Notes under the pieces: model-generated
What the model saw: only the letters and a program-made list of their open reading frames with translations
Told to the model about the DNA's origin: nothing
The model's database searches: none
Position numbers and translations under genes: made by a program
Source of the DNA: an uncultured Alphaproteobacteria bacterium
Lineage (GTDB): Bacteria > Pseudomonadota > Alphaproteobacteria > Rs-D84
Direction: 5' to 3'
Length of the DNA stretch: 64,000 bases
NCBI GenBank assembly: GCA_905234185.1
Contig: CAJOGC010000003.1
Location: forward strand, 31,453-95,452
Shown: positions 1-64,000 of the stretch, piece after piece
Numbering within the stretch: position 1 is the first letter of the stretch
Layout of the letters: each line of letters starts with the position of its first letter

Positions 1-380
1 CCATTTGGTTCCAGCAACATTATTTGTGACTTTTCCAGTTTAGCAATCGGCTTGCGCAACTTTGCAACAATGTGTAAGTGGTCGCCGGCTTGCACCTGGG
101 TTAATTCAGACACCAGTGTTCCCGATGCCAATGTTGGCTTTACCGATGAATCCGCCGACATATTTGCAATATCAACGACCAACTGATTTTCCGGATATGA
201 CAGCGAATAAGATGGTTTTGATGATGTTTCGATTACCAAACGCGTTTTATTACCGGGCTGGACCCCCGTGCGCATAGATTTTAATGAATTACGCGCCGCA
301 AAGGCGACCCGCGGCAACATCATTGCCACTGCAAAACTGAACCCGCCGACCTGTAAAAATCCGCGTCTGGATATTTTCAT
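1..380 (-). CDS. N-acetylmuramoyl-L-alanine amidase (AmiC-like), N-terminal part only; the gene runs off the left edge
   Basis: Absent from the ORF track because it is open to the window edge. My minus-strand translation from ATG 378-380 reads MKISRRGFLQVGGFSFAVAMMLPRVAFAARNSLKSMRTGVQPGNKTRLVIETSSKPSYSLSYPENQLVVDIANMS... This is a twin-arginine signal (RRGFL) followed by an AMIN-domain-like pattern. The catalytic domain would lie outside the window. Confidence 0.55.
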   Translation of the reverse strand, partial: MKISRRGFLQVGGFSFAVAMMLPRVAFAARNSLKSMRTGVQPGNKTRLVIETSSKPSYSLSYPENQLVVDIANMSADSSVKPTLASGTLVSELTQVQAGDHLHIVAKLRKPIAKLEKSQIMLLEPN

Positions 381-500
381 TGTCATACAATTATACCAGA
401 TTTTGACCCGACATTCAAGATTTCAGCGAATAAAAGCACCATGATGTCATCACCACTTTTATCATTGCGAGCAACGCGAAGCAATTCAGCAAATATTATA

Positions 501-529
501 TTGAAATTTTCAACAAAATGCCCTACAAT
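501..529 (+). promoter_or_regulatory. sigma70-type promoter
   Basis: TTGAAA (501-506), 17-nt spacer, TACAAT (524-529). Confidence 0.45.
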
Positions 530-535
530 ACCCAC

Positions 536-697
536 GCATTGGTTGACGACCGATGCGGGGTCTAGAAAACCTCTGACACAGAAAAACTCTCCACCAATTA
601 TGGTTGGAGGACTGCGAATATATTGAATAAGCGGTACTATATCTGTGTATAGTTTTCTAGCCTCCAACCGCCCTTCGTCACGGCGGTATTTTTATTT
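536..697 (+). ncRNA. candidate ~160-nt structured RNA, either an sRNA or the cis-regulatory leader of the XRE gene
   Basis: It starts just after the promoter at 501-529. Long-range pairing: ctagaaaac/gttttctag (9 bp) and cacaga/tctgtg (6 bp). Three segments can pair alternatively: ctccaccaa, ggttggagg and cctccaacc. It ends in the hairpin accgcc-N9-ggcggt plus a T-run (667-697), about 13 nt before the AAGGAGG RBS of the 721 gene. Confidence 0.35.
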
Positions 698-720
698 AAC
701 AAAAATAAAAGGAGGAAAAA

Positions 721-957
721 ATGGCAATGATATTAATTGATGCACGTTATTACAGCGAACAATTACGACATGCGCGTCGTATGTTGCACCTTAGTGCACT
801 GGATACGGCGAAACTGTTAAAAATATCGGTTAATGAATTACATAAATATGAACTTGGAAAACGTCCGATTCCATCGGATTTGATTTTTGTGTTGATGCAC
901 CGTGGGTTGGCATTAAGTATGTGCCGAGCATATAAAATCAGAAATCAGCAATCATAA
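721..957 (+). CDS. small XRE-family helix-turn-helix transcriptional regulator
   Basis: Strong RBS AAGGAGG. The 78-aa product contains LSALDTAKLLKISVNELHKYELGKRPIP, an HTH_XRE-like segment. Confidence 0.7.
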   Translation: MAMILIDARYYSEQLRHARRMLHLSALDTAKLLKISVNELHKYELGKRPIPSDLIFVLMHRGLALSMCRAYKIRNQQS

Positions 958-970
958 ATCAAAAATATTA

Positions 971-995
971 AAAACGCCCGATGGGCGTTTTTATT
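971..995. terminator. bidirectional intrinsic terminator
   Basis: aaaacgccc-gat-gggcgtttt, flanked by A-run and T-run, between convergent genes. Confidence 0.6.
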
Positions 996-2208
996 TACTG
1001 ACACAATTTGCGAAACTTTGTGCAACCAACGATTTTTCTTCTGATGTCATTTGGCGCACCGGAATGATATAGCACCGTGCACTGTCACGAACAATGAACA
1101 CCTTGGTCCCGCGAACATAGGCGCGTTGCATATCATCAATTTGGCTACTGGTTAAAAACGCGTTCTGGGTCATTGATGAATTAGACATCGCGGCCTGGAC
1201 CACCTGATACGCGGTTGCATAATCCCACATTTCGGACATGGTCGTCACATCCATCCACACAGACCATGTTTCATACGGATTTTCTTTTTCGTTAGTGGAA
1301 CCCGGAAACACAACACCCGTGACCAACGCCGCCGCCGTTTGCAGTGTCGTCGGTTCAGACGACCCGGTCCCCGAATGCGCGACGGTATTTAATTGCATAT
1401 TATCACCACATGCAAGATTCATTCGATTGGTATAGCCGGCCAAAACCGCATCAACGGCTTCTTGCCAATCAGCCCCCTTTTTATTCAAATCCAGGTTCAC
1501 TATTTTTTCGGCCCACCCCCAAACATTTGCACCGACATTCCCAGCATTTGCGAATCGGGTCACCATTTCCGCACTTCCCCCCGGAACGCCCGCGCCACAG
1601 TAATCTGTTAATTGTGTGGTTAACATACTGGATGTTTCATTTCCGTATGCCATTGCAACCGAATGACATGACATTGCGGCCTCTAATTCTTGGCGCCGTT
1701 GCAGACAAAGGTTGGAATGTGATTTTGACAACTGTTCCGCCATATTTGCCATCGACAGGTATGACATAACTTCTTGCTGTACATAGGACGGGCAAAGACG
1801 CGCCGCGGTATTCATCCCATTAACGCCACTTTTTGTATTTGCATTATATTGCGGCAACAACACCGATGTATCTTTTTGCAGGCACAATAACGCATAGTTA
1901 TACAGTTCGCTTTCCGTGGCATATTGACAACGGCCCGAACTCTGGCCCGGGACGACCGTCACATCGCCACAATAATCCGCCAAACAATTGTAAATTTTGC
2001 TTCGACACGCCGAATCCACATCAGGCTGTGTCACCATGAAATACGTTGTGCGTTGATTTGTCCTGTACGCATTGGCCAAACCCTGGTTCCCACGGGCCCC
2101 GCTTGTCACCGCCGTCGGCGCATATACCCCGCGTGCCGCATCCGTTGCCGCAAACGCACCGGTTGCAACCATCCCCAATACCGCAAATAAAGCAAGCATA
2201 TTTTTCAT
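991..2208 (-). CDS. secreted cysteine-module protein (family member A, 405 aa)
   Basis: Track ORF 991..2418 is trimmed to the internal ATG at 2206-2208, which has GAGGGA upstream. This gives the signal peptide MKNMLALFAVLGMVATGAFA and removes the overlap with prfB. The mature part carries the knot ACRSKIYNCLADYCG...GRCQY, shared with the genes at 55385 and 25451-33190. Confidence 0.75.
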   Translation of the reverse strand: MKNMLALFAVLGMVATGAFAATDAARGVYAPTAVTSGARGNQGLANAYRTNQRTTYFMVTQPDVDSACRSKIYNCLADYCGDVTVVPGQSSGRCQYATESELYNYALLCLQKDTSVLLPQYNANTKSGVNGMNTAARLCPSYVQQEVMSYLSMANMAEQLSKSHSNLCLQRRQELEAAMSCHSVAMAYGNETSSMLTTQLTDYCGAGVPGGSAEMVTRFANAGNVGANVWGWAEKIVNLDLNKKGADWQEAVDAVLAGYTNRMNLACGDNMQLNTVAHSGTGSSEPTTLQTAAALVTGVVFPGSTNEKENPYETWSVWMDVTTMSEMWDYATAYQVVQAAMSNSSMTQNAFLTSSQIDDMQRAYVRGTKVFIVRDSARCYIIPVRQMTSEEKSLVAQSFANCVSK

Positions 2209-2317
2209 GGAAAAATCCCTCTCTTTGCGAATAATTTTATCATACAAAACACAAAAACGCAAACACAGATTTACAAAAACGGTTGATTTAGGTAAATAAA
2301 TTGGTACCATTTTGCGC

Positions 2318-3389
2318 ATGATTATGCCAAACGAAGTTTTATCACAAATCGAAAACGACATTGCCGCGTTAAGGGGGTTTCTTTGACCCCGATAAAATGG
2401 AATCGGAAATTGCCACATTGACCGAAACGGTTAACGATGCAAATCTGTGGGACAATCCAGACAACGCGCGCGCCACATTACAAAAAAAATCGACACTGGA
2501 AAAATCACTGACCGAGTTGCGCGAATTGGAATCAGAGTTCATGAATCTGCGGGAACTTTACGCCATTGCGCCCGATGACGGCGATGTTATTTCCGCGATT
2601 GAAAATTTGGCAAATAACGCGCATCGCGCAAAACTGGTCACTTTATTCAGCGGTCCGGCGGACAACGACGGCGCATTTTTGTTTATCCAGGCCGGCGCCG
2701 GCGGAACCGAAGCCCAAGATTGGGCGCAAATGTTGTCGCGTATGTATTCCCGATGGGCGGAACGCCATGGCTTTACTATTGAAACGGTCGAAGAACACGC
2801 GGGTGATACCGCCGGAATTAAAAATGTCACATATCGCATTACGGGGTTGCGTGCATATGGGTGGCTTAAAAACGAAATCGGTGTTCATCGTTTGGTGCGC
2901 ATTTCACCGTTTAATGCCAACGGCAAGCGCCAGACCAGTTTTGCATCGGTTGATGTATGGCCGGATGTTGACGACAGCATTGAAATCGATATAAACGAAA
3001 AAGACCTGCGGATTGATACATATCGCGCGTCCGGTGCGGGTGGTCAACATGTTAACAAAACTGACAGCGCGGTTCGCATTACCCATATTCCAACGGGCGT
3101 CGTCGTCACATGCCAGAATGAACGCAGCCAATTTCAAAACAAAGATATGGCGATGAAAATGTTGCGATCGCGCCTTTACGAATTGGAATTGAAAAAACGT
3201 GAGGCCGAAGAAAACGCTGCCAAAGCACAACAAAAGAAAATCGAATGGGGCAGCCAGATTCGCAACTATGTTCTGTACCCGTATCAGTTGGTCAAAGATG
3301 TTCGCACCGGTGTTGAAAAGACCGATTCGGCGGCGGTGTTGGATGGCGACCTGGACGATTTTATGTTGGCATCGTTACAGCAATCATAA
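2318..3389 (+). CDS. prfB: peptide chain release factor 2, with programmed +1 frameshift
   Basis: Frame 0 from ATG 2318 reads MIMPNEVLSQIENDIAALRGFL and reaches CTT TGA C. The +1 frame continues DPDKMESEIATL... to 3389. SPF (RISPFNANG) and GGQ (SGAGGQHVN) motifs are present. Confidence 0.95.
2372..2387 (+). other. RF2 recoding site
   Basis: Internal SD-like AGGGGG (2372-2377), then a 3-nt spacer, then the slippery CTT TGA C (2381-2387). Confidence 0.9.
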
Positions 3390-3432
3390 GGTGCTTGCTT
3401 TTTCAGCACACAATCATATAATATTGGGGTTC

Positions 3433-3509
3433 GCACCCATAGCACAACTGGATAATGCGTCGGCCTCCGAAGCCGGAGATTGCAGGTTCGAATCCCGCTG
3501 GGTGCGCCA
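3433..3509 (+). tRNA. tRNA-Arg (anticodon CCG)
   Basis: 77-nt cloverleaf. Acceptor GCACCCA/TGGGTGC, anticodon loop CTCCGAA, T-loop TTCGAAT, encoded CCA. There is one A.C mismatch in the T stem. Confidence 0.8.
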
Positions 3510-3555
3510 TCCGCTTGCGCTTCGCTACAGCGAGATTTTTTTAAAGGGCACCAAA

Positions 3556-4008
3556 ATGAAAAGATTCCTTTTGTTATCAATTTTATTACTGACCGCATGC
3601 AACAGTGTGTATGTTAAACCAGGGTCGATGGATAAAAGTCAAACTGTTTATGCAACACGTGGCGGGTATGGTATGCGTCGCAGTATCAAAGAATCATTAG
3701 AAAAACGAGGCTATACGGTTGTGGTCGGAAAACTGAAAAACAATTCTTATTTTGGTGGTGATGATATTTCCGGCGACATTGAACAAAATGAAATACCACA
3801 TAATGCGCGCTATATTATAAAAACGGCGGAACGCAAGGAAAAATTCAACCCGTTTTGGTGTCCATTTAATGGTTTTTGGTGGTGGAATTTCAATGTTTCT
3901 ATTGCCGACCAACAAACCGGTGCGGAAATTATGACATGGCGTGGCCGTGGTTGCGCACACAGTTCAATTAGAAAACTGAACGACATCTTGGACACACTGG
4001 AAAAATAG
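3556..4008 (+). CDS. putative lipoprotein (150 aa)
   Basis: Uses an internal ATG of track ORF 3199..4008, whose upstream part spans the tRNA. MKRFLLLSILLLTAC is a lipobox. Confidence 0.65.
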   Translation: MKRFLLLSILLLTACNSVYVKPGSMDKSQTVYATRGGYGMRRSIKESLEKRGYTVVVGKLKNNSYFGGDDISGDIEQNEIPHNARYIIKTAERKEKFNPFWCPFNGFWWWNFNVSIADQQTGAEIMTWRGRGCAHSSIRKLNDILDTLEK

Positions 4009-4089
4009 AATTTCCTTTCCGAAACACATGCGCCCCACCCCACAAAAACCGAATCGGTTGGGCTGTTTCTATTCCGGAATTATTACGAC

Positions 4090-4114
4090 AAAAAATGCCC
4101 CGACGGGGCATTTC
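4090..4114. terminator. bidirectional intrinsic terminator
   Basis: aaaaatgcccc-gac-ggggcattt between convergent genes. Confidence 0.6.
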
Positions 4115-5082
4115 TAGAACTCCCAACGGAATCCAAAAAGGAATGTTGAATACAGCATATTTTCCGCATGGAACCAATCGCGCGTGCGTGACCCATCTTC
4201 GTTCCCCAGCGCCCATTTGATTTTCGGCACATAGATAAACCGAAAACCGCTGTCCAAAAAGAACGATTCCGAAATGCCATACGAAAACCCAAATGTGATA
4301 ATCCCGGCCAGGTTAGATGACGACTTGGTTGACCGATAAAACTGTAATACCCCAAAGTCATCAAGTTGCCCAAAGTTCTGTAAATCAACCGAACTGGACA
4401 AATCACCGTAAAGGTCAGACAAATTCAACACCGTTTCAGAATCAGCATATCCCAAACCAAATCCAGCATACGGAATAAGTTTACGCAACGGTTTTTGCCA
4501 CCCATCATAGAAGTCACGAATCGCCATCGCACTAAGCACATTTGTTGTCACTGTTGATTGAACACCACCACTGCGAATCGCAACCGACAGTCCGGGAACC
4601 GATCCCCCCTCTAACGGGACGACACCATTCAACAATGGCATTACATTATATTCGCTTTCCGAAATGTAATCCCAGTCCACCTGGAATCGCCATTGGGGCG
4701 TCCACGGCAACACCCAACCAATCGCCATACCGCCGATAAACGATACTTCTTTATAATCCTTGTTCACCGGCAAAGTTCCAACATCCGCGATACCCGCGTA
4801 TACATAATCGCCACAATTTACACATGTATCGTAATATGCCGCAGAAATAATCGACCCGTCATTCGGATTATAATAATATTCAGATGTCAGTGTACCAATG
4901 TCATTTTTCATATTGGCAATTGCCATAGATATACCACCACGAAGCAATATAATAAAACGGCGACCGTCATCCTGGTAATAACCGGAACCAACATATTCGC
5001 CATCATATTCCCAATTTGCACGCGCACCACCCGTTACCAGGCACGCAATCAAAGGTAAAACACACAATACTTTTCTCATCAT
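4114..5082 (-). CDS. outer-membrane beta-barrel protein
   Basis: Signal-like MMRKVLCVLPLIACLVTGGARA, alternating beta-strand pattern, C-terminal FGFRWEF. Start placed at ATG 5080-5082; the track's GTG at 5109 remains possible. Confidence 0.7.
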   Translation of the reverse strand: MMRKVLCVLPLIACLVTGGARANWEYDGEYVGSGYYQDDGRRFIILLRGGISMAIANMKNDIGTLTSEYYYNPNDGSIISAAYYDTCVNCGDYVYAGIADVGTLPVNKDYKEVSFIGGMAIGWVLPWTPQWRFQVDWDYISESEYNVMPLLNGVVPLEGGSVPGLSVAIRSGGVQSTVTTNVLSAMAIRDFYDGWQKPLRKLIPYAGFGLGYADSETVLNLSDLYGDLSSSVDLQNFGQLDDFGVLQFYRSTKSSSNLAGIITFGFSYGISESFFLDSGFRFIYVPKIKWALGNEDGSRTRDWFHAENMLYSTFLFGFRWEF

Positions 5083-5089
5083 GGTCACT

Positions 5090-5098
5090 ATTATATCA
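5090..5098 (-). promoter_or_regulatory. extended -10 element (TGaTATAAT)
   Basis: The minus strand reads ...tTGaTATAATagtgaccATG. Only 7 nt separate the -10 from the ATG at 5082, so the transcript may be leaderless. Confidence 0.35.
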
Positions 5099-5124
5099 CA
5101 AATTACCACCAGATAAAAACGATT

Positions 5125-6891
5125 TTATTTTGCAACAATATCATGAAAAATTTCCGCCGGAACAGTTCCCCCCGTTATTTTTGATGACATAGGTGTAAAA
5201 TCATCGTTCCCAATCCAAACGCCAATTACTAAATTATTTGTTGCCCCAATAAACCACGCATCACGATTATCATTACTGGTACCTGTTTTGCCACCCAAAA
5301 CACCGGGACACATTGCGCGATGACCGGTTCCACCAACGGCAACAACATCAGCCAGCAATTCCGTCATATACCCAACCGTGTCCGCCGACAAAACCAAAAT
5401 CGAATCGGACGGATTGCGTTCATAAATAATGTTGCCCCCCGCATCAACAATCTTGGTAATAGAATATGGTCGCACAGATTCGCCATTATTCCAAATCACC
5501 GCGTAAATATTAGTCAAATCCAGCAACGACATTTCAGACGCCCCAAGTACCGTTGAATATTCGCGCCGCAATTTTGTTCCCACGCCCAAACGCCCGGCCA
5601 TATCCAATACGGAATCTATGCCGAAACTTTCCGTTAATTTTAACGGAACCGAATTAACACTTTTTGCAAATGCGGTCGCCAAAGAGATATCACCATAATA
5701 TCGCTCATTATAATTTTTAGGATTATAATCCCCAACGGCAAATTGCGAATCGTTAACATATGAATCTGGACGCATGCCGTTTTCCAGTGCGACCAAATAC
5801 ACAACGGGTTTAAACGCTGATCCCGGCTGACGCTTGGCCGTCACACGATTAAATTGACTGGTCTGGTAATCGGCCCCACCGGACATAGCACGAATTGCGC
5901 CGTCACGCGACATCGCAACAACCGCCCCTTGGTAATCACCAACTTTATTTGCCAACACACGTGCAACATGTTCTTGGATTTCCATATTCAATGTTGTATA
6001 AACATACAAATCCGTGTTAAACGAACCGATGCGAGACTCAACCTCATCCAACACAAAATCTGTCCAATATCGATACTTGTTCGTATCAGGTGCGGGCGTT
6101 GCGGGCCCAAGTTCACGCGCCGCGACACGGGCCTGGGTTATATCAATGTATCCCTGGCGCACCATCTCGCTTAAAATTGTTCGGGCACGCGCGATATTTT
6201 TTTCCGGATTTTTAAGCGGACTGTATGTTGTGGGTGCCTTTAACATAGCGGCAATCTGCACGGCCTGGGCCAAAGACATTTTGGTGGCGGGCACCTGGAA
6301 CATGACACGCGACGCCGCATCGATTCCGCGCATTCCCCCAACCAACGACACACGATTCATATACAGATCCAAAACCTGATTTTTTTCGAAACGATTTTCC
6401 AACCAATGCGACAATATTAATTCTTGGACTTTACGCGAAATTTTTTTATCCCGCGTCAAGAATATGTTTTTTGCGGTCTGTTGCGTGATTGACGATCCCC
6501 CGGCCGCAAAGTGCCCACGAAAAAGATTTACAATCATTGCACGCATCGTGCCACGCATATCAATCGGACCATGCTTGAAAAATCGTTTATCTTCTATGGC
6601 CACGATTGCCTGCCACACATATGGGGGCAAAGTTTCAACAGACACCGGCGCGCCCATAATACGTCCAGATGCGCGAATTTCATTTCCGTGTTGATCCAAA
6701 AACATTACCGCCGCCGGTCGCGTTTCATGCAAAATATGATCCAGTGATGGCATCCGCAGATAAATTACAGCAACATATCCCGCGATAAAAACCGCCCCAA
6801 TTAATATTAAATTAAGCAAATACACAAACACCCGCCGTTTAAACGACGGTTTTTGTTTATCGTCTTTTCTTGTTGATACATGATCTCTCAT
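5125..6891 (-). CDS. class A penicillin-binding protein (transglycosylase/transpeptidase), compact 588 aa
   Basis: N-terminal TM segment. GT51 motifs EDKRFFKHGPID and GGSSITQQ. Transpeptidase motifs SAFKP, SVN and KTGTS. Confidence 0.9.
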   Translation of the reverse strand: MRDHVSTRKDDKQKPSFKRRVFVYLLNLILIGAVFIAGYVAVIYLRMPSLDHILHETRPAAVMFLDQHGNEIRASGRIMGAPVSVETLPPYVWQAIVAIEDKRFFKHGPIDMRGTMRAMIVNLFRGHFAAGGSSITQQTAKNIFLTRDKKISRKVQELILSHWLENRFEKNQVLDLYMNRVSLVGGMRGIDAASRVMFQVPATKMSLAQAVQIAAMLKAPTTYSPLKNPEKNIARARTILSEMVRQGYIDITQARVAARELGPATPAPDTNKYRYWTDFVLDEVESRIGSFNTDLYVYTTLNMEIQEHVARVLANKVGDYQGAVVAMSRDGAIRAMSGGADYQTSQFNRVTAKRQPGSAFKPVVYLVALENGMRPDSYVNDSQFAVGDYNPKNYNERYYGDISLATAFAKSVNSVPLKLTESFGIDSVLDMAGRLGVGTKLRREYSTVLGASEMSLLDLTNIYAVIWNNGESVRPYSITKIVDAGGNIIYERNPSDSILVLSADTVGYMTELLADVVAVGGTGHRAMCPGVLGGKTGTSNDNRDAWFIGATNNLVIGVWIGNDDFTPMSSKITGGTVPAEIFHDIVAK

Positions 6892-7010
6892 GAACCTGAT
6901 TATATCACACTTGGATTGTTAATGGAAAAATTATCTGCACATTGCATTGAAAAATCCTTGCCAACATACATTATTTATAATTATAATTTCATTCGATTTA
7001 TGGGGGAAAA

Positions 7011-7688
7011 ATGAAAAAAATATCATTAGTTTTACTTAGTGCATTGGTGGCAACACCCGCATTTGCAATTGACTATGACGACGAATACGATGGTTATTAT
7101 GGCGACGAACAATATGCAGAACCCTCCTTCACAAAATCCGCATCTGAAAAACGCGATACCTATGCCGGGATTCGCATTCATCGCAACGAACACATTTCGT
7201 TTAAATATAATGTGAACAATGGGGACGAAGCGACGATTCGCAGTGATAATTTCGGTCTGGGATTAACCCTTGGCAACAGATTGACCGACAATGTAAAAAT
7301 CGAACTGGAAACACTTTACACCGGCGCGTCCGAAAACAAACACGCGACCAATTTTGATTATGACATTTGGTCAAACATGCTTAATATTTATATCTATAAA
7401 AACTTTGGTGGCGCGGTTGAACCATATTTTGGAATCGGTGTGGGAATAAGCGGAATTTGGGCCGACATCGGCACCAATGGCGCATTTGCCGGAACCCACG
7501 ACAGCGGATTTGAAATGTCATTTGCGGCAATGTGTGGCATTAATTTTGCGCTTAACAAGTATGTGGATCTGAACCTGGGTGCGCGATATATAGACTATGG
7601 CGAAACTGATTTCGATAATGCAACGGCCCACGTCCGTGCAACTGAATTATACATCGGTGCCGCATATAAATTCGGAATATTTGACTAA
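7011..7688 (+). CDS. small outer-membrane beta-barrel protein
   Basis: Signal peptide MKKISLVLLSALVATPAFA, beta-barrel-like pattern (YFGIGVGISG..., LYIGAAYKFGIFD). Confidence 0.7.
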   Translation: MKKISLVLLSALVATPAFAIDYDDEYDGYYGDEQYAEPSFTKSASEKRDTYAGIRIHRNEHISFKYNVNNGDEATIRSDNFGLGLTLGNRLTDNVKIELETLYTGASENKHATNFDYDIWSNMLNIYIYKNFGGAVEPYFGIGVGISGIWADIGTNGAFAGTHDSGFEMSFAAMCGINFALNKYVDLNLGARYIDYGETDFDNATAHVRATELYIGAAYKFGIFD

Positions 7689-7689
7689 A

Positions 7690-7711
7690 GAATCGCCCAA
7701 TTGGGCGATTC
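7690..7711. terminator. bidirectional intrinsic terminator
   Basis: gaatcgccc-aatt-gggcgattc between convergent genes. Confidence 0.6.
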
Positions 7712-7712
7712 T

Positions 7713-8237
7713 TTATTTGTTATTCTTATGAAAACTATTTCCATGAATCTGGGTCGGCAATAACGCAACGATTATTCCGATTCCTGGGCCATATACCCAT
7801 TCTTCGCCGGTCCATACCGGTGCAATACACATTGCATAGACCAACCACAACCACGCCGACAAACCCGCATCGTGCATACGGCGCGTCATCATAGAAATTG
7901 CCGGAATAACGCATGCGATTCCATACACCAGCAACACGGCCCCAAATAATACTGTAAAGAAACCCGGATTTCCCACCAAACTCATTTCCAGCAACGCGGC
8001 GCCACCAACAAACAATCCGCCCACGGCGAAAATTATTAAATTGCCAATCCAAGATAACCAGTATTCAGAACGCGAAGATGTCCCCGACCATTCGGTAAAT
8101 CCACGACGCCAAAACGCGTGCCATGCCGCCCAAACGCGTGTATATTTCACACTGTCGCCCGCACAGCACCCACATTGGCAATCGTTTTTCTTTGCACTAA
8201 CTTTTTTGATTGATTTTTTTGTTTTTACATTTGCCAT
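7713..8237 (-). CDS. DUF805 (YhaH-like) inner-membrane protein
   Basis: GGAGG RBS before ATG 8235-8237. Motifs SRSEYW and MTRRMHDAGLS. N-terminal K-rich CQCGCC segment. Confidence 0.75.
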   Translation of the reverse strand: MANVKTKKSIKKVSAKKNDCQCGCCAGDSVKYTRVWAAWHAFWRRGFTEWSGTSSRSEYWLSWIGNLIIFAVGGLFVGGAALLEMSLVGNPGFFTVLFGAVLLVYGIACVIPAISMMTRRMHDAGLSAWLWLVYAMCIAPVWTGEEWVYGPGIGIIVALLPTQIHGNSFHKNNK

Positions 8238-8290
8238 TTTATTTCCTCCATTCCGGACGATTATATCATAAAAAGGCAAAAAAGAGAAAT

Positions 8291-8314
8291 AAAAAACCGC
8301 CCGAATTGGGCGGT
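8291..8314 (-). terminator. intrinsic terminator after rpsU
   Basis: The minus strand reads accgccc-aattc-gggcggt followed by TTTTT. Confidence 0.6.
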
Positions 8315-8319
8315 GTAAA

Positions 8320-8526
8320 TTAGAATCCGAAAACCATACGCTGTTTTGATTGACGTTTCTTTTCGTTGCGAACGGCCTCTTCCTTTAAACGTTTGCGTTT
8401 TGTTGTTGGTTTTTCATAACGCTGACGTTCTTTCATTTCGCGATACAGACCCTCTTTCTGAGACTTACGTTTTGCAACACGCAATGCCTGTTCAACATTA
8501 TTGTCGCGAACCAGAACTTTTACCAT
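8320..8526 (-). CDS. rpsU: 30S ribosomal protein S21
   Basis: [46 protein letters not shown], with an AGGGGG RBS. The longer track ORF 8320..8781 is read-through of the upstream repeats. Confidence 0.9.
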
Positions 8527-8580
8527 ATATAATTCACCCCCTTTTGGCGAACTTGTATTTTTATTAATCTGCCTGTTTAG

Positions 8581-8826
8581 TCCGTTCCGTCTGTGCTTTG
8601 CACAGCCGAAACAGCGACACTCAATTTTCGCTCGGCACAAATGCCTGCGCGCAAATTTGTAATTGCTTAAACTTCGCTTATGCTCGTTTTCGCAAACAAA
8701 TTTTCTTAATCGTGCGCGTTGCGCGCGATAACGATTTGCTCCGTCCGTCTTCACAACCTTGCGGTTGTTGCGCCGAGACACTCAATTTTCTTAATCGTGC
8801 GCGTTGCGCGCGATAACGAAAATTGG
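8581..8826. repeat. tandem degenerate repeat units downstream of tRNA-Ala
   Basis: An identical 36-mer aattttcttaatcgtgcgcgttgcgcgcgataacga occurs at 8699-8734 and 8784-8819 and contains the hairpin gcgcg-ttg-cgcgc. Each unit is preceded by tccgt(t)ccgtct, a small hairpin and gacactcaattttc. The second unit looks like the first with a ~79-nt internal deletion. Confidence 0.7.
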
Positions 8827-8902
8827 TGGTGGAGCTGATCAGACTCGAACTGACGACCCCCTGCTTGCAAAGCAGGTGCTCTACCAACTGAGCTACAACC
8901 CC
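8827..8902 (-). tRNA. tRNA-Ala (anticodon UGC)
   Basis: The reverse complement is GGGGTTGTAGCTCAGTTGGTAGAGCACCTGCTTTGCAAGCAGGGGGTCGTCAGTTCGAGTCTGATCAGCTCCACCA. It has the G3.U70 pair and an encoded CCA. Confidence 0.9.
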
Positions 8903-8965
8903 AAAACTTTGCCTCTTGGGCTATTTCCCAAAAAACTTTGCCTCCAACTATTTGAAAGCCCACAT

Positions 8966-8994
8966 ATCTTATATTTATTTAGAAAAAATGTCAA
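8966..8994 (-). promoter_or_regulatory. sigma70-type promoter for tRNA-Ala
   Basis: Minus strand TTGACA (8994-8989), 17 nt, TAAGAT (8971-8966), about 55 nt upstream of the tRNA 5' end. Confidence 0.4.
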
Positions 8995-9058
8995 ATATTT
9001 TGTTTCTTGATTTTATGTGTCCAATGTTCTAACATCCCTGGGATTAAAAAGGATTTTA

Positions 9059-10141
9059 ATGATAACGCTGTTTTTATTCGCATGTGTATGGATTTGCACC
9101 GCCAAGGGAATGATTAAAACATCCGCGATTTTAACATACCTGTTCTTTTTGTTCCTTGTTTTGACGGCGATTTTCCACATAGATTCCGTATATCTGTTGC
9201 CGATTACGGTTATTTACGCCGGTTTTGCCGTTGTCGCCGCAATGCGTCCGTGGACCAGTGTCGACCGGACCAAGGCCCGTTCCATGAAACGCCGTTGGTG
9301 GAAACATCCGCGTGAGTTATTCGGTTATCACATTATGAATATAATTCTGTTCCCTGTGCCATTGCCTGTATTATCGTGGATTGGGGGGGTGACACTGGAA
9401 ACTTTTGGCCCATTGATAAAAAAGCGCCAAAAAATTATGCAGACCAACCTGGAAAGAATTATCCCAGAATGCGCCAACCGTGACTTTATGCGTCGCGTAT
9501 GGAACAACTGGGGCCGTTCCTTTGTCGAAGGATTGAAATTCCGCGCATATCGCCACAACATAGAAAAATATGTGACATTTCGTAATCACGCTATGTTGTT
9601 CCAGAACCCACAATTTTTATTGGCTATGCCACATTACGGATATATGGGTATAATGGCACTGGCCTTTGTGAACAGTGGTTTAATAATCGCCGTCACCTAT
9701 CGCAGCCCCAGCAACCCACTGACCGACGATATATTACTGCAAAATTACGGCCATGGCTTTGTCCGCGAAGCGCACTTTATACCGATTGGAAATGCAATTC
9801 CAATGGTCCGTGCTTTACGCGATGGCGAGATATTAAATATTAACTCTGATCAACGCGTTCACGGCGCGCCATACATTGACTTTATGGGTGTACCGGCAAA
9901 AACGGCAACTGGATTGGCGCAATTAGCACGAAAGTTTAACCTGCCCGTATTAATCGCTCATGTTGAACGCACAACCGGCGCAAAACACGAAATTGTATTT
10001 GACGAAATTATTCACATGCCGCATACTGGCGACAATGATGCGGACGACATTGCCGGCATGGAACTAGCAAACCAAGCGATGGAACGCGTCATTCGTAAAA
10101 AGCCGGATGAATACCTGTGGATGCATAATCGTTGGGCATAA
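9059..10141 (+). CDS. lipid A biosynthesis acyltransferase (LpxL/HtrB family) with a multi-TM N-terminal extension
   Basis: The C-terminal 270 aa is LpxL-like (PHYGYMG..., DQRVHGAPYIDFMGVPAKTATGLAQLARKF, DEYLWMHNRW). ATG 9059 is preceded by AAGGA. The track's GTG 9017 is an alternative start. Confidence 0.8.
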   Translation: MITLFLFACVWICTAKGMIKTSAILTYLFFLFLVLTAIFHIDSVYLLPITVIYAGFAVVAAMRPWTSVDRTKARSMKRRWWKHPRELFGYHIMNIILFPVPLPVLSWIGGVTLETFGPLIKKRQKIMQTNLERIIPECANRDFMRRVWNNWGRSFVEGLKFRAYRHNIEKYVTFRNHAMLFQNPQFLLAMPHYGYMGIMALAFVNSGLIIAVTYRSPSNPLTDDILLQNYGHGFVREAHFIPIGNAIPMVRALRDGEILNINSDQRVHGAPYIDFMGVPAKTATGLAQLARKFNLPVLIAHVERTTGAKHEIVFDEIIHMPHTGDNDADDIAGMELANQAMERVIRKKPDEYLWMHNRWA

Positions 10142-10151
10142 GAGAGAAAAA

Positions 10152-11963
10152 ATGGCAAAACTAAGCAAAAAAATAAAAAAACTGTTTACTAATGATAAAT
10201 CGGATGCCGATGCAAGCCGTGTAAAGTGGTCCCTGTATTGGCGCGTGTGGCGCGAAATCGGTATTCCGCAATTGAAATGGTTAATTGCGGGCGTTATTGC
10301 AACAATTCTTGCCGCCGGGGCCGAAGCATATACGATCACACTGGTCCAACAAGTGGTGGACAAGGCTTTTATCGAAAAATCAATGGTCGCGATTTATTTC
10401 TTGGCCGTCCAAATAATAATCGCATATGGGGTAAAAGGTGTTTTCACATATGCCAAAGAATTAATCATGTCCAAGGGGGGGCTTATCGCATACGCGCGCC
10501 TGGAAAAGCGTATTTATAATCATATGATTCATATGAATCTGTCGCGTTTCTATGGCGATGGCATTGGTAAAAATCTGAACTATTTTTCGGTCCAGGCCAG
10601 CGCGGTATTATCACTTGTCACAACTGCAATTGTGCAATTTATACAAAATATCGCTACACTGGTCATGACATTGGCATTAATGATTTATTATGCTCCGCAA
10701 ATGTGCGTTGTATTGTTATTCTTGGTTCCGGCGTTATTGATTCCTATGGTGCTGATTATGCGTCGTAAACGCAAACTGTCGCGTCAATCGTTCAAAATTG
10801 CCAACGATGTGTCCCAATGTTTGACCCAGACTCTGCGTGGCATCAAAACGATTCAGTCTTTTGCGTCCGAAGATCGCGAAATGAAGAACTTTACAAATGT
10901 CTTGGAACGTTCTAATACAAACGCATATAAAAATACCCAGGCCGGTGCTCTGCGTTCACCGTTGATGGAGTTCATGATTTCCATTGGTTTATGTATCGCA
11001 ATGATTATGGGGGGACACTTTATTACCAGTGGCGCAATTACAACCGGTGATTTCACGGCATTCTTGTTGGCACTGACCGCGGCGTACAAACCTGCGAAAC
11101 GCATTACTGGAACCGGCGAATCAATGCAACATGGTATTTTAGCAGCCGAAGTTTTATTCGAATTTCTGGACAGCAAACCCGACATCGCCGATTCTAAAAA
11201 TGCCAAAGTACTGACCGCTAAAAATCTGTCGGTTGGTTTTGACCATGTATCGTTTGAATACAATCCCGAAGAACCGGTATTACGCGACATCAATTTCCAT
11301 GTGCCGGCGGGAACGGTGTGCGCTTTTGTCGGCGAATCGGGTGGCGGGAAAACGACTATGTTCAACCTGATGATGCGGTTTTACGAACCACAATCGGGCA
11401 AGATTACGATTAACCGCACCGACATCAAAAATTACACATTAAAATCTTTGCGCGAAAACATATCAGAAGTATCCCAAGATGTGTTCTTGTTCAATGACAC
11501 AATAGAGGCCAATATTAAATACGGTCGTCCCGATGCAACACACGAAGAAGTGGTTGCCGCCGCACGTGCCGCAAACGCACACGACTTTATTATGGAATTT
11601 CCCGAAAAATATAATTCTTCGGTCGGCGAAGGTGGCGGCTTGTTGTCCGGCGGGCAAAAACAACGCATTGCCATCGCACGCGCAATATTGAAAGACGCCC
11701 CTATTCTGTTGCTGGACGAGGCCACATCTGCCCTGGATACGCAAAGCGAAAAATTAATTCAATCGGCCTTGGTTGATTTAATGCGCGGGCGGACAACATT
11801 TGTCATTGCCCACCGCCTATCCACAATTTTGGATGCAGATATGATTTGTGTTGTCAAAGATGGCCAGATAATAGAACAAGGAACAGATGCCGAACTTTGT
11901 GCATTGGGCGGCGAATATAAACACCTGCGCGATATTCAATTCAGACAAAAGGCCAAGAAATAA
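10152..11963 (+). CDS. msbA: lipid A export ABC transporter (fused permease/ATPase), MsbA-like
   Basis: Six-TM N-terminal half. Walker A GESGGGKTT, signature LSGGQKQRIAIARA, Walker B ILLLDEATSALD. Start at ATG 10152 (MAKLSKK). Confidence 0.9.
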   Translation: MAKLSKKIKKLFTNDKSDADASRVKWSLYWRVWREIGIPQLKWLIAGVIATILAAGAEAYTITLVQQVVDKAFIEKSMVAIYFLAVQIIIAYGVKGVFTYAKELIMSKGGLIAYARLEKRIYNHMIHMNLSRFYGDGIGKNLNYFSVQASAVLSLVTTAIVQFIQNIATLVMTLALMIYYAPQMCVVLLFLVPALLIPMVLIMRRKRKLSRQSFKIANDVSQCLTQTLRGIKTIQSFASEDREMKNFTNVLERSNTNAYKNTQAGALRSPLMEFMISIGLCIAMIMGGHFITSGAITTGDFTAFLLALTAAYKPAKRITGTGESMQHGILAAEVLFEFLDSKPDIADSKNAKVLTAKNLSVGFDHVSFEYNPEEPVLRDINFHVPAGTVCAFVGESGGGKTTMFNLMMRFYEPQSGKITINRTDIKNYTLKSLRENISEVSQDVFLFNDTIEANIKYGRPDATHEEVVAAARAANAHDFIMEFPEKYNSSVGEGGGLLSGGQKQRIAIARAILKDAPILLLDEATSALDTQSEKLIQSALVDLMRGRTTFVIAHRLSTILDADMICVVKDGQIIEQGTDAELCALGGEYKHLRDIQFRQKAKK

Positions 11964-12394
11964 TGACACCGCAAGACATAGTAAAGATATTTACAACCAC
12001 GTTTCGTGACGTCGCTGGTCCACGAAAGACATTATCACCATATACAACCATAGAAGAAATTGGATTAGATTCGCTGGACGCCGTCGATTTAATAGCGTCA
12101 TTCGAAAAGAAACTGAAAATGTCATTACGCAATGCCGCGGAACAAATCGGACCGGGTTCAACACTGTACCGTGTTTTCAGGGTGCTGATTGATACGCTTG
12201 TTGCTGAAAAAAAGATTACATCATACGATGCAAATACCGCGTTGCAGCAATATATGAACAATAATTCAATCTCGATACCGGGATATCCAACGAAACAGAT
12301 GGTATCTATTCCGGAATCTTTGCTTAACGAATGTATTCATGCGCTTGCTAGTAATAAACCATTAATATCAAAATTGAAGCGGTATCAAAAATAA
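11963..12394 (+). CDS. atypical acyl carrier protein-like protein 1 (143 aa, ~70-aa C-terminal extension)
   Basis: Its ATG overlaps the msbA stop (TAATG). Phosphopantetheine-site motif EEIGLDSLDAVDLIASFEKK. The tail ends KLKRYQK. Confidence 0.7.
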   Translation: MTPQDIVKIFTTTFRDVAGPRKTLSPYTTIEEIGLDSLDAVDLIASFEKKLKMSLRNAAEQIGPGSTLYRVFRVLIDTLVAEKKITSYDANTALQQYMNNNSISIPGYPTKQMVSIPESLLNECIHALASNKPLISKLKRYQK

Positions 12395-12408
12395 AAAGGA
12401 AATATAAA

Positions 12409-12876
12409 ATGGCAGAACCAAAATCAACAATAACCCCATCTCAGGTCGCGACAGTATTTGAAAGCGTTTTCGTTGACAAAATGTGTGTAGAGCCATCTAA
12501 AATAGGTCTGGACAAAAATACTTATACCGAAGTTGGCATGGATTCACTGGATACATTAGAAGTCGTCATGGAATTAGAACGAAAATTTAGGGTAAAAATT
12601 TCTGACAAACAGGCTTCTTTATTGTACAGAACATCACTTTATAACTTTCTTAATGTATTTGTAAAAGTATTGGTTGAATACAATTATCTGACCAACCCGG
12701 ACGCGTCGATTGTTATGACGCAATATGCAAAATTATTGCGCCCAAAAGCAGACAAAATTGTAAACGACCCACAAAACCCAGCAATGACGGCACCAAAATC
12801 ATTATTGGATGAATATCAAAAATCACTTAAACACACCCAAGAATTAGAAAAACAGATTAAACAATATCAAAAGTAA
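12409..12876 (+). CDS. atypical acyl carrier protein-like protein 2 (155 aa)
   Basis: TEVGMDSLDTLEVVMELERKF. It is a paralog of the upstream gene throughout (SLYNFLNVFVKVLVE vs TLYRVFRVLIDTLVA; PKSLLDEY vs PESLLNEC; KQIKQYQK vs KLKRYQK). Confidence 0.7.
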   Translation: MAEPKSTITPSQVATVFESVFVDKMCVEPSKIGLDKNTYTEVGMDSLDTLEVVMELERKFRVKISDKQASLLYRTSLYNFLNVFVKVLVEYNYLTNPDASIVMTQYAKLLRPKADKIVNDPQNPAMTAPKSLLDEYQKSLKHTQELEKQIKQYQK

Positions 12877-12902
12877 AAACGGGGCTTTTGCCCCGTTTTT
12901 AT
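12875..12902. terminator. bidirectional intrinsic terminator
   Basis: aaaaacggggc-tttt-gccccgttttt, overlapping both stop codons. Confidence 0.7.
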
Positions 12903-14956
12903 TTCACCGTCAATTCCTTGCCGTGGGTGTCAACAACAACTGTTCCACCGTCCGTCACCGCCCCCGATAAAATCATATCCGCAACTTTATCTTCGATTGC
13001 CGACATAATAAGCCGTTTCAACGGACGCGCCCCGAACACAGAATCATATCCATTGTCCGCCAGCCATTTAATCGCTTTGTCGGTAATATCTAATGTGATA
13101 CGCCGTTCGGCAAGTCGCTTTTCCAAATTACGTAATTGGATTTTAACAATGTCCGCCATCACATCACGCCCCAGCGCATTAAAGAACACAATTTCATCAA
13201 CACGATTTATGAACTCTGGGCGGAAATGTTTTCGCACTGCATCCATGTCCGGCAAATTGCTGGTCATAATAATGATTGTGTTTGTAAAGTTCACAACATG
13301 CCCCTGGCCATCGGTGAGTCTGCCATCGTCCAGTATTTGCAAGAACACATTGAACACATCAGGGTGTGCCTTTTCGATTTCATCGAACAGCAACACCTGG
13401 TACGGACGACGACGCACGCTTTCGGTCAAAACGCCACCGGCATCATAACCAACATATCCCGGGGGCGCACCGATTAAACGCGCAACCGAATGGGGTTCCA
13501 TAAATTCACTCATATCGATTCGCGTCATCGCAGTATCGTCGTTGAACAGATATTCCGCCAACGCTTTGGCAACCTCGGTCTTGCCCACACCGGTCGGTCC
13601 CAGGAACATAAACGAACCCATCGGCCGATGCGGATCCGACAGTCCCGCGCGTGACCGACGAATCGCACGTGCGACAATCGACAACGCGGCATCTTGACCC
13701 ACAACGCGCTTGCGTAATTCGTCTTCGATATTCAACAGTTTCGATTGCTCTTCCATTGTCAACCGTTCCGCCGGGACACCGGTCCATTTACTGACCACCG
13801 CCGCGATATGTTCGGGCAGAACGGTCTTGTACTCCTTGGATTCGGCGTTCATTTTTTTAATCTTTTCTTCCAGTTCTGGAATCTTGCCATATTGCAACGC
13901 AGATGCCTTTTCATAGTCACCGGCACGCATTGCGGACGCAACTTCGGCCTTTGCCCCATCCAGCGCCGCCATTGCATCGGACAGAGCATGCATTTTTTCC
14001 TGTTCGGCTTTCCATTCGGCGGTCATTTTTTCCGATTCGCTTGACACTTCGGCAATTTGTTTTTCCAGCGCGATCAAACGTTTCTTGGAATCTTCGTCTT
14101 TTTCTTTCTTTAATGCTTGCTGTTCAATTTTCATCTGCATCAAACGATGATCAATTTCGTCCAATGCATCTGGCTTTGACGAAACCTCGATACGCACACG
14201 CGCCGCCGCTTCATCAATCAAATCGATTGCTTTATCGGGCAAGAATCGGTCGGTAATATACCGATCGGACAATTTTACCGCCGAAACCAGCGCACTATCG
14301 GAAATACGCACGCCGTGATGGCCTTCATATTTTTCCTTTAACCCACGCAAAATTGAAATCGTGTCGTCTACGGTCGGTTCCTCGATATAAACCGGTTGAA
14401 AACGACGCGCCAACGCCGGGTCTTTTTCGATGTACTGACGATATTCGTCCAGTGTCGTTGCCCCCAAACAGTGCAATTCGCCACGCGCCAACATAGGTTT
14501 CAACAGGTTGCCCGCGTCCATGGAGCCTTCACCCTTGCCTGCCCCAACCATATTGTGCAATTCGTCAATAAACAGGATGATTTCGCCATTGGCATCTTTG
14601 ACCGCCTTTAATATGGCTTTCAGGCGCCCTTCGAATTGACCACGGAACATTGCGCCCGCCATCATCGCGCCCAAATCCAATGATAACAGTTTTTTATTCA
14701 TAAGATTTTCCGGAATATCGCGTGAGATTATGCGTTCCGCCAATCCTTCGACTATCGCGGTTTTACCCACCCCCGGATTTCCAATTAAAACCGGGTTATT
14801 TTTGGTCCGACGCGACAGAACCTGAATAGTTCTGCGGATTTCTTCATCACGACCAATAACGGGATCTAATTTCCCGTCCGCCGCCAGTTTTGTAAAATCT
14901 GTCGTATATTTTTCAATCGCCTGTTGTGGCGTCTCTTGCATTTCATCAGGATTCAT
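12899..14956 (-). CDS. clpB: ClpB disaggregase lacking the N-terminal domain (685 aa)
   Basis: Two AAA+ modules ([16 protein letters not shown]) and a coiled-coil M domain. The protein begins a few residues before ...[23 protein letters not shown], which is the start of NBD1. GGAGG RBS. Confidence 0.92.
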
Positions 14957-14989
14957 AATTTTGCCTCCGATACTTTTTTGTCATTTGTA

Positions 14990-15018
14990 TATATAGTTTC
15001 ACAATTCTCCGTTTCAAG
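14990..15018 (-). promoter_or_regulatory. candidate RpoH (sigma32)-type promoter of clpB
   Basis: The minus strand reads CTTGAAA-cggagaattgtgaa-ACTATATA, which fits CTTG-N17-CYTATNT apart from A in place of the first C/Y. Confidence 0.4.
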
Positions 15019-15128
15019 ATATGGGTATCTATGCCAAGCCTGTTTATGGGCAAAATAATAAAAACATTGCTTGACTTTTGGCGATTTTTGTTATAAATTG
15101 TGCGGCGCAGTTATTAAAGGATAAAGAT

Positions 15129-15500
15129 ATGCCACGTGTATGTAATGTTACTGGTAAGAAAACAATGGTTGGGATGAATGTTTCCCACTCTATGCGCCAT
15201 ACCAAGCGCACATTCTTGCCGAATTTGCAAAAATTAAAGTTTCACAGCGATATTCTTAATCGCGATTTCTCGTTGCGTTTATCAACGGCGGGTCTGCGCA
15301 CACTGACAAAACATGGCGGATTGGATGCCTATGTCATGGCGAAGCCGATTTCCCGTTTAACCCCGGAAATGGCGGCGATTAAGAAAGCGATTGCTAAAAA
15401 AACCGGCGCAGTCGAAAAGCCGGCTAAGAAACCAACGCACAAAGCAAACCGCAGCGCGCGCTTGGTAAAAAAGGTTGAATCCAAAAAGGCCGCGAACTAA
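15129..15500 (+). CDS. rpmB: 50S ribosomal protein L28 with a K/A-rich C-terminal tail
   Basis: MPRVCNVTGKKTMVGMNVSHSMRHTKRTFLPNLQ. Start is the internal ATG of track ORF 15078. TTGACT with TATAAA/TAAATT lies upstream (15071-15099). Confidence 0.9.
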   Translation: MPRVCNVTGKKTMVGMNVSHSMRHTKRTFLPNLQKLKFHSDILNRDFSLRLSTAGLRTLTKHGGLDAYVMAKPISRLTPEMAAIKKAIAKKTGAVEKPAKKPTHKANRSARLVKKVESKKAAN

Positions 15501-15523
15501 TCGCGTGCGTTTGGTTGGGTTCT

Positions 15524-15608
15524 GGCCCTGTGGCGGAATTGGTAGACGCGCTTGACTCAAAATCAAGTTCTGCAAGGAGTATCGGTTCAAGTCCGATCAG
15601 GGCCACCA
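15524..15608 (+). tRNA. tRNA-Leu (anticodon CAA)
   Basis: 85 nt with a long variable arm. Acceptor GGCCCTG/CAGGGCC, anticodon loop CTCAAAA, encoded CCA. Confidence 0.9.
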
Positions 15609-16007
15609 CGAAAAATTGTTAGCCCGCACAAAAAGTGCGGGCTTAAAATTTTTCAGTGTCTCGGCGTAGCCCATATCAAATCACCATAATTTATTCATCG
15701 ATATTAAAACACCAGCGAAAACGGACCAGTCCACAATCGGACGATTTTTACGAACGAAGTGAAGTAAAAATAAATTGCTAATGCAATTTGTTGTCATCCC
15801 GGGCGAGGCGTCAGCCGAGGGAACGGGACCGATCAGGGCCACCACGAAAAATTGTTAGCCCGCACAAAAAGTGCGGGCTTAAAATTTTTCAGTGTCTCGG
15901 CGTAGCCATTACGTTCAACGACAACATCGATATTAAAACACCAGCGAAGACGGACCAGTCCGCAATCGGACGATTTTTACGAACGAAGTGAAGTAAAAAT
16001 AAATTGC
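15593..16007 (+). repeat. tandem ~236-bp duplication that includes the 3' 16 nt of tRNA-Leu
   Basis: Copy 1 is 15593-15778 and copy 2 is 15829-16007. Both start ccgatcagggccaccacgaaaaattgttagcccgcac...ggcgtagcc. A non-homologous 25-nt or 18-nt patch follows. Then comes atcgatattaaaacaccagcgaa(a/g)acggaccagtcc(a/g)caatcggacgatttttacgaacgaagtgaagtaaaaataaattgc. Confidence 0.85.
15621..15653 (+). terminator. intrinsic terminator after tRNA-Leu
   Basis: agcccgcac-aaaaa-gtgcgggct followed by taaaattttt. It is duplicated at 15857-15889. Confidence 0.6.
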
Positions 16008-16156
16008 AAAGACAAAAGTTCTCCTCCATTGTAGGAGTCCGCGCAGCGGTAGGTGGTTAGAAGAACCGCTCTTTAATCGCAGACTATCTTATCACCCCGC
16101 CCGTTGTGCACCTCTCCACCGTATTTGCCAGAACCGACTATTTTCTTTGACAAATT

Positions 16157-16182
16157 GAAAAACCGCCCGAATGGGCGGTTTT
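16157..16182 (-). terminator. intrinsic terminator of the DsbA-like gene
   Basis: The minus strand reads aaaaccgccc-attc-gggcggttttt. Confidence 0.65.
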
Positions 16183-16185
16183 AAA

Positions 16186-16213
16186 CTAACCACTAATCAC
16201 TAACAACTAATGA
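16186..16213 (-). repeat. four phased heptads CTAACCA CTAATCA CTAACAA CTAATGA, between stop codon and terminator
   Basis: Exact 7-nt periodicity. On the mRNA the array reads UCAUUAG UUGUUAG UGAUUAG UGGUUAG. It abuts the stop codon at 16214-16216 and lies a few nt from the terminator hairpin. Confidence 0.7.
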
Positions 16214-17035
16214 TTATTTACCCAATGCATTCATGATTTGATCATACGGAATCGCGCCTGGGAACGCTTTTTCACCAATAACCAAGAACGGTGTTCCATT
16301 TATTTCGAAACGTTGTGCCAATTCACGAACATTCGCCATTTCGCGTGAAACGACTTCGTTTTTCATATCGGTTTTCAACTTTTCTGTATCCAAACCCGCT
16401 TCTTTTGCGAACTTCATGATGTTGCCTTCGACAATATCCGCGATTTTTTCGCTGTTTCTGTCTTCTGGTTTGTAATATTCACGGGTCATCATCATGTCAA
16501 CAAATGCCGCTGCTTTGTCTGCATCTTGCATTTTTGCTGCAATTGCTGCACGTGCCGGGCCATCGGACAACGGTCCATGGATAGAGAAGTTCTTAATAAC
16601 CACGCGAACATCGTCACGTTCTTTCAATACACGGTCCAGTTCGCCATGCACACGACGGCAGTACGGGCAGCTGAAATCTGTCCAGACAAAGATTGTCTTT
16701 GTCGCATCGCGATTACCCAACACTGGGGCGTCCGCTATCATTTTTGCCGCATTGCTACGAACATATGCACGAACTGCTTTGTTCTTTTCAGCCTGTTGCT
16801 GTTCCTGCATGTTTGTGGCCATTTCCTGCAAGATGCCCGGATTAACAGACGTCAGATAATACGGAACATACAGACGCGTCACACATGCCGCGATTATGAT
16901 AATCGACAACAGTTTGATTGATTTTTTGCAGATGAAAAATCCCATTGTTTGTTTCTTTGGGTCACCCTTGACCAGCATACCGCCGAACAAGAACAACGCA
17001 ATAGCCAACAACAGAATCAAGATTGTCCAAGTCAT
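16214..17035 (-). CDS. membrane-anchored DsbA-family thiol:disulfide oxidoreductase
   Basis: AAGGAG RBS before ATG 17033-17035. TM anchor MTWTILILLLAIALFLFGG. Thioredoxin-fold active site FSCPYCRR. Confidence 0.8.
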   Translation of the reverse strand: MTWTILILLLAIALFLFGGMLVKGDPKKQTMGFFICKKSIKLLSIIIIAACVTRLYVPYYLTSVNPGILQEMATNMQEQQQAEKNKAVRAYVRSNAAKMIADAPVLGNRDATKTIFVWTDFSCPYCRRVHGELDRVLKERDDVRVVIKNFSIHGPLSDGPARAAIAAKMQDADKAAAFVDMMMTREYYKPEDRNSEKIADIVEGNIMKFAKEAGLDTEKLKTDMKNEVVSREMANVRELAQRFEINGTPFLVIGEKAFPGAIPYDQIMNALGK

Positions 17036-17118
17036 ATTTTTCTCCTTTTGTTGAACGACGATACCATAGCAAAACAAAAAAAAATCGCAAGGAATAAATG
17101 TTGGGATTTTCAATTTTT

Positions 17119-17766
17119 TTACATGCGCCCTAAAAGCATACGCGCGCCCGGAACACTAACACCCATTTGGGCACAAACACCCGCTATAAAACCCAATGTG
17201 ATATCCAGATTTACGGGCAATTTGTAAACTTTATCCATGTATGGCGTGGCACAATCATCGCATACCGCCCGTCCCGTCCGTGGCGACAAATAGTGCAAAT
17301 TATCAGTTCGCCCACACCCGGAACAATGCGATAAATCCAACGCGAACCCTAAATCGTGCAATAAACTAACCTCCCAATCCAGATATCCCGAATCGCTTTG
17401 CGACAAATTGCGCAACATATCTATTGTTGAATCATATAAACTGACATTGGGTTCACGTTCCGGCAACAGTGTGACAATCAATGCAAATGCCGAATTCATA
17501 AACGAAAGTTTTTTTGCATTCATCATTAACGGCACGGCGACATTTTCCGCTGGTTCCCAGTGAAACGCCCCCAGTTGTATGTCAAGACGCGCATTCCACG
17601 CGGCAAATCCAATTTGCCCCACCAGCGCACGATTCTTTTTCGCGACAACCGCACCACGCAAAACACCGCTTAACATGCCATGTTCACGTGTAAAAATATG
17701 CGCCAAAGAGTCACGCTCGTTCAGCGGTCGTAAACCGATTAAAATGCCGTCACTTTCCAGTTTCAT
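17119..17766 (-). CDS. recO: DNA repair protein RecO
   Basis: MKLESDGILIGLRPLNERDSLAHIFTREHG... with C-terminal CSGCG...CDDC. The K-rich N-terminal extension in the track is antisense to the rplI tail. Confidence 0.85.
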   Translation of the reverse strand: MKLESDGILIGLRPLNERDSLAHIFTREHGMLSGVLRGAVVAKKNRALVGQIGFAAWNARLDIQLGAFHWEPAENVAVPLMMNAKKLSFMNSAFALIVTLLPEREPNVSLYDSTIDMLRNLSQSDSGYLDWEVSLLHDLGFALDLSHCSGCGRTDNLHYLSPRTGRAVCDDCATPYMDKVYKLPVNLDITLGFIAGVCAQMGVSVPGARMLLGRM

Positions 17767-17802
17767 TACGATTGATATTATACTTAATTTGCAATTTGCA
17801 CG

Positions 17803-17836
17803 CGACAAAAAAATCCCGCGATGAACGCGGGATTTA
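17803..17836 (-). terminator. intrinsic terminator after rplI
   Basis: The minus strand reads atcccgcg-ttcat-cgcgggat followed by TTTTTT. Confidence 0.6.
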
Positions 17837-17851
17837 ACAACCAAACAATTA

Positions 17852-18451
17852 TTATTCGGCTTTGGATTCTTCGGCTTTTTCTTCCGCAGCTTTTTCTTCG
17901 GCTGGCTTTTCCGCCGGTTTTTCTTCTTCGGCGGTTGTTTCTTCTTCAACTTTCTTGGTGCCAAAAGTCAAAACTTTACCCGCAACCAAAGCATCAATTT
18001 CATCCTGGGTTTGGGCCACAAAGACCTTTACCGGGACAACGACATCTGGGTGCAATGCGATTTTAGTATCGAACGCACCAATAGATTTGATTGGTGAACC
18101 CAACAAAACCTGAGCCGATGTGATTGTGACATTTGCAACATCTTTCAACATGCGTGCAATATCGCGCGAAGAAACCGAACCATACAATTGACCGGTATCG
18201 CCCGCTTGACGAATCATGTGCAGTTTCGCGTTTTTCACCGCATCAACATGCGATTCAGCTTCTTTCTTGGCCGCCGCTTCACGCGCAACTAATTCAGCCC
18301 TTTTAGCCTCGAACAACGCAACATTTTCGCGTGTCCAACGCATCGCTTTGCCATTTGGCAACAAGAAATTACGCGCAAACCCAGTCTTCACTTCGACTGC
18401 GTCGCCGATATTACCCAATTTTGTAATTTTTTCTGTTAAGATAACTTTCAT
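17852..18451 (-). CDS. rplI: 50S ribosomal protein L9 with an acidic K/E/A-rich C-terminal tail
   Basis: MKVILTEKITKLGNIGDAVEVKTGFARNFLLPNGKA...; the tail is ...EEETTAEEEKPAEKPAEEKAAEEKAEESKAE. Confidence 0.93.
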   Translation of the reverse strand: MKVILTEKITKLGNIGDAVEVKTGFARNFLLPNGKAMRWTRENVALFEAKRAELVAREAAAKKEAESHVDAVKNAKLHMIRQAGDTGQLYGSVSSRDIARMLKDVANVTITSAQVLLGSPIKSIGAFDTKIALHPDVVVPVKVFVAQTQDEIDALVAGKVLTFGTKKVEEETTAEEEKPAEKPAEEKAAEEKAEESKAE

Positions 18452-18614
18452 TTTGTCTGTCCTTTTTTGTTTTAAGTTAGGGATTTTGTCCCAAACATTC
18501 CTATTCCTTATTAAAATTGGTAAGAATGGTATAGATGCGCCGTTGTTGACGAGTGCAGTGTACAGACGCTACATAAACGAGTCAACAACAAGCAGATATG
18601 CCATTATGATCAAT

Positions 18615-18842
18615 TTACCCAAGGTTGTTTCTAACAAATGGCATCAACCCCAAATGACGCGCACGTTTAATCGCGGTCGCCAACGCGCGTTGATCCTTTT
18701 GTGAAACACCACTGATGCGGGATGGCACAATTTTACCACGTTCTGTGATATAGTGTGACAACATCTTGACATCTTTATAGTCAATAACCTTACCCTTCAA
18801 CGGGTTTGATTTTTTACGATAAATTGCTGCACGAACTGCCAT
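18615..18842 (-). CDS. rpsR: 30S ribosomal protein S18
   Basis: ...[49 protein letters not shown]. Confidence 0.95.
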
Positions 18843-19180
18843 TATTCACCCTCTTCGCTATTCTTTTTCATCATGACGGACGGCGTTGTAGCCAATTCGT
18901 CGACACGAACGTTCAAGAAACGGATAATATCTTCATCAATCCGGCAACGACGTTCCAATTCTGTGACTTGGGCACCCGGCAATTCAATGTTAAACATAAC
19001 ATAGTGAGCCTTGCGATTTTTACGAATGATATACGCCAGGCTTTTCAATCCCCAAAACTCTGTGGATTTAACATCGCCACCCAATTCCTTTACAATTTCG
19101 GTATATTTTGCCGCTTTTTCTTTAACCTGCGACTCGGTCAGGTCCTGGCGGTAAACCAAGACGCTTTCATAATAAGCCAT
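18842..19180 (-). CDS. rpsF: 30S ribosomal protein S6
   Basis: [22 protein letters not shown]...[10 protein letters not shown]. Its stop overlaps the rpsR start. Confidence 0.95.
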
Positions 19181-19328
19181 TTTATTTCCTTTGGTTTATA
19201 TCAGCCGACGACCCCATGCCGCCAGCAGGAACTTTGTCCATTATGCCGATTTTTTTAACAAAATCAAGTTTTTTCGTGTTGACTTGCTTTTTATTTTTTT
19301 ACTATGATTTGACCATAAGAGGGATTGA

Positions 19329-20096
19329 ATGATAAGTCCATTTACCAGAAGTCTTAATCGTATGGCACTTTTCGTGGCGTGTGTGGTCGCGGGAATTGTG
19401 CTGTTTTTCGATCCATTTATGCAAATTGCATCGGCAAATGTTATTCTGAATGGTATCATTATTGGCACGGCCATTTTTGGCATTGGGCTGTGTTTTGTAC
19501 AAATATTTCGCTTATTACCGGAACATCGGTGGCTGTACAGGTACATCGGCGGTGACCGCCGTATTCCCCTGCCCCCACGCATATTACGACCGGCGGCATT
19601 GATGTTAAGTGCGCGCCCGTCACGTATTTCGGCAACGGCATTGGACAGCATGCTGGACATGATTTTATTACGATTCGAAGATAACCGTGAATCGATTCGT
19701 TATATTACAAATATATTAATATTTCTGGGGTTGCTTGGGACATTTTGGGGACTGTTGATGACCGTTGGTGGTTTTGCCGAATTAATCAGCGGTCTGGACA
19801 TGGCGGACGAAACGGTTTTGGAATCGATGCAGTTGGGGCTGGCGCGACCGCTGGCGGGCATGGCGACGGCGTTTACCAGTTCTATATTGGGACTGGGGGG
19901 CAGTTTGATCGTAGGTTTTCTGGGGCAACAGATTCAGATTGTCCAAAACACTATGTTTAATGAAATAGAAGAATATTTCGCCGCACATACACACACAGCG
20001 ACCCCAGATGTGACTTTGGGTCAAATCGGAACGGCGGCGCGCGCATTAAATAAAACGGTCCAACACTTTGACCGAACGATTGCGCGATTAAGTTAA
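19329..20096 (+). CDS. MotA/TolQ/ExbB-family proton-channel protein (255 aa)
   Basis: N-terminal TM pair and C-terminal TM pair LIFLGLLGTFWGLLMTVGG ... PLAGMATAFTSSILGLGGSLIVGFL, typical of the MotA_ExbB domain. Confidence 0.7.
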   Translation: MISPFTRSLNRMALFVACVVAGIVLFFDPFMQIASANVILNGIIIGTAIFGIGLCFVQIFRLLPEHRWLYRYIGGDRRIPLPPRILRPAALMLSARPSRISATALDSMLDMILLRFEDNRESIRYITNILIFLGLLGTFWGLLMTVGGFAELISGLDMADETVLESMQLGLARPLAGMATAFTSSILGLGGSLIVGFLGQQIQIVQNTMFNEIEEYFAAHTHTATPDVTLGQIGTAARALNKTVQHFDRTIARLS

Positions 20097-20123
20097 TGGT
20101 TTATCACGAGGGAGAAAAATAAA

Positions 20124-21194
20124 ATGCTAAATATTCGTTATCGTGAAAATACAAGCACATGGCCCGGATTCGTCGATTTGTTTTCGAATCTGGTTATCAT
20201 ATTAATATTTTTGCTGATTATGTTTGTGTTTTTATGGACCACAACCAGTGTATTCAATAAACAAAGTGGCGCGCGCACCGTCGCCGAATTGCGGGCCGAA
20301 GCGGCTGAAAACGCGCAAACCATCGAACAGATGCGTGCGGACGAACAAGAAGCGCGTCGCCTGCTAATCGCGGCACGTAATGAACTTATCACACTGGACA
20401 ACGACCGCGCCGAATTAATTAATGAATTAAACGAAACAGATCTAAGCCTGACTGATCTGGCAACGGCGTACGAAGAAAAAATTGCCGACCTGACCCAACA
20501 ATTGAATCAAGCAAATCTGGACAAGGCCCAGATTGCCACATTGGAACAAGAACGCGCAAAGTTAACGGACGAAATGTCCGCACAACGCGCGGAACTGTCC
20601 GAACAAATGGCTAAACTTCAAGCGGCACTGGACGCGGCCGAAGAAAAATCCCGCAACCAGGAAATTGAATACCTGGAAATGTCGGATCGACTGAACAAGG
20701 CATTGGCGGACAAAGTTGCCGAATTAAACCAAATGTCGCAGTATCAATCGGCATTCTATCGCGCGATAAAGGAAGCGGTCGGCGACCGCACCACCGTTCG
20801 CGCCGACGGCGACCGTTTTATTATCTCAAGCGATATTTTATTCGCCAGCGGTTCTTATACCCTGTCCCCGGATGGCAAGAAACAATTGCAACTGATTGCA
20901 AATGTTATCAAAGATTTCGAGAACAAGATTCCGTCCGATATAGATTGGATTATCCGTGTTGATGGCCACACCGACAAGAAGATGGTTATCCCGGGCACAC
21001 GCGCATACCGCAACAATATGCAACTGTCGTTCTTGCGCGCGACTGCGGTCACAAACGAACTTGTTGCCGATGGCGTGTCCAAACGTAGATTATTGCCCAG
21101 TGGTTTTGGCGACATGTATCCGGTGGAATTGGGTAATACCCCCGCAGACCTGCAAAAAAACCGCCGCATAGAATTACAACTGACAAACAGATAA
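20124..21194 (+). CDS. MotB/OmpA-family protein with a long coiled coil (356 aa)
   Basis: TM with a conserved Asp (TWPGFVDLFSNLVIILIFLL). About 190 aa of heptad-rich coiled coil. C-terminal OmpA_C-like domain (IRVDGHTDKK...NNMQLSFLRATAVTNEL...NRRIELQL). Confidence 0.75.
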   Translation: MLNIRYRENTSTWPGFVDLFSNLVIILIFLLIMFVFLWTTTSVFNKQSGARTVAELRAEAAENAQTIEQMRADEQEARRLLIAARNELITLDNDRAELINELNETDLSLTDLATAYEEKIADLTQQLNQANLDKAQIATLEQERAKLTDEMSAQRAELSEQMAKLQAALDAAEEKSRNQEIEYLEMSDRLNKALADKVAELNQMSQYQSAFYRAIKEAVGDRTTVRADGDRFIISSDILFASGSYTLSPDGKKQLQLIANVIKDFENKIPSDIDWIIRVDGHTDKKMVIPGTRAYRNNMQLSFLRATAVTNELVADGVSKRRLLPSGFGDMYPVELGNTPADLQKNRRIELQLTNR

Positions 21195-21200
21195 AAAAAT

Positions 21201-21271
21201 CCCCTTTGCTCTGCGAAGGGGTGTCGGGGGAAACCCGACGGGGTAGTAAAAAAATCGCCCGAACGGGCGAT
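21201..21271. terminator. three consecutive GC-rich hairpins between convergent genes
   Basis: cccctt-N9-aagggg (21201-21221), gtcggg-N5-cccgac (21223-21239), and atcgccc-gaac-gggcgat followed by a T-run (21254-21275). Confidence 0.55.
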
Positions 21272-21276
21272 TTTTA

Positions 21277-21651
21277 TTATTTCCCACGAGATTTGTCGGA
21301 AACCTGTGATAAAAACGCAACGGCTGAATTTTCACTTTGTTTTTTATACAATTCCGCAACAGATTCATAAATGCCTTGCGAATGGATGGTTTCGTATTTT
21401 TTACCATCAATTTCTATATGATCTTTGTGAAGGCTGTGAAGCATTGCATGCCCCCCTTGGATAGTTCCAAAGTCTTCGCGAAAAGAGCCGTTTTCCCTTT
21501 TTATAGTAAACAATTTTTTCATTTTTTTGCCATCTGGGGCATAAACAATAAATTTATTGCCCAGCAAGCCCCGTTTAATCACAACATTTCCACTATCAAT
21601 AGTTTTTTTCAGCACCTTAACAATCGCATTATTTAACTGTTCTTTCATCAT
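21277..21651 (-). CDS. hypothetical small cytoplasmic protein (124 aa)
   Basis: AAGGAG RBS, 16 nt after the upstream stop. No signal peptide. No family recognised. Confidence 0.55.
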   Translation of the reverse strand: MMKEQLNNAIVKVLKKTIDSGNVVIKRGLLGNKFIVYAPDGKKMKKLFTIKRENGSFREDFGTIQGGHAMLHSLHKDHIEIDGKKYETIHSQGIYESVAELYKKQSENSAVAFLSQVSDKSRGK

Positions 21652-21667
21652 TTGCTCCTTTTTGGGG

Positions 21668-22795
21668 TTAATACATTATTTCGTATCCTTCAGCGGCACT
21701 ATCGCATCTGCTTTCGTCAAATGTCGCGACACAATCTTTGTATGATGGAGTATATTCATAGTTTATTATTTTATATTCATAACTATCACCCGACCATCCC
21801 TCAAAATCACCGCTTATAACGCAACCTGATCTATGTGCTGGCTTGTTGGGGTTCACTGATAAAGTATCGTACGCCCATATCTCTGTATATTTGCGTATTT
21901 TACATGCATTCGCCTGTGCATATTTTCTAACCTCTCGTTTGCAATCTACGTTCACACTCGAATAACCACCAATCTCTTGATAATGACAATATCCATTTTG
22001 TTCAACGCGTTTAGTATATGGCATACCCCTTTTTTGTAATTCTGCTTCACGTTTTTCTTTCTCTTTACGCGATTGTTCGCTTTTATAATCAGCAATCGGT
22101 TGTGTTTGCGCCTCTTTTAATTTATACAATTTACCATCTGTACTATAGCCGGAAACATCCAGTTCGCCATTTGCAGAAACCACATAATAATACTCTCTGT
22201 TCTTTTTAGAATCGTCACAAAAGTCATCAATTTTGTATTCTATGGTCTTTTCGTTATCTGTGATAATAACCGTATCATTACCAAAACGATGACACATTCC
22301 CCCACACAACATTGGCAGCGACAGTCCCGATTTTTCGGCTTGTTGTGCCAGACGCCGGCATGCCTTGGCTGGCATATCTTGCAATTTTCTCATAGACGAA
22401 TCTTGCGTATCAGGTTTAAGAACATTTACATCAACATGGCTGTTGTTTTCTTTAACCAATGCATCGGCGAAACCCGTGCATAATTCGGGGCATTTTTTAC
22501 CGCTTTGCCCGCGACCATTTTTAAGAAAGTCAGACATATTACATTTGTCCAAACACACCCGCGTTGCATCGCGTAATGAAAACGATTGTTTTTTTACCAA
22601 TTCATCCAAAATACGCTGATGCGTGACACGCACATCCCACGCGGCATTGCTCGACCCGATAAAACCAGAATTATCCAATGCAGCTGCGATAACTTCACTG
22701 TTCCAATTAATAACTGTATCAAAATCAATTGTTTTCGCGATTGCGGCGGTTGTCGCCAACAAAACCGCACCGGCAAATAATATATGTTTTTTCAT
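21668..22795 (-). CDS. hypothetical secreted Cys-rich protein (375 aa)
   Basis: Signal peptide MKKHILFAGAVLLATTAAIA. Many Cys residues. The ATG is 1 nt after the upstream stop. Confidence 0.7.
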   Translation of the reverse strand: MKKHILFAGAVLLATTAAIAKTIDFDTVINWNSEVIAAALDNSGFIGSSNAAWDVRVTHQRILDELVKKQSFSLRDATRVCLDKCNMSDFLKNGRGQSGKKCPELCTGFADALVKENNSHVDVNVLKPDTQDSSMRKLQDMPAKACRRLAQQAEKSGLSLPMLCGGMCHRFGNDTVIITDNEKTIEYKIDDFCDDSKKNREYYYVVSANGELDVSGYSTDGKLYKLKEAQTQPIADYKSEQSRKEKEKREAELQKRGMPYTKRVEQNGYCHYQEIGGYSSVNVDCKREVRKYAQANACKIRKYTEIWAYDTLSVNPNKPAHRSGCVISGDFEGWSGDSYEYKIINYEYTPSYKDCVATFDESRCDSAAEGYEIMY

Positions 22796-22796
22796 T

Positions 22797-23738
22797 TTAT
22801 TTCAGCGCTCCCTCGCATTCATCGGCAACAGTTGCCGCACGTTTAATTGCACCAATTTGGGTTGCGTTAAATACCGTTGCAACACCCGATGCGACCGTCG
22901 TTCCCCCCGCCAGCACATTTGCCGCGGTGTTAAGGTTTTTCTCTTTATTCGCGTCCCCGTCACGCACGGTTTGCGAATTAGCGGATGCAGATGTAATTGT
23001 CCCCGCAATTCCCAATCCCGCACCGACACCCGCAGCCACCGTTGCACCGGTCGATTTATTATTTATTGACGACACATCGACAGTTGCCCAATTGTCGCAC
23101 GCACGCACAATATTTTCCGCACGCAACAATTCCGCATCGGTTGCCGAACCATCAATACGCGCCTGCATCCGAACGACAGACAATGTTTTAACCGATTGCA
23201 AACATTCATCAATTTGCGATTTCAGATCACCACGCACCCGATTTGTTCCCGCAATTACTGCCCCAGCAAGATTTGTTGCGGTTGCCCCCGCCAATGTTCC
23301 CGTACGCCAGTTACCCAGTGTTTTCGATTTCTGTTCCGCAGCGGACAATTCGCTTTCTTTCTGTTGTAATTCGGCGGTATACGAATTTACAAATTCATTT
23401 AATTGCCGGTTGAAATCAGCAGGATTTTCAATGGTTATTTCTTCAATGGGAACATCTGCCCGTGACCGTTCCAGTTCTGCGATTTGACGTTCCAGGTCGG
23501 CAATTTCTTGGTCGGTCGCCGCCTTGGCAACACCAGTCCCCAGTGCTACACCACCAACAACCGTTCCGACGCCAGTCACTGCAGTATTTATGCCCGCCAT
23601 CGTCTTCATATGATTCAAACTCGACCCAATTCCACCGCATGCCGTGCGCGCATTTTCAATTGCGTTCGTCAGTTCAGATGCCGACGACACAAATGGCACA
23701 ACCATCATAATTGCAAATATTGACATTATTTTTTTCAT
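22797..23738 (-). CDS. hypothetical secreted or membrane protein with glycine-zipper segments (313 aa)
   Basis: GGAGG RBS. Signal peptide MKKIMSIFAIMMVVPFVSSA. G/A/T-rich hydrophobic tracts GINTAVTGVGTVVGGVALGTGVA and GATVAAGVGAGLGIAGTI flank a coiled-coil segment. Confidence 0.7.
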   Translation of the reverse strand: MKKIMSIFAIMMVVPFVSSASELTNAIENARTACGGIGSSLNHMKTMAGINTAVTGVGTVVGGVALGTGVAKAATDQEIADLERQIAELERSRADVPIEEITIENPADFNRQLNEFVNSYTAELQQKESELSAAEQKSKTLGNWRTGTLAGATATNLAGAVIAGTNRVRGDLKSQIDECLQSVKTLSVVRMQARIDGSATDAELLRAENIVRACDNWATVDVSSINNKSTGATVAAGVGAGLGIAGTITSASANSQTVRDGDANKEKNLNTAANVLAGGTTVASGVATVFNATQIGAIKRAATVADECEGALK

Positions 23739-23754
23739 TCTTTCCTCCACCAAC

Positions 23755-23967
23755 AAAAAACCGTCAGGGTAATTGACGGTCGGGGTGTTAGCAAATCATA
23801 TCAAACAATGACTCCCTTGGCCTTTTGCTTGCGCATTATAGCCCCAGGCACCCCGACATAATATCGGGGAAGAATACGATGCAAATAGCGCTTATTTGGA
23901 TTACGACACATTTGCATCGGTTTGATATGGGCTTGCTAAAGCCCCGAACCCAATTCCCACTGGATTC
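23755..23967 (-). promoter_or_regulatory. ~210-nt structured leader (candidate riboswitch/attenuator) or stand-alone sRNA
   Basis: A ~40-nt imperfect inverted repeat (23767-23806 vs 23920-23958) encloses perfect hairpins gatgcaaat/atttgcatc and ccccga/tcgggg. The distal arm overlaps the terminator ccgtcaattaccctgacgg+U6 (23755-23779), which ends 5 nt before the GGAGG RBS. Confidence 0.45.
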
Positions 23968-23973
23968 GCATTA

Positions 23974-24001
23974 ATTATATCATAAATTTGGCTCATAACA
24001 A
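23974..24001 (-). promoter_or_regulatory. sigma70-type promoter of the leader
   Basis: Minus strand TTGTTA, 16 nt, TATAAT. Confidence 0.45.
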
Positions 24002-24003
24002 AG

Positions 24004-24030
24004 AAAAATCGCCCGAACGGGCGATTTTTT
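24004..24030 (-). terminator. intrinsic terminator of the YgiW-like gene
   Basis: The minus strand reads aaaaaatcgccc-gttc-gggcgattttt. Confidence 0.65.
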
Positions 24031-24409
24031 AATTCAACTTTTCAATATAATCTATATCTATTTCGGTATTGAACATGCCATGGTCAACTTCACCATAAAT
24101 ACGCACAGTATCAGTTGGACCGATTACCAATCCATGCCATGCATCGTCATCTATTTCCACAATAATTGAACCAGTTGAATCTTGGAACAAATATTTTTCG
24201 TCGCCGTTCTTTTGAATAATAGACCCTTCGACCCATACCTTGGAATCGTCACCCATGCCCTTTACTTGATCCACGGTCAGAATAACATTTTCGCCACCGT
24301 TAAATCCACCCGGACCACCACTTTGTATCATCATGGTTTCGGTCATCGCCGCGTGTGCACCGCCAAATATGGCCGCACACCCAATTGCAAACAAAGATAC
24401 TTTTTTCAT
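24029..24409 (-). CDS. periplasmic OB-fold protein (YgiW/YdeI, BOF family)
   Basis: Signal peptide MKKVSLFAIGCAAIFGGAHA. ...TVDQVKGMGDDSKVWVEGSIIQKNGDEKYLFQDSTGSIIVEIDDDAW...VRIYGEVD. Confidence 0.8.
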   Translation of the reverse strand: MKKVSLFAIGCAAIFGGAHAAMTETMMIQSGGPGGFNGGENVILTVDQVKGMGDDSKVWVEGSIIQKNGDEKYLFQDSTGSIIVEIDDDAWHGLVIGPTDTVRIYGEVDHGMFNTEIDIDYIEKLN

Positions 24410-24497
24410 TTTTTCCCCCATTGGTTAATTTATACATCCGCCAATGGTATTTTATCAAACACACACAAAAAAATATCTAGGAACGAAATAACAAAAA

Positions 24498-24517
24498 GAA
24501 CCGCCGTTCGGCGGTTC
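24498..24517 (-). terminator. intrinsic terminator of the mscS-like gene
   Basis: The minus strand reads gaaccgcc-gaac-ggcggttc followed by TTTTT. Confidence 0.65.
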
Positions 24518-24518
24518 C

Positions 24519-24548
24519 CTAATCACTAACCACTAACACTAACCACTA
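24519..24548 (-). repeat. second phased CTAAYMA array: CTAATCA CTAACCA CTAACA CTAACCA CTA(stop)
   Basis: Same motif and same position as the array at 16186-16213, between the coding end and the terminator hairpin. The last unit supplies the TAG stop codon. Confidence 0.7.
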
Positions 24549-25433
24549 TTTTACAATGTGCACATCCATTTGCGGGAATGGGAAATGGATCTTCTTTTTC
24601 GGCAATGTCATATACAGTTGTTCGTTAATATCCGCGGCAACCGCGTACATATCGGCATAGTGCGTCCAAAAACGCACAGTCAACACAACTGCACTGTCCG
24701 CCAGACTTGATACAAAAACTGTCGGTGCCGGCGATGCTATGATTCTTTTATCTTTTTTCAGCACTGATAATATCGCCGCACGCGCCGCCGCAACATCATC
24801 ACCGTACGAAATGCTTATTGATAAATCAGTTCGGCGATTTGTACCATTTGACATATTTGTAATAATTCCGTTCGCCAATGCGCCATTAGGCAAAAATACG
24901 ACCTGGTTATCAAAAGTATGCAATTCGGTTGTGAATATCATAATTTTTTTAACAACCCCGACTTTGCCACTGGCGGTTTCAATAATATCGTCAACCCGAA
25001 ATGGTTTAAGCAATAATATGATTATTCCACCGGCGAAGTTCTGTAATGTTCCCTGGAGTGCCAAGCCAACCGCCAACGATGCTGCCCCCAACACCGCGAC
25101 AATAGATGTCATTTGCACACCAACCGTGGTCAGAACAATTATGAACACGAACGACTTTAACAAAATATTAACAAACGAACCAAGAAACGATTGCAAAGAC
25201 GGATCAAATTCCCGCAATTTCATCATTTTCTTAAACGACCGCATTATTTTATTTGACAGCCATATACCAAATATCAAAATTAAAACCGCAACCAAAAGTT
25301 TGGTGCCAAAACGCACCATCGATTGAATAAGCGATTCCAGTGCGGCATCAATGCTTGATGTTTCGATGTTTAATATTTCGGCCGGATTTTGTAAAATCTC
25401 TTGCGTGGTTTCAAGTATTTCGGACGGTTCCAT
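24546..25433 (-). CDS. small-conductance mechanosensitive channel (MscS family)
   Basis: TM1-3 and pore helix VAVLGAASLAVGLALQGTLQNFAGGIIILLLKPFRVDD. It starts 17 nt after the upstream Cys-module gene. Confidence 0.9.
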   Translation of the reverse strand: MEPSEILETTQEILQNPAEILNIETSSIDAALESLIQSMVRFGTKLLVAVLILIFGIWLSNKIMRSFKKMMKLREFDPSLQSFLGSFVNILLKSFVFIIVLTTVGVQMTSIVAVLGAASLAVGLALQGTLQNFAGGIIILLLKPFRVDDIIETASGKVGVVKKIMIFTTELHTFDNQVVFLPNGALANGIITNMSNGTNRRTDLSISISYGDDVAAARAAILSVLKKDKRIIASPAPTVFVSSLADSAVVLTVRFWTHYADMYAVAADINEQLYMTLPKKKIHFPFPQMDVHIVK

Positions 25434-25450
25434 TTTTCACACCATTATAT

Positions 25451-27997
25451 TTACATTGCGATATCTTCACACTTTTCAACCGGTTCAGATTCGGTACATT
25501 CAACACCACGCGAATCCCACACTCCACCAAATCCACGACTGCCTTTTGTCGCACAACTTTTTGTCACAGTAGAAGAGCAGAAATGGCACACACGTGTTTC
25601 GCGGTTAAACGAAGACCACATTTCACGCGTTCCGGACGGCAATTCTTGGGTCACTCGCCCACTGGTGTTCATTGTAGAGAACCCCAGCGTCAAAACAGCC
25701 GCCACCCCCTTGGCGAAATCAGTATTTGTATCGTCGAGTTCAAACGACGCATCATTGCTTGTCTTGGATGATCCGCGTCCACCCTGGGCCAACAAACTTC
25801 TGTCCAGCCCCGTGGCAATTTCATAACTTATCGAATACGGTTCCGCCAATGGCGTACTTTCCGCAACGACACCGATTGGCGCACCATTTGTGACCGGCAT
25901 CATCTGACACATATATTGCGCGATATCCGCTGAAGCGTTTTTAGTCGCGTCCGCAACCATTTTATTATATTTGGCATTGTAATTATCCTGGGCACGCCGC
26001 AGTGCCGCCACCCCTATCTGTGTTTTTATCGAATCCAGCAAGTGTGGGAAACGCGCGGTTGTTTTTGCCGCCCGACCCATAATCTGGTCAAGATTACGAC
26101 CACTGACACAGAACTGAATTTCTGGATCGCTTTCAATCATATCGATGGTGCGATTAATCGTTCCGGCAATATTGTTAAGTTCTTCTTCGATGGTGAAAAT
26201 GATTTCTTCTTGGTTTTTCACCTTAGTATTATTTTCACGAACATGTGCCATGTAATCTTGGACCCCTATTTTACCAGCACCCAAGATACCATCACCATCT
26301 GTCACATTACCATACCCGTCACCCATTCTAATCGACCCGAACGAAATCATACCGGTAATACGATATACATCAGTGTCTTTGACCGAACGCAATGAGCCCG
26401 TTCCAATAGTATCATCGGACGCAAATCTGTTGCAGTCGGTGGTGCTGCCACATACTTCAACCATTTTGGCATTGACCAAGTTTTGACAATTCTGCAACGC
26501 GGCGTTATCGATATTCAGGTATAATCCCATCAGTATGGAATCCAAATCATCCATAGAAAATCCAGGATTGTTTGCTTTACACACAACTAACTTATCCAAT
26601 GGACAAATATCATGGATATAGTTGTAATCCATACCGATACATTGTGAAAAATCCGAACCACAACGTGTTTCATCTGTAAAGCAATCTTTCACTTCGGCGG
26701 TGCATGCATCGACACGCATTGCCGCCAATTTATCCGAAACATAGCCCCAAATTAATGGTTCCATTTTTTCACATGGATCTAATTCAACCTTGCAAAAACT
26801 GCGCGCCATTTCGGGCCGCGACAGACATGCGTCCAATGTCGCAACACCACGCCCCGCAATATCATCTGCGCATGCCTTGTGAATACAGTTGGAAATATTT
26901 GTTAAACATGATTGCCGGAAATTCGATTCCGCGTTTAATTCGGCAACCTTTAATGTCGGCGCGACCTCACGCAGGAATGCCGGCCATACCTGGTCCCGAA
27001 CCGCGACACATTTTCCAAGAACATTTTCACAAATGTTGCGCTTGGAATTCAATATATCCATGGTCGATGTCGTTATATCATAAACATCCGTTGAACTTGT
27101 ACGGGCGCGCACAGTTTTGGATGTCTTTTGCATATTTTCAGACGCAATCACGGACACACAGTTCACCCAACCCGTTCCACATGCATCATCGGTCTGCATA
27201 CACTTGCGAAATTCAACCATACATTGCCCCAGGTCGTATTTATTCGCCTCATTAAAACTGTCCCGCAACGCGGCCCGCACATCTGCATTTGCCGCCGCCA
27301 GTTCTGTATTGGCCTTGGACCTGCCCTGTGAAATACTATTTTCAAATGCCTTACAATCGGATGCTATTTGACGCGCATATAATTGATGTAAAAAATTGAT
27401 ATCTTTTGCACATGATTGCGGCATTTGATTGCGACATAAATCGTCCGCCGCCATGAACAAATTATCGCCGGTTTGGTCTGCGATAGTGTCCAAAGAATTT
27501 TCGAATGCGACATCATCAAAATCAAATGACACATCGTCCCACAACGACAACAAATCCGCCCGTTTTTGCTCTTTTGTTTTTTCGGCCGATTCGCCATATA
27601 TAACATTGCCATTTTTATCGTATTGGCGTTCACCATTAAATACAATATCAGCATTTGCACCGGCCTGGACACGTTCGACTTCGACAGTGCGTATGCGTTC
27701 GGCTTCTTCCAAAGTACTCTGAATTTCTGCAAGTTGTTTTTCCAATTCTTCATTTAAATCACTGCACGCACACGTTCCGCCATTGGCGTTATCCATTATA
27801 CAGAACTGATCCATACAACCATAATATGCGTCATAACATTCCTGGTCATAAAGACCGGTGGCATTGACACGCGCCCGAACCGTTGTCCCGTTTTGTATGA
27901 CGGACTGTTTCCGTGCAACAACCGCCGCATCAGCCCCCAGCACCAAAGCGATTGGCGCGGTTAATACAAATAATTTAAATACAGACTTTGATATCAT
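25451..27997 (-). CDS. secreted cysteine-module protein (family member B, 848 aa)
   Basis: Trimmed to ATG 27995-27997 (GGAGAG RBS), giving signal peptide MISKSVFKLFVLTAPIALVLGADA. N-terminal knot ECYDAYYGCMDQFCIMDNANGGTCAC. Modules QCMVEFRKCMQTDDACGTGWVNC and ACTAEVKDCFTDETRCGSDFSQC. Confidence 0.85.
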   Translation of the reverse strand: MISKSVFKLFVLTAPIALVLGADAAVVARKQSVIQNGTTVRARVNATGLYDQECYDAYYGCMDQFCIMDNANGGTCACSDLNEELEKQLAEIQSTLEEAERIRTVEVERVQAGANADIVFNGERQYDKNGNVIYGESAEKTKEQKRADLLSLWDDVSFDFDDVAFENSLDTIADQTGDNLFMAADDLCRNQMPQSCAKDINFLHQLYARQIASDCKAFENSISQGRSKANTELAAANADVRAALRDSFNEANKYDLGQCMVEFRKCMQTDDACGTGWVNCVSVIASENMQKTSKTVRARTSSTDVYDITTSTMDILNSKRNICENVLGKCVAVRDQVWPAFLREVAPTLKVAELNAESNFRQSCLTNISNCIHKACADDIAGRGVATLDACLSRPEMARSFCKVELDPCEKMEPLIWGYVSDKLAAMRVDACTAEVKDCFTDETRCGSDFSQCIGMDYNYIHDICPLDKLVVCKANNPGFSMDDLDSILMGLYLNIDNAALQNCQNLVNAKMVEVCGSTTDCNRFASDDTIGTGSLRSVKDTDVYRITGMISFGSIRMGDGYGNVTDGDGILGAGKIGVQDYMAHVRENNTKVKNQEEIIFTIEEELNNIAGTINRTIDMIESDPEIQFCVSGRNLDQIMGRAAKTTARFPHLLDSIKTQIGVAALRRAQDNYNAKYNKMVADATKNASADIAQYMCQMMPVTNGAPIGVVAESTPLAEPYSISYEIATGLDRSLLAQGGRGSSKTSNDASFELDDTNTDFAKGVAAVLTLGFSTMNTSGRVTQELPSGTREMWSSFNRETRVCHFCSSTVTKSCATKGSRGFGGVWDSRGVECTESEPVEKCEDIAM

Positions 27998-28031
27998 ATT
28001 CTCTCCCCTGGGCACTATGGTTTTACAAATC

Positions 28032-30257
28032 TCACAACATTTCTTCGGTGACATCATCAACGTTCAAATCTTCACAAGATTCAATTTCCTGGCAAAACTC
28101 TTTTTCGCCACCGGACATAAAGCCCATCACGCCACCGCCCAACAGACCGACAACACCACCAATTGCGGTTCCCCAACCGGGCGTCACCATCGTTCCGGCG
28201 GCCGCACCAGCAGCAGACGCGCCCGCACCGGCCTTTAACGCCGAAGTCCATTCGTCTTCGCCACCCGTTTCACAAACACGTTGCATACGGCAAATATGAC
28301 AATTTCTTAACGACGGTTCATATGACACACTGCGAATATAACTATAACTGCCCTCTGAACTGGCCGGTTTGTTTTCTTCCTGATATTTTTTCAAACAGTA
28401 TCTGCGATTAAGGTCTGTTTCTCTTTCTATTTTCAATTTATCCATCAACGATGCAAGAACCCGCTCCGCACGATTTTCTGCACTTTGATATGCGATTGTT
28501 TTTGCGCTTGCATACACACTTTCAATCAAACTATTGTGGCCCTTTAATTTTGTTTTTGATTTGCTGTATGTATCCTGGCACGCGGCAACATTAAAATCTT
28601 TCTCGAAATCGACAAAGAAATCGTCCACCGCATTATGCGCAGATTCCCGAACTGCGGACCGCAGTTTTTTACCTTCGACACTGTCTAAATCAATCCATTT
28701 TGACATATCGACATACTCACCTTCATCATCTTTGACCGCCAACAATGCGGACTCTGGCAAACAAGTCATATCTGTTCCGCACACTTTGCCCAGTTGTTCA
28801 CCAAAATAATTCAGACACCCCTGCAACAAACGATAATCCATTTGCATCAGAACTGAACTCAAAATGATATCAAACTGCGTTTCATTTTTACACGATGGAA
28901 ACATAGATTGCGGACAAAACGCAGCGATTTCCGTTGTCTTTTTACCCAAACATTCTGGTGCCGTAAAGTTAGCGCCACATTTATCGCGCAAACATTTATC
29001 GACATCATTCTGACAGAATTGCGTCCGCAAATATCCCAACTTATCACTAACCGCGGAACGAATTCCCGGAATCATTTGTTCGCACTCTGTGATAACCGGA
29101 CAAATTCCCACGGCAATATCAACATCTGTCAAACACGCGCTGTTTGTAGCAGTCGAACAGTTATCTTCCAAACATGCCTGAATCCGTGCCAAACAAGTCT
29201 GACGCGCATACCGATCGGCATATTTTGCCGCATCAACCAAAATAGACTGAGCCTCGACTTCCCAATCTTCCAACACATAGGAACGCACCGCCATACATTG
29301 ATCCAAAACATTTTCACACGCATTTGCACGACGTCCCAACAAATCCACATCTAAACAGTTCTCGAAATTAACGCCACATCCACCCTTGTCTGCGACACAT
29401 GAACGATACGCCAACAAACATTCACCACGATTATACTTGTTTGTTGTGTCCAGCATTTCCAGACGCGCCTTGCGCACCGCGGCCTCGGCCACGCGCTTAT
29501 TCGATTCCGCGTTACGTTTTTGGTCAGCCAAATACGATTCAAACGACTTACAATCTGCAACAATCTGGCGGGAATACAGAGCCTCTTCCATTTCGGCGGT
29601 ACTTCTGCATGAATTAAGGGTATAAGCGCAATAATCCGCCGCCATTGCATACAGATTGTCACCAATATCATAATCGGCACCCAAACTATCATCATCTGTA
29701 TCGCCATTACCAAGCCATTCTGCAAAACTTAACCCCGATGCCCTCGAAGATTTTTTTGCCGCATCAGATTCACCAAATACCAGGCGCGCCTTGGCCCCCA
29801 GTTGTTCGCGTTCAACACCACTGGTATACAAATTGTCCGCATCCGATTGAATTTTTTGGATTTCGTTAATTAAATCCCTGGATTTATTTATATTGTCGGA
29901 ACATGCACAACGATACCCCTCGGATTCATCAAGCAAACAAAATTCATCCATACATGCACGATACGCATCACGACAAGAACCACTGTTTTCATTACCAGGA
30001 TTATCGTTTCCACCAACCGGCCCGCCATTGCCACCGGGATTACTTGGTTGGCCGCCATCGCCACCACCGGAAACAGTTGTGCCAGTATTTGTATTTTGGG
30101 TACTATTGTTCAAATTAACCGACATATTTGAAATGCCACGAACACCCGCCATCGACACACGATTAACCCCGATACGTGCATCTTCGCCACGCGTTGTCGC
30201 CGCCGATACCATACACGGCACCGCACACAACAGTAATGCAATTACATGTATTTTCAT
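28032..30257 (-). CDS. secreted cysteine-module protein (family member C, 741 aa) with a C-terminal glycine-zipper tail
   Basis: Signal peptide MKIHVIALLLCAVPCMVSA. Knot SCRDAYRACMDEFCLLDESEGYRCAC. Modules ECLLAYRSCVADKGGCGVNFENC and FCQNDVDKCLRDKCGANFTAPEC. Tail GTMVTPGWGTAIGGVVGLLGGGVMGFMSGG. Confidence 0.85.
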   Translation of the reverse strand: MKIHVIALLLCAVPCMVSAATTRGEDARIGVNRVSMAGVRGISNMSVNLNNSTQNTNTGTTVSGGGDGGQPSNPGGNGGPVGGNDNPGNENSGSCRDAYRACMDEFCLLDESEGYRCACSDNINKSRDLINEIQKIQSDADNLYTSGVEREQLGAKARLVFGESDAAKKSSRASGLSFAEWLGNGDTDDDSLGADYDIGDNLYAMAADYCAYTLNSCRSTAEMEEALYSRQIVADCKSFESYLADQKRNAESNKRVAEAAVRKARLEMLDTTNKYNRGECLLAYRSCVADKGGCGVNFENCLDVDLLGRRANACENVLDQCMAVRSYVLEDWEVEAQSILVDAAKYADRYARQTCLARIQACLEDNCSTATNSACLTDVDIAVGICPVITECEQMIPGIRSAVSDKLGYLRTQFCQNDVDKCLRDKCGANFTAPECLGKKTTEIAAFCPQSMFPSCKNETQFDIILSSVLMQMDYRLLQGCLNYFGEQLGKVCGTDMTCLPESALLAVKDDEGEYVDMSKWIDLDSVEGKKLRSAVRESAHNAVDDFFVDFEKDFNVAACQDTYSKSKTKLKGHNSLIESVYASAKTIAYQSAENRAERVLASLMDKLKIERETDLNRRYCLKKYQEENKPASSEGSYSYIRSVSYEPSLRNCHICRMQRVCETGGEDEWTSALKAGAGASAAGAAAGTMVTPGWGTAIGGVVGLLGGGVMGFMSGGEKEFCQEIESCEDLNVDDVTEEML

Positions 30258-30401
30258 ATTTCCATCCTACAATTATCACGGTATATTTTATCAGATAAAC
30301 CCCATTGGTGCAAGGCATATTAAAAAACAACTTGCATTTTTTATTCTGTCGCAATATCATTATGCACGTCAAAAAACCTAAGAAAAATCCAAGAGATAAC
30401 T

Positions 30402-30650
30402 ATGGCAAAAGATGATGTAATTGTTTTCAGCGGTGTCATTATGGACAAATTACCGAATACGATGTTTCGGGTTAAATTAGAAAATGGACATGAAATACTG
30501 GCAACCGTGTGTGGGAAAATGCGCAAGGCGCGCATTTGGGTCAACATTGGCGAACATGTTCGTGTTGAAATGACCCCGTATGATTTGGACAAGGGACGCA
30601 TAACATTCGTTGAACGAAATCGTGCAACCCCGGATCAACCAAATCAGTAA
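30402..30650 (+). CDS. infA: translation initiation factor IF-1
   Basis: [42 protein letters not shown]...[12 protein letters not shown]. Confidence 0.95.
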
Positions 30651-30655
30651 TTTAT

Positions 30656-30679
30656 TCCCGTCGTTTGACGGGATTTTTA
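30656..30679 (+). terminator. intrinsic terminator after infA
   Basis: tcccgtc-gttt-gacggga followed by TTTTT. Confidence 0.65.
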
Positions 30680-30702
30680 TTCACTTTTTATTAAATAAGG
30701 CC

Positions 30703-30732
30703 TTGCCCGAAAATAATTTTTTTTGCTATCAT
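30703..30732 (+). promoter_or_regulatory. sigma70-type promoter with extended -10
   Basis: TTGCCC, 18 nt, TGcTATCAT. The -10 ends 16 nt before ATG 30749. Confidence 0.4.
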
Positions 30733-30748
30733 CCAAATTGGATAAAGG

Positions 30749-33190
30749 ATGAGAAAGGTACTAGCCGCAATTTTAGCGTGTTGCATTGGCATCGGTGTTT
30801 CCGATGCTGCCGTCCGTGATTCAACAACGGTCGCACGCGCGACGACAACCCGTGACGCTCGCCCACGTTCAACAAACACGGCCAATATCATTTCCCGCAC
30901 GACCGCCACCACAACTTCACAGACTCGTTCCACTGTGACGGGAACAAATTCACGCACCAAATCTAATTCGCGTAATAACACGACCGGCTCTGCCCGCGCG
31001 ACAGTGGGTCGTTCGGCGACCAACCGAACCAACAATAATACTGTGGGACAATCAAGATCGGCAATTTCCCAAGGGACATCGTCACGTGCCACAACCACGA
31101 TTGACGCGCCCCAATCGAAAACTTTTGGAACGGGATATAACACATGTCGTGATGCATACTTTACCTGCATGGACCAGTTTTGTGCATCGGCGAACGATAC
31201 ATATCGCCGATGTGTGTGTTCATCACGACTGTATGAAATACAATCAAAGCAACGCGCATTAAACCAATCCGCCGACCAATTACAAGATTTCAAGGATTTG
31301 AACATCGCTGTCATTCCAAAAACTGCGGCCGAAGTCCAGGCCATGCAACACGCCAGCCAAGGCGAAATAATAGCATCAATTGTGAAAGACAAATCGTCAT
31401 CAATGGCACAACTGGCCGGCATAAGTTCTGTTTTATCCAAAACAAAGTCAAAATCATTATCCACCGCGGGACAACTGGATATTGCCGGTGATATAAACGC
31501 GATTTGGGCAACAACCGATTTAACGTCCGGATTAAATATTTCTAACCTTAGTGGGGAAGCTTTATACAGCGCGGTTCATGCCCAATGTGCGGACATTGTT
31601 TCTGACTATTGTTCTTCTAAATCGTTATTAAACATGGTTGTTTCTGCATACAGTATGTACATCGAAAACGATTGCTCTCTTCTTGCGAACGCACTGGATA
31701 AAAAAAAGGTGTCCGCCAATGCGGCGATTCGTGAAACAGAACGCGAAATGAACACCGCAAGACAAGAAAACTATGATGCGCATAATTATTCATCTATTAA
31801 CGAATGTATTTCGATGGTCCGCCAAGACATCACCGCTGATGCGGCCTGTGGCCGGGACTTTGTCCACTGTCTGGATACAACCGGACTTTATTTGAACGCG
31901 GCAACCGGTGAGCCAATATACACATCCGCATTTTATCAACTTGGCAGTTTATTATCTCTGTCTGGTGATATATTAAACAACAAAGAAAACCGTTCTCTTG
32001 TCTTGGAATTGAATCGCAAACGTATTTTCGCGGAAAACAGTCTGGATACATGTCGTGATTTATCCAGCAGTGTTTGGGATGAATTTTTACGCCAGGCTAT
32101 TGCCGAAATATACCAGGTTCAACAAACAAAAATCCGCGAAGTAAAAAGCGAATGTCTTGATGTGATTAACCAATGCTATGACGCCCAGAACAAGTCTTTG
32201 CGCGATTTTAGCAATGTCAAAGAGCAGTTGTTATTGGGGTCGCGTCTGGAATTATCTGAAAAATTATGCGAAGAAAAATTAAACGCATGCAGCAATCTGT
32301 ATGGCGGTGGGCAAGATGGTCTGGCCGCATTAAACACAGCCATGCAAGACATCGTCACTCAACAAATTGCCCAGAATTGTTTCCAAACACTACAAGAATA
32401 TGTCCAAGAAATGTGCGCGGTTTCGGCCACCGACACCTTACATTCATATCCATATGCGTGTCGCGCATATGCACCGGGCGAACAACAATATGCCACAATA
32501 TGGTCATGCAACACCCAACAAAAACAAACATATAACAACAATGATGATTCTTACAGCACCATCACAAGGCCTTCCCAGGCTGGCATGTGCGCCAACAAAA
32601 AAAGATACACATCATGTAATGCCGGATATTATATGATGGACATGGATGGCAATATAATATATCGCGATGATTATGCCACCAACACAAGGTCTAATGTTTG
32701 TGTAAAATGCCCGGCCAAGGGGTGCCCAACACGTAATGAAAATAATGATGTTGTATATGAATCAATCTGCGGCGACGATTACATAGGCAGTTTGTATCAA
32801 AAACTTGTCCGATATGCAATCAATGCATGTATGCGTCCATCTGAAATAGAAAACCTAAACAACAACGAAACCACCGGGGGTATTCCCGGCACCCTGCTCC
32901 AGGATGTCAATGCCACCATGGATATACTAAGGGTTTCTATGGCATCTTCGCTGAAATCAGAATGTGAAAGACTTGGTGGATATTGGATGTCGTCACAGTG
33001 GGATAAATCGGTTGAGGAAACAACAGGAATTACCGTATTGCAACAGTTTTATAACGAAACTGGGGCAAATAAAAAGTGGGGCTATTGCGCCGATCCTGAT
33101 ACAGTTGCTGAATTCTATACGGGCAAGTCCCAAGAGGACGACACCGATTCAGAAAATCCAGAAGATCCACAAAGCGACTTGAACCCATAA
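30749..33190 (+). CDS. secreted cysteine-module protein (family member D, 813 aa)
   Basis: Signal peptide MRKVLAAILACCIGIGVSDA. A ~100-aa R/T/S/N-rich tract. Knot TCRDAYFTCMDQFCASANDTYRRCVC. Module ECISMVRQDITADAACGRDFVHC. Confidence 0.85.
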   Translation: MRKVLAAILACCIGIGVSDAAVRDSTTVARATTTRDARPRSTNTANIISRTTATTTSQTRSTVTGTNSRTKSNSRNNTTGSARATVGRSATNRTNNNTVGQSRSAISQGTSSRATTTIDAPQSKTFGTGYNTCRDAYFTCMDQFCASANDTYRRCVCSSRLYEIQSKQRALNQSADQLQDFKDLNIAVIPKTAAEVQAMQHASQGEIIASIVKDKSSSMAQLAGISSVLSKTKSKSLSTAGQLDIAGDINAIWATTDLTSGLNISNLSGEALYSAVHAQCADIVSDYCSSKSLLNMVVSAYSMYIENDCSLLANALDKKKVSANAAIRETEREMNTARQENYDAHNYSSINECISMVRQDITADAACGRDFVHCLDTTGLYLNAATGEPIYTSAFYQLGSLLSLSGDILNNKENRSLVLELNRKRIFAENSLDTCRDLSSSVWDEFLRQAIAEIYQVQQTKIREVKSECLDVINQCYDAQNKSLRDFSNVKEQLLLGSRLELSEKLCEEKLNACSNLYGGGQDGLAALNTAMQDIVTQQIAQNCFQTLQEYVQEMCAVSATDTLHSYPYACRAYAPGEQQYATIWSCNTQQKQTYNNNDDSYSTITRPSQAGMCANKKRYTSCNAGYYMMDMDGNIIYRDDYATNTRSNVCVKCPAKGCPTRNENNDVVYESICGDDYIGSLYQKLVRYAINACMRPSEIENLNNNETTGGIPGTLLQDVNATMDILRVSMASSLKSECERLGGYWMSSQWDKSVEETTGITVLQQFYNETGANKKWGYCADPDTVAEFYTGKSQEDDTDSENPEDPQSDLNP

Positions 33191-33224
33191 CGAAAATTTG
33201 ATATAATGCGAACCAAGTACGAAT

Positions 33225-33881
33225 ATGAAAAAGACATTTTTATTTTCTTTACTGCTTATCACAACAGAGACAATTGCGGTGACCCCGTGGTGGGAACAGC
33301 CGACGGTTTGTCGGCAAAATCCGGCAAACTGCTATACATCAAGTGGCGCGGGATATGATTCTGGCATGTGGGATGCAAATGCTAATTGTTGGGGAATGAA
33401 AATAATTTGCGGTGATGCATTGACCAACACAAATGTGGATACGCTTGTTGGTCGTACCGAAATCGCAAGTGGAACAAACATTAATTCGGACTATGATGTC
33501 AATTTATTAAACGGTGATTGCTTTGGTGCCCGAAAAACATCAAGGGATGGAACAATGGCATCCGTTAATGGCGCGATGGTTCGCGTGTGGTGTCCCGGCA
33601 TATTGGACGTTGTCGATGCAACCGTTGAAAATGGCGAGGTCACATATGGCACGCAACCGTCATGTTCGTCGTTGGCAACCGATGGCCATGTTGCAGTTTC
33701 GAATGGGAAATGTTATGGCAAATATTATGATGCTGCGCATTACTATATTGAATGCACCGGCGAAACACCGACGATTATTGTCTTGAACGGTGCAAATTAT
33801 GAAACGGGTAATGTTGATTATCCCACGACTCAAGCGGATGCCGACACCATATTCAACCAGATGTACAACAGCATTCATTAG
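33225..33881 (+). CDS. small secreted Cys-rich protein (218 aa)
   Basis: Signal peptide MKKTFLFSLLLITTETIA, about 10 Cys. TGaTATAAT at 33199-33207 lies 17 nt upstream of the ATG. Confidence 0.65.
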   Translation: MKKTFLFSLLLITTETIAVTPWWEQPTVCRQNPANCYTSSGAGYDSGMWDANANCWGMKIICGDALTNTNVDTLVGRTEIASGTNINSDYDVNLLNGDCFGARKTSRDGTMASVNGAMVRVWCPGILDVVDATVENGEVTYGTQPSCSSLATDGHVAVSNGKCYGKYYDAAHYYIECTGETPTIIVLNGANYETGNVDYPTTQADADTIFNQMYNSIH

Positions 33882-33893
33882 TAAATATTATTG

Positions 33894-33922
33894 AAAAAAC
33901 CGCCGATTCTGGCGGTTTTTTG
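33894..33922. terminator. bidirectional intrinsic terminator
   Basis: aaaaaaccgcc-gattct-ggcggtttttt between convergent genes. Confidence 0.65.
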
Positions 33923-33942
33923 TTATTATATATTGCAGACGA

Positions 33943-35211
33943 CTATGCGGCCTTTTTAGCATCTGCAAATATTTCTACAGGCGCTTTCTTACCGGCCACA
34001 ACATTTTTATCTATAATTATTTCTTTAAGGTCGGTTTTATCCGGTGCATCAAACATAGTTTGCATCAAAATCTTTTCCAAGATGCCACGCAACCCACGCG
34101 CCCCGGTTTTGCGTGCAACCGCCATCTTTGCAATTTCACGCAACGCATCTTCTTTGATATTCAATTTAACCCCGTCCATTTCCAGCATCGCAACAAATTG
34201 TTTCACAATAGCATTCTTTGGTTCGGTTAAAATTTTTACCAATGCATCTTCGTCCAAATCCTGTAATGTCGTAATAACCGGCAACCTTCCAACTAATTCA
34301 GGGATTATCCCGAACTTTACCAAATCAGATGGTTGTACATCACCCAAATAGTTTTTCGATTCACGCGCTTCCTTTGATTCGACATTTGCACCAAATCCGA
34401 TACCGCGACGATCGCTGGCTCGATTTGCAATAATCTTATTCAATCCATCAAACGCCCCGCCACATATAAACAATATTTTGCTGGTATCCAATTGAACAGT
34501 GGCTTCGCCCGGATGTTTGCGCCCCGCTCCGCCGGCCGGAACATTAGCGATTGTACCTTCAACCAATTTCAGTAAAGCCTGTTGAACCCCTTCGCCGGAC
34601 ACATCGCGCGTCAACGATGGATTCTCTGACTTGCGAGAAATCTTGTCGATTTCATCGATATAAATGATTCCGCGTTGTGCGCGTTCAACATCAAAATTCG
34701 CATTTTGCAATAAACGCGTTAAGACACTTTCCACGTCATCACCAACATAACCCGCTTCGGTCAAAGTGGTTGCATCAGCAATCGCAAATGGCACATCCAG
34801 TATCCGTGCCAATGTTTGTGCAAACAGGGTTTTTCCCGTTCCCGTCGGCCCGATTAATAACACATTTGATTTTTGTATTTCCACCTTGCTGGATGCCGCA
34901 ACACTGTGTCGTTTATAGTGGTTATAAACCGCGACCGACAATGTGCGTTTTGCTTCATCTTGGCCAATAATATATTCATTAAGAAAATCATATATCTTAT
35001 GCGGGGTCGGCAATTTTGCCGCATCTTTGTGTATTTCATCTGTGCGTTCATCTGTCATAATGTCGTTGCACAACGCGATACATTCATCACAAATACAAAC
35101 ACCACGGCCACTGACCAACTTTTTTACTTCATACACTGCTTTGCCACAGAAACTACAAAACTGCTGATTATCTGCGGTCGTATTTATATCTTTTGTTTTA
35201 TCGTCGCTCAT
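33943..35211 (-). CDS. clpX: ATP-dependent Clp protease ATP-binding subunit ClpX
   Basis: Zinc-binding CSFCGK...CICDEC, Walker A GPTGTGKT, full-length 422 aa. Confidence 0.97.
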
Positions 35212-35233
35212 CCCGTAATCCCCACGAATAAAA

Positions 35234-35815
35234 TTATTTTCTTGTTAAAACGCCATCAATTAATCCAAAGTCTTTGGCCTCGGTCGGGGTCATCCAATTA
35301 TCGCGTTCCATCGCATCGAAAACTTCTTTTTCTTTGCGTCCCGTGAAAGAAGCCATTTGTTTTACCAACGACTTTTTGTTTTTTTGGAATTGCGTTAATT
35401 GAATTTCCATATCTGTGATCTGACCTTGTGCACCGGCCATCGGTTGATGAATCATAACCTGGGTATTTGGTAAAACAAACCGCTTACCGCGTTCCCCGGC
35501 CGCCAACAATACCGATCCCATTGATGCGACCAGTCCCATACCAATTGTTGAAACCGGTGATTTAATATACTGCATAGTGTCCATAATGGCCCAGCCAGCG
35601 GAAACATCGCCCCCCGGCGAATTAATATACATAGAAATATCCGCATTCGGATTTTCCGATTCCAGAAACAGTAATTGGGCAACAATGCTGTTCGCCATAT
35701 TAGGTTCTATTTCACCACCAACCATAATAATACGGTCACGCAACAAACGCGAATAAATATCAAAAGACCGCTCTCCGCGCGGTGATTCTTCGATAACCAT
35801 AGGTATAAGTGCCAT
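35234..35815 (-). CDS. clpP: ATP-dependent Clp protease proteolytic subunit ClpP
   Basis: ...[22 protein letters not shown]..., [14 protein letters not shown] (catalytic Ser), MIHQP. Confidence 0.97.
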
Positions 35816-35892
35816 TCATAAATCCTTTATTTCAAACGAAATTATATCACATAAAAACCCGATTCGCCAATTTTCATAGGCGCGTGCCATAA

Positions 35893-35920
35893 ATATAAGT
35901 TTTTAATCTTATTTTGCAAG
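35893..35920 (-). promoter_or_regulatory. candidate RpoH (sigma32)-type promoter of clpP-clpX
   Basis: The minus strand reads CTTG-caaaataagattaaaaa(17)-CTTATAT, about 75 nt upstream of clpP. Confidence 0.45.
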
Positions 35921-35929
35921 TGTCACATC

Positions 35930-35957
35930 TTGACAAACGCCAGAAAAAGTTTAATAT
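35930..35957 (+). promoter_or_regulatory. sigma70-type promoter
   Basis: TTGACA (35930-35935), 16 nt, TAATAT (35952-35957), upstream of the 35991 ORF. Confidence 0.45.
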
Positions 35958-35990
35958 TCCTGGTCTTGCAAAAAAAAGAGATATAAAAAT

Positions 35991-36425
35991 ATGCTGTGGA
36001 CACTGATTACCGCGATTATTTATAAAAACCAGATTGAAAAATCATCCAATAACACAATGGATTCAGAGCATACGCCCGGATTCTATAAAATAGAATCGGT
36101 TCGTCTGCAAAAATATTCGACCGCTATGGACAAAAAACTAGCATCCGCGATATCACGACACGAACGCGCTAATCATACAATGTCACACGCGGCCCAGATG
36201 GGCAAACCGTCGGCAATTCAAAATCATATTTATGCCAAACTGATTGCGGCCGAAAACCTTGTCCTGTTATCGCGTCATTTGGCAACCAACGCCGTAACCG
36301 ATTCGGTCAACATGACCAGCATGACACGCGATACAAATCAAGATATTGACTTTGCATATGATTTAGCCTACGGCACCAAACGGACAAAAATGAAATACAT
36401 TTTATCGAAAATCCGCGCAAAATAG
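35991..36425 (+). CDS. hypothetical protein (144 aa)
   Basis: An ORF with a consensus-like promoter upstream. No recognisable family. Confidence 0.45.
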   Translation: MLWTLITAIIYKNQIEKSSNNTMDSEHTPGFYKIESVRLQKYSTAMDKKLASAISRHERANHTMSHAAQMGKPSAIQNHIYAKLIAAENLVLLSRHLATNAVTDSVNMTSMTRDTNQDIDFAYDLAYGTKRTKMKYILSKIRAK

Positions 36426-36442
36426 CCCAGGATAAAGAAATT

Positions 36443-37612
36443 TTATTTTTCCATTAATACCGTAATACCCGGCAAATCGCGTCCTTCGATATATTCCAAA
36501 AACGCACCGCCACCGGTTGATACATATGAAATGTCATCTTTGACACCACATGCCTCTAGACATGCAACCGTATCACCACCACCAACAATACTTTTCAATT
36601 TTCCTGCACGCGTTTGTTCTGCAATCGCCCGCGCCAACGCAAACGATCCAACGGACCAATTCGGCGACCATTCCGCCATACCAACGGTTCCGTTCCAAAT
36701 CACGGTTGCGGCCGACCGAATCACATCAACATCACGCGCAGTTGTCAATGCCCCCGCGTCCAGAATAATATCGTCGTCTTCAATTTCATCAAATGTTTTG
36801 TCGGTGCGTGTCGCATTACGCGCAAACTCTTTGGCCACACCCTTATCCAACGGAATAAGGATTTCACAATTATTCGCGCGACCATATTTCAATATTTCCA
36901 ACACGATATCTTTCTGGTCTGGTTCATAAAGTGAATTACCAACATTGGCACCGACCGCATAGTTAAATGTTGTTCCCAGCGCACCCCCAATAATCAATTT
37001 ATCTGCGATTCGCGCAAGTGCCTTCAGAACCCCAATTTTTGTTGATATTTTGGCACCAGCAACTATCGCAACCAACGGGCGCACCGGATTATTCATAACC
37101 GCGTCCAATTGTTCAATTTCCGATGCCAATAATTGCCCAGCATACGACGGCAAATATTTTGTGACACCAACGGTTGATGCATGCGCACGGTGCGACACCG
37201 CGAACGCATCATTCACAAACAAATCGAAACCATCAGCCAACTTTTTAGCAAATTCTGAATCATTTTCTTCCTCGCCAGAATAGAACCGAACATTTTCCAG
37301 CAACACCACATCACCATCATGCATTCCGGACAAAAAGTCTTTATCCAAACAATCTTTAATTAATGGGATATGCATATATTCCGCGACGGGCGCCAGCGTA
37401 TATTCCATATTTCGCATTCCCCGCGGTCGCCCAAGATGTGCAACAATCACAACCCGCGCACCCGCATTACGCAACGCGTTTATTGTTGGCATACTTTGTT
37501 CTATTCGGAAAGCGTCGGTTATTTTTCCATCAACAATTTGGACATTAAAATCGTCACGCAACAAAACATATTTACCGCGAACATCAACATTATCAATCGT
37601 GCGAATTTTCAT
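36443..37612 (-). CDS. pgk: phosphoglycerate kinase
   Basis: ...GKYVLLRDDFNV..., AHLGRP, full-length 389 aa. Confidence 0.95.
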   Translation of the reverse strand: MKIRTIDNVDVRGKYVLLRDDFNVQIVDGKITDAFRIEQSMPTINALRNAGARVVIVAHLGRPRGMRNMEYTLAPVAEYMHIPLIKDCLDKDFLSGMHDGDVVLLENVRFYSGEEENDSEFAKKLADGFDLFVNDAFAVSHRAHASTVGVTKYLPSYAGQLLASEIEQLDAVMNNPVRPLVAIVAGAKISTKIGVLKALARIADKLIIGGALGTTFNYAVGANVGNSLYEPDQKDIVLEILKYGRANNCEILIPLDKGVAKEFARNATRTDKTFDEIEDDDIILDAGALTTARDVDVIRSAATVIWNGTVGMAEWSPNWSVGSFALARAIAEQTRAGKLKSIVGGGDTVACLEACGVKDDISYVSTGGGAFLEYIEGRDLPGITVLMEK

Positions 37613-38213
37613 TTTTTATCCTTTCCTTTACCGGTCCGAAACTCTTTCTATAATGTTCATTTATACCATATTTTTCGATTGCCTGTAAATGGGATTGTGT
37701 TGGATATCCGGCGTTTTTATCCCATCCATATTCGGGATATTTCTGCGCCAATTCACGCATAATTTTATCGCGTGTTTCTTTGGCAATTATAGATGCCGCG
37801 GCAATAGACAAAGATTTTGCATCGCCACGAACCACCGATTCGCCGTGCACACCGTCCGGCACCCTGTTTCCATCAACCAGACATAAATCCGGCACATGAT
37901 TTAACCCCGAAACCGCGCGCTCCATCGCACGCATAGACGCCCATAAAATATTCAGTTCATCTATTTCTGTGGGACTGCACGAGCCAACCGCCCAAATTGT
38001 GTTTTGCACGATCCAATCATACGCCACCCCGCGTTGATGCGGGCTCATCTGTTTAGAATCGCGAATTACAACGGGTATTTCTATATCGAATCGCGGAAAA
38101 ACCACCGCCGCCGCGATAACCGGACCACACAACGGTCCACGCCCAGCCTCGTCAACACCGGCGATTACGCCACCATGTGACAATTCTATTGAAAAATCAG
38201 GATTCATTTTCAT
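37593..38213 (-). CDS. rnhB: ribonuclease HII
   Basis: GVDEAGRGPLCGPV, ...DSKQMS... It overlaps the pgk start by 20 nt. Confidence 0.93.
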   Translation of the reverse strand: MKMNPDFSIELSHGGVIAGVDEAGRGPLCGPVIAAAVVFPRFDIEIPVVIRDSKQMSPHQRGVAYDWIVQNTIWAVGSCSPTEIDELNILWASMRAMERAVSGLNHVPDLCLVDGNRVPDGVHGESVVRGDAKSLSIAAASIIAKETRDKIMRELAQKYPEYGWDKNAGYPTQSHLQAIEKYGINEHYRKSFGPVKERIKNENSHD

Positions 38214-38219
38214 TACAAA

Positions 38220-39932
38220 TTATATAGACAAGCGATTCTGCACATATTCATCTTGGCTGTTGTACAGCGGCCATTGCCCCCCCGCCAATTCTTCCATAGA
38301 TGTCAACGGCTGATTAAGGCGCGCACGATATAACCACACATTAGACATAACGCGTTTAATATAACTGCGTGTTTCATAAGCAGGAAAACTTTCGATATAC
38401 AAAAGCGGGTCGTTTGTCACAAAAGACTTTTCGAACTTTATCAATGTTCCCATACCCGCATTATATGCCGCCAGCATTTTGATAATATTATTATCTATAT
38501 TTGGATGTGCCAACAAATCAACAATATATTGTTGCCCCAAAAACATGTTATGTTCTGGTTTAGACATATCGATATCGTCCATTTTTACATTGTTGCGTCG
38601 TGCGACCCGTTTTGCGGTACTTGGCATAATCTGCATCAGTCCATTTGCCCCCGCACCCGATTTTGCCGATGACCGAAATCCGCTTTCTTGTTTTGTAATC
38701 GCCAATAATAAAGCCCTGTCGATGGACCACCCACCCATAGGTTCCCAATCAGGCAAAGGATATTGCGCGGTATAAATAATATCTTCATCGATTTCCAAAA
38801 TACCACGATCGCGAATAACACTGGATGCCTGGATTGATACACGTGGCAATCCATATGCCGTCGCCACAGAATTAACGGCATGCAATGTTCTGTCGGATGC
38901 ACGCGCCGTGATAAGATATTTCAGATATTGCTCTGCGCGTTCACGATTATTAACCTGTAATAAAGCAAGGGCCATTTTGCCGTATTTACTGGACCGTAAT
39001 TCATCATAATCTTCTTCGGTACAATCCTGCTCAAAAAACTCATATTCTGGTACATTCCCCAACATGGTGGCCGACAACGCACCATAGAAAGCCATCGGAT
39101 GTACCGCGGCAATTCGCCAATATTTTTTTGCGGTATCCCGATTACCATTGGCATCAGCAGCACGCCCAGCCCAGAAAGCCGCCTCGGTTTTTCTTGCATT
39201 ATTTATTTGCTGCAAATCCAATATCCGCGCAAAATATTTTTGGCTTTCATTATATTTGCCTTCTTTGAAATAGAGCAAACCCATCGACCACAGCCCATAT
39301 TCAGAATTTGCATCCGCGGCCACGAACCCCCATTTTTTAGCCAATTCATATTCACCGTTTGTATAATAGATATATGACATACGCCCCGCCAGTCGTCCAT
39401 AATCCGATTCGGTAATCTTACGTTTGAACGAAGAATCTTCCAGTATCTGTCGTGCGGTTTTTGTACTGCCGCTGCGAATCGCTTTTTTAAATTTAGTAAT
39501 TTTATCCGCAACTTTGCCGGAATATTGCTTGGCAGTCCATGTTTCCGATTGGGCGGTTTCGATTGATTCACTGCCGGAAATAGAACTCGGCAAACTTGGT
39601 TTACGAACCTTTACCTTTTTAATATTTGCCAGTTTCGCCATACGATCGGCACCGGGCATATCATAATACTTATTCATCCAATTAACGACTTCTTGACCCT
39701 TGGTATGATAAGTTTTTGAAACATAACGTTGCATCAGAACTTCATTCATCAACAACTTATCTTCTATTAGTTTTTCGAGTTTAATTGCGGAATCTATTTT
39801 TTCTTTGTCTTGCAAAGAAAAAATTTGTTCATACAAACTTGCATCAACATCCGACAAAACATCCGGCGCGTCAACCGCGAACACGGAAAGCGGCAAAATA
39901 ATTGCGATAATAATCCCAACGATTTTTTTCAT
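38220..39932 (-). CDS. slt: soluble lytic murein transglycosylase (Slt70-like)
   Basis: Signal peptide, helical-repeat N-terminal domain, SLT catalytic motif ITKQESGFRSSAKSGAGANGLMQIMP. Confidence 0.88.
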   Translation of the reverse strand: MKKIVGIIIAIILPLSVFAVDAPDVLSDVDASLYEQIFSLQDKEKIDSAIKLEKLIEDKLLMNEVLMQRYVSKTYHTKGQEVVNWMNKYYDMPGADRMAKLANIKKVKVRKPSLPSSISGSESIETAQSETWTAKQYSGKVADKITKFKKAIRSGSTKTARQILEDSSFKRKITESDYGRLAGRMSYIYYTNGEYELAKKWGFVAADANSEYGLWSMGLLYFKEGKYNESQKYFARILDLQQINNARKTEAAFWAGRAADANGNRDTAKKYWRIAAVHPMAFYGALSATMLGNVPEYEFFEQDCTEEDYDELRSSKYGKMALALLQVNNRERAEQYLKYLITARASDRTLHAVNSVATAYGLPRVSIQASSVIRDRGILEIDEDIIYTAQYPLPDWEPMGGWSIDRALLLAITKQESGFRSSAKSGAGANGLMQIMPSTAKRVARRNNVKMDDIDMSKPEHNMFLGQQYIVDLLAHPNIDNNIIKMLAAYNAGMGTLIKFEKSFVTNDPLLYIESFPAYETRSYIKRVMSNVWLYRARLNQPLTSMEELAGGQWPLYNSQDEYVQNRLSI

Positions 39933-39938
39933 TTTATA

Positions 39939-40439
39939 TTAAAACAAAGAGGTCTTTGGTAATTTACAGACCACCGCCCCCTCATCATCCTCTGGTATTT
40001 GGTCAATAATCTTTTTGAAGTCCGATATTTTGGAAAACTTTCTATACACAGAAACGAACCGCACAAACGCGATTGGATCCAGGTTCAATAACGAATCAGA
40101 AACCATCTGGCCAACCATACTGCTGGGCACGACATCATCACCCGTTTCCGTTTCAAGCCGCCGATGTATCGATGTCACCAACTTATCTATCTGATCGTCA
40201 CTTACATCACGGTTACGACATGCCAATTTGATACTGCGTGTTAATTTTTCGCGATCGAACGGTTCCAGTTTGCCACTATTTTTACGAACGGTTAAATCGC
40301 GCATTTGAATGCGCTCTACCGTTGTGAACTTGGCACCGCATTGATTACACACGCGCCGCCGGCGGATAAGTGAATCCTCGGTATCTGGGCGCGAATCCGC
40401 AACACGACTGTCACTAGAATTACAATATGGGCATCTCAT
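39939..40439 (-). CDS. nrdR: transcriptional repressor NrdR
   Basis: MRCPYCNSSDSRVADSR...CNQCGAKFTTVE zinc ribbon plus an ATP-cone. Start is the internal ATG 40437-40439. Confidence 0.93.
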   Translation of the reverse strand: MRCPYCNSSDSRVADSRPDTEDSLIRRRRVCNQCGAKFTTVERIQMRDLTVRKNSGKLEPFDREKLTRSIKLACRNRDVSDDQIDKLVTSIHRRLETETGDDVVPSSMVGQMVSDSLLNLDPIAFVRFVSVYRKFSKISDFKKIIDQIPEDDEGAVVCKLPKTSLF

Positions 40440-40623
40440 GATTAGTATAAATTTAGCAATCAATTCTGTCGCGTGCAAGCATATTTTGCATTTTCACCAA
40501 ACCAAAAAAGTGCATTTTTTACAAAAATCAAGTCATTTATTTTACAGAACCCGCTTATCAACGACTTTTTTACCGCATCAAAATATGATAAAATAGCATA
40601 CACAGGGAATAAATCCGAGAGAA

Positions 40624-41724
40624 ATGGAAAAATACATTAACAAAATCTTGGCCGGCGATTGCATAGAATTAATGCGTGGCATACCCGATGCATCGGTCGA
40701 TGCCGTGTTTGCCGATTCCCCATATAATTTACAACTTGGTGAAAAAACTCTTTACCGCCCCGAAGATCAAACCGCCGCCCGCGCGGTCCGCGATGAATGG
40801 GATACGTTCGAGAGTTCCGATGCATATACCGAATTCACACGCAAATGGATTGCGGAATGTAAACGCGTTCTTAAACCGGACGGTGCATTCTGGACAATTG
40901 GCAGTTATCATAATATTTTCCGTATCGGCGCAATAATGCAAGATTTGGGTTTCTGGATTCTTAACGATATTGTGTGGGTAAAAACAAATCCTATGCCAAA
41001 TTTTCGTGGCACACGTTTTACCAATGCACACGAAACATTAATTTGGGCCACCCCGCACAAGACCGGAAAATATACCTTTAATTATGAAACGATGAAAAAA
41101 TTAAACGGCGGAAAACAAATGCGTTCTGATTGGGCTATGAACATATGCCTTGGTGAAGAACGGGTCAAGGGTGCCGATGGTAAAAGCCTGCATAACACCC
41201 AAAAACCACTTGATTTACTGCGCCGTGTAATACTTGCATCGACAAAACCTGGGGACATAATCCTGGATCCATTTATGGGTTCCGGCACAACGGCGGCGGC
41301 GGCGTGCGAACTGGGGCGCAATTTTATTGGGATAGACCGCGATATAACCTATGTTGCGGCTGCACGTGAACGCGTTGCTAATGTGACACCGATCGATTTG
41401 TCGGATATCGAAGTATCTGCACCAAAGCGCGCCGAACCACGCATCGCATTCCGTGAATTGATTGATGCGGGATTACTGCACATTGGTCAAACACTGGTCA
41501 GCCCGCGCGGCGAACGTGTAATGATTACACACGATGGACAACTGGCACACACGTTATATGGCAAGGCATCTATTCATGTCATGGCGGCGCGTCTGCAACA
41601 CAGTGTAAGTTTTAATGGCTGGGATTATTGGTCGGCGATAAAGCGCGACGGCACACTGGTTCCTATTGATGAACTGCGTAAATATATCCGCAATATCAAA
41701 CGCAATATGAAACAAGCCGCATAA
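40624..41724 (+). CDS. ccrM: CcrM-type N6-adenine DNA methyltransferase (GANTC specificity is an inference)
   Basis: Near-colinear with Caulobacter CcrM as I recall it: FADSPYNLQLG, WTIGSYHNIFRIGAIMQDLGFWILNDIVWVKTNPMPNFRGTRFTNAHETLIWA, ILDPFMGSGTT, and the C-terminal domain is present. Confidence 0.93.
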   Translation: MEKYINKILAGDCIELMRGIPDASVDAVFADSPYNLQLGEKTLYRPEDQTAARAVRDEWDTFESSDAYTEFTRKWIAECKRVLKPDGAFWTIGSYHNIFRIGAIMQDLGFWILNDIVWVKTNPMPNFRGTRFTNAHETLIWATPHKTGKYTFNYETMKKLNGGKQMRSDWAMNICLGEERVKGADGKSLHNTQKPLDLLRRVILASTKPGDIILDPFMGSGTTAAAACELGRNFIGIDRDITYVAAARERVANVTPIDLSDIEVSAPKRAEPRIAFRELIDAGLLHIGQTLVSPRGERVMITHDGQLAHTLYGKASIHVMAARLQHSVSFNGWDYWSAIKRDGTLVPIDELRKYIRNIKRNMKQAA

Positions 41725-41741
41725 TAGAAACATTGATGTTG

Positions 41742-41772
41742 AAAAACACCGCCAATCTTGGCGGTGTTTTTC
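41742..41772. terminator. bidirectional intrinsic terminator
   Basis: aaaaacaccgcc-aatctt-ggcggtgttttt. Confidence 0.65.
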
Positions 41773-41789
41773 GCATCATAAATATCAAA

Positions 41790-44700
41790 TTAGAACAATT
41801 TGAATTTATAGTTCGTACCCGCACGGAACGATACATCCGCATTGGATATACCCGCACCGGCATTGATGGACCAGCGATTGGTCAAGCCCATTGCCGCGCC
41901 AAACGCCGCCGCGGATTGACCATTAAAGTATCCATAGCCCGCACCAACCGAAACCTCGCCGCGTTCAACACCAGAAACCGCAACCGACGACAGTGCCACA
42001 GCACCCGCAACACCCGCCGACAGGTTCTTGTCCAGCGATTCAACACGTTGATCGGTATATGTTCTGGCCGTTGCCACCGCGCTGTCCGCAGCCGCATCAA
42101 CCGCCATACTTAACTGATCAAGGTTCTGGGCAACCGTATTCGTCGCCGACACATGTGCACCGGACAACGCGGTCATATCACCCAATGTATCTTCGTGCGC
42201 ACTAAGTCCGGCATCCAACGCATCCAATGCACCACGAACTGTTGTTGTTCCGCCACTAACCGCCAAGAATGATGTTGTCGCGCTTGGGGCTTCGTCACTG
42301 TAATCGACATCACCAATTGCCGCGGTGTTGGTATCAACCTGGGCATTTGTCGCCGCCAACGCATTCTTTAACGTTGTCGCCGTTGTTGCACCGTTCACTT
42401 GGGCACCGGTATATGTCGCGTTTCCAGCACTTGCCAACACGGTTGCAACCGTTGCCAATGTGTTTGCCCCACCGGTCGTCTGGGCCTCGGAACCATTATC
42501 GATTGCATTGGCTGTCGCTGTTCCAGCAAACTTCAACGAACCACCCAAAGTGGTGTCGCCTGTCACAGACAAATCGCCACCAACACTCGCGTCACCAGAT
42601 GCCGCCAACGTCGTTGTTGCAATACCACCGTTCGCGGTTAACAAACCTTCAAACGTGTTCGTACCCGTAAAGGTATTGTTCGTACCCAAACCTGCCTTTT
42701 CGGCATCCAATTCATGCAAAGCACCGGTAACCGTTGTCGCGGCAATATTGTTTGTGCCACCCAACGCCGCCAGGCCATGTTGTAATTGGTCTTCGACATT
42801 TTCGTCGACATCCAATCCCAACAGGTTTTCAGCCCAGTTGTGCGCCTGGTTGTACACAGCGGTCACACCTGTCGTCACCTCTTCTTTGGTTGCATATGTT
42901 GCCTTGATATTATTACCATCTTCGTCACCATATGCCTTGGCAACAATTGTCGCACCACTGACAATATCAGCAATATTGCTAGCATTTGTTTCGATTGCCG
43001 CGGTATTTGCATTGATTGCACCAGCAACCGTATGATTGGTCACACCGGCATCATTCAACACATCGATTTTATAATGACCTTCGCCATCCAAATCGTGCTG
43101 TAACCCAGCATTCAAATCCCAACCAAAATCATATTCAGACATTACGTCCGCGGTCAGTTGCATATAATTTGCCACCGCTTCGGCTGTGGATGCAGACGTC
43201 AGATTTTGATTCGCATATGTCCCAGTTGTCAACAACCCAGCCAACGCGGTTCTCTTATCCTTGGCGGAATCGGTTCCACTCATAATGCCATCAATTGCCG
43301 TATGCAGCGCGCCTGCGTTGGCGGTTTCTGTCATTGTAATATCAACAACATTACCCGTCCCCGGTGTCAACGCGACCCCGTTAACCTTTACGCCCTGGAT
43401 TGCGCTGTCGGCAATAGCCTTGGTTGCCGCCAAACCAGTTGTTGCATCATTCACTGCCGCCGCCACATCATCATATGTGCCAACCTTGGCCGCTGTGATA
43501 CCAGAATTTGCCGCCGCCAACTGGTCACTGGTCAACGCATCTTGCTTGCCGGACCATGTCGCCTTTTCCGATGCGGTCACGTGAATATCGGCATCCGCAA
43601 TATGGGCATCATAACCAGAAACCTTGGCTGCTGTGATACCAGAAGTCATCGGATCAGACGCATTAATATCGCTAATCGCATCTGCATTAGTTTTAACCTG
43701 GGTATCCAACGCGGTCAACGCATCACCCACAGTCAAATGATCCGAATCGGCCGCGGTATTCATATCGGTATTAGACTTAATATAATTACCATCAGTCCAC
43801 GAGCCTAACTTTGTATCCAAACCCGATTCGTTAATCAACTTGTCACTGAACACAATTTTATCGCCGTCTTTGGACACGCTGGTAAAGTAATTCATCCCTT
43901 CGATTTCCAAATTGCTGTCCAGTGTTGCGCCACCAAAATCCAATTCGACCTTGTTAGATGTACCATAACCGGTGTTTGCCAATTTAATACCTTTGACATT
44001 TGCGCCCGTTGTTGCGGCAAAAGTATCAATCGCCCCCGAAATTAAATTCGCATCGACATACAAATCACCACCGGTCACCGTTCCCAAATCGCCAGATGTT
44101 TCGATATTGCTGTTACGCGTATCCAACACGCCGGTACTGGCCAATGTTCCATCGAATTTCGCGCCCGACGCCAACATCAATGCGTTGCTGGACGCGGTGT
44201 TGTTAAAGTGTGTTGTCCCAGACAACATATTTATCACACCGTCGCCGGTAATTGTTGCACCGGATGCAAATGTCACATCATTTTTCAGGTCAACTGTTCC
44301 AGTGTTGCGCAGTTCCGCGGTTGTATCAAATGTATCCGCATCGAATTCGGTATATCCCATGTTGTCATACAAACCGTAAACTGTTGTTGGATCGGAATGC
44401 ACGATACCAAAGTTGCGGAAAGTTCCATAAATTTCCGAATTCAACAACATTGTTGTCGCGCCCGACGCGTTGTTAAATGTATTCCCCGCTGCGAATGTTG
44501 AATCAACCAACTCCGCCACACCTTCGTTATTAACATCAACGCCAATCTTGGAACTGTTAAGTCCCAACGCACCGCCTTCGGCATTGTTAATTGAACCAGT
44601 TCCTTCGACCTTGGCATTTTCTGTTACAAACGACGAATCGCCATCGATGGACAGGTTTGCCCCCAATGTAACCGATTTTGCGCCGTCACCGGTTCCGTCA

Positions 44701-47243
44701 CCGAACAATGTAACATCTGCTTTCTTAATTTCTGCATCGGTCGTAACCGTGGCATCATTATCGGTCACAGAATACAAGACGCCCTGGTAATCACTGCTTG
44801 TCGTGCTGTTAATCGCCGCCGACAAACCACCGGCACCGATTCGATTAATTCTTATTTGACCATTGTTTTCGGTATTACCAACAACACCATACTCATAGTT
44901 GCTGGTATAAATCTTGTTACCATCAAAATTAATATTTCCAGCCGCCGCCAAATTCCGGTCTGCATATGTGCCGTCTAAATCGGACAACATTCTTAACCCA
45001 GACAAATTAATGGTGTCACCACTGGTGATATTAAATGTATCGATACCCGTTGCATTGGCATCCGCCAACAAACCGGCACCATCGGCCAATGTAATCTTTG
45101 ATGCATAGTCATTGATTGCATTATCCTGGGTATTCAACGCCGCAGGATTTTGCACAACAATGGTTGTATCGGTCAGTGTCATCGGGTCGCTTAAATGCAA
45201 CTGACCACGACTGACTGTAACAGTTTGTCCGTTCAATGAATTAGAAATATCAACCAAGCCTTCGCCGGTAATATTCAATGTTCCGGATGCACCATCAATA
45301 CCACCCGCCAGCGATATAACCGTGTCATCTGCGGCATTCATGTTAATCGTTCCGGCATTGTAAATATCATTGTCGGCACCGTTCGCGGTATTACCAAAGA
45401 ACGACACATCACCGGAACTGGCATTCAAATTCAATGTTGCACCCGATTTGTTGTATATAGCACCACCTTGTGTATTTGTTTTATTATTGATAAATGAGGC
45501 ACTATCAAAAGTAGCAATACCCGTATTTCTCAGGGCACCAGCTTCATTAGTTGAAGTGGATTCATTACCACTAAACATAGCATTTGCACCAAATGTAATA
45601 GTGCCATTGTTCCTAATCGCAGTACCAACATTATCAGAAAAGACAGCATTTTTACCAATATTAATGCTACTACCGGTACCTGACATAATAGCAGAAGCAT
45701 AAACACTTTCATTATCCTTGAACAATGCATTATCACCAATGGTTATCGATGCATACCCATTGCTACCACTAGCATTTGCCGCTCTCAATGCTGCGGAATT
45801 AACACCAGTATTTCCGCTAAATTCAATGTTATTACCGATAGTAACATCGTTGGCACCATAGAAGTATAAGGCACCGCCTTCAGAGGAATTTCCAGTGAAT
45901 TTAACATTATTACCAATGGTTACCGTTTTGGTTGAATCTGCTCTACCTTCGGAATAAATACCGGCACCCATGTTGGAACCACCTGTTGCGACATCTAAAT
46001 CACCCGCTTTTATAGCGGCTTCATTGTTTTTGAATATCACATCGTTACCAATCGTCAACGTACCCGTGTTAGCAATCGCTCCACCTTCGACATTGGCATA
46101 GTTATTATCAAATGTTGATCCTTTACTAACCGTCAATGTCCCAGTATTGTAGATCGCACCACCATGAAAACCAGTGTTGTTTTCAAAAGTACCACCAACC
46201 GTCAAATTACCTTGATTGTAAATCGCACCACCTTTACCGTTAACATACGTAGCTTCCCCAGCACCATTCGGTGTGTATGCACCAGTCGCTGTGTTATTAG
46301 TAAAAGATGTCTCACTAATAGTCATTGTGCTTTCATTGTAAACAGCACCACCATTTGTTGTCGCAGTATTACCTTCAAACGCTGAATCTTCTATATACAA
46401 ATTGGCATAATTGCCGGCGGCATCCTGCCAACCTTCGTTAAAGACCGCGCCACCTTTGTCGGCCGAATTTTCTGTAAATGTCGAATCGCCGACATACGCA
46501 GAACCGGCATGGTTTTCGCTGTTATAAAACGAATTAAAGATTGCACCACCACGGGTTCCCGCCTCGTTCCCCGTAAAGGTAGAAGAAACCACATCCATCT
46601 TGCCACCAACAGAACTGTTTGTTCCCTTGCCAGAATAACTTGTTTCTAGCCAATAGTTAATCGGACGCGTTGCAATGGCACCACCAATCGTCCCAGATGT
46701 GTTTTCTGTAAATGTAGAATCAGTAACCACCGTCTGACTTTCAGAGCCCAAGAACAAAGCGCCCGCACCATCACCCAAATTTGCGTAGTCAGCCGTGGCA
46801 TGATTGTTCGTGAATGTAGTGTTCGTAACAGAACTGCCCGGAGAGAATATAGCAACCGCGCCGAAATCACCCGCCTGGTTACCAGTTATTGTGGAATCAT
46901 TGATGGTCACAGAATGACTTTCACCATTTCCATATGCCTCTAAACTGCCATCATACAAAACAGCGGCCGCACCAGATTGGTTGTTTTCAAACGTTCCATC
47001 ATTTATCGTCAATTGGCGACCAGACCAAAATACGCCACCAACCTTATTATTGACAATACCACTCGCCACCGTGGAATTCAAAACCGTGTCTTCCTCTAAA
47101 ACTTGACGTTCCGTAATCGTCTCTGCCATCGCAGGGGCTGTGGCAATCAATCCCAGCGCAATCGCATTGCACAAAATACCGTGACGCAGAACAGCACGAT
47201 ACGCGGCGGTTAATTCTTTTAGTGTAGTTTTCGTTTGCTTCAT
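41790..47243 (-). CDS. trimeric autotransporter adhesin (YadA-type anchor) with a Pmp-type repeat head, 1817 aa
   Basis: Extended signal MKQTKTTLKELTAAYRAVLRHGILCNAIALGLIATAPAMA. Many GGA[IV]+FxxN pairs (GGAIYNQG, GGAVYNES, FTNN, FENN, FDNN). Long stalk. C-terminal anchor ...VGAGYGYFNGQSAAAFGAAMGLTNRWSINAGAGIS...GTNYKFKLF. Confidence 0.9.
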   Translation of the reverse strand: MKQTKTTLKELTAAYRAVLRHGILCNAIALGLIATAPAMAETITERQVLEEDTVLNSTVASGIVNNKVGGVFWSGRQLTINDGTFENNQSGAAAVLYDGSLEAYGNGESHSVTINDSTITGNQAGDFGAVAIFSPGSSVTNTTFTNNHATADYANLGDGAGALFLGSESQTVVTDSTFTENTSGTIGGAIATRPINYWLETSYSGKGTNSSVGGKMDVVSSTFTGNEAGTRGGAIFNSFYNSENHAGSAYVGDSTFTENSADKGGAVFNEGWQDAAGNYANLYIEDSAFEGNTATTNGGAVYNESTMTISETSFTNNTATGAYTPNGAGEATYVNGKGGAIYNQGNLTVGGTFENNTGFHGGAIYNTGTLTVSKGSTFDNNYANVEGGAIANTGTLTIGNDVIFKNNEAAIKAGDLDVATGGSNMGAGIYSEGRADSTKTVTIGNNVKFTGNSSEGGALYFYGANDVTIGNNIEFSGNTGVNSAALRAANASGSNGYASITIGDNALFKDNESVYASAIMSGTGSSINIGKNAVFSDNVGTAIRNNGTITFGANAMFSGNESTSTNEAGALRNTGIATFDSASFINNKTNTQGGAIYNKSGATLNLNASSGDVSFFGNTANGADNDIYNAGTINMNAADDTVISLAGGIDGASGTLNITGEGLVDISNSLNGQTVTVSRGQLHLSDPMTLTDTTIVVQNPAALNTQDNAINDYASKITLADGAGLLADANATGIDTFNITSGDTINLSGLRMLSDLDGTYADRNLAAAGNINFDGNKIYTSNYEYGVVGNTENNGQIRINRIGAGGLSAAINSTTSSDYQGVLYSVTDNDATVTTDAEIKKADVTLFGDGTGDGAKSVTLGANLSIDGDSSFVTENAKVEGTGSINNAEGGALGLNSSKIGVDVNNEGVAELVDSTFAAGNTFNNASGATTMLLNSEIYGTFRNFGIVHSDPTTVYGLYDNMGYTEFDADTFDTTAELRNTGTVDLKNDVTFASGATITGDGVINMLSGTTHFNNTASSNALMLASGAKFDGTLASTGVLDTRNSNIETSGDLGTVTGGDLYVDANLISGAIDTFAATTGANVKGIKLANTGYGTSNKVELDFGGATLDSNLEIEGMNYFTSVSKDGDKIVFSDKLINESGLDTKLGSWTDGNYIKSNTDMNTAADSDHLTVGDALTALDTQVKTNADAISDINASDPMTSGITAAKVSGYDAHIADADIHVTASEKATWSGKQDALTSDQLAAANSGITAAKVGTYDDVAAAVNDATTGLAATKAIADSAIQGVKVNGVALTPGTGNVVDITMTETANAGALHTAIDGIMSGTDSAKDKRTALAGLLTTGTYANQNLTSASTAEAVANYMQLTADVMSEYDFGWDLNAGLQHDLDGEGHYKIDVLNDAGVTNHTVAGAINANTAAIETNASNIADIVSGATIVAKAYGDEDGNNIKATYATKEEVTTGVTAVYNQAHNWAENLLGLDVDENVEDQLQHGLAALGGTNNIAATTVTGALHELDAEKAGLGTNNTFTGTNTFEGLLTANGGIATTTLAASGDASVGGDLSVTGDTTLGGSLKFAGTATANAIDNGSEAQTTGGANTLATVATVLASAGNATYTGAQVNGATTATTLKNALAATNAQVDTNTAAIGDVDYSDEAPSATTSFLAVSGGTTTVRGALDALDAGLSAHEDTLGDMTALSGAHVSATNTVAQNLDQLSMAVDAAADSAVATARTYTDQRVESLDKNLSAGVAGAVALSSVAVSGVERGEVSVGAGYGYFNGQSAAAFGAAMGLTNRWSINAGAGISNADVSFRAGTNYKFKLF

Positions 47244-47403
47244 GGGGGACTCTCCTTTCTTTTCTGAACCAGATTATAAAACATTATTTACGTTGTGCAA
47301 CTACTTTTATGTCAATACAAAACCTAAATTTATTCCCAACCAGACAGAAATTTACACTATAAACATAATCGTATTCTATTTTATTACCCTAAAAAATATT
47401 TCA

Positions 47404-47431
47404 TTGAAAAAATAAAATATAAATGTATAAT
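47404..47431 (+). promoter_or_regulatory. sigma70-type promoter for tRNA-Gln
   Basis: TTGAAA, 16 nt, TATAAT. The -10 ends 12 nt before the tRNA. Confidence 0.5.
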
Positions 47432-47443
47432 AGCCTTCGCCTT

Positions 47444-47517
47444 TGGGGCATAGTTTAATGGTAGAACATCGGACTCTGACTCCGCTAGTATTGGTTCGAA
47501 TCCAGTTGCCCCAACCA
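47444..47517 (+). tRNA. tRNA-Gln (anticodon CUG)
   Basis: 74 nt. Acceptor TGGGGCA/TGCCCCA (U1-A72), anticodon loop CTCTGAC, T-loop TTCGAAT, encoded CCA. Confidence 0.85.
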
Positions 47518-47523
47518 AAACAC

Positions 47524-48048
47524 CTATTCCGTTATCGGCAGCCAGAGTTTCATAATATCATCGTGATTCAGTTGCCTTTCAATTAATTTGACGGTTTCAC
47601 CAATCGTTTTCAACTGGATCGCTGTCCACCCCAGGTGCGATATTTTTGCATCGAACCACTGTGTGACAGATTCATATTCGTGGTCGTGCAAGATAAAGAC
47701 CTGTTCGAAATTGGCACTGAACCAATCACAAATCATTTCGATTAAACATACATCCGATATTCTGGAAACATCGCCATGATAATATTCCACATGGTGCGAT
47801 GCATGATTATGATGTGTATCATGCGCGGTTCTGAACAATTCATCATAATTTGACGGCAAACGATATTCTGGATGATATGTGGCATAGTTTTTGTATGCAT
47901 ATCCGGTTCGCATGGGTTCAATATTTTTATCGTTGTCATGTTCGGGAAAGTGGTGCCCAACCAACCCGGCAAAATAATTCACACATGAAATATGACATGC
48001 GGTCCGCTTTTCATGAAATTCATAAATCGTTTCAATTGGTGTCTTCAT
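47524..48048 (-). CDS. hypothetical His-rich protein (174 aa)
   Basis: GHHFPEHDNDK, HDTHHNHASHHVEYYH. Possibly a metal-dependent hydrolase-like fold, but the family is not confidently recognised. Confidence 0.6.
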   Translation of the reverse strand: MKTPIETIYEFHEKRTACHISCVNYFAGLVGHHFPEHDNDKNIEPMRTGYAYKNYATYHPEYRLPSNYDELFRTAHDTHHNHASHHVEYYHGDVSRISDVCLIEMICDWFSANFEQVFILHDHEYESVTQWFDAKISHLGWTAIQLKTIGETVKLIERQLNHDDIMKLWLPITE

Positions 48049-48162
48049 AAACAGTTATTTTATCACAAAACATTGGGAAAACAAACTATGTGTATTGCAT
48101 TTGTTCCTGTGGCGCACCCTGCCCTATCTGGCACAAAATACAAACAAACCAGGAGAATAAAT

Positions 48163-49242
48163 ATGAATAAACGAATCGTCGTTGCCGCAATCGCCGGCAT
48201 CATTGCAATTATAAACAGCGCGCCTGCATGCACTGGAATCACTTTGCGCGCAAAAGATAAGTCGGTCGTTGTCGCCCGCACCGTCGATTGGCACGGCGAC
48301 GAAATGAACAGCATGTATGTCATCGCGCCACGTGGACACACGCAAACTTCACTGACCCCGGGCGGTAAAATGGATGGTCATGAATTCACATCCGTTTATG
48401 GCTATGTCGGTATCGCGGTACAAACGCCGGACTTCATAATCGACGGCACGAACGAGGCAGGTTTATCCGCGGGCCTGTTCTATTTCCCGGACTATGGCGA
48501 ATATCCGTGGTATAACAAAAACGATAAAGAAAACAGCATTGCTGATTTCGAGTTAGTTGCATGGATGCTATCGCGGTTTTCAACAATCGACCAGATAAAG
48601 GATGCCATCAAAGACATCACCGTTACAAACATTGACCCATCTGCATCGACCGTGCATTGGCGCATTACCGACGCCACCGGCAAACAAGTGATTTTGGAAT
48701 TTATTGACGGTGCCGCGCATTTCTATGACAGCCTGGTTGGCGCGATTGCCAATTCGCCCGGATACCCGTGGCACATAACAAACCTGAACAATTATATAAA
48801 CCTACGCCCTGGCACACTGGATCCAAAACGACTTGGCGACATAACATTAAAATCGTTTGGTTCGGACAGTGGTATGTTGGGATTGCCCGGCGATTTTACA
48901 CCACCATCGCGTTTCGTTCGTGCCGCATTGTTAAGCAATTATTCGGTCCAACAAAAAACCGGCTATGAATCTGCGATGAAGGCGTTTCATATCTTGAATA
49001 ACCTGGACGTACCATTGGGTGTTGAATTTGATTATGGTCGCGCAACAAACAATATGCCGTCTGCAACCCAGTGGACCATCGCAACCGATTTAGGTGGCAA
49101 AGTTCTTTACTATCACACAATGTATAATCGTACAATTCGGTCGATTGACATGAACGATATTGACTTTGCCAATGTGAAATTCCAATACGGCCCATTGGAC
49201 ACGGTCAAAGTCCAAACAATTATTCCGATAAAAGTAAAATAA
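48163..49242 (+). CDS. periplasmic choloylglycine hydrolase / penicillin V acylase-family Ntn hydrolase
   Basis: AGGAGA RBS. The signal peptide ends ...NSAPA|CTGITLRAKD, giving an N-terminal nucleophile Cys. Start is the internal ATG of track ORF 47992. Confidence 0.85.
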   Translation: MNKRIVVAAIAGIIAIINSAPACTGITLRAKDKSVVVARTVDWHGDEMNSMYVIAPRGHTQTSLTPGGKMDGHEFTSVYGYVGIAVQTPDFIIDGTNEAGLSAGLFYFPDYGEYPWYNKNDKENSIADFELVAWMLSRFSTIDQIKDAIKDITVTNIDPSASTVHWRITDATGKQVILEFIDGAAHFYDSLVGAIANSPGYPWHITNLNNYINLRPGTLDPKRLGDITLKSFGSDSGMLGLPGDFTPPSRFVRAALLSNYSVQQKTGYESAMKAFHILNNLDVPLGVEFDYGRATNNMPSATQWTIATDLGGKVLYYHTMYNRTIRSIDMNDIDFANVKFQYGPLDTVKVQTIIPIKVK

Positions 49243-49306
49243 TTTTGTTTACCTTTTATTTTTTCGTGTAATAATCCCCATGTTTTAACCCAAGGGAGAT
49301 TATTAC

Positions 49307-50545
49307 ATGAAAATAAAACCATTTGCGGGCATTCGCCCACCACGCGAACTTGCCGCCGAAGTTGCATCGCGTCCATACGATGTTCTGAATTCAGTCGAAG
49401 CAAAAGCCGAGGCCGGTGAAAAATCATTACTGCACATCATCAAACCGGAAATAGATTTTGACCCAATTGCCGACGAACACGAACAGAAAACATACGACAA
49501 AGCCGTCGAAAATTTCAAGAAATGGCAAGATAACGGCTGGCTGGTCGCGGATGACAAAGAAATGTATTACATCTATGCGCAAACAATGGATGGCCACACA
49601 CAATATGGTCTGGTTGCCGCCGCAAATGTTGATGACTATATGACCGGCAAAATCAAAAAGCATGAATTAACCCGCAAAGATAAGGAAGATGACCGTATGA
49701 TTCATGTGCGCATCCAAAATGCGAACATTGAACCGGTGTTCTTTGCGTATCCTGATGTCGATGAAATGAATAAAATCGTCGCAGACTATGTTGCGGCCAA
49801 CGCCCCCGAATATGATTTTGTTGCGCCCGATGGTTTTGGTCATACATTTTGGGCGATTCGTGATGACGCGATTAATGCGCGCATAACCGAAATATTTAAA
49901 AATATTCCGGCAATGTATGTCGCCGACGGACATCACCGCACCGCCGCCGCTGCACGTGTTGGCGCAGAAAAGCGCGAACAAAACCCGAACCACACAGGCA
50001 ACGAAGAATATAATTACTTCTTGGCCGTAATATTCCCATCCAGTCAATTGCATGTTATCGACTATAACCGTGTTGTACGTGATTTGAACGGATTAACACC
50101 CGAAGAGTTCTTAAACAAATTGTCGGAATCTTTTGAAGTCACGGAAATTGGTGCCGATATTTACAAACCGAATAAATTACACAACTTTGGAATGTACCTG
50201 GATGGCAAATGGTATTCGTTAACCGCGAAACCGGGGACATATAATGACAACGACCCAATCGGCGTGTTGGATGTGACCGTTCTGTCCAACCTGGTGTTTG
50301 ACAAGATATTAAACCTGGGCGACCTGCGCACCAGCAAGCGTATCGACTTTGTTGGTGGTATTCGTGGACTTGGCGAATTACAAAAACGCGTTGATTCCGG
50401 TGAAATGGCGGTGGCGTTTGCGCTGTATCCGGTCACTATGCAACAGATTATCGACATTGCTGACACGGGCAACATTATGCCACCAAAAACAACATGGTTT
50501 GAACCAAAACTGCGCAGTGGCTTGGTAATCCATAAATTGTCGTAA
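49307..50545 (+). CDS. DUF1015-family protein
   Basis: MKIKPFAGIRPP...SRPYDVL..., ADGHHRTAAA, 412 aa. Confidence 0.85.
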   Translation: MKIKPFAGIRPPRELAAEVASRPYDVLNSVEAKAEAGEKSLLHIIKPEIDFDPIADEHEQKTYDKAVENFKKWQDNGWLVADDKEMYYIYAQTMDGHTQYGLVAAANVDDYMTGKIKKHELTRKDKEDDRMIHVRIQNANIEPVFFAYPDVDEMNKIVADYVAANAPEYDFVAPDGFGHTFWAIRDDAINARITEIFKNIPAMYVADGHHRTAAAARVGAEKREQNPNHTGNEEYNYFLAVIFPSSQLHVIDYNRVVRDLNGLTPEEFLNKLSESFEVTEIGADIYKPNKLHNFGMYLDGKWYSLTAKPGTYNDNDPIGVLDVTVLSNLVFDKILNLGDLRTSKRIDFVGGIRGLGELQKRVDSGEMAVAFALYPVTMQQIIDIADTGNIMPPKTTWFEPKLRSGLVIHKLS

Positions 50546-50550
50546 AAATT

Positions 50551-50570
50551 AACCGCCCATCCGGGCGGTT
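50551..50570. terminator. bidirectional intrinsic terminator
   Basis: aaccgccc-atcc-gggcggtt. Confidence 0.6.
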
Positions 50571-50572
50571 TC

Positions 50573-51004
50573 TTATTTTGTTTTTACGAAAAATGCTGAC
50601 TTATATTTTTCTATGTATTTGTTATATTCTTCTTTGTTGTCGTCTGCCTCTGTCTTTGCATTTCTTGCGATATCTTTCAACCCTTTGATAACCGCATTGG
50701 CATCATCCGACATATGACGGGTTACAACAGGAACACGACAAACCAAACATGGCGGAAAATGATATCTGCTATAATGCAAGTGTGGTTTCAGCCCCATTTG
50801 ACGCATCATAGAAAAATCCATATTGGCATAATAATTAAAATACAAATAACGTTTGCCGTTTCTTGCAGATACGTATTCTGGTCTACCATAACTTTCTTCG
50901 ATCAGTTTGGCATCAAACAACGGCTTTCTGACATACCAACTTTCCAATTCCCTGGTGGTATTAAAAATATTTTTCACTGTTTCTATAATCATATCAATTA
51001 ACAC
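50573..51004 (-). CDS. hypothetical protein (143 aa)
   Basis: ORF only. No recognisable family. Confidence 0.5.
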   Translation of the reverse strand: MLIDMIIETVKNIFNTTRELESWYVRKPLFDAKLIEESYGRPEYVSARNGKRYLYFNYYANMDFSMMRQMGLKPHLHYSRYHFPPCLVCRVPVVTRHMSDDANAVIKGLKDIARNAKTEADDNKEEYNKYIEKYKSAFFVKTK

Positions 51005-51072
51005 CTTGTTATTTTAATACACAACAAGTATAAACAAATTTTGGTTTTTGTCAACTATTATTACTATGACAA

Positions 51073-54000
51073 CTAAATACCAACACGATGTGTCAATTTC
51101 ATCATAAATATAGATTCATTGCCGAATTCGTTGGTATTATTCGGATTCACACGATATATAAAGCCCAACGCGCCGTCCGTAAATTCGCCAAAGTTATGAC
51201 GATACTCGCCGGAAAACCGCATTTCCCTCTTGTCCGCACGTAAATCGATTTCCGCGACATGCGTATCCGTAATATCCAGCGCATAATTACCGTCGTTTGT
51301 ATCAACAATATTGTAATCAGCATATGCATATTGCAACGCGCCATGCCGCACAGCCAACGGCTGGGCAACACTAAACCGGAAATTTCCAAAATCCGCCCCA
51401 AACGCAAACGCATTTGATTCGATTGTTGACACCCCCAGTACTAAATCACCCGCCCCGTCGGTTGTTGTCCGTGCAAATGTCGCACGCGCCGTTAACTTCA
51501 AATTATCAATTGGTCGGAAAATTAATTCATTATCAACATAAACCGTCTGACCCGCGCCCATGCTTAACAACCCGTCGGTATATGCCCCCAATACCGTCTT
51601 GGTTTCGTTTGCGTTTCCAACCATTGTATTGAAACCAAAATATTTTCCGTGCCACGCGACATCCGCACCAACACCATTAACAAAGCCCAACCGCCCCGGT
51701 TCAAAATTCGCCGCGACCGTCGGTTCATATTCCAACAAAGATTCATCCGTTATCGCCCCAGAAAAAGCGCGCGCCCCAAATGACCAGTGCCCAAAATTAT
51801 AATTTGCGTCTGTCACAATAGTATTTGACGACAACCCTAAAATCGGATTACTCATTCCCGAAAAACGCGAAACACCATCCGTAAAGTGACGCTGGTACCC
51901 GGCGGCGAAATCCCAATTACTGGTATGAAAATCCATTTTCATGCTATCCAGACCACCCATATAGTCATCATATGCACGTGCGGAACGCGTCACCGAAAAA
52001 CCAAATTTTCCAATTCGGCCATTACCATTATTATCTTCCCTGCGTGTCCGTAGTTCACCAAGAACATCCCCCATATACAAACCATGCCGTGAATTATTTC
52101 CAATTGTAAATTCGTTTGTCCAAACACGTGGCAACGACAATTCACCATCGATACTGGTTAACACATCAAATGCCGAAGCACGCACTGTTGCCCCACGCGC
52201 GCCGAACGCACCCGACATCCGAAAAGCGGTATTCGATGCGGCGCGCCAATATGCATTACCAGACGCGGATACAATGTCGGTTCCATTATAGTAATAGACA
52301 CTTTTGCCCGGGGTTGTTGCACGTTCAAGATTAATCAAACCATATCCGAACACCTGTTTAAACGCATCCAGGTAAGTTTTTAATCCCGCATCTACTTCCG
52401 CCTGGTATTCATTTGGCAATATGTATAAACCCTGTAAATACGATGTCAAACTGTCCCGCGTAGCAGTGGTACCATCAATTGTTCCCAAATAAGCCCCGTC
52501 CGCGGTTAACGCCGCCAGTGCAAATATTTGCTGACTTGTCAAATACGGGAACGCCGATTTCAGCGCGCCAAACGCACCCGCCGCCGAAGCCACCCCCAGC
52601 TCATCGGTTTGTCCCACTGCCGCAAAACACCACGGGTCAATTTCCCCAAACCCGGTTCCCGCAACACCACACTTACGTGCGCGATAATATTTGTCATCAG
52701 ATGTGTCGCCGGGTGTTCCATTGGTATCTTGCCATTGCATCAATGCATATTTGCCCGACGGAGTATACGATGAAATACTTCCCGTGTACGTTGTTGTTCC
52801 GGTCTGGCCAACCGTGACAATTGATGCAAACAGGTGTTCCATCGCACTGGTTCCCAGTTGCGAATCAGCGAAAACAATTGGTGCCGCATTTTCAAAAGTC
52901 GCATCCGCCGCCGGTCCAGAATAATTAGAATCTGTCTCTATCGCCCCGGTGGAAAATAAAACAATCGGAGAATACAACGATCCCAAATTATTGAAAAAAG
53001 ACACCGCACTGGCCCCTGTCGGATATTCTGTATTACTGCTGCCATAATTAGAATAAACATATTCTGTGAACTTAGATACATAATTCGATTTGGCATTCGA
53101 TAATAATGTAGCAACCGTCGGCGCATTCGTTGCATGCAACGGTTCAATAACATCGATATTTGCAAAAATATCGGGGCGCGAACGGGAACCATTATCCCCA
53201 CCTTGGTACAAATTGGCGGCTTTTAACAACGCCAAATAATTATAATAATCCGTTGAATTACCATCGACATCAACACCACCACCGGTACGGAATATCGTCA
53301 TTTGTCCATACGGCATAAATCCCATATAGTCCGGATCCGAAAAACCGGAATTTGCACCGCCAACAACCTTGGCCAACAAATTATCGTAATCGGTCGCATC
53401 CGCATTTTGAACCGCCGTACCATTACCAGACAAATCAAAAAAACTTACACGGGTATCGTCTTCGGCCGTACTTGAATTGGAAACAAGTGTTTCCGATGTT
53501 TCCCCAAAAGTAATCGCATTATTATAATACTTGCTGGACAAATTTGATATTTCTGGTTCAACAACAGATGTTCCATTAAGGCCGGTCCACGCAACCAATC
53601 GATCATCCAATGAATCCACCGCAGCGGTTATTTCGCCCGCGGGTTTTCCATGCATATTAATACCATTTGCCGTCACCAGCGCGACATTCACCGGCCGGCC
53701 ACCTTCGACCACATACGTTGATACTGTATAGTCATCCAACACGGTTTTGGGCACCGGTGTATGCCCCGAATCCGCATATCGCAATGTCCGTAATCCATTA
53801 TAACCACGCGCCATCGCGGAATAGCCATGCATCATTAATAAATAATTCTGGGTCATAGATGAATTATTCATCAATGTGTAATTTTTATAGTAAGAACTGG
53901 ATGTATCGGACGGACTGTAAAGATCCAGGTTATTCACGTAATTCGCACTTTCCGCCGCCGCATCAACCATCGCCGGCCCATATGGTGTTGTAAAGGTCGC

Positions 54001-54501
54001 CGTTGCGCCCGAACCGCCACCACCGGACCCGCCACCACCGTGCGATCCCTGGGACGAAGACGATTTATTTTTATTCCCCGGATCTAACCAATCAGTCAGC
54101 AAAAACAAACCGCCAACAACAACGGCGGCACCCGCCGCCGCTAATGTTATGCTTTGGGCAGATGATAACCCGCCAAACAAGCCCCCGCTACTTCGCGGTT
54201 TATTTCTGTTATTATAGTTCTTAATCTGACGATCACACTTTGATGCATCGGCGCCATACATCTGCAAAATTTGGGCCGCACGCACATCATCGTTCATCAA
54301 CGCGGTACATACAATGGAAAGCCCCGTTGAATCAACATAATTTACATCCGCACCATTGTTAATAAGAATCTGAACCTGTTGAATATCGGCATTTTTTGCC
54401 GCCGCCAACAACTGTGCGGCAACCATAAAGTCATTACTTGCGCCGAATGACATAAACGGTGTAAAGAACAACAAAAACGCGCAAAGCCTTACAAATCTCA
54501 T
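51073..54501 (-). CDS. large envelope protein: signal peptide, ankyrin repeats, G/S linker, central domain, C-terminal beta-barrel-like domain (1142 aa)
   Basis: Signal peptide MRFVRLCAFLLFFTPFMSFGA. Ankyrin-like AKNADIQQVQILINNGADVNYVDSTGLSIVCTALMNDDVRAAQILQMYGADASKCD. Hydrophobic LAAAGAAVVVGGLFLL followed by GGGGSGGGGSG. The last ~300 aa has an alternating beta-strand pattern. Confidence 0.8.
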   Translation of the reverse strand: MRFVRLCAFLLFFTPFMSFGASNDFMVAAQLLAAAKNADIQQVQILINNGADVNYVDSTGLSIVCTALMNDDVRAAQILQMYGADASKCDRQIKNYNNRNKPRSSGGLFGGLSSAQSITLAAAGAAVVVGGLFLLTDWLDPGNKNKSSSSQGSHGGGGSGGGGSGATATFTTPYGPAMVDAAAESANYVNNLDLYSPSDTSSSYYKNYTLMNNSSMTQNYLLMMHGYSAMARGYNGLRTLRYADSGHTPVPKTVLDDYTVSTYVVEGGRPVNVALVTANGINMHGKPAGEITAAVDSLDDRLVAWTGLNGTSVVEPEISNLSSKYYNNAITFGETSETLVSNSSTAEDDTRVSFFDLSGNGTAVQNADATDYDNLLAKVVGGANSGFSDPDYMGFMPYGQMTIFRTGGGVDVDGNSTDYYNYLALLKAANLYQGGDNGSRSRPDIFANIDVIEPLHATNAPTVATLLSNAKSNYVSKFTEYVYSNYGSSNTEYPTGASAVSFFNNLGSLYSPIVLFSTGAIETDSNYSGPAADATFENAAPIVFADSQLGTSAMEHLFASIVTVGQTGTTTYTGSISSYTPSGKYALMQWQDTNGTPGDTSDDKYYRARKCGVAGTGFGEIDPWCFAAVGQTDELGVASAAGAFGALKSAFPYLTSQQIFALAALTADGAYLGTIDGTTATRDSLTSYLQGLYILPNEYQAEVDAGLKTYLDAFKQVFGYGLINLERATTPGKSVYYYNGTDIVSASGNAYWRAASNTAFRMSGAFGARGATVRASAFDVLTSIDGELSLPRVWTNEFTIGNNSRHGLYMGDVLGELRTRREDNNGNGRIGKFGFSVTRSARAYDDYMGGLDSMKMDFHTSNWDFAAGYQRHFTDGVSRFSGMSNPILGLSSNTIVTDANYNFGHWSFGARAFSGAITDESLLEYEPTVAANFEPGRLGFVNGVGADVAWHGKYFGFNTMVGNANETKTVLGAYTDGLLSMGAGQTVYVDNELIFRPIDNLKLTARATFARTTTDGAGDLVLGVSTIESNAFAFGADFGNFRFSVAQPLAVRHGALQYAYADYNIVDTNDGNYALDITDTHVAEIDLRADKREMRFSGEYRHNFGEFTDGALGFIYRVNPNNTNEFGNESIFMMKLTHRVGI

Positions 54502-54564
54502 AAATTTCTCTCTGTGTTTGTAATCTTAACACATATTTTGTAATTCTGTCTAGCAAAAAATATA

Positions 54565-54584
54565 AACCGCCCGGTTGGGCGGTT
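54565..54584 (-). terminator. intrinsic terminator
   Basis: The minus strand reads aaccgccc-aacc-gggcggtt followed by a T-rich run. One CTAATCA unit (54590-54596) lies between it and the stop codon. Confidence 0.55.
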
Positions 54585-54611
54585 CAACACTAATCACGAC
54601 TGCTACATATA

Positions 54612-55256
54612 TTATCTACATCTTATGCGACGTTTTACAACAACACTTGCACGCACAGAATGAAACTGTTCACATTTCTGGGCGTCATCGGAATTAATGT
54701 TAGCGATGTTATTTCCGTTAACATTACCGTTGGAATTAACAATTATTGTCCCGCTGTTATCGCCATTGACCACGACAATTTGGTCGGATTTAGCCGAATT
54801 ACCACGGACGCGAACCGTATCCGGCGCAACAAACACAGTTGCGGCCTGGTCACATACAGATTCCGCAACAGATGCCACCGATGTTGTGCACACTTTTTTG
54901 GCGGCTGCTTTCTTTGCGGGCGCTTTTTTAGCCGTTGCCTTTTTCTTTTGATTGCAAGGCACACAATCCTTTGCCAGTTTTTCACGGCACACATTCAGCG
55001 AATCGCGCAACTGCAAAACCAAAGTGTCTTTTTCCGCGATTTCAGCGATTGAATCTTCTAAACAAGCCCGTAAATCATTAATAGTACCAGTGGCGTCATT
55101 CATTGCTGCGGTATTATCATTAACTATTTTACGCCATTCCTGGGCTTCATCGCATGCGTCTTGCTTATCGCTGCACTGTTTAGCACCGAAAACAATCGCA
55201 ACAATCGCAACTGTTCCGGCCGCTATATTAACCCATGTTCTTTTATCCAAAGCCAT
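54612..55256 (-). CDS. hypothetical membrane-anchored protein (214 aa)
   Basis: AAGGAG RBS before ATG 55254-55256. TM WVNIAAGTVAIVAIVFGA. KKKATAKKAPAKKAAAKK tract. Several Cys. Confidence 0.55.
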   Translation of the reverse strand: MALDKRTWVNIAAGTVAIVAIVFGAKQCSDKQDACDEAQEWRKIVNDNTAAMNDATGTINDLRACLEDSIAEIAEKDTLVLQLRDSLNVCREKLAKDCVPCNQKKKATAKKAPAKKAAAKKVCTTSVASVAESVCDQAATVFVAPDTVRVRGNSAKSDQIVVVNGDNSGTIIVNSNGNVNGNNIANINSDDAQKCEQFHSVRASVVVKRRIRCR

Positions 55257-55339
55257 TTTATGCTCCTTGTTCTTTATTCTACTACATAACAATATAGACA
55301 AAAACACTTCGTTTGTCAATAACAAAAAATAATTTCCCT

Positions 55340-55368
55340 TTGCGCCCCGCCCTATTTTCTGATATAAT
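55340..55368 (+). promoter_or_regulatory. sigma70-type promoter with extended -10
   Basis: TTGCGC, 17 nt, TGaTATAAT. The -10 ends 16 nt before ATG 55385. Confidence 0.45.
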
Positions 55369-55384
55369 CAACCATCAGAGAGAA

Positions 55385-56245
55385 ATGACAAAGAACCTAA
55401 TTTTTATAGCGATTCTATGCGCAGTGGTGCCGAATATTGGACGTGCGGCGTGTTCGCGTGCGAATTTAATCCGTTGCCTGGATTCCGCATGCGCGATAAA
55501 TTCGTCGTCAAATCCGGCGGCACGGTGCCAATATTGTGGGACTGCGGATGCGGGCGACCCCGATGATGCGGGACTGCGTGCGATTTCCGTTGGCACATCT
55601 TCGCGTTTTTCCATTTCCGCACGTGATCTAAAAAATGCCCCAACCGATCCGGGCGAACGTTATGTTTGGGCGGCCAGGAAATGCCTTTCCCTCATTGATG
55701 GTTGCACCGCGGAAAATGTATCGGAATTTTACGATTCATTAATAGAACAATCTTGCACTGCGGCCGGAATTAAATCTCAAATGACGGTTTTACAGAAACA
55801 ATCTGTCCGTACAAAAACTTCCACGATATGTAAATCTGAAATAACCGCATGTGTTGTCGCCGATGCCCGTTGTTCTGCACATTACACGAACTGTGCCACC
55901 GATTCAGAATTTGACAAACACTTTTCAGAATGTGCGGTCACGGTCGGCGGATGCGATCAATATTTGCCCAGCATACGCGGGGCACTGGCCGGGGCGCGCA
56001 CAAACGCCAACACCAACGCGGAATCAACATTAACGGCCATAGTCCAATCGTATCGCGACGCGCGTGAACGGCGCATGACAACTATTACAAAATCATGTGA
56101 AACGGGCGACGCACGAGACACATGCATTGCTTCCGTTTGTAATCGCAGCATGGCGAACAAATGCGATTCGGGTCATCCAGAAGAAACATCAATGGCAACC
56201 CAGTTATGCAAGTTCTATGACACAGCGTGTTCGACACTAAAATAA
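55385..56245 (+). CDS. secreted cysteine-module protein (family member E, 286 aa)
   Basis: The internal ATG gives signal peptide MTKNLIFIAILCAVVPNIGRA. Knot ACSRANLIRCLDSACAINSSSNPAARCQYC. Module ICKSEITACVVADARCSAHYTNC. Confidence 0.75.
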   Translation: MTKNLIFIAILCAVVPNIGRAACSRANLIRCLDSACAINSSSNPAARCQYCGTADAGDPDDAGLRAISVGTSSRFSISARDLKNAPTDPGERYVWAARKCLSLIDGCTAENVSEFYDSLIEQSCTAAGIKSQMTVLQKQSVRTKTSTICKSEITACVVADARCSAHYTNCATDSEFDKHFSECAVTVGGCDQYLPSIRGALAGARTNANTNAESTLTAIVQSYRDARERRMTTITKSCETGDARDTCIASVCNRSMANKCDSGHPEETSMATQLCKFYDTACSTLK

Positions 56246-56262
56246 ATGGGCATAAGTAAGAT

Positions 56263-57822
56263 ATGATCTTGAAAAAAATTATCTTTCACGAAAACCTTTG
56301 TAGCGCAATTGTTGCGATACTGGCGATTATGCCGAATGCGAATGCGGCAAATGTTGTTCCACGCTCTCAACAGTCTGCGAATCGTGTATCTGCAACGCGT
56401 CCAACCATGGCGGCAACCCGCATGCCGACAATGACAACCAGTATAAATACATCTGCATCCACCGTGTCGACCACGCCGGAATCCCAACCCGTGACATCGG
56501 AACAAACAGACCCCGAATCAGAACCCACAACCGATTTTGTGGAACCGGTCACAATCGAAAACAAATCATCACAATTTAGTTCGGAACTGACGACAAAATC
56601 CGCATCTGGATCCGACACATCTGCATCGGCATTGGCTGACCTGGTCCGGGCCCAGCGTGCGGCACTGGATGCGTCTGATGCGATTGCGGCGGCGGGCACA
56701 ACAACCGGCACCGCATCGGGGACCGGTGCAAACAATTGCGACACAATGTTGCGTAAATGCATGACGGAAAAATGTGGAACAAACTTTGTTAAATGCACAC
56801 TGGATACCGACACAACATTCGGCGACAAATTGGACACATGTCGCCGCACGACGAATTGTACCGGACACGAATATCAACTTCTTGCGCCGGAAATAAAGGC
56901 CGATCGTGATTTCAATGCAAAGATTGCGAACTATAACGCAACAATTGATTGTGGTAATAATTACAATTCATGTATCGTGGCCCAGTGTGGTGCAACCTAT
57001 TCCAAATGCCTTGGCAAAGGTGCGGGTGACGACGCGATTAAGCAATGTGAATCGATTGCAAAATCGTGCACCGAATACGATTCTGGTTTGGCTATGCGCG
57101 CGATGGGTGTGTTTGGCGAACTGCGCCAGGGTGCCGAACGGCAAATCGCCGCGGACGAACAAAAACTTTATGCTCTGCGTGAACAAATGCGCTCTGTATG
57201 CACACGTTTGGGGGCAATGTTTGATGAACGCAGTCTGGATTGCGTTTACACTGTGAATTTCCGCGCGGGCGATGACGCAACACTTTACGCATCGAAAAAA
57301 TTATATGCCGGTGGCACATTTGATTGCACACCGAATTGGTTTGGTATCGACATAACAACATTCCGCGAAAACGCACTGCGTACGGATCGCGAACAGAAAT
57401 CTGCATCATCGGCCATGCTGGGTTCCGGCCTGGGCCAGGCGGTTGGTGCATTAACATCCGGCGCAATCGATCGTGCGGTTGCGCGCAGCACGGCGGATAA
57501 TGCACTGAAAGACGCAATTGCGGATTGTATCGAAAACGGTGTGGATGAAAGAACCGGTAAAAAAATGACCGAATCCGATTGTCGCGCAAAAATCGGTGGC
57601 ACAAGCACAAAGACAAACACGCTTCCAAATGACATCGAAACAACATTAAATGATATCCAGACTCGTCAAAATGAAGAAATCGAAAATATGGAAATCCCAG
57701 TTGAAGGTGTGACTGACGAACAACTTGATGATATCATAAAAGCTCCAGTAGTACCGGCTTCAGCGTCTGGCGGTTCATCCGAAACGTCCACCGATCCAAA
57801 TAAAAAACAAAGCAACGAATAA
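56263..57822 (+). CDS. secreted cysteine-module protein (family member F, 519 aa)
   Basis: Signal peptide ...AIVAILAIMPNANA. R/S/T-rich tract. NCDTMLRKCMTEKCGTNFVKC and DCGNNYNSCIVAQCGATYSKC. It starts 17 nt after gene E. Confidence 0.8.
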   Translation: MILKKIIFHENLCSAIVAILAIMPNANAANVVPRSQQSANRVSATRPTMAATRMPTMTTSINTSASTVSTTPESQPVTSEQTDPESEPTTDFVEPVTIENKSSQFSSELTTKSASGSDTSASALADLVRAQRAALDASDAIAAAGTTTGTASGTGANNCDTMLRKCMTEKCGTNFVKCTLDTDTTFGDKLDTCRRTTNCTGHEYQLLAPEIKADRDFNAKIANYNATIDCGNNYNSCIVAQCGATYSKCLGKGAGDDAIKQCESIAKSCTEYDSGLAMRAMGVFGELRQGAERQIAADEQKLYALREQMRSVCTRLGAMFDERSLDCVYTVNFRAGDDATLYASKKLYAGGTFDCTPNWFGIDITTFRENALRTDREQKSASSAMLGSGLGQAVGALTSGAIDRAVARSTADNALKDAIADCIENGVDERTGKKMTESDCRAKIGGTSTKTNTLPNDIETTLNDIQTRQNEEIENMEIPVEGVTDEQLDDIIKAPVVPASASGGSSETSTDPNKKQSNE

Positions 57823-57824
57823 CC

Positions 57825-60800
57825 ATGAAAAAAATATCAATTGCATTTTTATTTGTTTTAACAATTGTTCCGACGTCGTTCGCGAATCCGGCCGCGGTTT
57901 ATGAATGCACTGTGGACCAGTTGCAAGCGGGACCAAATGTCACTGTTGGGGCCGATTGTTCCACGCAAGACTGGGTGAAAGATTATCGTTCGATAAAAGG
58001 AACGGTTGTTAAATATGGTACAAAGAATGCAGAAAAAATTTCTTTGGTTAAAATTGAATTCCAACCGTCCAACACGAACGAAGCGCACCCATTACAGCAT
58101 ACCGCGAATCCACACTTTGCATTCTATATCAAAAAAGGTGTCGAAGGAACGATCACTTTTTCCAGAGAAGGATACGATTCCCTCACATTGTCTACAAGCG
58201 AATTCGGACCGTATGGTCGCTATGTCGAAATGAAACCTTCATCGGTTCCGGCTGATGCAACCGCGATGGCGGCATCTGATTCGCCCGCAGAAAACAAGAC
58301 CAAAACGGAATCAGGCAACACATCTTCCGGGAAAGGTTCGGCCTCCACACGTTCTTCGGGTGCATCAACAACGCAAACCGTTGCATCCACAAAACCAGAA
58401 TCCACCGTAAAACCAACCCCAGTCACCAACACGGAAACAATAACAATTTCTGGAACCGTTGTTGACGAGAATGACAACCCGATAAGCTATGCTGCGGTTA
58501 GTTATTATGACAGCACAAACACACCTCAAGGAGTATCGGCAAATGCCGATGGCAAATATAACCTAACAGTGCCTTCAAGTAATACAGATGTGACATTCAG
58601 TATACTTGGTTATGAATCACAAACAAAAAAAGCCTCAGAATTATCAAATAACCCAACAGTTAAATTAAACCTTGTCTCCGAATTATTAGACAAAACAGTC
58701 ATCGGGGATTGTGAAACGATACAAGCAAGACGAAAAACATATCATGCAACAACATTTAAATTGATTGATGGTCAATGCGTACCTGATAAATGCATAAGCA
58801 ACAGGTATAAACTTATTGGTAAAGGTACAATCAACGCAAAATGTGAAGACCAGGTTGGCACAACATGTCTTCCAAATGGTCCACACCAATTCGCCGGATA
58901 CAACGAATGGCGCAACGAGACACTTGTGTGCAAGCCGGGCTGCAGCGATAACTATCAACCAATATGGAGAACCGATCACTATGAATGCGAGATCAAGGAA
59001 GATTTAACTGGCACCAAATGCCCTGACGATATTTTGGGTACTATGGCGCACAAAGAACTTATCAAAAAAGCGGTTGCAAGCGATGGTGGCGAAAGTTCAA
59101 ATGGAACAATTACTGCATGCACAATCATCGAATGTATATCTGGATACCATCCTGATATGACCGGTGAATCTTGCATCCAAGATTGTAAATGTAGCGAAAC
59201 ATGGAATAAAAATACCGAACAATGCGAACCAATAACGAACGATGATTGCCACACAGAAATATCCGGGGCAACCAAGGCAACATTGGTTTGTGAAAATGAA
59301 AAATCGGTTTGCAAGGTTCAATCTTGTGACACCAAAAATGGCTATGAATTGAAAGACAACAAATGCGAATGCACCGCCGATGGATTTGAAAAAGCAAAAG
59401 ACGGCACTTGCACGCCGAAAATGGTTCTGACCCGGGATCAGTACCAAAATCAAATCAAAGACCTGGCCGACAATGCACAAAAAATGCATGACAATGAAAA
59501 CTCATTGATTAATAAAACCATAGGCGCGGCGGGCATTGGCGTGACCGGTGCCGGCGGAATGATGCTGGCACAATCGTTGTCCGAAACAAAGTCGGACACA
59601 GACGCCGAACGCACAATGACGGCCTATTTAGAAACATTCCAATGTGACTATGGCGACGGCAGACCAATCAAGGGTGGCGAAATCAATGTTCCTTTGCCGG
59701 GTGGCAACGATATGACTTTGCTTTACAGCGAATATGCACGATTGGCAAACGACCTTAAAATCCGCAAAACCGCATTGGGTTTGCGTCCCGGCATAGAATC
59801 CGAGATTGTAATAGATAAAGCCGAAACCGGTTTATATGATAACGTTGGCACCGGCATTACTGGTGGCGGATATGCGTCCATTGCACGCGCTTTACAGAAC
59901 CCTGATGGTGCGGATGCAACCATGTGGGCGGCACAAAAAGAAACCACCAAGAATACATTAATCGCCGGGGCCGTCACCGCGGGTGTTGGCGCGGTTGGTT
60001 CATTAGCCGCCAACATCGCCGTCAACCACAATGTTAAAAATGATGTGGACGAAATAAAACAACGCTACGCCGCATTAAAACATCCGTTTAAACAGATGGA
60101 AACTAAAGTTAACACCCCACAGGAAAAACCACGTACTTGTGCCACCGTATATAATGCCCGGAATATTGATGGTACATATCCAAATTGCATCTGTACTGAT
60201 TCTAATAGTCATTTCAATATCAACGATGGCTGTATACCATGTACTGGTGGCCGAACAGTTAATACTGCTAAGGACGGTTGCGAATGCACCGTTGGCCGTT
60301 GGGACGGGAAGCAATGCCGTGAAAACGTACAAAAAGCCTGTCCATTAACGGGGCTTGTAAAATCAGGCAACTGCAACTGTATAGATAACGCTGGCTCAGA
60401 CAGTGATAATAAGTGCGAATGTAAATCTGGCTATATCGAAATCGAAGGCAAATGTGAAAGAGAAGAACCGGTTGTACAACAGCCAGAACCTGCTATCGGA
60501 CAATTTGATGTTATTGTAAGTATAGATTTATCATCTGATATGTTATTCGAATCTGGCAAAGACGAATTAACACCAACCGCAAAACAAAATTTAGAAGAAT
60601 TCAAAAATTCGGCCACGAAAACTGTGGCCACCCTGCCAACAGAAACCGATTATTGTTTAATTATTGTTGGCAAAACCGATCACCAAGGATTCAAAAAACC
60701 AGACAATAAATTAAACAACAACAAGTCATTGTCCGAACGTCGCGCAATGGCAGTTAAAAACGCCATTCAAGATGCGTTTAATCCACAAAACATAAGAACA

Positions 60801-60992
60801 TATGGTGTCGCTGATACAGATTGTACACCAGCAAAACCAAGCAACAATCCATCCTGTCGCAGTGTTAATGTTCGTATGTTGGCCGGTTCATGCGAGGAAG
60901 TTATTAAAGAAGCATCGAGTAGTCCTTCTATTCTTACTGGCACAAAAATCGTAAATGAGTATGACGCGCTAAATTACCTTATAACACCGTAA
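57825..60992 (+). CDS. 1055-aa mosaic envelope protein: beta-sandwich (CarboxypepD_reg-like) segments, EGF-like Cys repeats, glycine-zipper hydrophobic segments, C-terminal OmpA-type peptidoglycan-binding domain
   Basis: Signal peptide MKKISIAFLFVLTIVPTSFA. ITISGTVVDENDNPISYAAVSYYD...ADGKYNLTV. C-x-C-rich blocks (CECTADGFEKAKDGTC, CECKSGYIEIEGKCE). IGAAGIGVTGAGGMMLA. OmpA_C-like IIVGKTDHQG...NNKSLSERRAMAVKNAI. It starts 2 nt after gene F. Confidence 0.85.
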   Translation: MKKISIAFLFVLTIVPTSFANPAAVYECTVDQLQAGPNVTVGADCSTQDWVKDYRSIKGTVVKYGTKNAEKISLVKIEFQPSNTNEAHPLQHTANPHFAFYIKKGVEGTITFSREGYDSLTLSTSEFGPYGRYVEMKPSSVPADATAMAASDSPAENKTKTESGNTSSGKGSASTRSSGASTTQTVASTKPESTVKPTPVTNTETITISGTVVDENDNPISYAAVSYYDSTNTPQGVSANADGKYNLTVPSSNTDVTFSILGYESQTKKASELSNNPTVKLNLVSELLDKTVIGDCETIQARRKTYHATTFKLIDGQCVPDKCISNRYKLIGKGTINAKCEDQVGTTCLPNGPHQFAGYNEWRNETLVCKPGCSDNYQPIWRTDHYECEIKEDLTGTKCPDDILGTMAHKELIKKAVASDGGESSNGTITACTIIECISGYHPDMTGESCIQDCKCSETWNKNTEQCEPITNDDCHTEISGATKATLVCENEKSVCKVQSCDTKNGYELKDNKCECTADGFEKAKDGTCTPKMVLTRDQYQNQIKDLADNAQKMHDNENSLINKTIGAAGIGVTGAGGMMLAQSLSETKSDTDAERTMTAYLETFQCDYGDGRPIKGGEINVPLPGGNDMTLLYSEYARLANDLKIRKTALGLRPGIESEIVIDKAETGLYDNVGTGITGGGYASIARALQNPDGADATMWAAQKETTKNTLIAGAVTAGVGAVGSLAANIAVNHNVKNDVDEIKQRYAALKHPFKQMETKVNTPQEKPRTCATVYNARNIDGTYPNCICTDSNSHFNINDGCIPCTGGRTVNTAKDGCECTVGRWDGKQCRENVQKACPLTGLVKSGNCNCIDNAGSDSDNKCECKSGYIEIEGKCEREEPVVQQPEPAIGQFDVIVSIDLSSDMLFESGKDELTPTAKQNLEEFKNSATKTVATLPTETDYCLIIVGKTDHQGFKKPDNKLNNNKSLSERRAMAVKNAIQDAFNPQNIRTYGVADTDCTPAKPSNNPSCRSVNVRMLAGSCEEVIKEASSSPSILTGTKIVNEYDALNYLITP

Positions 60993-61017
60993 GACTAAGA
61001 AACAGTACTTCGTTTTT

Positions 61018-61042
61018 CCCCAGCCGTGTGGCGGGGGTTTTA
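61018..61042 (+). terminator. intrinsic terminator after the 1055-aa gene
   Basis: ccccagcc-gtgt-ggcggggg followed by TTTT. Confidence 0.55.
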
Positions 61043-61101
61043 TTATCGGTCCGGTTTATTATTGCACCTGCTCTTTTTTATTTTTCTCGTCATACCACTT
61101 C

Positions 61102-61150
61102 TGTCATTCCCGCGATTGCCATTCCGGGGCGAGGCGTTAGCCGAGGGAAC
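61102..61150. repeat. dispersed GC-rich repeat (second copy at 15792-15824)
   Basis: tgtcat(t)ccc...gggcgaggcgt(c/t)agccgagggaac. The copy here carries a 14-nt insertion, gcgattgccattcc. Confidence 0.6.
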
Positions 61151-61288
61151 AGAACGATATCCAGTTTGATGCGAACGCATTAACTTGTCTGGCTGTTCTT
61201 AACTCCCCTTCACATGTTGAAAGCGTGACGGGATAGTTAATTATTACGGAACCATCGTCACCACTACCCCGCCTCGTTTCACTCGGCA

Positions 61289-61308
61289 CCCCTTCGCTAG
61301 CGAAGGGG
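61289..61308. repeat. GC-rich palindrome ccccttcgc-ta-gcgaagggg (related copy at 21201-21221)
   Basis: A perfect 9-bp-arm palindrome. The 21201 copy is cccctttgctctgcgaagggg. Confidence 0.55.
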
Positions 61309-61444
61309 ATTTTCCACCCCCGCCCTGTGGGTACCTTTCTGATAGAGGGAAACTTTAAAAACGCAACACAAAATCCCCTCGGATAGAGGGGAACTTTTAA
61401 ACCGTGCAAGTTTTTCCCGCACAAGTTGCACTATTTCGTCATTA

Positions 61445-64000
61445 TCAGAAGCGATATAACCCAGACAAACGAACTTTATGCAACTGGATATCATTATTAT
61501 ACTGATAACGATAATCCAATCCGACTTGGATTCCGGTCGCGGATAATAATTCCACGCCACCACCAATGTTCGCCCACAATGGGTCGATTTCTATGCCGTA
61601 ACGTGTGTACGACTTTGCCGGACTAAATTTGAACTTAGCATAATCTGGCGCCCCCAGTACATCATATTCGATTCCAACCGACACATACGGACGAATTTGG
61701 AACCAAGACGACGGATATATACGCTTTTGCGCGATTAACGAATATCCCGGTGTCAGCATTATATACCCATCGGACTTTAGGTGCATATAGTCACCACCAC
61801 CGGCGCGTTCTTTGAACGAAAAACCAGAATTATATCCAATGCGTGCATACAGATTACCAACGATGTATTGATTCAACCAGTCATGCAACAATCCCCATTC
61901 GGAAATCAGGCTGAAAGTAGTCCCAGAACCATCGATATGCGACACAAAACTCTGGTCACGAGACACATCCAGCAAGTGTAAATCCAAGAACCCGTTCCCA
62001 TACAAACGCGCCTTGGTTCCTAATGTTTTCATCAAGTACGCACCAAGCCCGACATTCGTATCAGCGACATCTAAATCCACATTGCCAACAACATTTTCGC
62101 CGGGCATATAACTTAAATCTATTTTTTCTGAATGATCCCCCGTCGTATGAGATATGCGCCCCGCGACCCCCAGAATTAATGTGGATGAGTGTTGCCAATC
62201 ATATCCACCAACAACACTGAACCGATTGCCATGTGCGCGTTCACCATCGGCGATATCTTGATTTACCAAACCATAATTAACATCGGCCCATGCTTTTCTT
62301 AGTGCGCGATTGCGGTTCCATATAAATTCATCCAGCATATGATCTGCGAAATCACGGAAATTAGTATGCTCGTTTAACGCGATAGTGCCCGCGACCTGCT
62401 CTACTTCACGTGGCTGAACCAAACGGCTGAACCGCGCCAAAGCAGTTCCGTCTGGATTCACCGTATAACGTTCCATACGTTTATACAATTCATTTGCTAA
62501 TTCTTCCAGATTTGTTCCACGGAAAGAAACGGGCATCGCTTCTATTGGTGCCCGATTATAAAATCCGGCATCAAGCAAACCGCCTGCAATCATATCGTCA
62601 AGTGCCCCCGCAGCATCATGTTCACCACCGGTATGATCAACGACGCGATCAACAATTGGCTGAATCTTAAACAGTTCCACCGGCCCACCAAATCGCGAAT
62701 CAAAAACAACATAGATACTGTCGGTTATCCCGTCTTGGTTAACATCGCGAACACTCAAATATGCCGGCAACCCAGATTCTGTTTGATTAGCACCAACGTT
62801 TTCTGCAATAGCATTATCAAAATACTTGAAGCATCTGGAACCGTCCGCATTACAGAAATTCACATTAAGATTGCGAATCTTGTCAGACAATTCGACCAAT
62901 CCACCCGCGCCATCTGCATACAATAACCATATTGCCGTGCCAGAATCCACCATATCAAATATATCGATACCCATTTGCGGACTGATTAAGTTTTGGTCCG
63001 ATATTTCACCACCGACATTAGAAACATCATAGATAAAATTACCACCCACGGAAACCAGCGGTGCCGCATTATATGCCGCATTGGTTATTTGGCCAAAAGT
63101 GCTGTCTTCTGCTAATGATACTGTTGACCAATAGTTATATGTTGTTGTATCGATTGTGACACCCGGTGTTGGCAATACCGCCACATGCAACATACTGTTG
63201 TCATTGTATGTATAGTTCCCGATGATACTCATATGTTCCAGGCCAACAAAATCGACCCCCCCAGAAACATTACCCGACACCGCCACATTGGCCCAATTAC
63301 CAGATGGGTTCGCCTGGATACGTAAATCATTAGCAACGATATTTCCATTAACCGTGACATCACTGGACAAAATCGTCATTTTTGATGCATTTTGATTAAT
63401 TCCACCGACCGTTAAATTCCCCACAGTCATTGAATAATCTGCTGGTACAATATTAATGCCACCGGAACTAATCGCACCAGACTTGTTTTGATACAACACC
63501 CCAGACGCCATCAATGCCCCGGTCAATGTCATATCATCAGATGTTATACTTACTGTTCCAGAATTATTCGCCAACGATGCCCCTGTTATTGTTCCGCTCG
63601 TTGTATTCAGAACCAAAGTGCCGGTATTTTGTATTGCGCCCAAATTCAAGTCGGCCACCGTATTCAGGGTTAAATTAGCACCATTAATTATTGCCCCACC
63701 GGCGTTTATCTCATTCGCATTGATCGTTGCAACGCCGGCATTACCCGTAATACCATTCGCAAAGGTCGCATTATTAGTAATATTGTAGACAACATTATTT
63801 CCATCAACAACCAATCGCCCGCCATCGACAGTTAAATTGTTGGCACCAAATGTTCCAGAATTACCAACAACCAAAACACCAACTGTGCCCCCCTGGTTTA
63901 AATCACCATTCTCAATATCGACATCGCCCGTCACCGCGATAGTATTACTGGACAATTTTGTTGTCCCGCCACTAAGTTCCATTGTTGACGAATTAATCGT
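61445..64000 (-). CDS. classical (type Va) autotransporter, C-terminal ~850 aa; the ORF is open to the right window edge
   Basis: Beta-barrel translocator ending ...GLDYRYQYNNDIQLHKVRLSGLYRF. The passenger is a repetitive N/G/T-rich beta-helix-like sequence. There is no in-frame stop between the track ATG (63982) and position 64000. Confidence 0.85.
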   Translation of the reverse strand, partial: TINSSTMELSGGTTKLSSNTIAVTGDVDIENGDLNQGGTVGVLVVGNSGTFGANNLTVDGGRLVVDGNNVVYNITNNATFANGITGNAGVATINANEINAGGAIINGANLTLNTVADLNLGAIQNTGTLVLNTTSGTITGASLANNSGTVSITSDDMTLTGALMASGVLYQNKSGAISSGGINIVPADYSMTVGNLTVGGINQNASKMTILSSDVTVNGNIVANDLRIQANPSGNWANVAVSGNVSGGVDFVGLEHMSIIGNYTYNDNSMLHVAVLPTPGVTIDTTTYNYWSTVSLAEDSTFGQITNAAYNAAPLVSVGGNFIYDVSNVGGEISDQNLISPQMGIDIFDMVDSGTAIWLLYADGAGGLVELSDKIRNLNVNFCNADGSRCFKYFDNAIAENVGANQTESGLPAYLSVRDVNQDGITDSIYVVFDSRFGGPVELFKIQPIVDRVVDHTGGEHDAAGALDDMIAGGLLDAGFYNRAPIEAMPVSFRGTNLEELANELYKRMERYTVNPDGTALARFSRLVQPREVEQVAGTIALNEHTNFRDFADHMLDEFIWNRNRALRKAWADVNYGLVNQDIADGERAHGNRFSVVGGYDWQHSSTLILGVAGRISHTTGDHSEKIDLSYMPGENVVGNVDLDVADTNVGLGAYLMKTLGTKARLYGNGFLDLHLLDVSRDQSFVSHIDGSGTTFSLISEWGLLHDWLNQYIVGNLYARIGYNSGFSFKERAGGGDYMHLKSDGYIMLTPGYSLIAQKRIYPSSWFQIRPYVSVGIEYDVLGAPDYAKFKFSPAKSYTRYGIEIDPLWANIGGGVELLSATGIQVGLDYRYQYNNDIQLHKVRLSGLYRF

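What the first reader, a model, noticed from the sequence alone, without database searches (positions are those of the whole stretch)
25451..33881. Cluster of giant paralogous cysteine-module secreted proteins around infA (candidate undescribed envelope/surface system)
Three 741-848-aa proteins (B 25451-27997, C 28032-30257, D 30749-33190) each have a Sec signal peptide. After a low-complexity tract each has the same N-terminal knot, C-x-D-A-Y-x-x-C-M-D-x-F-C-x(8-10)-C-x-C. That is ECYDAYYGCMDQFC...TCAC in B, SCRDAYRACMDEFC...RCAC in C, and TCRDAYFTCMDQFC...RCVC in D. Further along they repeat a 4-Cys module of about C-x6-8-C-x3-6-C-[GS]-x4-7-C, for example QCMVEFRKCMQTDDACGTGWVNC, ECLLAYRSCVADKGGCGVNFENC and ECISMVRQDITADAACGRDFVHC. 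B and C are colinear paralogs (LYARQIASDCKAFE / LYSRQIVADCKSFE; NICENVLGKCVAVRD / NACENVLDQCMAVRS). C ends in a glycine-zipper hydrophobic tail. C, B and the MscS channel gene are separated by only 34 and 17 nt, so one transcript is likely. D is divergent and is followed by a 10-Cys 218-aa secreted protein. I do not recognise the module as any named domain. With the members at 991-2208 and 55385-60992, the family takes about a fifth of this window. My inference is a disulfide-crosslinked envelope layer or host-contact adhesins, functionally analogous (not homologous) to chlamydial cysteine-rich envelope proteins. A DsbA-like oxidoreductase lies at 16214-17035.
Basis: partly seen in the sequence, partly recalled or inferred. 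Interest (0 to 1): 0.8.

Follow-up and report, generated by a model that had tools for sequence, protein, structure and literature searches.

The report
Orphan cysteine-stapled exported protein family
Three large neighbouring genes, plus two smaller ones 25 kb away, encode a previously undescribed family of exported, mostly helical proteins built on about two dozen invariant cysteines; it is kept in fixed gene order by tiny-genome gut bacteria (Candidatus Enterousia and relatives), and its function is unknown but is most likely structural in the cell envelope.

Summary
The core observation is real. B (25451-27997, -), C (28032-30257, -) and D (30749-33190, +) are true paralogs: blastp E 4e-57 to 1e-11. 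All three have signal-peptide-like N-termini and an exact shared knot, C-x-D-A-Y-x2-C-M-D-x-F-C-x9-C-x-C. Twenty-four cysteines are invariant across 100 B/C/D-type sequences.

Each protein has about 1000 or more relatives. All named ones are "hypothetical" proteins of uncultured gut Alphaproteobacteria (Ca. Enterousia, order Rs-D84, genomes under 1 Mb). The order E<-D<-infA<- | ->C->B holds in at least 64 of 72 species-level loci.

Nothing known matches: Pfam, NCBIfam, PHROGs, PADLOC, PDB sequences, and Foldseek on two AlphaFold models all gave no significant hit.

The wider-family claim is half right. The proteins at 55385-56245 and 56263-57822 share a collinear cysteine framework with C (18/19 and 12/14 spacings; p<0.0002 and 0.002). 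Those at 991-2208 and 57825-60992 do not.

Best reading, by inference: Sec-exported, DsbA-oxidised, disulfide-stapled helical scaffold proteins of the cell envelope. A conserved core with moderate evolutionary rate argues against fast-varying adhesins. Location and function remain untested.

The parts
25451..27997 (-). B: 848-aa family member. Signal peptide, short Arg-containing linker, knot (aa 54-78), Cys-stapled helical core (about 177-530), confident mixed alpha/beta region (530-700), small 5-Cys beta C-terminal domain ending CEDIAM.
28032..30257 (-). C: 741-aa family member, colinear with B. G/N/P-rich linker, knot (aa 95-119), helical core. A glycine-zipper hairpin (aa about 666-712, nt 28122-28262) sits before an acidic Cys-x5-Cys tail.
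30749..33190 (+). D: 813-aa divergent family member. Signal peptide, about 105-aa disordered Ser/Thr/Ala/Arg repeat linker (nt 30809-31129) with near-invariant arginines, knot (aa 133-157), helical core (130-560), confident C-terminal domain (620-800) ending in a WGYC motif plus acidic tail.
27764..27838 (-). Knot of B: CYDAYYGCMDQFC-x9-CAC.
   Evidence: invariant C54, C61, C66, C76, C78
29901..29975 (-). Knot of C: CRDAYRACMDEFC-x9-CAC.
31145..31219 (+). Knot of D: CRDAYFTCMDQFC-x9-CVC.
33225..33881 (+). E: 218-aa exported protein with 9 invariant Cys, 34 nt after D. It lies next to D in 57 related loci. It is not homologous to B/C/D and is a probable co-transcribed partner.
30402..30650 (+). 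infA (IF-1), embedded between C and D. It has its own terminator-like hairpin at 30656-30673 and is probably a separate transcription unit.
55385..56245 (+). J: 286-aa miniature family member. Its 20 conserved Cys are collinear with the first 20 Cys of C (18 of 19 spacings).
   Evidence: hhalign only weak
56263..57822 (+). K: 519-aa remote family member. It has an Arg-repeat linker and a central Cys framework matching B residues 211-465.
57825..60992 (+). L: 1055-aa operon partner of J and K. It carries CarboxypepD_reg and C-terminal OmpA-like (peptidoglycan-binding type) domains. It is Cys-rich but not a family member.
16214..17035 (-). DsbA-like thiol oxidoreductase (CPYC) with two N-terminal hydrophobic segments; the presumed oxidant for these proteins.
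33894..33921 (+). Strong terminator-like hairpin that closes the D-E unit, facing clpX.
24495..24520 (-). Strong terminator-like hairpin after mscS; the first such site downstream of C-B.

Best explanation
B, C and D, with the smaller J (55385-56245) and K (56263-57822), belong to one lineage-restricted superfamily of Sec-exported, mainly alpha-helical proteins.

Proposed mechanism. After export, a periplasmic DsbA-like oxidoreductase oxidises the 30-36 cysteines. Many sit as C-x6-C pairs on one face of a helix, so neighbouring helices would be stapled by disulfides. This would give a rigid scaffold resistant to proteases and reductants.

Architecture. Signal peptide; a disordered Ser/Thr/Ala/Arg repeat linker; a 5-Cys 'knot'; a stapled helical core; a more variable C-terminal third; and, in B and C types, a small Cys-containing C-terminal domain ending ...C-x-[DE]-[IV]-x-M.

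Proposed role. B, C and D are ancient paralogs kept as single orthologs in a fixed arrangement. They most likely work together, with E, as structural components of the cell envelope. They would face the periplasm or be bound to the outer membrane. C would be held in a membrane leaflet by its glycine-zipper hairpin. J and K would be linked to peptidoglycan through their OmpA-domain operon partner L.

What is shown: homology, export-type N-termini, cysteine invariance, helical prediction, synteny, lineage restriction, and absence of known relatives.
What is inferred: disulfide formation, stapling geometry, hetero-assembly, envelope location and structural role.
For: - Paralogy.
- 24 invariant Cys in 100 sequences from the three types; at least 95% Cys in more than 24 columns of 156 representatives that are at most 50% identical.
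- C-x6-C enrichment of 4- to 10-fold over shuffles in B, C, D, J and K.
- 23 of B's 36 Cys lie in predicted helices, and B is 57% helix. D's model gives the same helical core.
- N-terminal hydrophobic signal in 119/120, 119/120 and 104/120 orthologs. A-x-A-type cleavage sites are visible in the sequences.
- DsbA-like CPYC protein nearby and syntenic in many loci.
- Fixed E-D-infA-C-B order in at least 64 of 72 loci from different species.
- Median identity to the window: B 60%, C 61%, D 51%, against DsbA 66%, MscS 63%, PGK 75%, RecO 56%.
- Core blocks are 75-97% conserved; variability is confined to linkers and the C-terminal third.
- J-K-L operon with an OmpA-like domain is conserved.
- No beta-barrel or autotransporter domain, whereas a classical trimeric autotransporter adhesin is present elsewhere in the window.
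- The family is retained in genomes under 1 Mb (PMC12306168).
Against: - No experiment or expression data.
- AlphaFold confidence is only moderate (pLDDT 74 and 70; pTM about 0.5).
- Periplasmic location is a default inference from the lack of a recognised secretion or anchor domain; an unknown export route is possible.
- D has an odd number of mature cysteines (29) and lacks 7 Cys positions present in B, so not all cysteines can be intramolecular pairs.
- The organism reportedly lacks a respiratory chain, and no DsbB or VKOR was seen in the window, so how DsbA would be re-oxidised is unknown.
- The conserved Arg repeats and the near-invariant C-terminal ...D-I-x-M are not explained by a purely structural role.
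Confidence: 0.5

Rival explanations
1. Surface-exposed adhesins or contact proteins. B, C and D would be exported across the outer membrane by an unidentified route. They would mediate attachment of these partner-dependent, reduced-genome bacteria to host or other microbial cells. The disulfide-stapled stalk would present the variable C-terminal third.
For: - A partner-dependent lifestyle is proposed for Rs-D84, with 'hypothetical membrane-bound proteins' suggested to mediate cell interactions (PMC12306168).
- The C-terminal thirds of C and D are variable, with 20-aa blocks 23-37% conserved.
- Divergent family members end in EGF-like CxCxxG[YF] modules.
- The long disordered linkers could act as spacers.
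Against: - No beta-barrel, autotransporter, lipobox or known sorting signal.
- Single-copy 1:1:1 orthology and fixed core-genome synteny.
- The conserved core evolves like housekeeping envelope proteins.
- The genome already has a 1817-aa YadA-anchored adhesin with PMP repeats.
Confidence: 0.25
2. Secreted multi-component toxin or effector set, for example a pore-former built from three helical paralogs as in tripartite ClyA-family toxins, used against partner or host cells.
For: - Three helical paralogs are encoded together.
- Some family members, including C-type, carry a hydrophobic or glycine-rich segment near the C-terminus.
Against: - Foldseek found no ClyA, Hbl or Nhe-like match, or any other at E<0.5.
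- No Pfam toxin domain in the window proteins or in 49 divergent representatives.
- Not on mobile elements: no hit in plasmid or phage collections.
- Universal core-genome position next to infA and clpXP.
Confidence: 0.08
3. Periplasmic metal- or redox-buffering proteins, in which the conserved cysteines act as ligands or redox-active thiols rather than structural disulfides.
For: - Very high and invariant Cys content.
- An anaerobic organism without a respiratory chain, where oxidative folding is not obviously powered.
Against: - The dominant spacing is C-x6-C on predicted helices, not CxxC or CxxCH. B has a single CxxC.
- No conserved His partners among the invariant columns.
- A DsbA-like oxidase is encoded nearby.
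- Proteins of 800 aa with long helices are atypical for metal buffers.
Confidence: 0.05

Closest known systems
Chlamydial cysteine-rich envelope proteins (OmcA/OmcB of the outer membrane complex)
   Same: Exported, unusually Cys-rich proteins of a host-dependent bacterium, thought to stiffen the envelope through disulfides. This is an analogy of principle only.
   Different: No sequence relationship. B/C/D are predicted to be mostly alpha-helical. Peptidoglycan synthesis genes are present in this window (PBP1a, SLT). Intermolecular crosslinking is untested.
Helicobacter cysteine-rich proteins (Hcp; Sel1-like repeat proteins)
   Same: Secreted helical proteins in which regularly spaced cysteine pairs staple helix pairs. 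This description of Hcp is from general knowledge.
   Different: No Sel1 Pfam hit and no Foldseek hit to any PDB chain. The spacing here is C-x6-C, with irregular 10-110-residue intervals rather than a regular repeat.
Twin CX9C / twin CX3C helix-turn-helix (CHCH-type) proteins of the mitochondrial intermembrane space
   Same: The 4-Cys module C-x6-C-x6-C-x6-C spans a predicted helix-turn-helix (B 256-290). It looks like a 'twin CX6C' version of the same stapling idea. The compartment is evolutionarily equivalent: the periplasm of an alphaproteobacterium.
   Different: Different spacing. The proteins are about ten times larger. No CHCH Pfam match. Pairing was not verified.
Glycine-zipper outer-membrane proteins (Pfam PF13488; SlyB/Pcp, rickettsial 17-kDa antigen)
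   Same: C-type members carry a G-x3-G-rich hairpin-like hydrophobic segment (AGAGASAAGAAAGTMV-TPGWG-TAIGGVVGLLGGGVMGF) near the C-terminus. One ortholog (P0242) has a precomputed PF13488 hit.
   Different: The window copy scores below threshold (11.5 against 25 bits). There is no lipobox. The zipper is a small insert in a 741-aa protein. B and D lack it.
Tripartite ClyA-family alpha-pore-forming toxins (Hbl, Nhe, AhlABC)
   Same: Three helical paralogs are encoded together.
   Different: No fold or sequence match. Cys-rich. Core-genome location.

Membership tests
Chlamydial OmcB/OmcA cysteine-rich envelope proteins | Sequence membership in the chlamydial cysteine-rich OMP families (Pfam or NCBIfam models) | tested here: not met
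   No Pfam or NCBIfam hit for B, C, D, E, J or K.
Chlamydial OmcB/OmcA cysteine-rich envelope proteins | Intermolecular disulfide crosslinking in a detergent-insoluble envelope complex | not testable with these tools
   Needs reducing versus non-reducing fractionation of cells.
Helicobacter Hcp / Sel1-like repeat proteins | Sel1-like repeats detectable by profile (PF08238) and an SLR fold | tested here: not met
   No Sel1 hit at E<=1. No Foldseek PDB hit at E<1 for the B or D models.
Helicobacter Hcp / Sel1-like repeat proteins | Regular repeat of cysteine pairs at a fixed period (recalled from general knowledge as C-x7-C about every 36 residues) | tested here: not met
   Spacings are C-x6-C with irregular intervals of 10-110 residues.
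CHCH twin-CX9C / twin-CX3C proteins | Two CX9C or two CX3C motifs on an antiparallel helix pair | tested here: not met
   The spacing here is CX6C. The helix-turn-helix secondary structure fits, but pairing is unverified.
Glycine-zipper OM proteins (PF13488) | Profile match above the Pfam gathering score | tested here: inconclusive
   Window C scores 11.5 bits against a 25-bit cut-off. Ortholog P0242 is listed with PF13488.
Glycine-zipper OM proteins (PF13488) | Lipoprotein signal (lipobox Cys) | tested here: not met
   The Cys position in the signal peptide is not conserved, and A-x-A sites follow it.
ClyA-family tripartite pore-forming toxins | ClyA/Hbl-type helical bundle with beta-tongue, detectable by fold or profile | tested here: not met
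Type V (autotransporter / trimeric autotransporter) adhesins | C-terminal beta-barrel translocator or YadA anchor | tested here: not met
   No such domain in B, C or D. The C-terminal 70 aa of B are polar and Cys-containing. The window's true TAA (41790-47243) is detected by the same search.
The B/C/D superfamily itself (defined here) | Collinear cysteine framework: knot C-x6-C-x4-C-x9-C-x-C, then C-x6/7-C-x18-C, then C-x6-C-x6-C-x6-C, and so on | tested here: met
   Met for B, C and D, J (18/19 spacings, p<0.0002) and K (12/14, p=0.002; hhalign 80%, E 1.4e-5). Not met for 991-2208, 57825-60992, 33225-33881, 21668-22795 and 54612-55325.

The most novel reading that the evidence does not exclude
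B, C, D and E, with J, K and L, are the parts of a so far unknown disulfide-stapled helical envelope or attachment apparatus with a new fold. It would be specific to the order Rs-D84 (Ca. Enterousia and relatives). It would be essential for the partner-dependent life of these sub-1-Mb gut bacteria. The Arg-repeat linkers and the invariant C-terminal ...D-I-x-M would be its assembly or sorting signals.
Probability: 0.2. Interest if true: 0.8.

Novelty: new variant of a known kind. Interest (0 to 1): 0.55.

Why it matters
Ca. Enterousia and the rest of order Rs-D84 are widespread in human, ruminant, horse, rabbit and bird guts. They have genomes under 1 Mb, lack standard transporters, and have an unknown way of life (PMC12306168).

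Five members of this family fill about 15% of this 64-kb window. B, C and D alone make up nearly 1% of a genome of this size, and they are kept in every related genome examined. That marks them as a central but completely unannotated part of the organism's envelope biology.

The family also offers a possible new disulfide-stapled helical architecture. It raises the question of how an anaerobe without a respiratory chain carries out large-scale oxidative protein folding. The three near-invariant sequence features (knot, Arg repeats, C-terminal D-I-x-M) give concrete handles for experiments and for annotating more than 1000 'hypothetical' proteins.

Tried and rejected
- Pfam on B, C, D, E and all neighbours: only noise for the family.
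- Pfam on the 49 longest and most divergent representatives, to look for informative domain fusions: none.
- NCBIfam, PHROGs and PADLOC: none or noise.
- Profile A1 against PDB sequences: 0 hits. E against PDB sequences: noise.
- Foldseek of model B against PDB and BFVD, and of model D against PDB: best E 0.56-1.4. The only recurring weak match was the small C-terminal beta-sheet to levivirus coat proteins, rejected as insignificant.
- tblastn against plasmid and phage collections: no hit.
- Rfam on the window: only 4 tRNAs, none in the region.
- Literature searches for the family, for Enterousia surface proteins and for CX6C motifs: nothing on these proteins.
- blastp and the A1 HMM did not link J, K or 991-2208 to the family. 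hhalign and the cysteine-framework test were needed for J and K.
- hhalign against a C-type-only profile was too shallow to help.
- Co-loss of cysteines as a guide to disulfide partners was confounded, because all losses are in the D clade. It gave only tentative pairs, C266-C323 and C376-C391.
- A lipoprotein reading of D (ILAC) was rejected, because the Cys position is not conserved among D-type signal peptides.
Full report
**1. Observation**

The four ORFs are present as described: B 25451-27997 (-), 848 aa; C 28032-30257 (-), 741 aa; D 30749-33190 (+), 813 aa; E 33225-33881 (+), 218 aa. Gene calls on public contigs that carry the identical proteins give the same lengths. A GGGGAGAG Shine-Dalgarno-like site precedes the ATG of B.

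B, C and D are paralogs. By blastp, B-C is 31% identical over 472 aa (E 4e-57), B-D has E 2e-21 and C-D has E 1e-11. The knot pattern C-x-[DE]-A-[YF]-x2-C-[ML]-[DE]-x-[FY]-C occurs exactly three times in the six-frame translation of the 64-kb window, once in each protein.

It does not occur in D; the example quoted for D has only three cysteines. The more general signature is C-x6-C. There are 10, 8 and 4 adjacent pairs in B, C and D, against about 1 expected.

E has 9 cysteines, not 10. The 34-nt and 17-nt gaps and the DsbA-like gene are correct. That gene has a CPYC site and two N-terminal hydrophobic segments.

**2. Who has it**

- Each of B, C and D has about 1000 or more significant relatives among 5.8 billion clustered proteins. 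The top 120 of each are full-length at 50-77% identity. Every name given is 'hypothetical protein' from an Alphaproteobacteria MAG.
- A 100-sequence alignment of the three types (A1) has 24 invariant cysteines.
- A profile of A1 found 1052 representatives at E<=1e-3 and 558 at E<=1e-30 among 1.84 billion 50%-identity clusters.
- In 156 of these diverse sequences, more than 24 cysteine columns are at least 95% Cys.
- Named distant representatives are again only Alphaproteobacteria, Rickettsiales or Proteobacteria MAGs.
- A scan of one genome per GTDB species gave at least 573 encoding stretches. The best 80 are all animal-gut MAGs, many named Candidatus Enterousia. Sources include rumen, Hadza and other human gut, chicken, horse and rabbit.
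- Enterousia belongs to the uncultured order Rs-D84. Its genomes are under 1 Mb, with no TCA cycle, no respiratory chain and no standard transporters, and a partner-dependent lifestyle has been proposed (PMC12306168).

**3. Anatomy**

All three proteins start with a basic n-region, a hydrophobic core and an A-x-A-type site. This hydrophobic N-terminus is present in 119/120, 119/120 and 104/120 orthologs.

The 'low-complexity tract' is not random. Across the family it is 11-159 aa long (median 91). It is enriched in A, T, S, V, R and P and almost free of D, E, L and aromatic residues. It is built from repeats resembling S-A-R-[AS]-A-T. In D-type proteins eight arginines of this region are near-invariant. 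AlphaFold predicts the region as disordered (D residues 14-127).

After the linker come the knot and a core of long helices. The B model has pLDDT 73.9 and pTM 0.52, is 57% helix, and places 23 of 36 Cys in helices. The D model has pLDDT 70.3 and the same helical core at residues 130-560. The module C259-x6-C266-x6-C273-x6-C280 spans a predicted helix-turn-helix. I read it as a hairpin stapled by disulfides, a 'twin CX6C'.

B-type and C-type proteins end in a small Cys-containing domain. Its last residues are C-x(4-8)-C-x-[DE]-[IV]-x-M-COOH in 118/120 B orthologs and 118/120 C orthologs. C-type proteins carry a glycine-zipper hairpin just before this tail. Some divergent members have a plain hydrophobic segment at that position. 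D-type proteins instead end in WG[YW]C plus an acidic tail (109/120).

Conservation by 20-aa block is 75-97% in the helical core. It is low only in the linkers and in parts of the C-terminal third.

**4. Extended family in the window**

blastp and the A1 HMM link only B, C and D. Two further proteins are members on other evidence.

- K (56263-57822): hhalign against A1 gives 80% probability, E 1.4e-5, over 190 columns, with at least 10 cysteines aligned in order to B residues 211-465.
- J (55385-56245): sequence similarity is faint (23% probability). However, its 20 conserved cysteines have spacings [7,4,11,2,48,6,16,24,6,6,6,12,6,47,8,4,7,14,6]. The first 19 spacings of C are [6,4,9,1,90,6,18,43,6,6,6,12,6,33,6,4,7,10,5]. 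Eighteen of 19 match at offset 0, and no shuffle out of 5000 reached this. Against B, 16 of 19 match (p=0.0002). K matches C at 12 of 14 spacings, at the offset predicted by hhalign (p=0.002).
- J and K also show the C-x6-C excess, and their cysteines are 93-100% conserved in orthologs.
- The same tests fail for 991-2208, which has only a knot-like start (p about 0.1). They also fail for 57825-60992, E, 21668-22795 and 54612-55325.

The superfamily therefore has five members in the window: 3207 aa, or 15% of the DNA.

Separately, exported orphan proteins of this window are generally Cys-rich (3-7%). Exported proteins of known families (PBP1a, beta-barrel OMP, SLT, BOF, the autotransporter) have 0-0.7% Cys.

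**5. Context**

The order E<-D<-infA<- | ->C->B is kept in essentially every related locus with enough flank, at least 64 of 72 by a strict count. mscS and the BOF gene follow B in only part of the loci.

Terminator-like hairpins lie after infA (30656-30673), after E (33894-33921) and after mscS (24520-24495). None lies between C and B or between B and mscS. The likely transcription units here are therefore C-B-mscS, infA, and D-E.

Median identity to the window proteins across species is B 60%, C 61%, D 51% and E 52%. For comparison: ClpX 83%, infA 88%, PGK 75%, DsbA-like 66%, MscS 63% and RecO 56%. The family thus evolves at the pace of ordinary envelope and housekeeping proteins.

J-K-L is a conserved operon. 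L carries a C-terminal OmpA-like domain, of peptidoglycan-binding type, and a CarboxypepD_reg domain. In a few genomes this operon lies within a few kb of B.

**6. Comparison with what is known**

Nothing matched. The searches are listed under 'tried and rejected'. The nearest known things are analogies only:
- chlamydial cysteine-rich envelope proteins;
- Helicobacter Hcp (Sel1-like repeat) proteins;
- mitochondrial twin-CX9C and twin-CX3C hairpins;
- glycine-zipper outer-membrane proteins;
- tripartite ClyA-type toxins.

Each fails its defining test (see the membership table).

**7. Mechanism**

Shown: an exported-type, helical, cysteine-invariant, lineage-restricted superfamily. Its three ancient paralogs are kept one-to-one in a fixed core-genome arrangement in genomes that have shed most other functions.

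Inferred, about 0.5 confidence: DsbA-dependent disulfide stapling yields rigid helical scaffold proteins that act together in the cell envelope. They would be periplasm-facing or attached to the outer membrane. C would be anchored by its glycine-zipper hairpin, and J and K would be tied to peptidoglycan through L.

Rivals:
- surface adhesins or contact proteins using an unknown export route (about 0.25);
- a secreted multi-component toxin (about 0.08);
- metal or redox buffering (about 0.05).

Unexplained by any of these: the conserved Arg repeats, the near-invariant C-terminal D-I-x-M, and how DsbA is re-oxidised without a respiratory chain.

**8. Verdict**

This is a real, deeply conserved and completely unannotated protein superfamily with no detectable sequence or fold relatives.

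By homology the family is new. As a kind of thing, disulfide-rich exported envelope proteins of a host- or partner-dependent bacterium have precedents, so I rate it a new variant of a known kind, of moderate to high interest.

Noticed in passing
window 28032-28075 (3' end of C): 118 of 120 C orthologs end ...CED[IV]NM-stop. The window copy instead reads ...CEDLNVDDVTEEML. The DNA (AAC GTT GAT GAT G...) looks like a one-base change or loss that skips the usual Met-stop (TGA TGA is visible out of frame) and adds 8 residues. This removes the otherwise near-invariant C-terminus. It may be a strain variant or an assembly error.
   Followed up: partly
window 30809-31129 (D linker); also the N-terminal regions of B, C and K: The 'low-complexity' linkers are repeats resembling S-A-R-[AS]-A-T. 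Their arginines are conserved across species (R30, R50, R60, R69, R75, R88, R97, R113 in D). I know of no comparable motif, and its function is unknown.
   Followed up: partly
window 16214-17035: A DsbA-like oxidoreductase (CPYC) is fused to two N-terminal hydrophobic segments. No DsbB or VKOR was seen in the window, and the lineage reportedly lacks a respiratory chain. The electron acceptor for large-scale disulfide formation is therefore unclear.
   Followed up: partly
window 19329-21194: A weak MotA/ExbB/TolQ-like protein (255 aa) and an OmpA/MotB-like protein (356 aa) form a pair. The pair is conserved a few kb from B in many related loci, in a lineage reported to lack flagella. It may be a Tol-like or other proton-driven envelope motor.
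   Followed up: no
window 41790-47243: A 1817-aa protein with Chlamydia-PMP repeats and a YadA-type trimeric autotransporter anchor, with a single cysteine (in the N-terminal signal region). It is the window's conventional surface adhesin.
   Followed up: no
window 51073-54501: A 1142-aa protein with a signal-like N-terminus and a weak, just sub-threshold ankyrin-repeat hit. It is otherwise unannotated.
   Followed up: no
window 57825-60992: L (1055 aa, 43 Cys) contains EGF-like C-x-C-x2-G-[YF] modules, two glycine-rich hydrophobic segments (about aa 560-585 and 710-735) and an OmpA-like end. Its central part (aa 558-734) is the most widely conserved part among related loci. Similar EGF-like modules end some divergent B/C/D-family representatives (P0381, P0391, P0398, P0408).
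   Followed up: partly
window 21668-23756: Two adjacent exported orphan proteins: one of 375 aa with 14 Cys, and one of 313-319 aa with four Gly/Ala/Thr-rich hydrophobic stretches and a coiled-coil-like segment. The 319-aa protein has tblastn matches in only 3 of the 80 related loci; the 375-aa protein has none.
   Followed up: partly
window 54612-55325 (- strand): A 214-aa exported Cys-rich protein (10 Cys) with a lysine/alanine-rich stretch (KKKATAKKAPAKKAAAKK). It is divergently oriented next to J.
   Followed up: no
window 991-2208: A 405-aa exported protein with 12 Cys. It starts with a knot-like C-x6-C-x4-C-x13-C(QY) and an Arg-containing linker, but it shows no significant profile or framework similarity to the family. 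It may be a very distant relative or a convergent form.
   Followed up: partly
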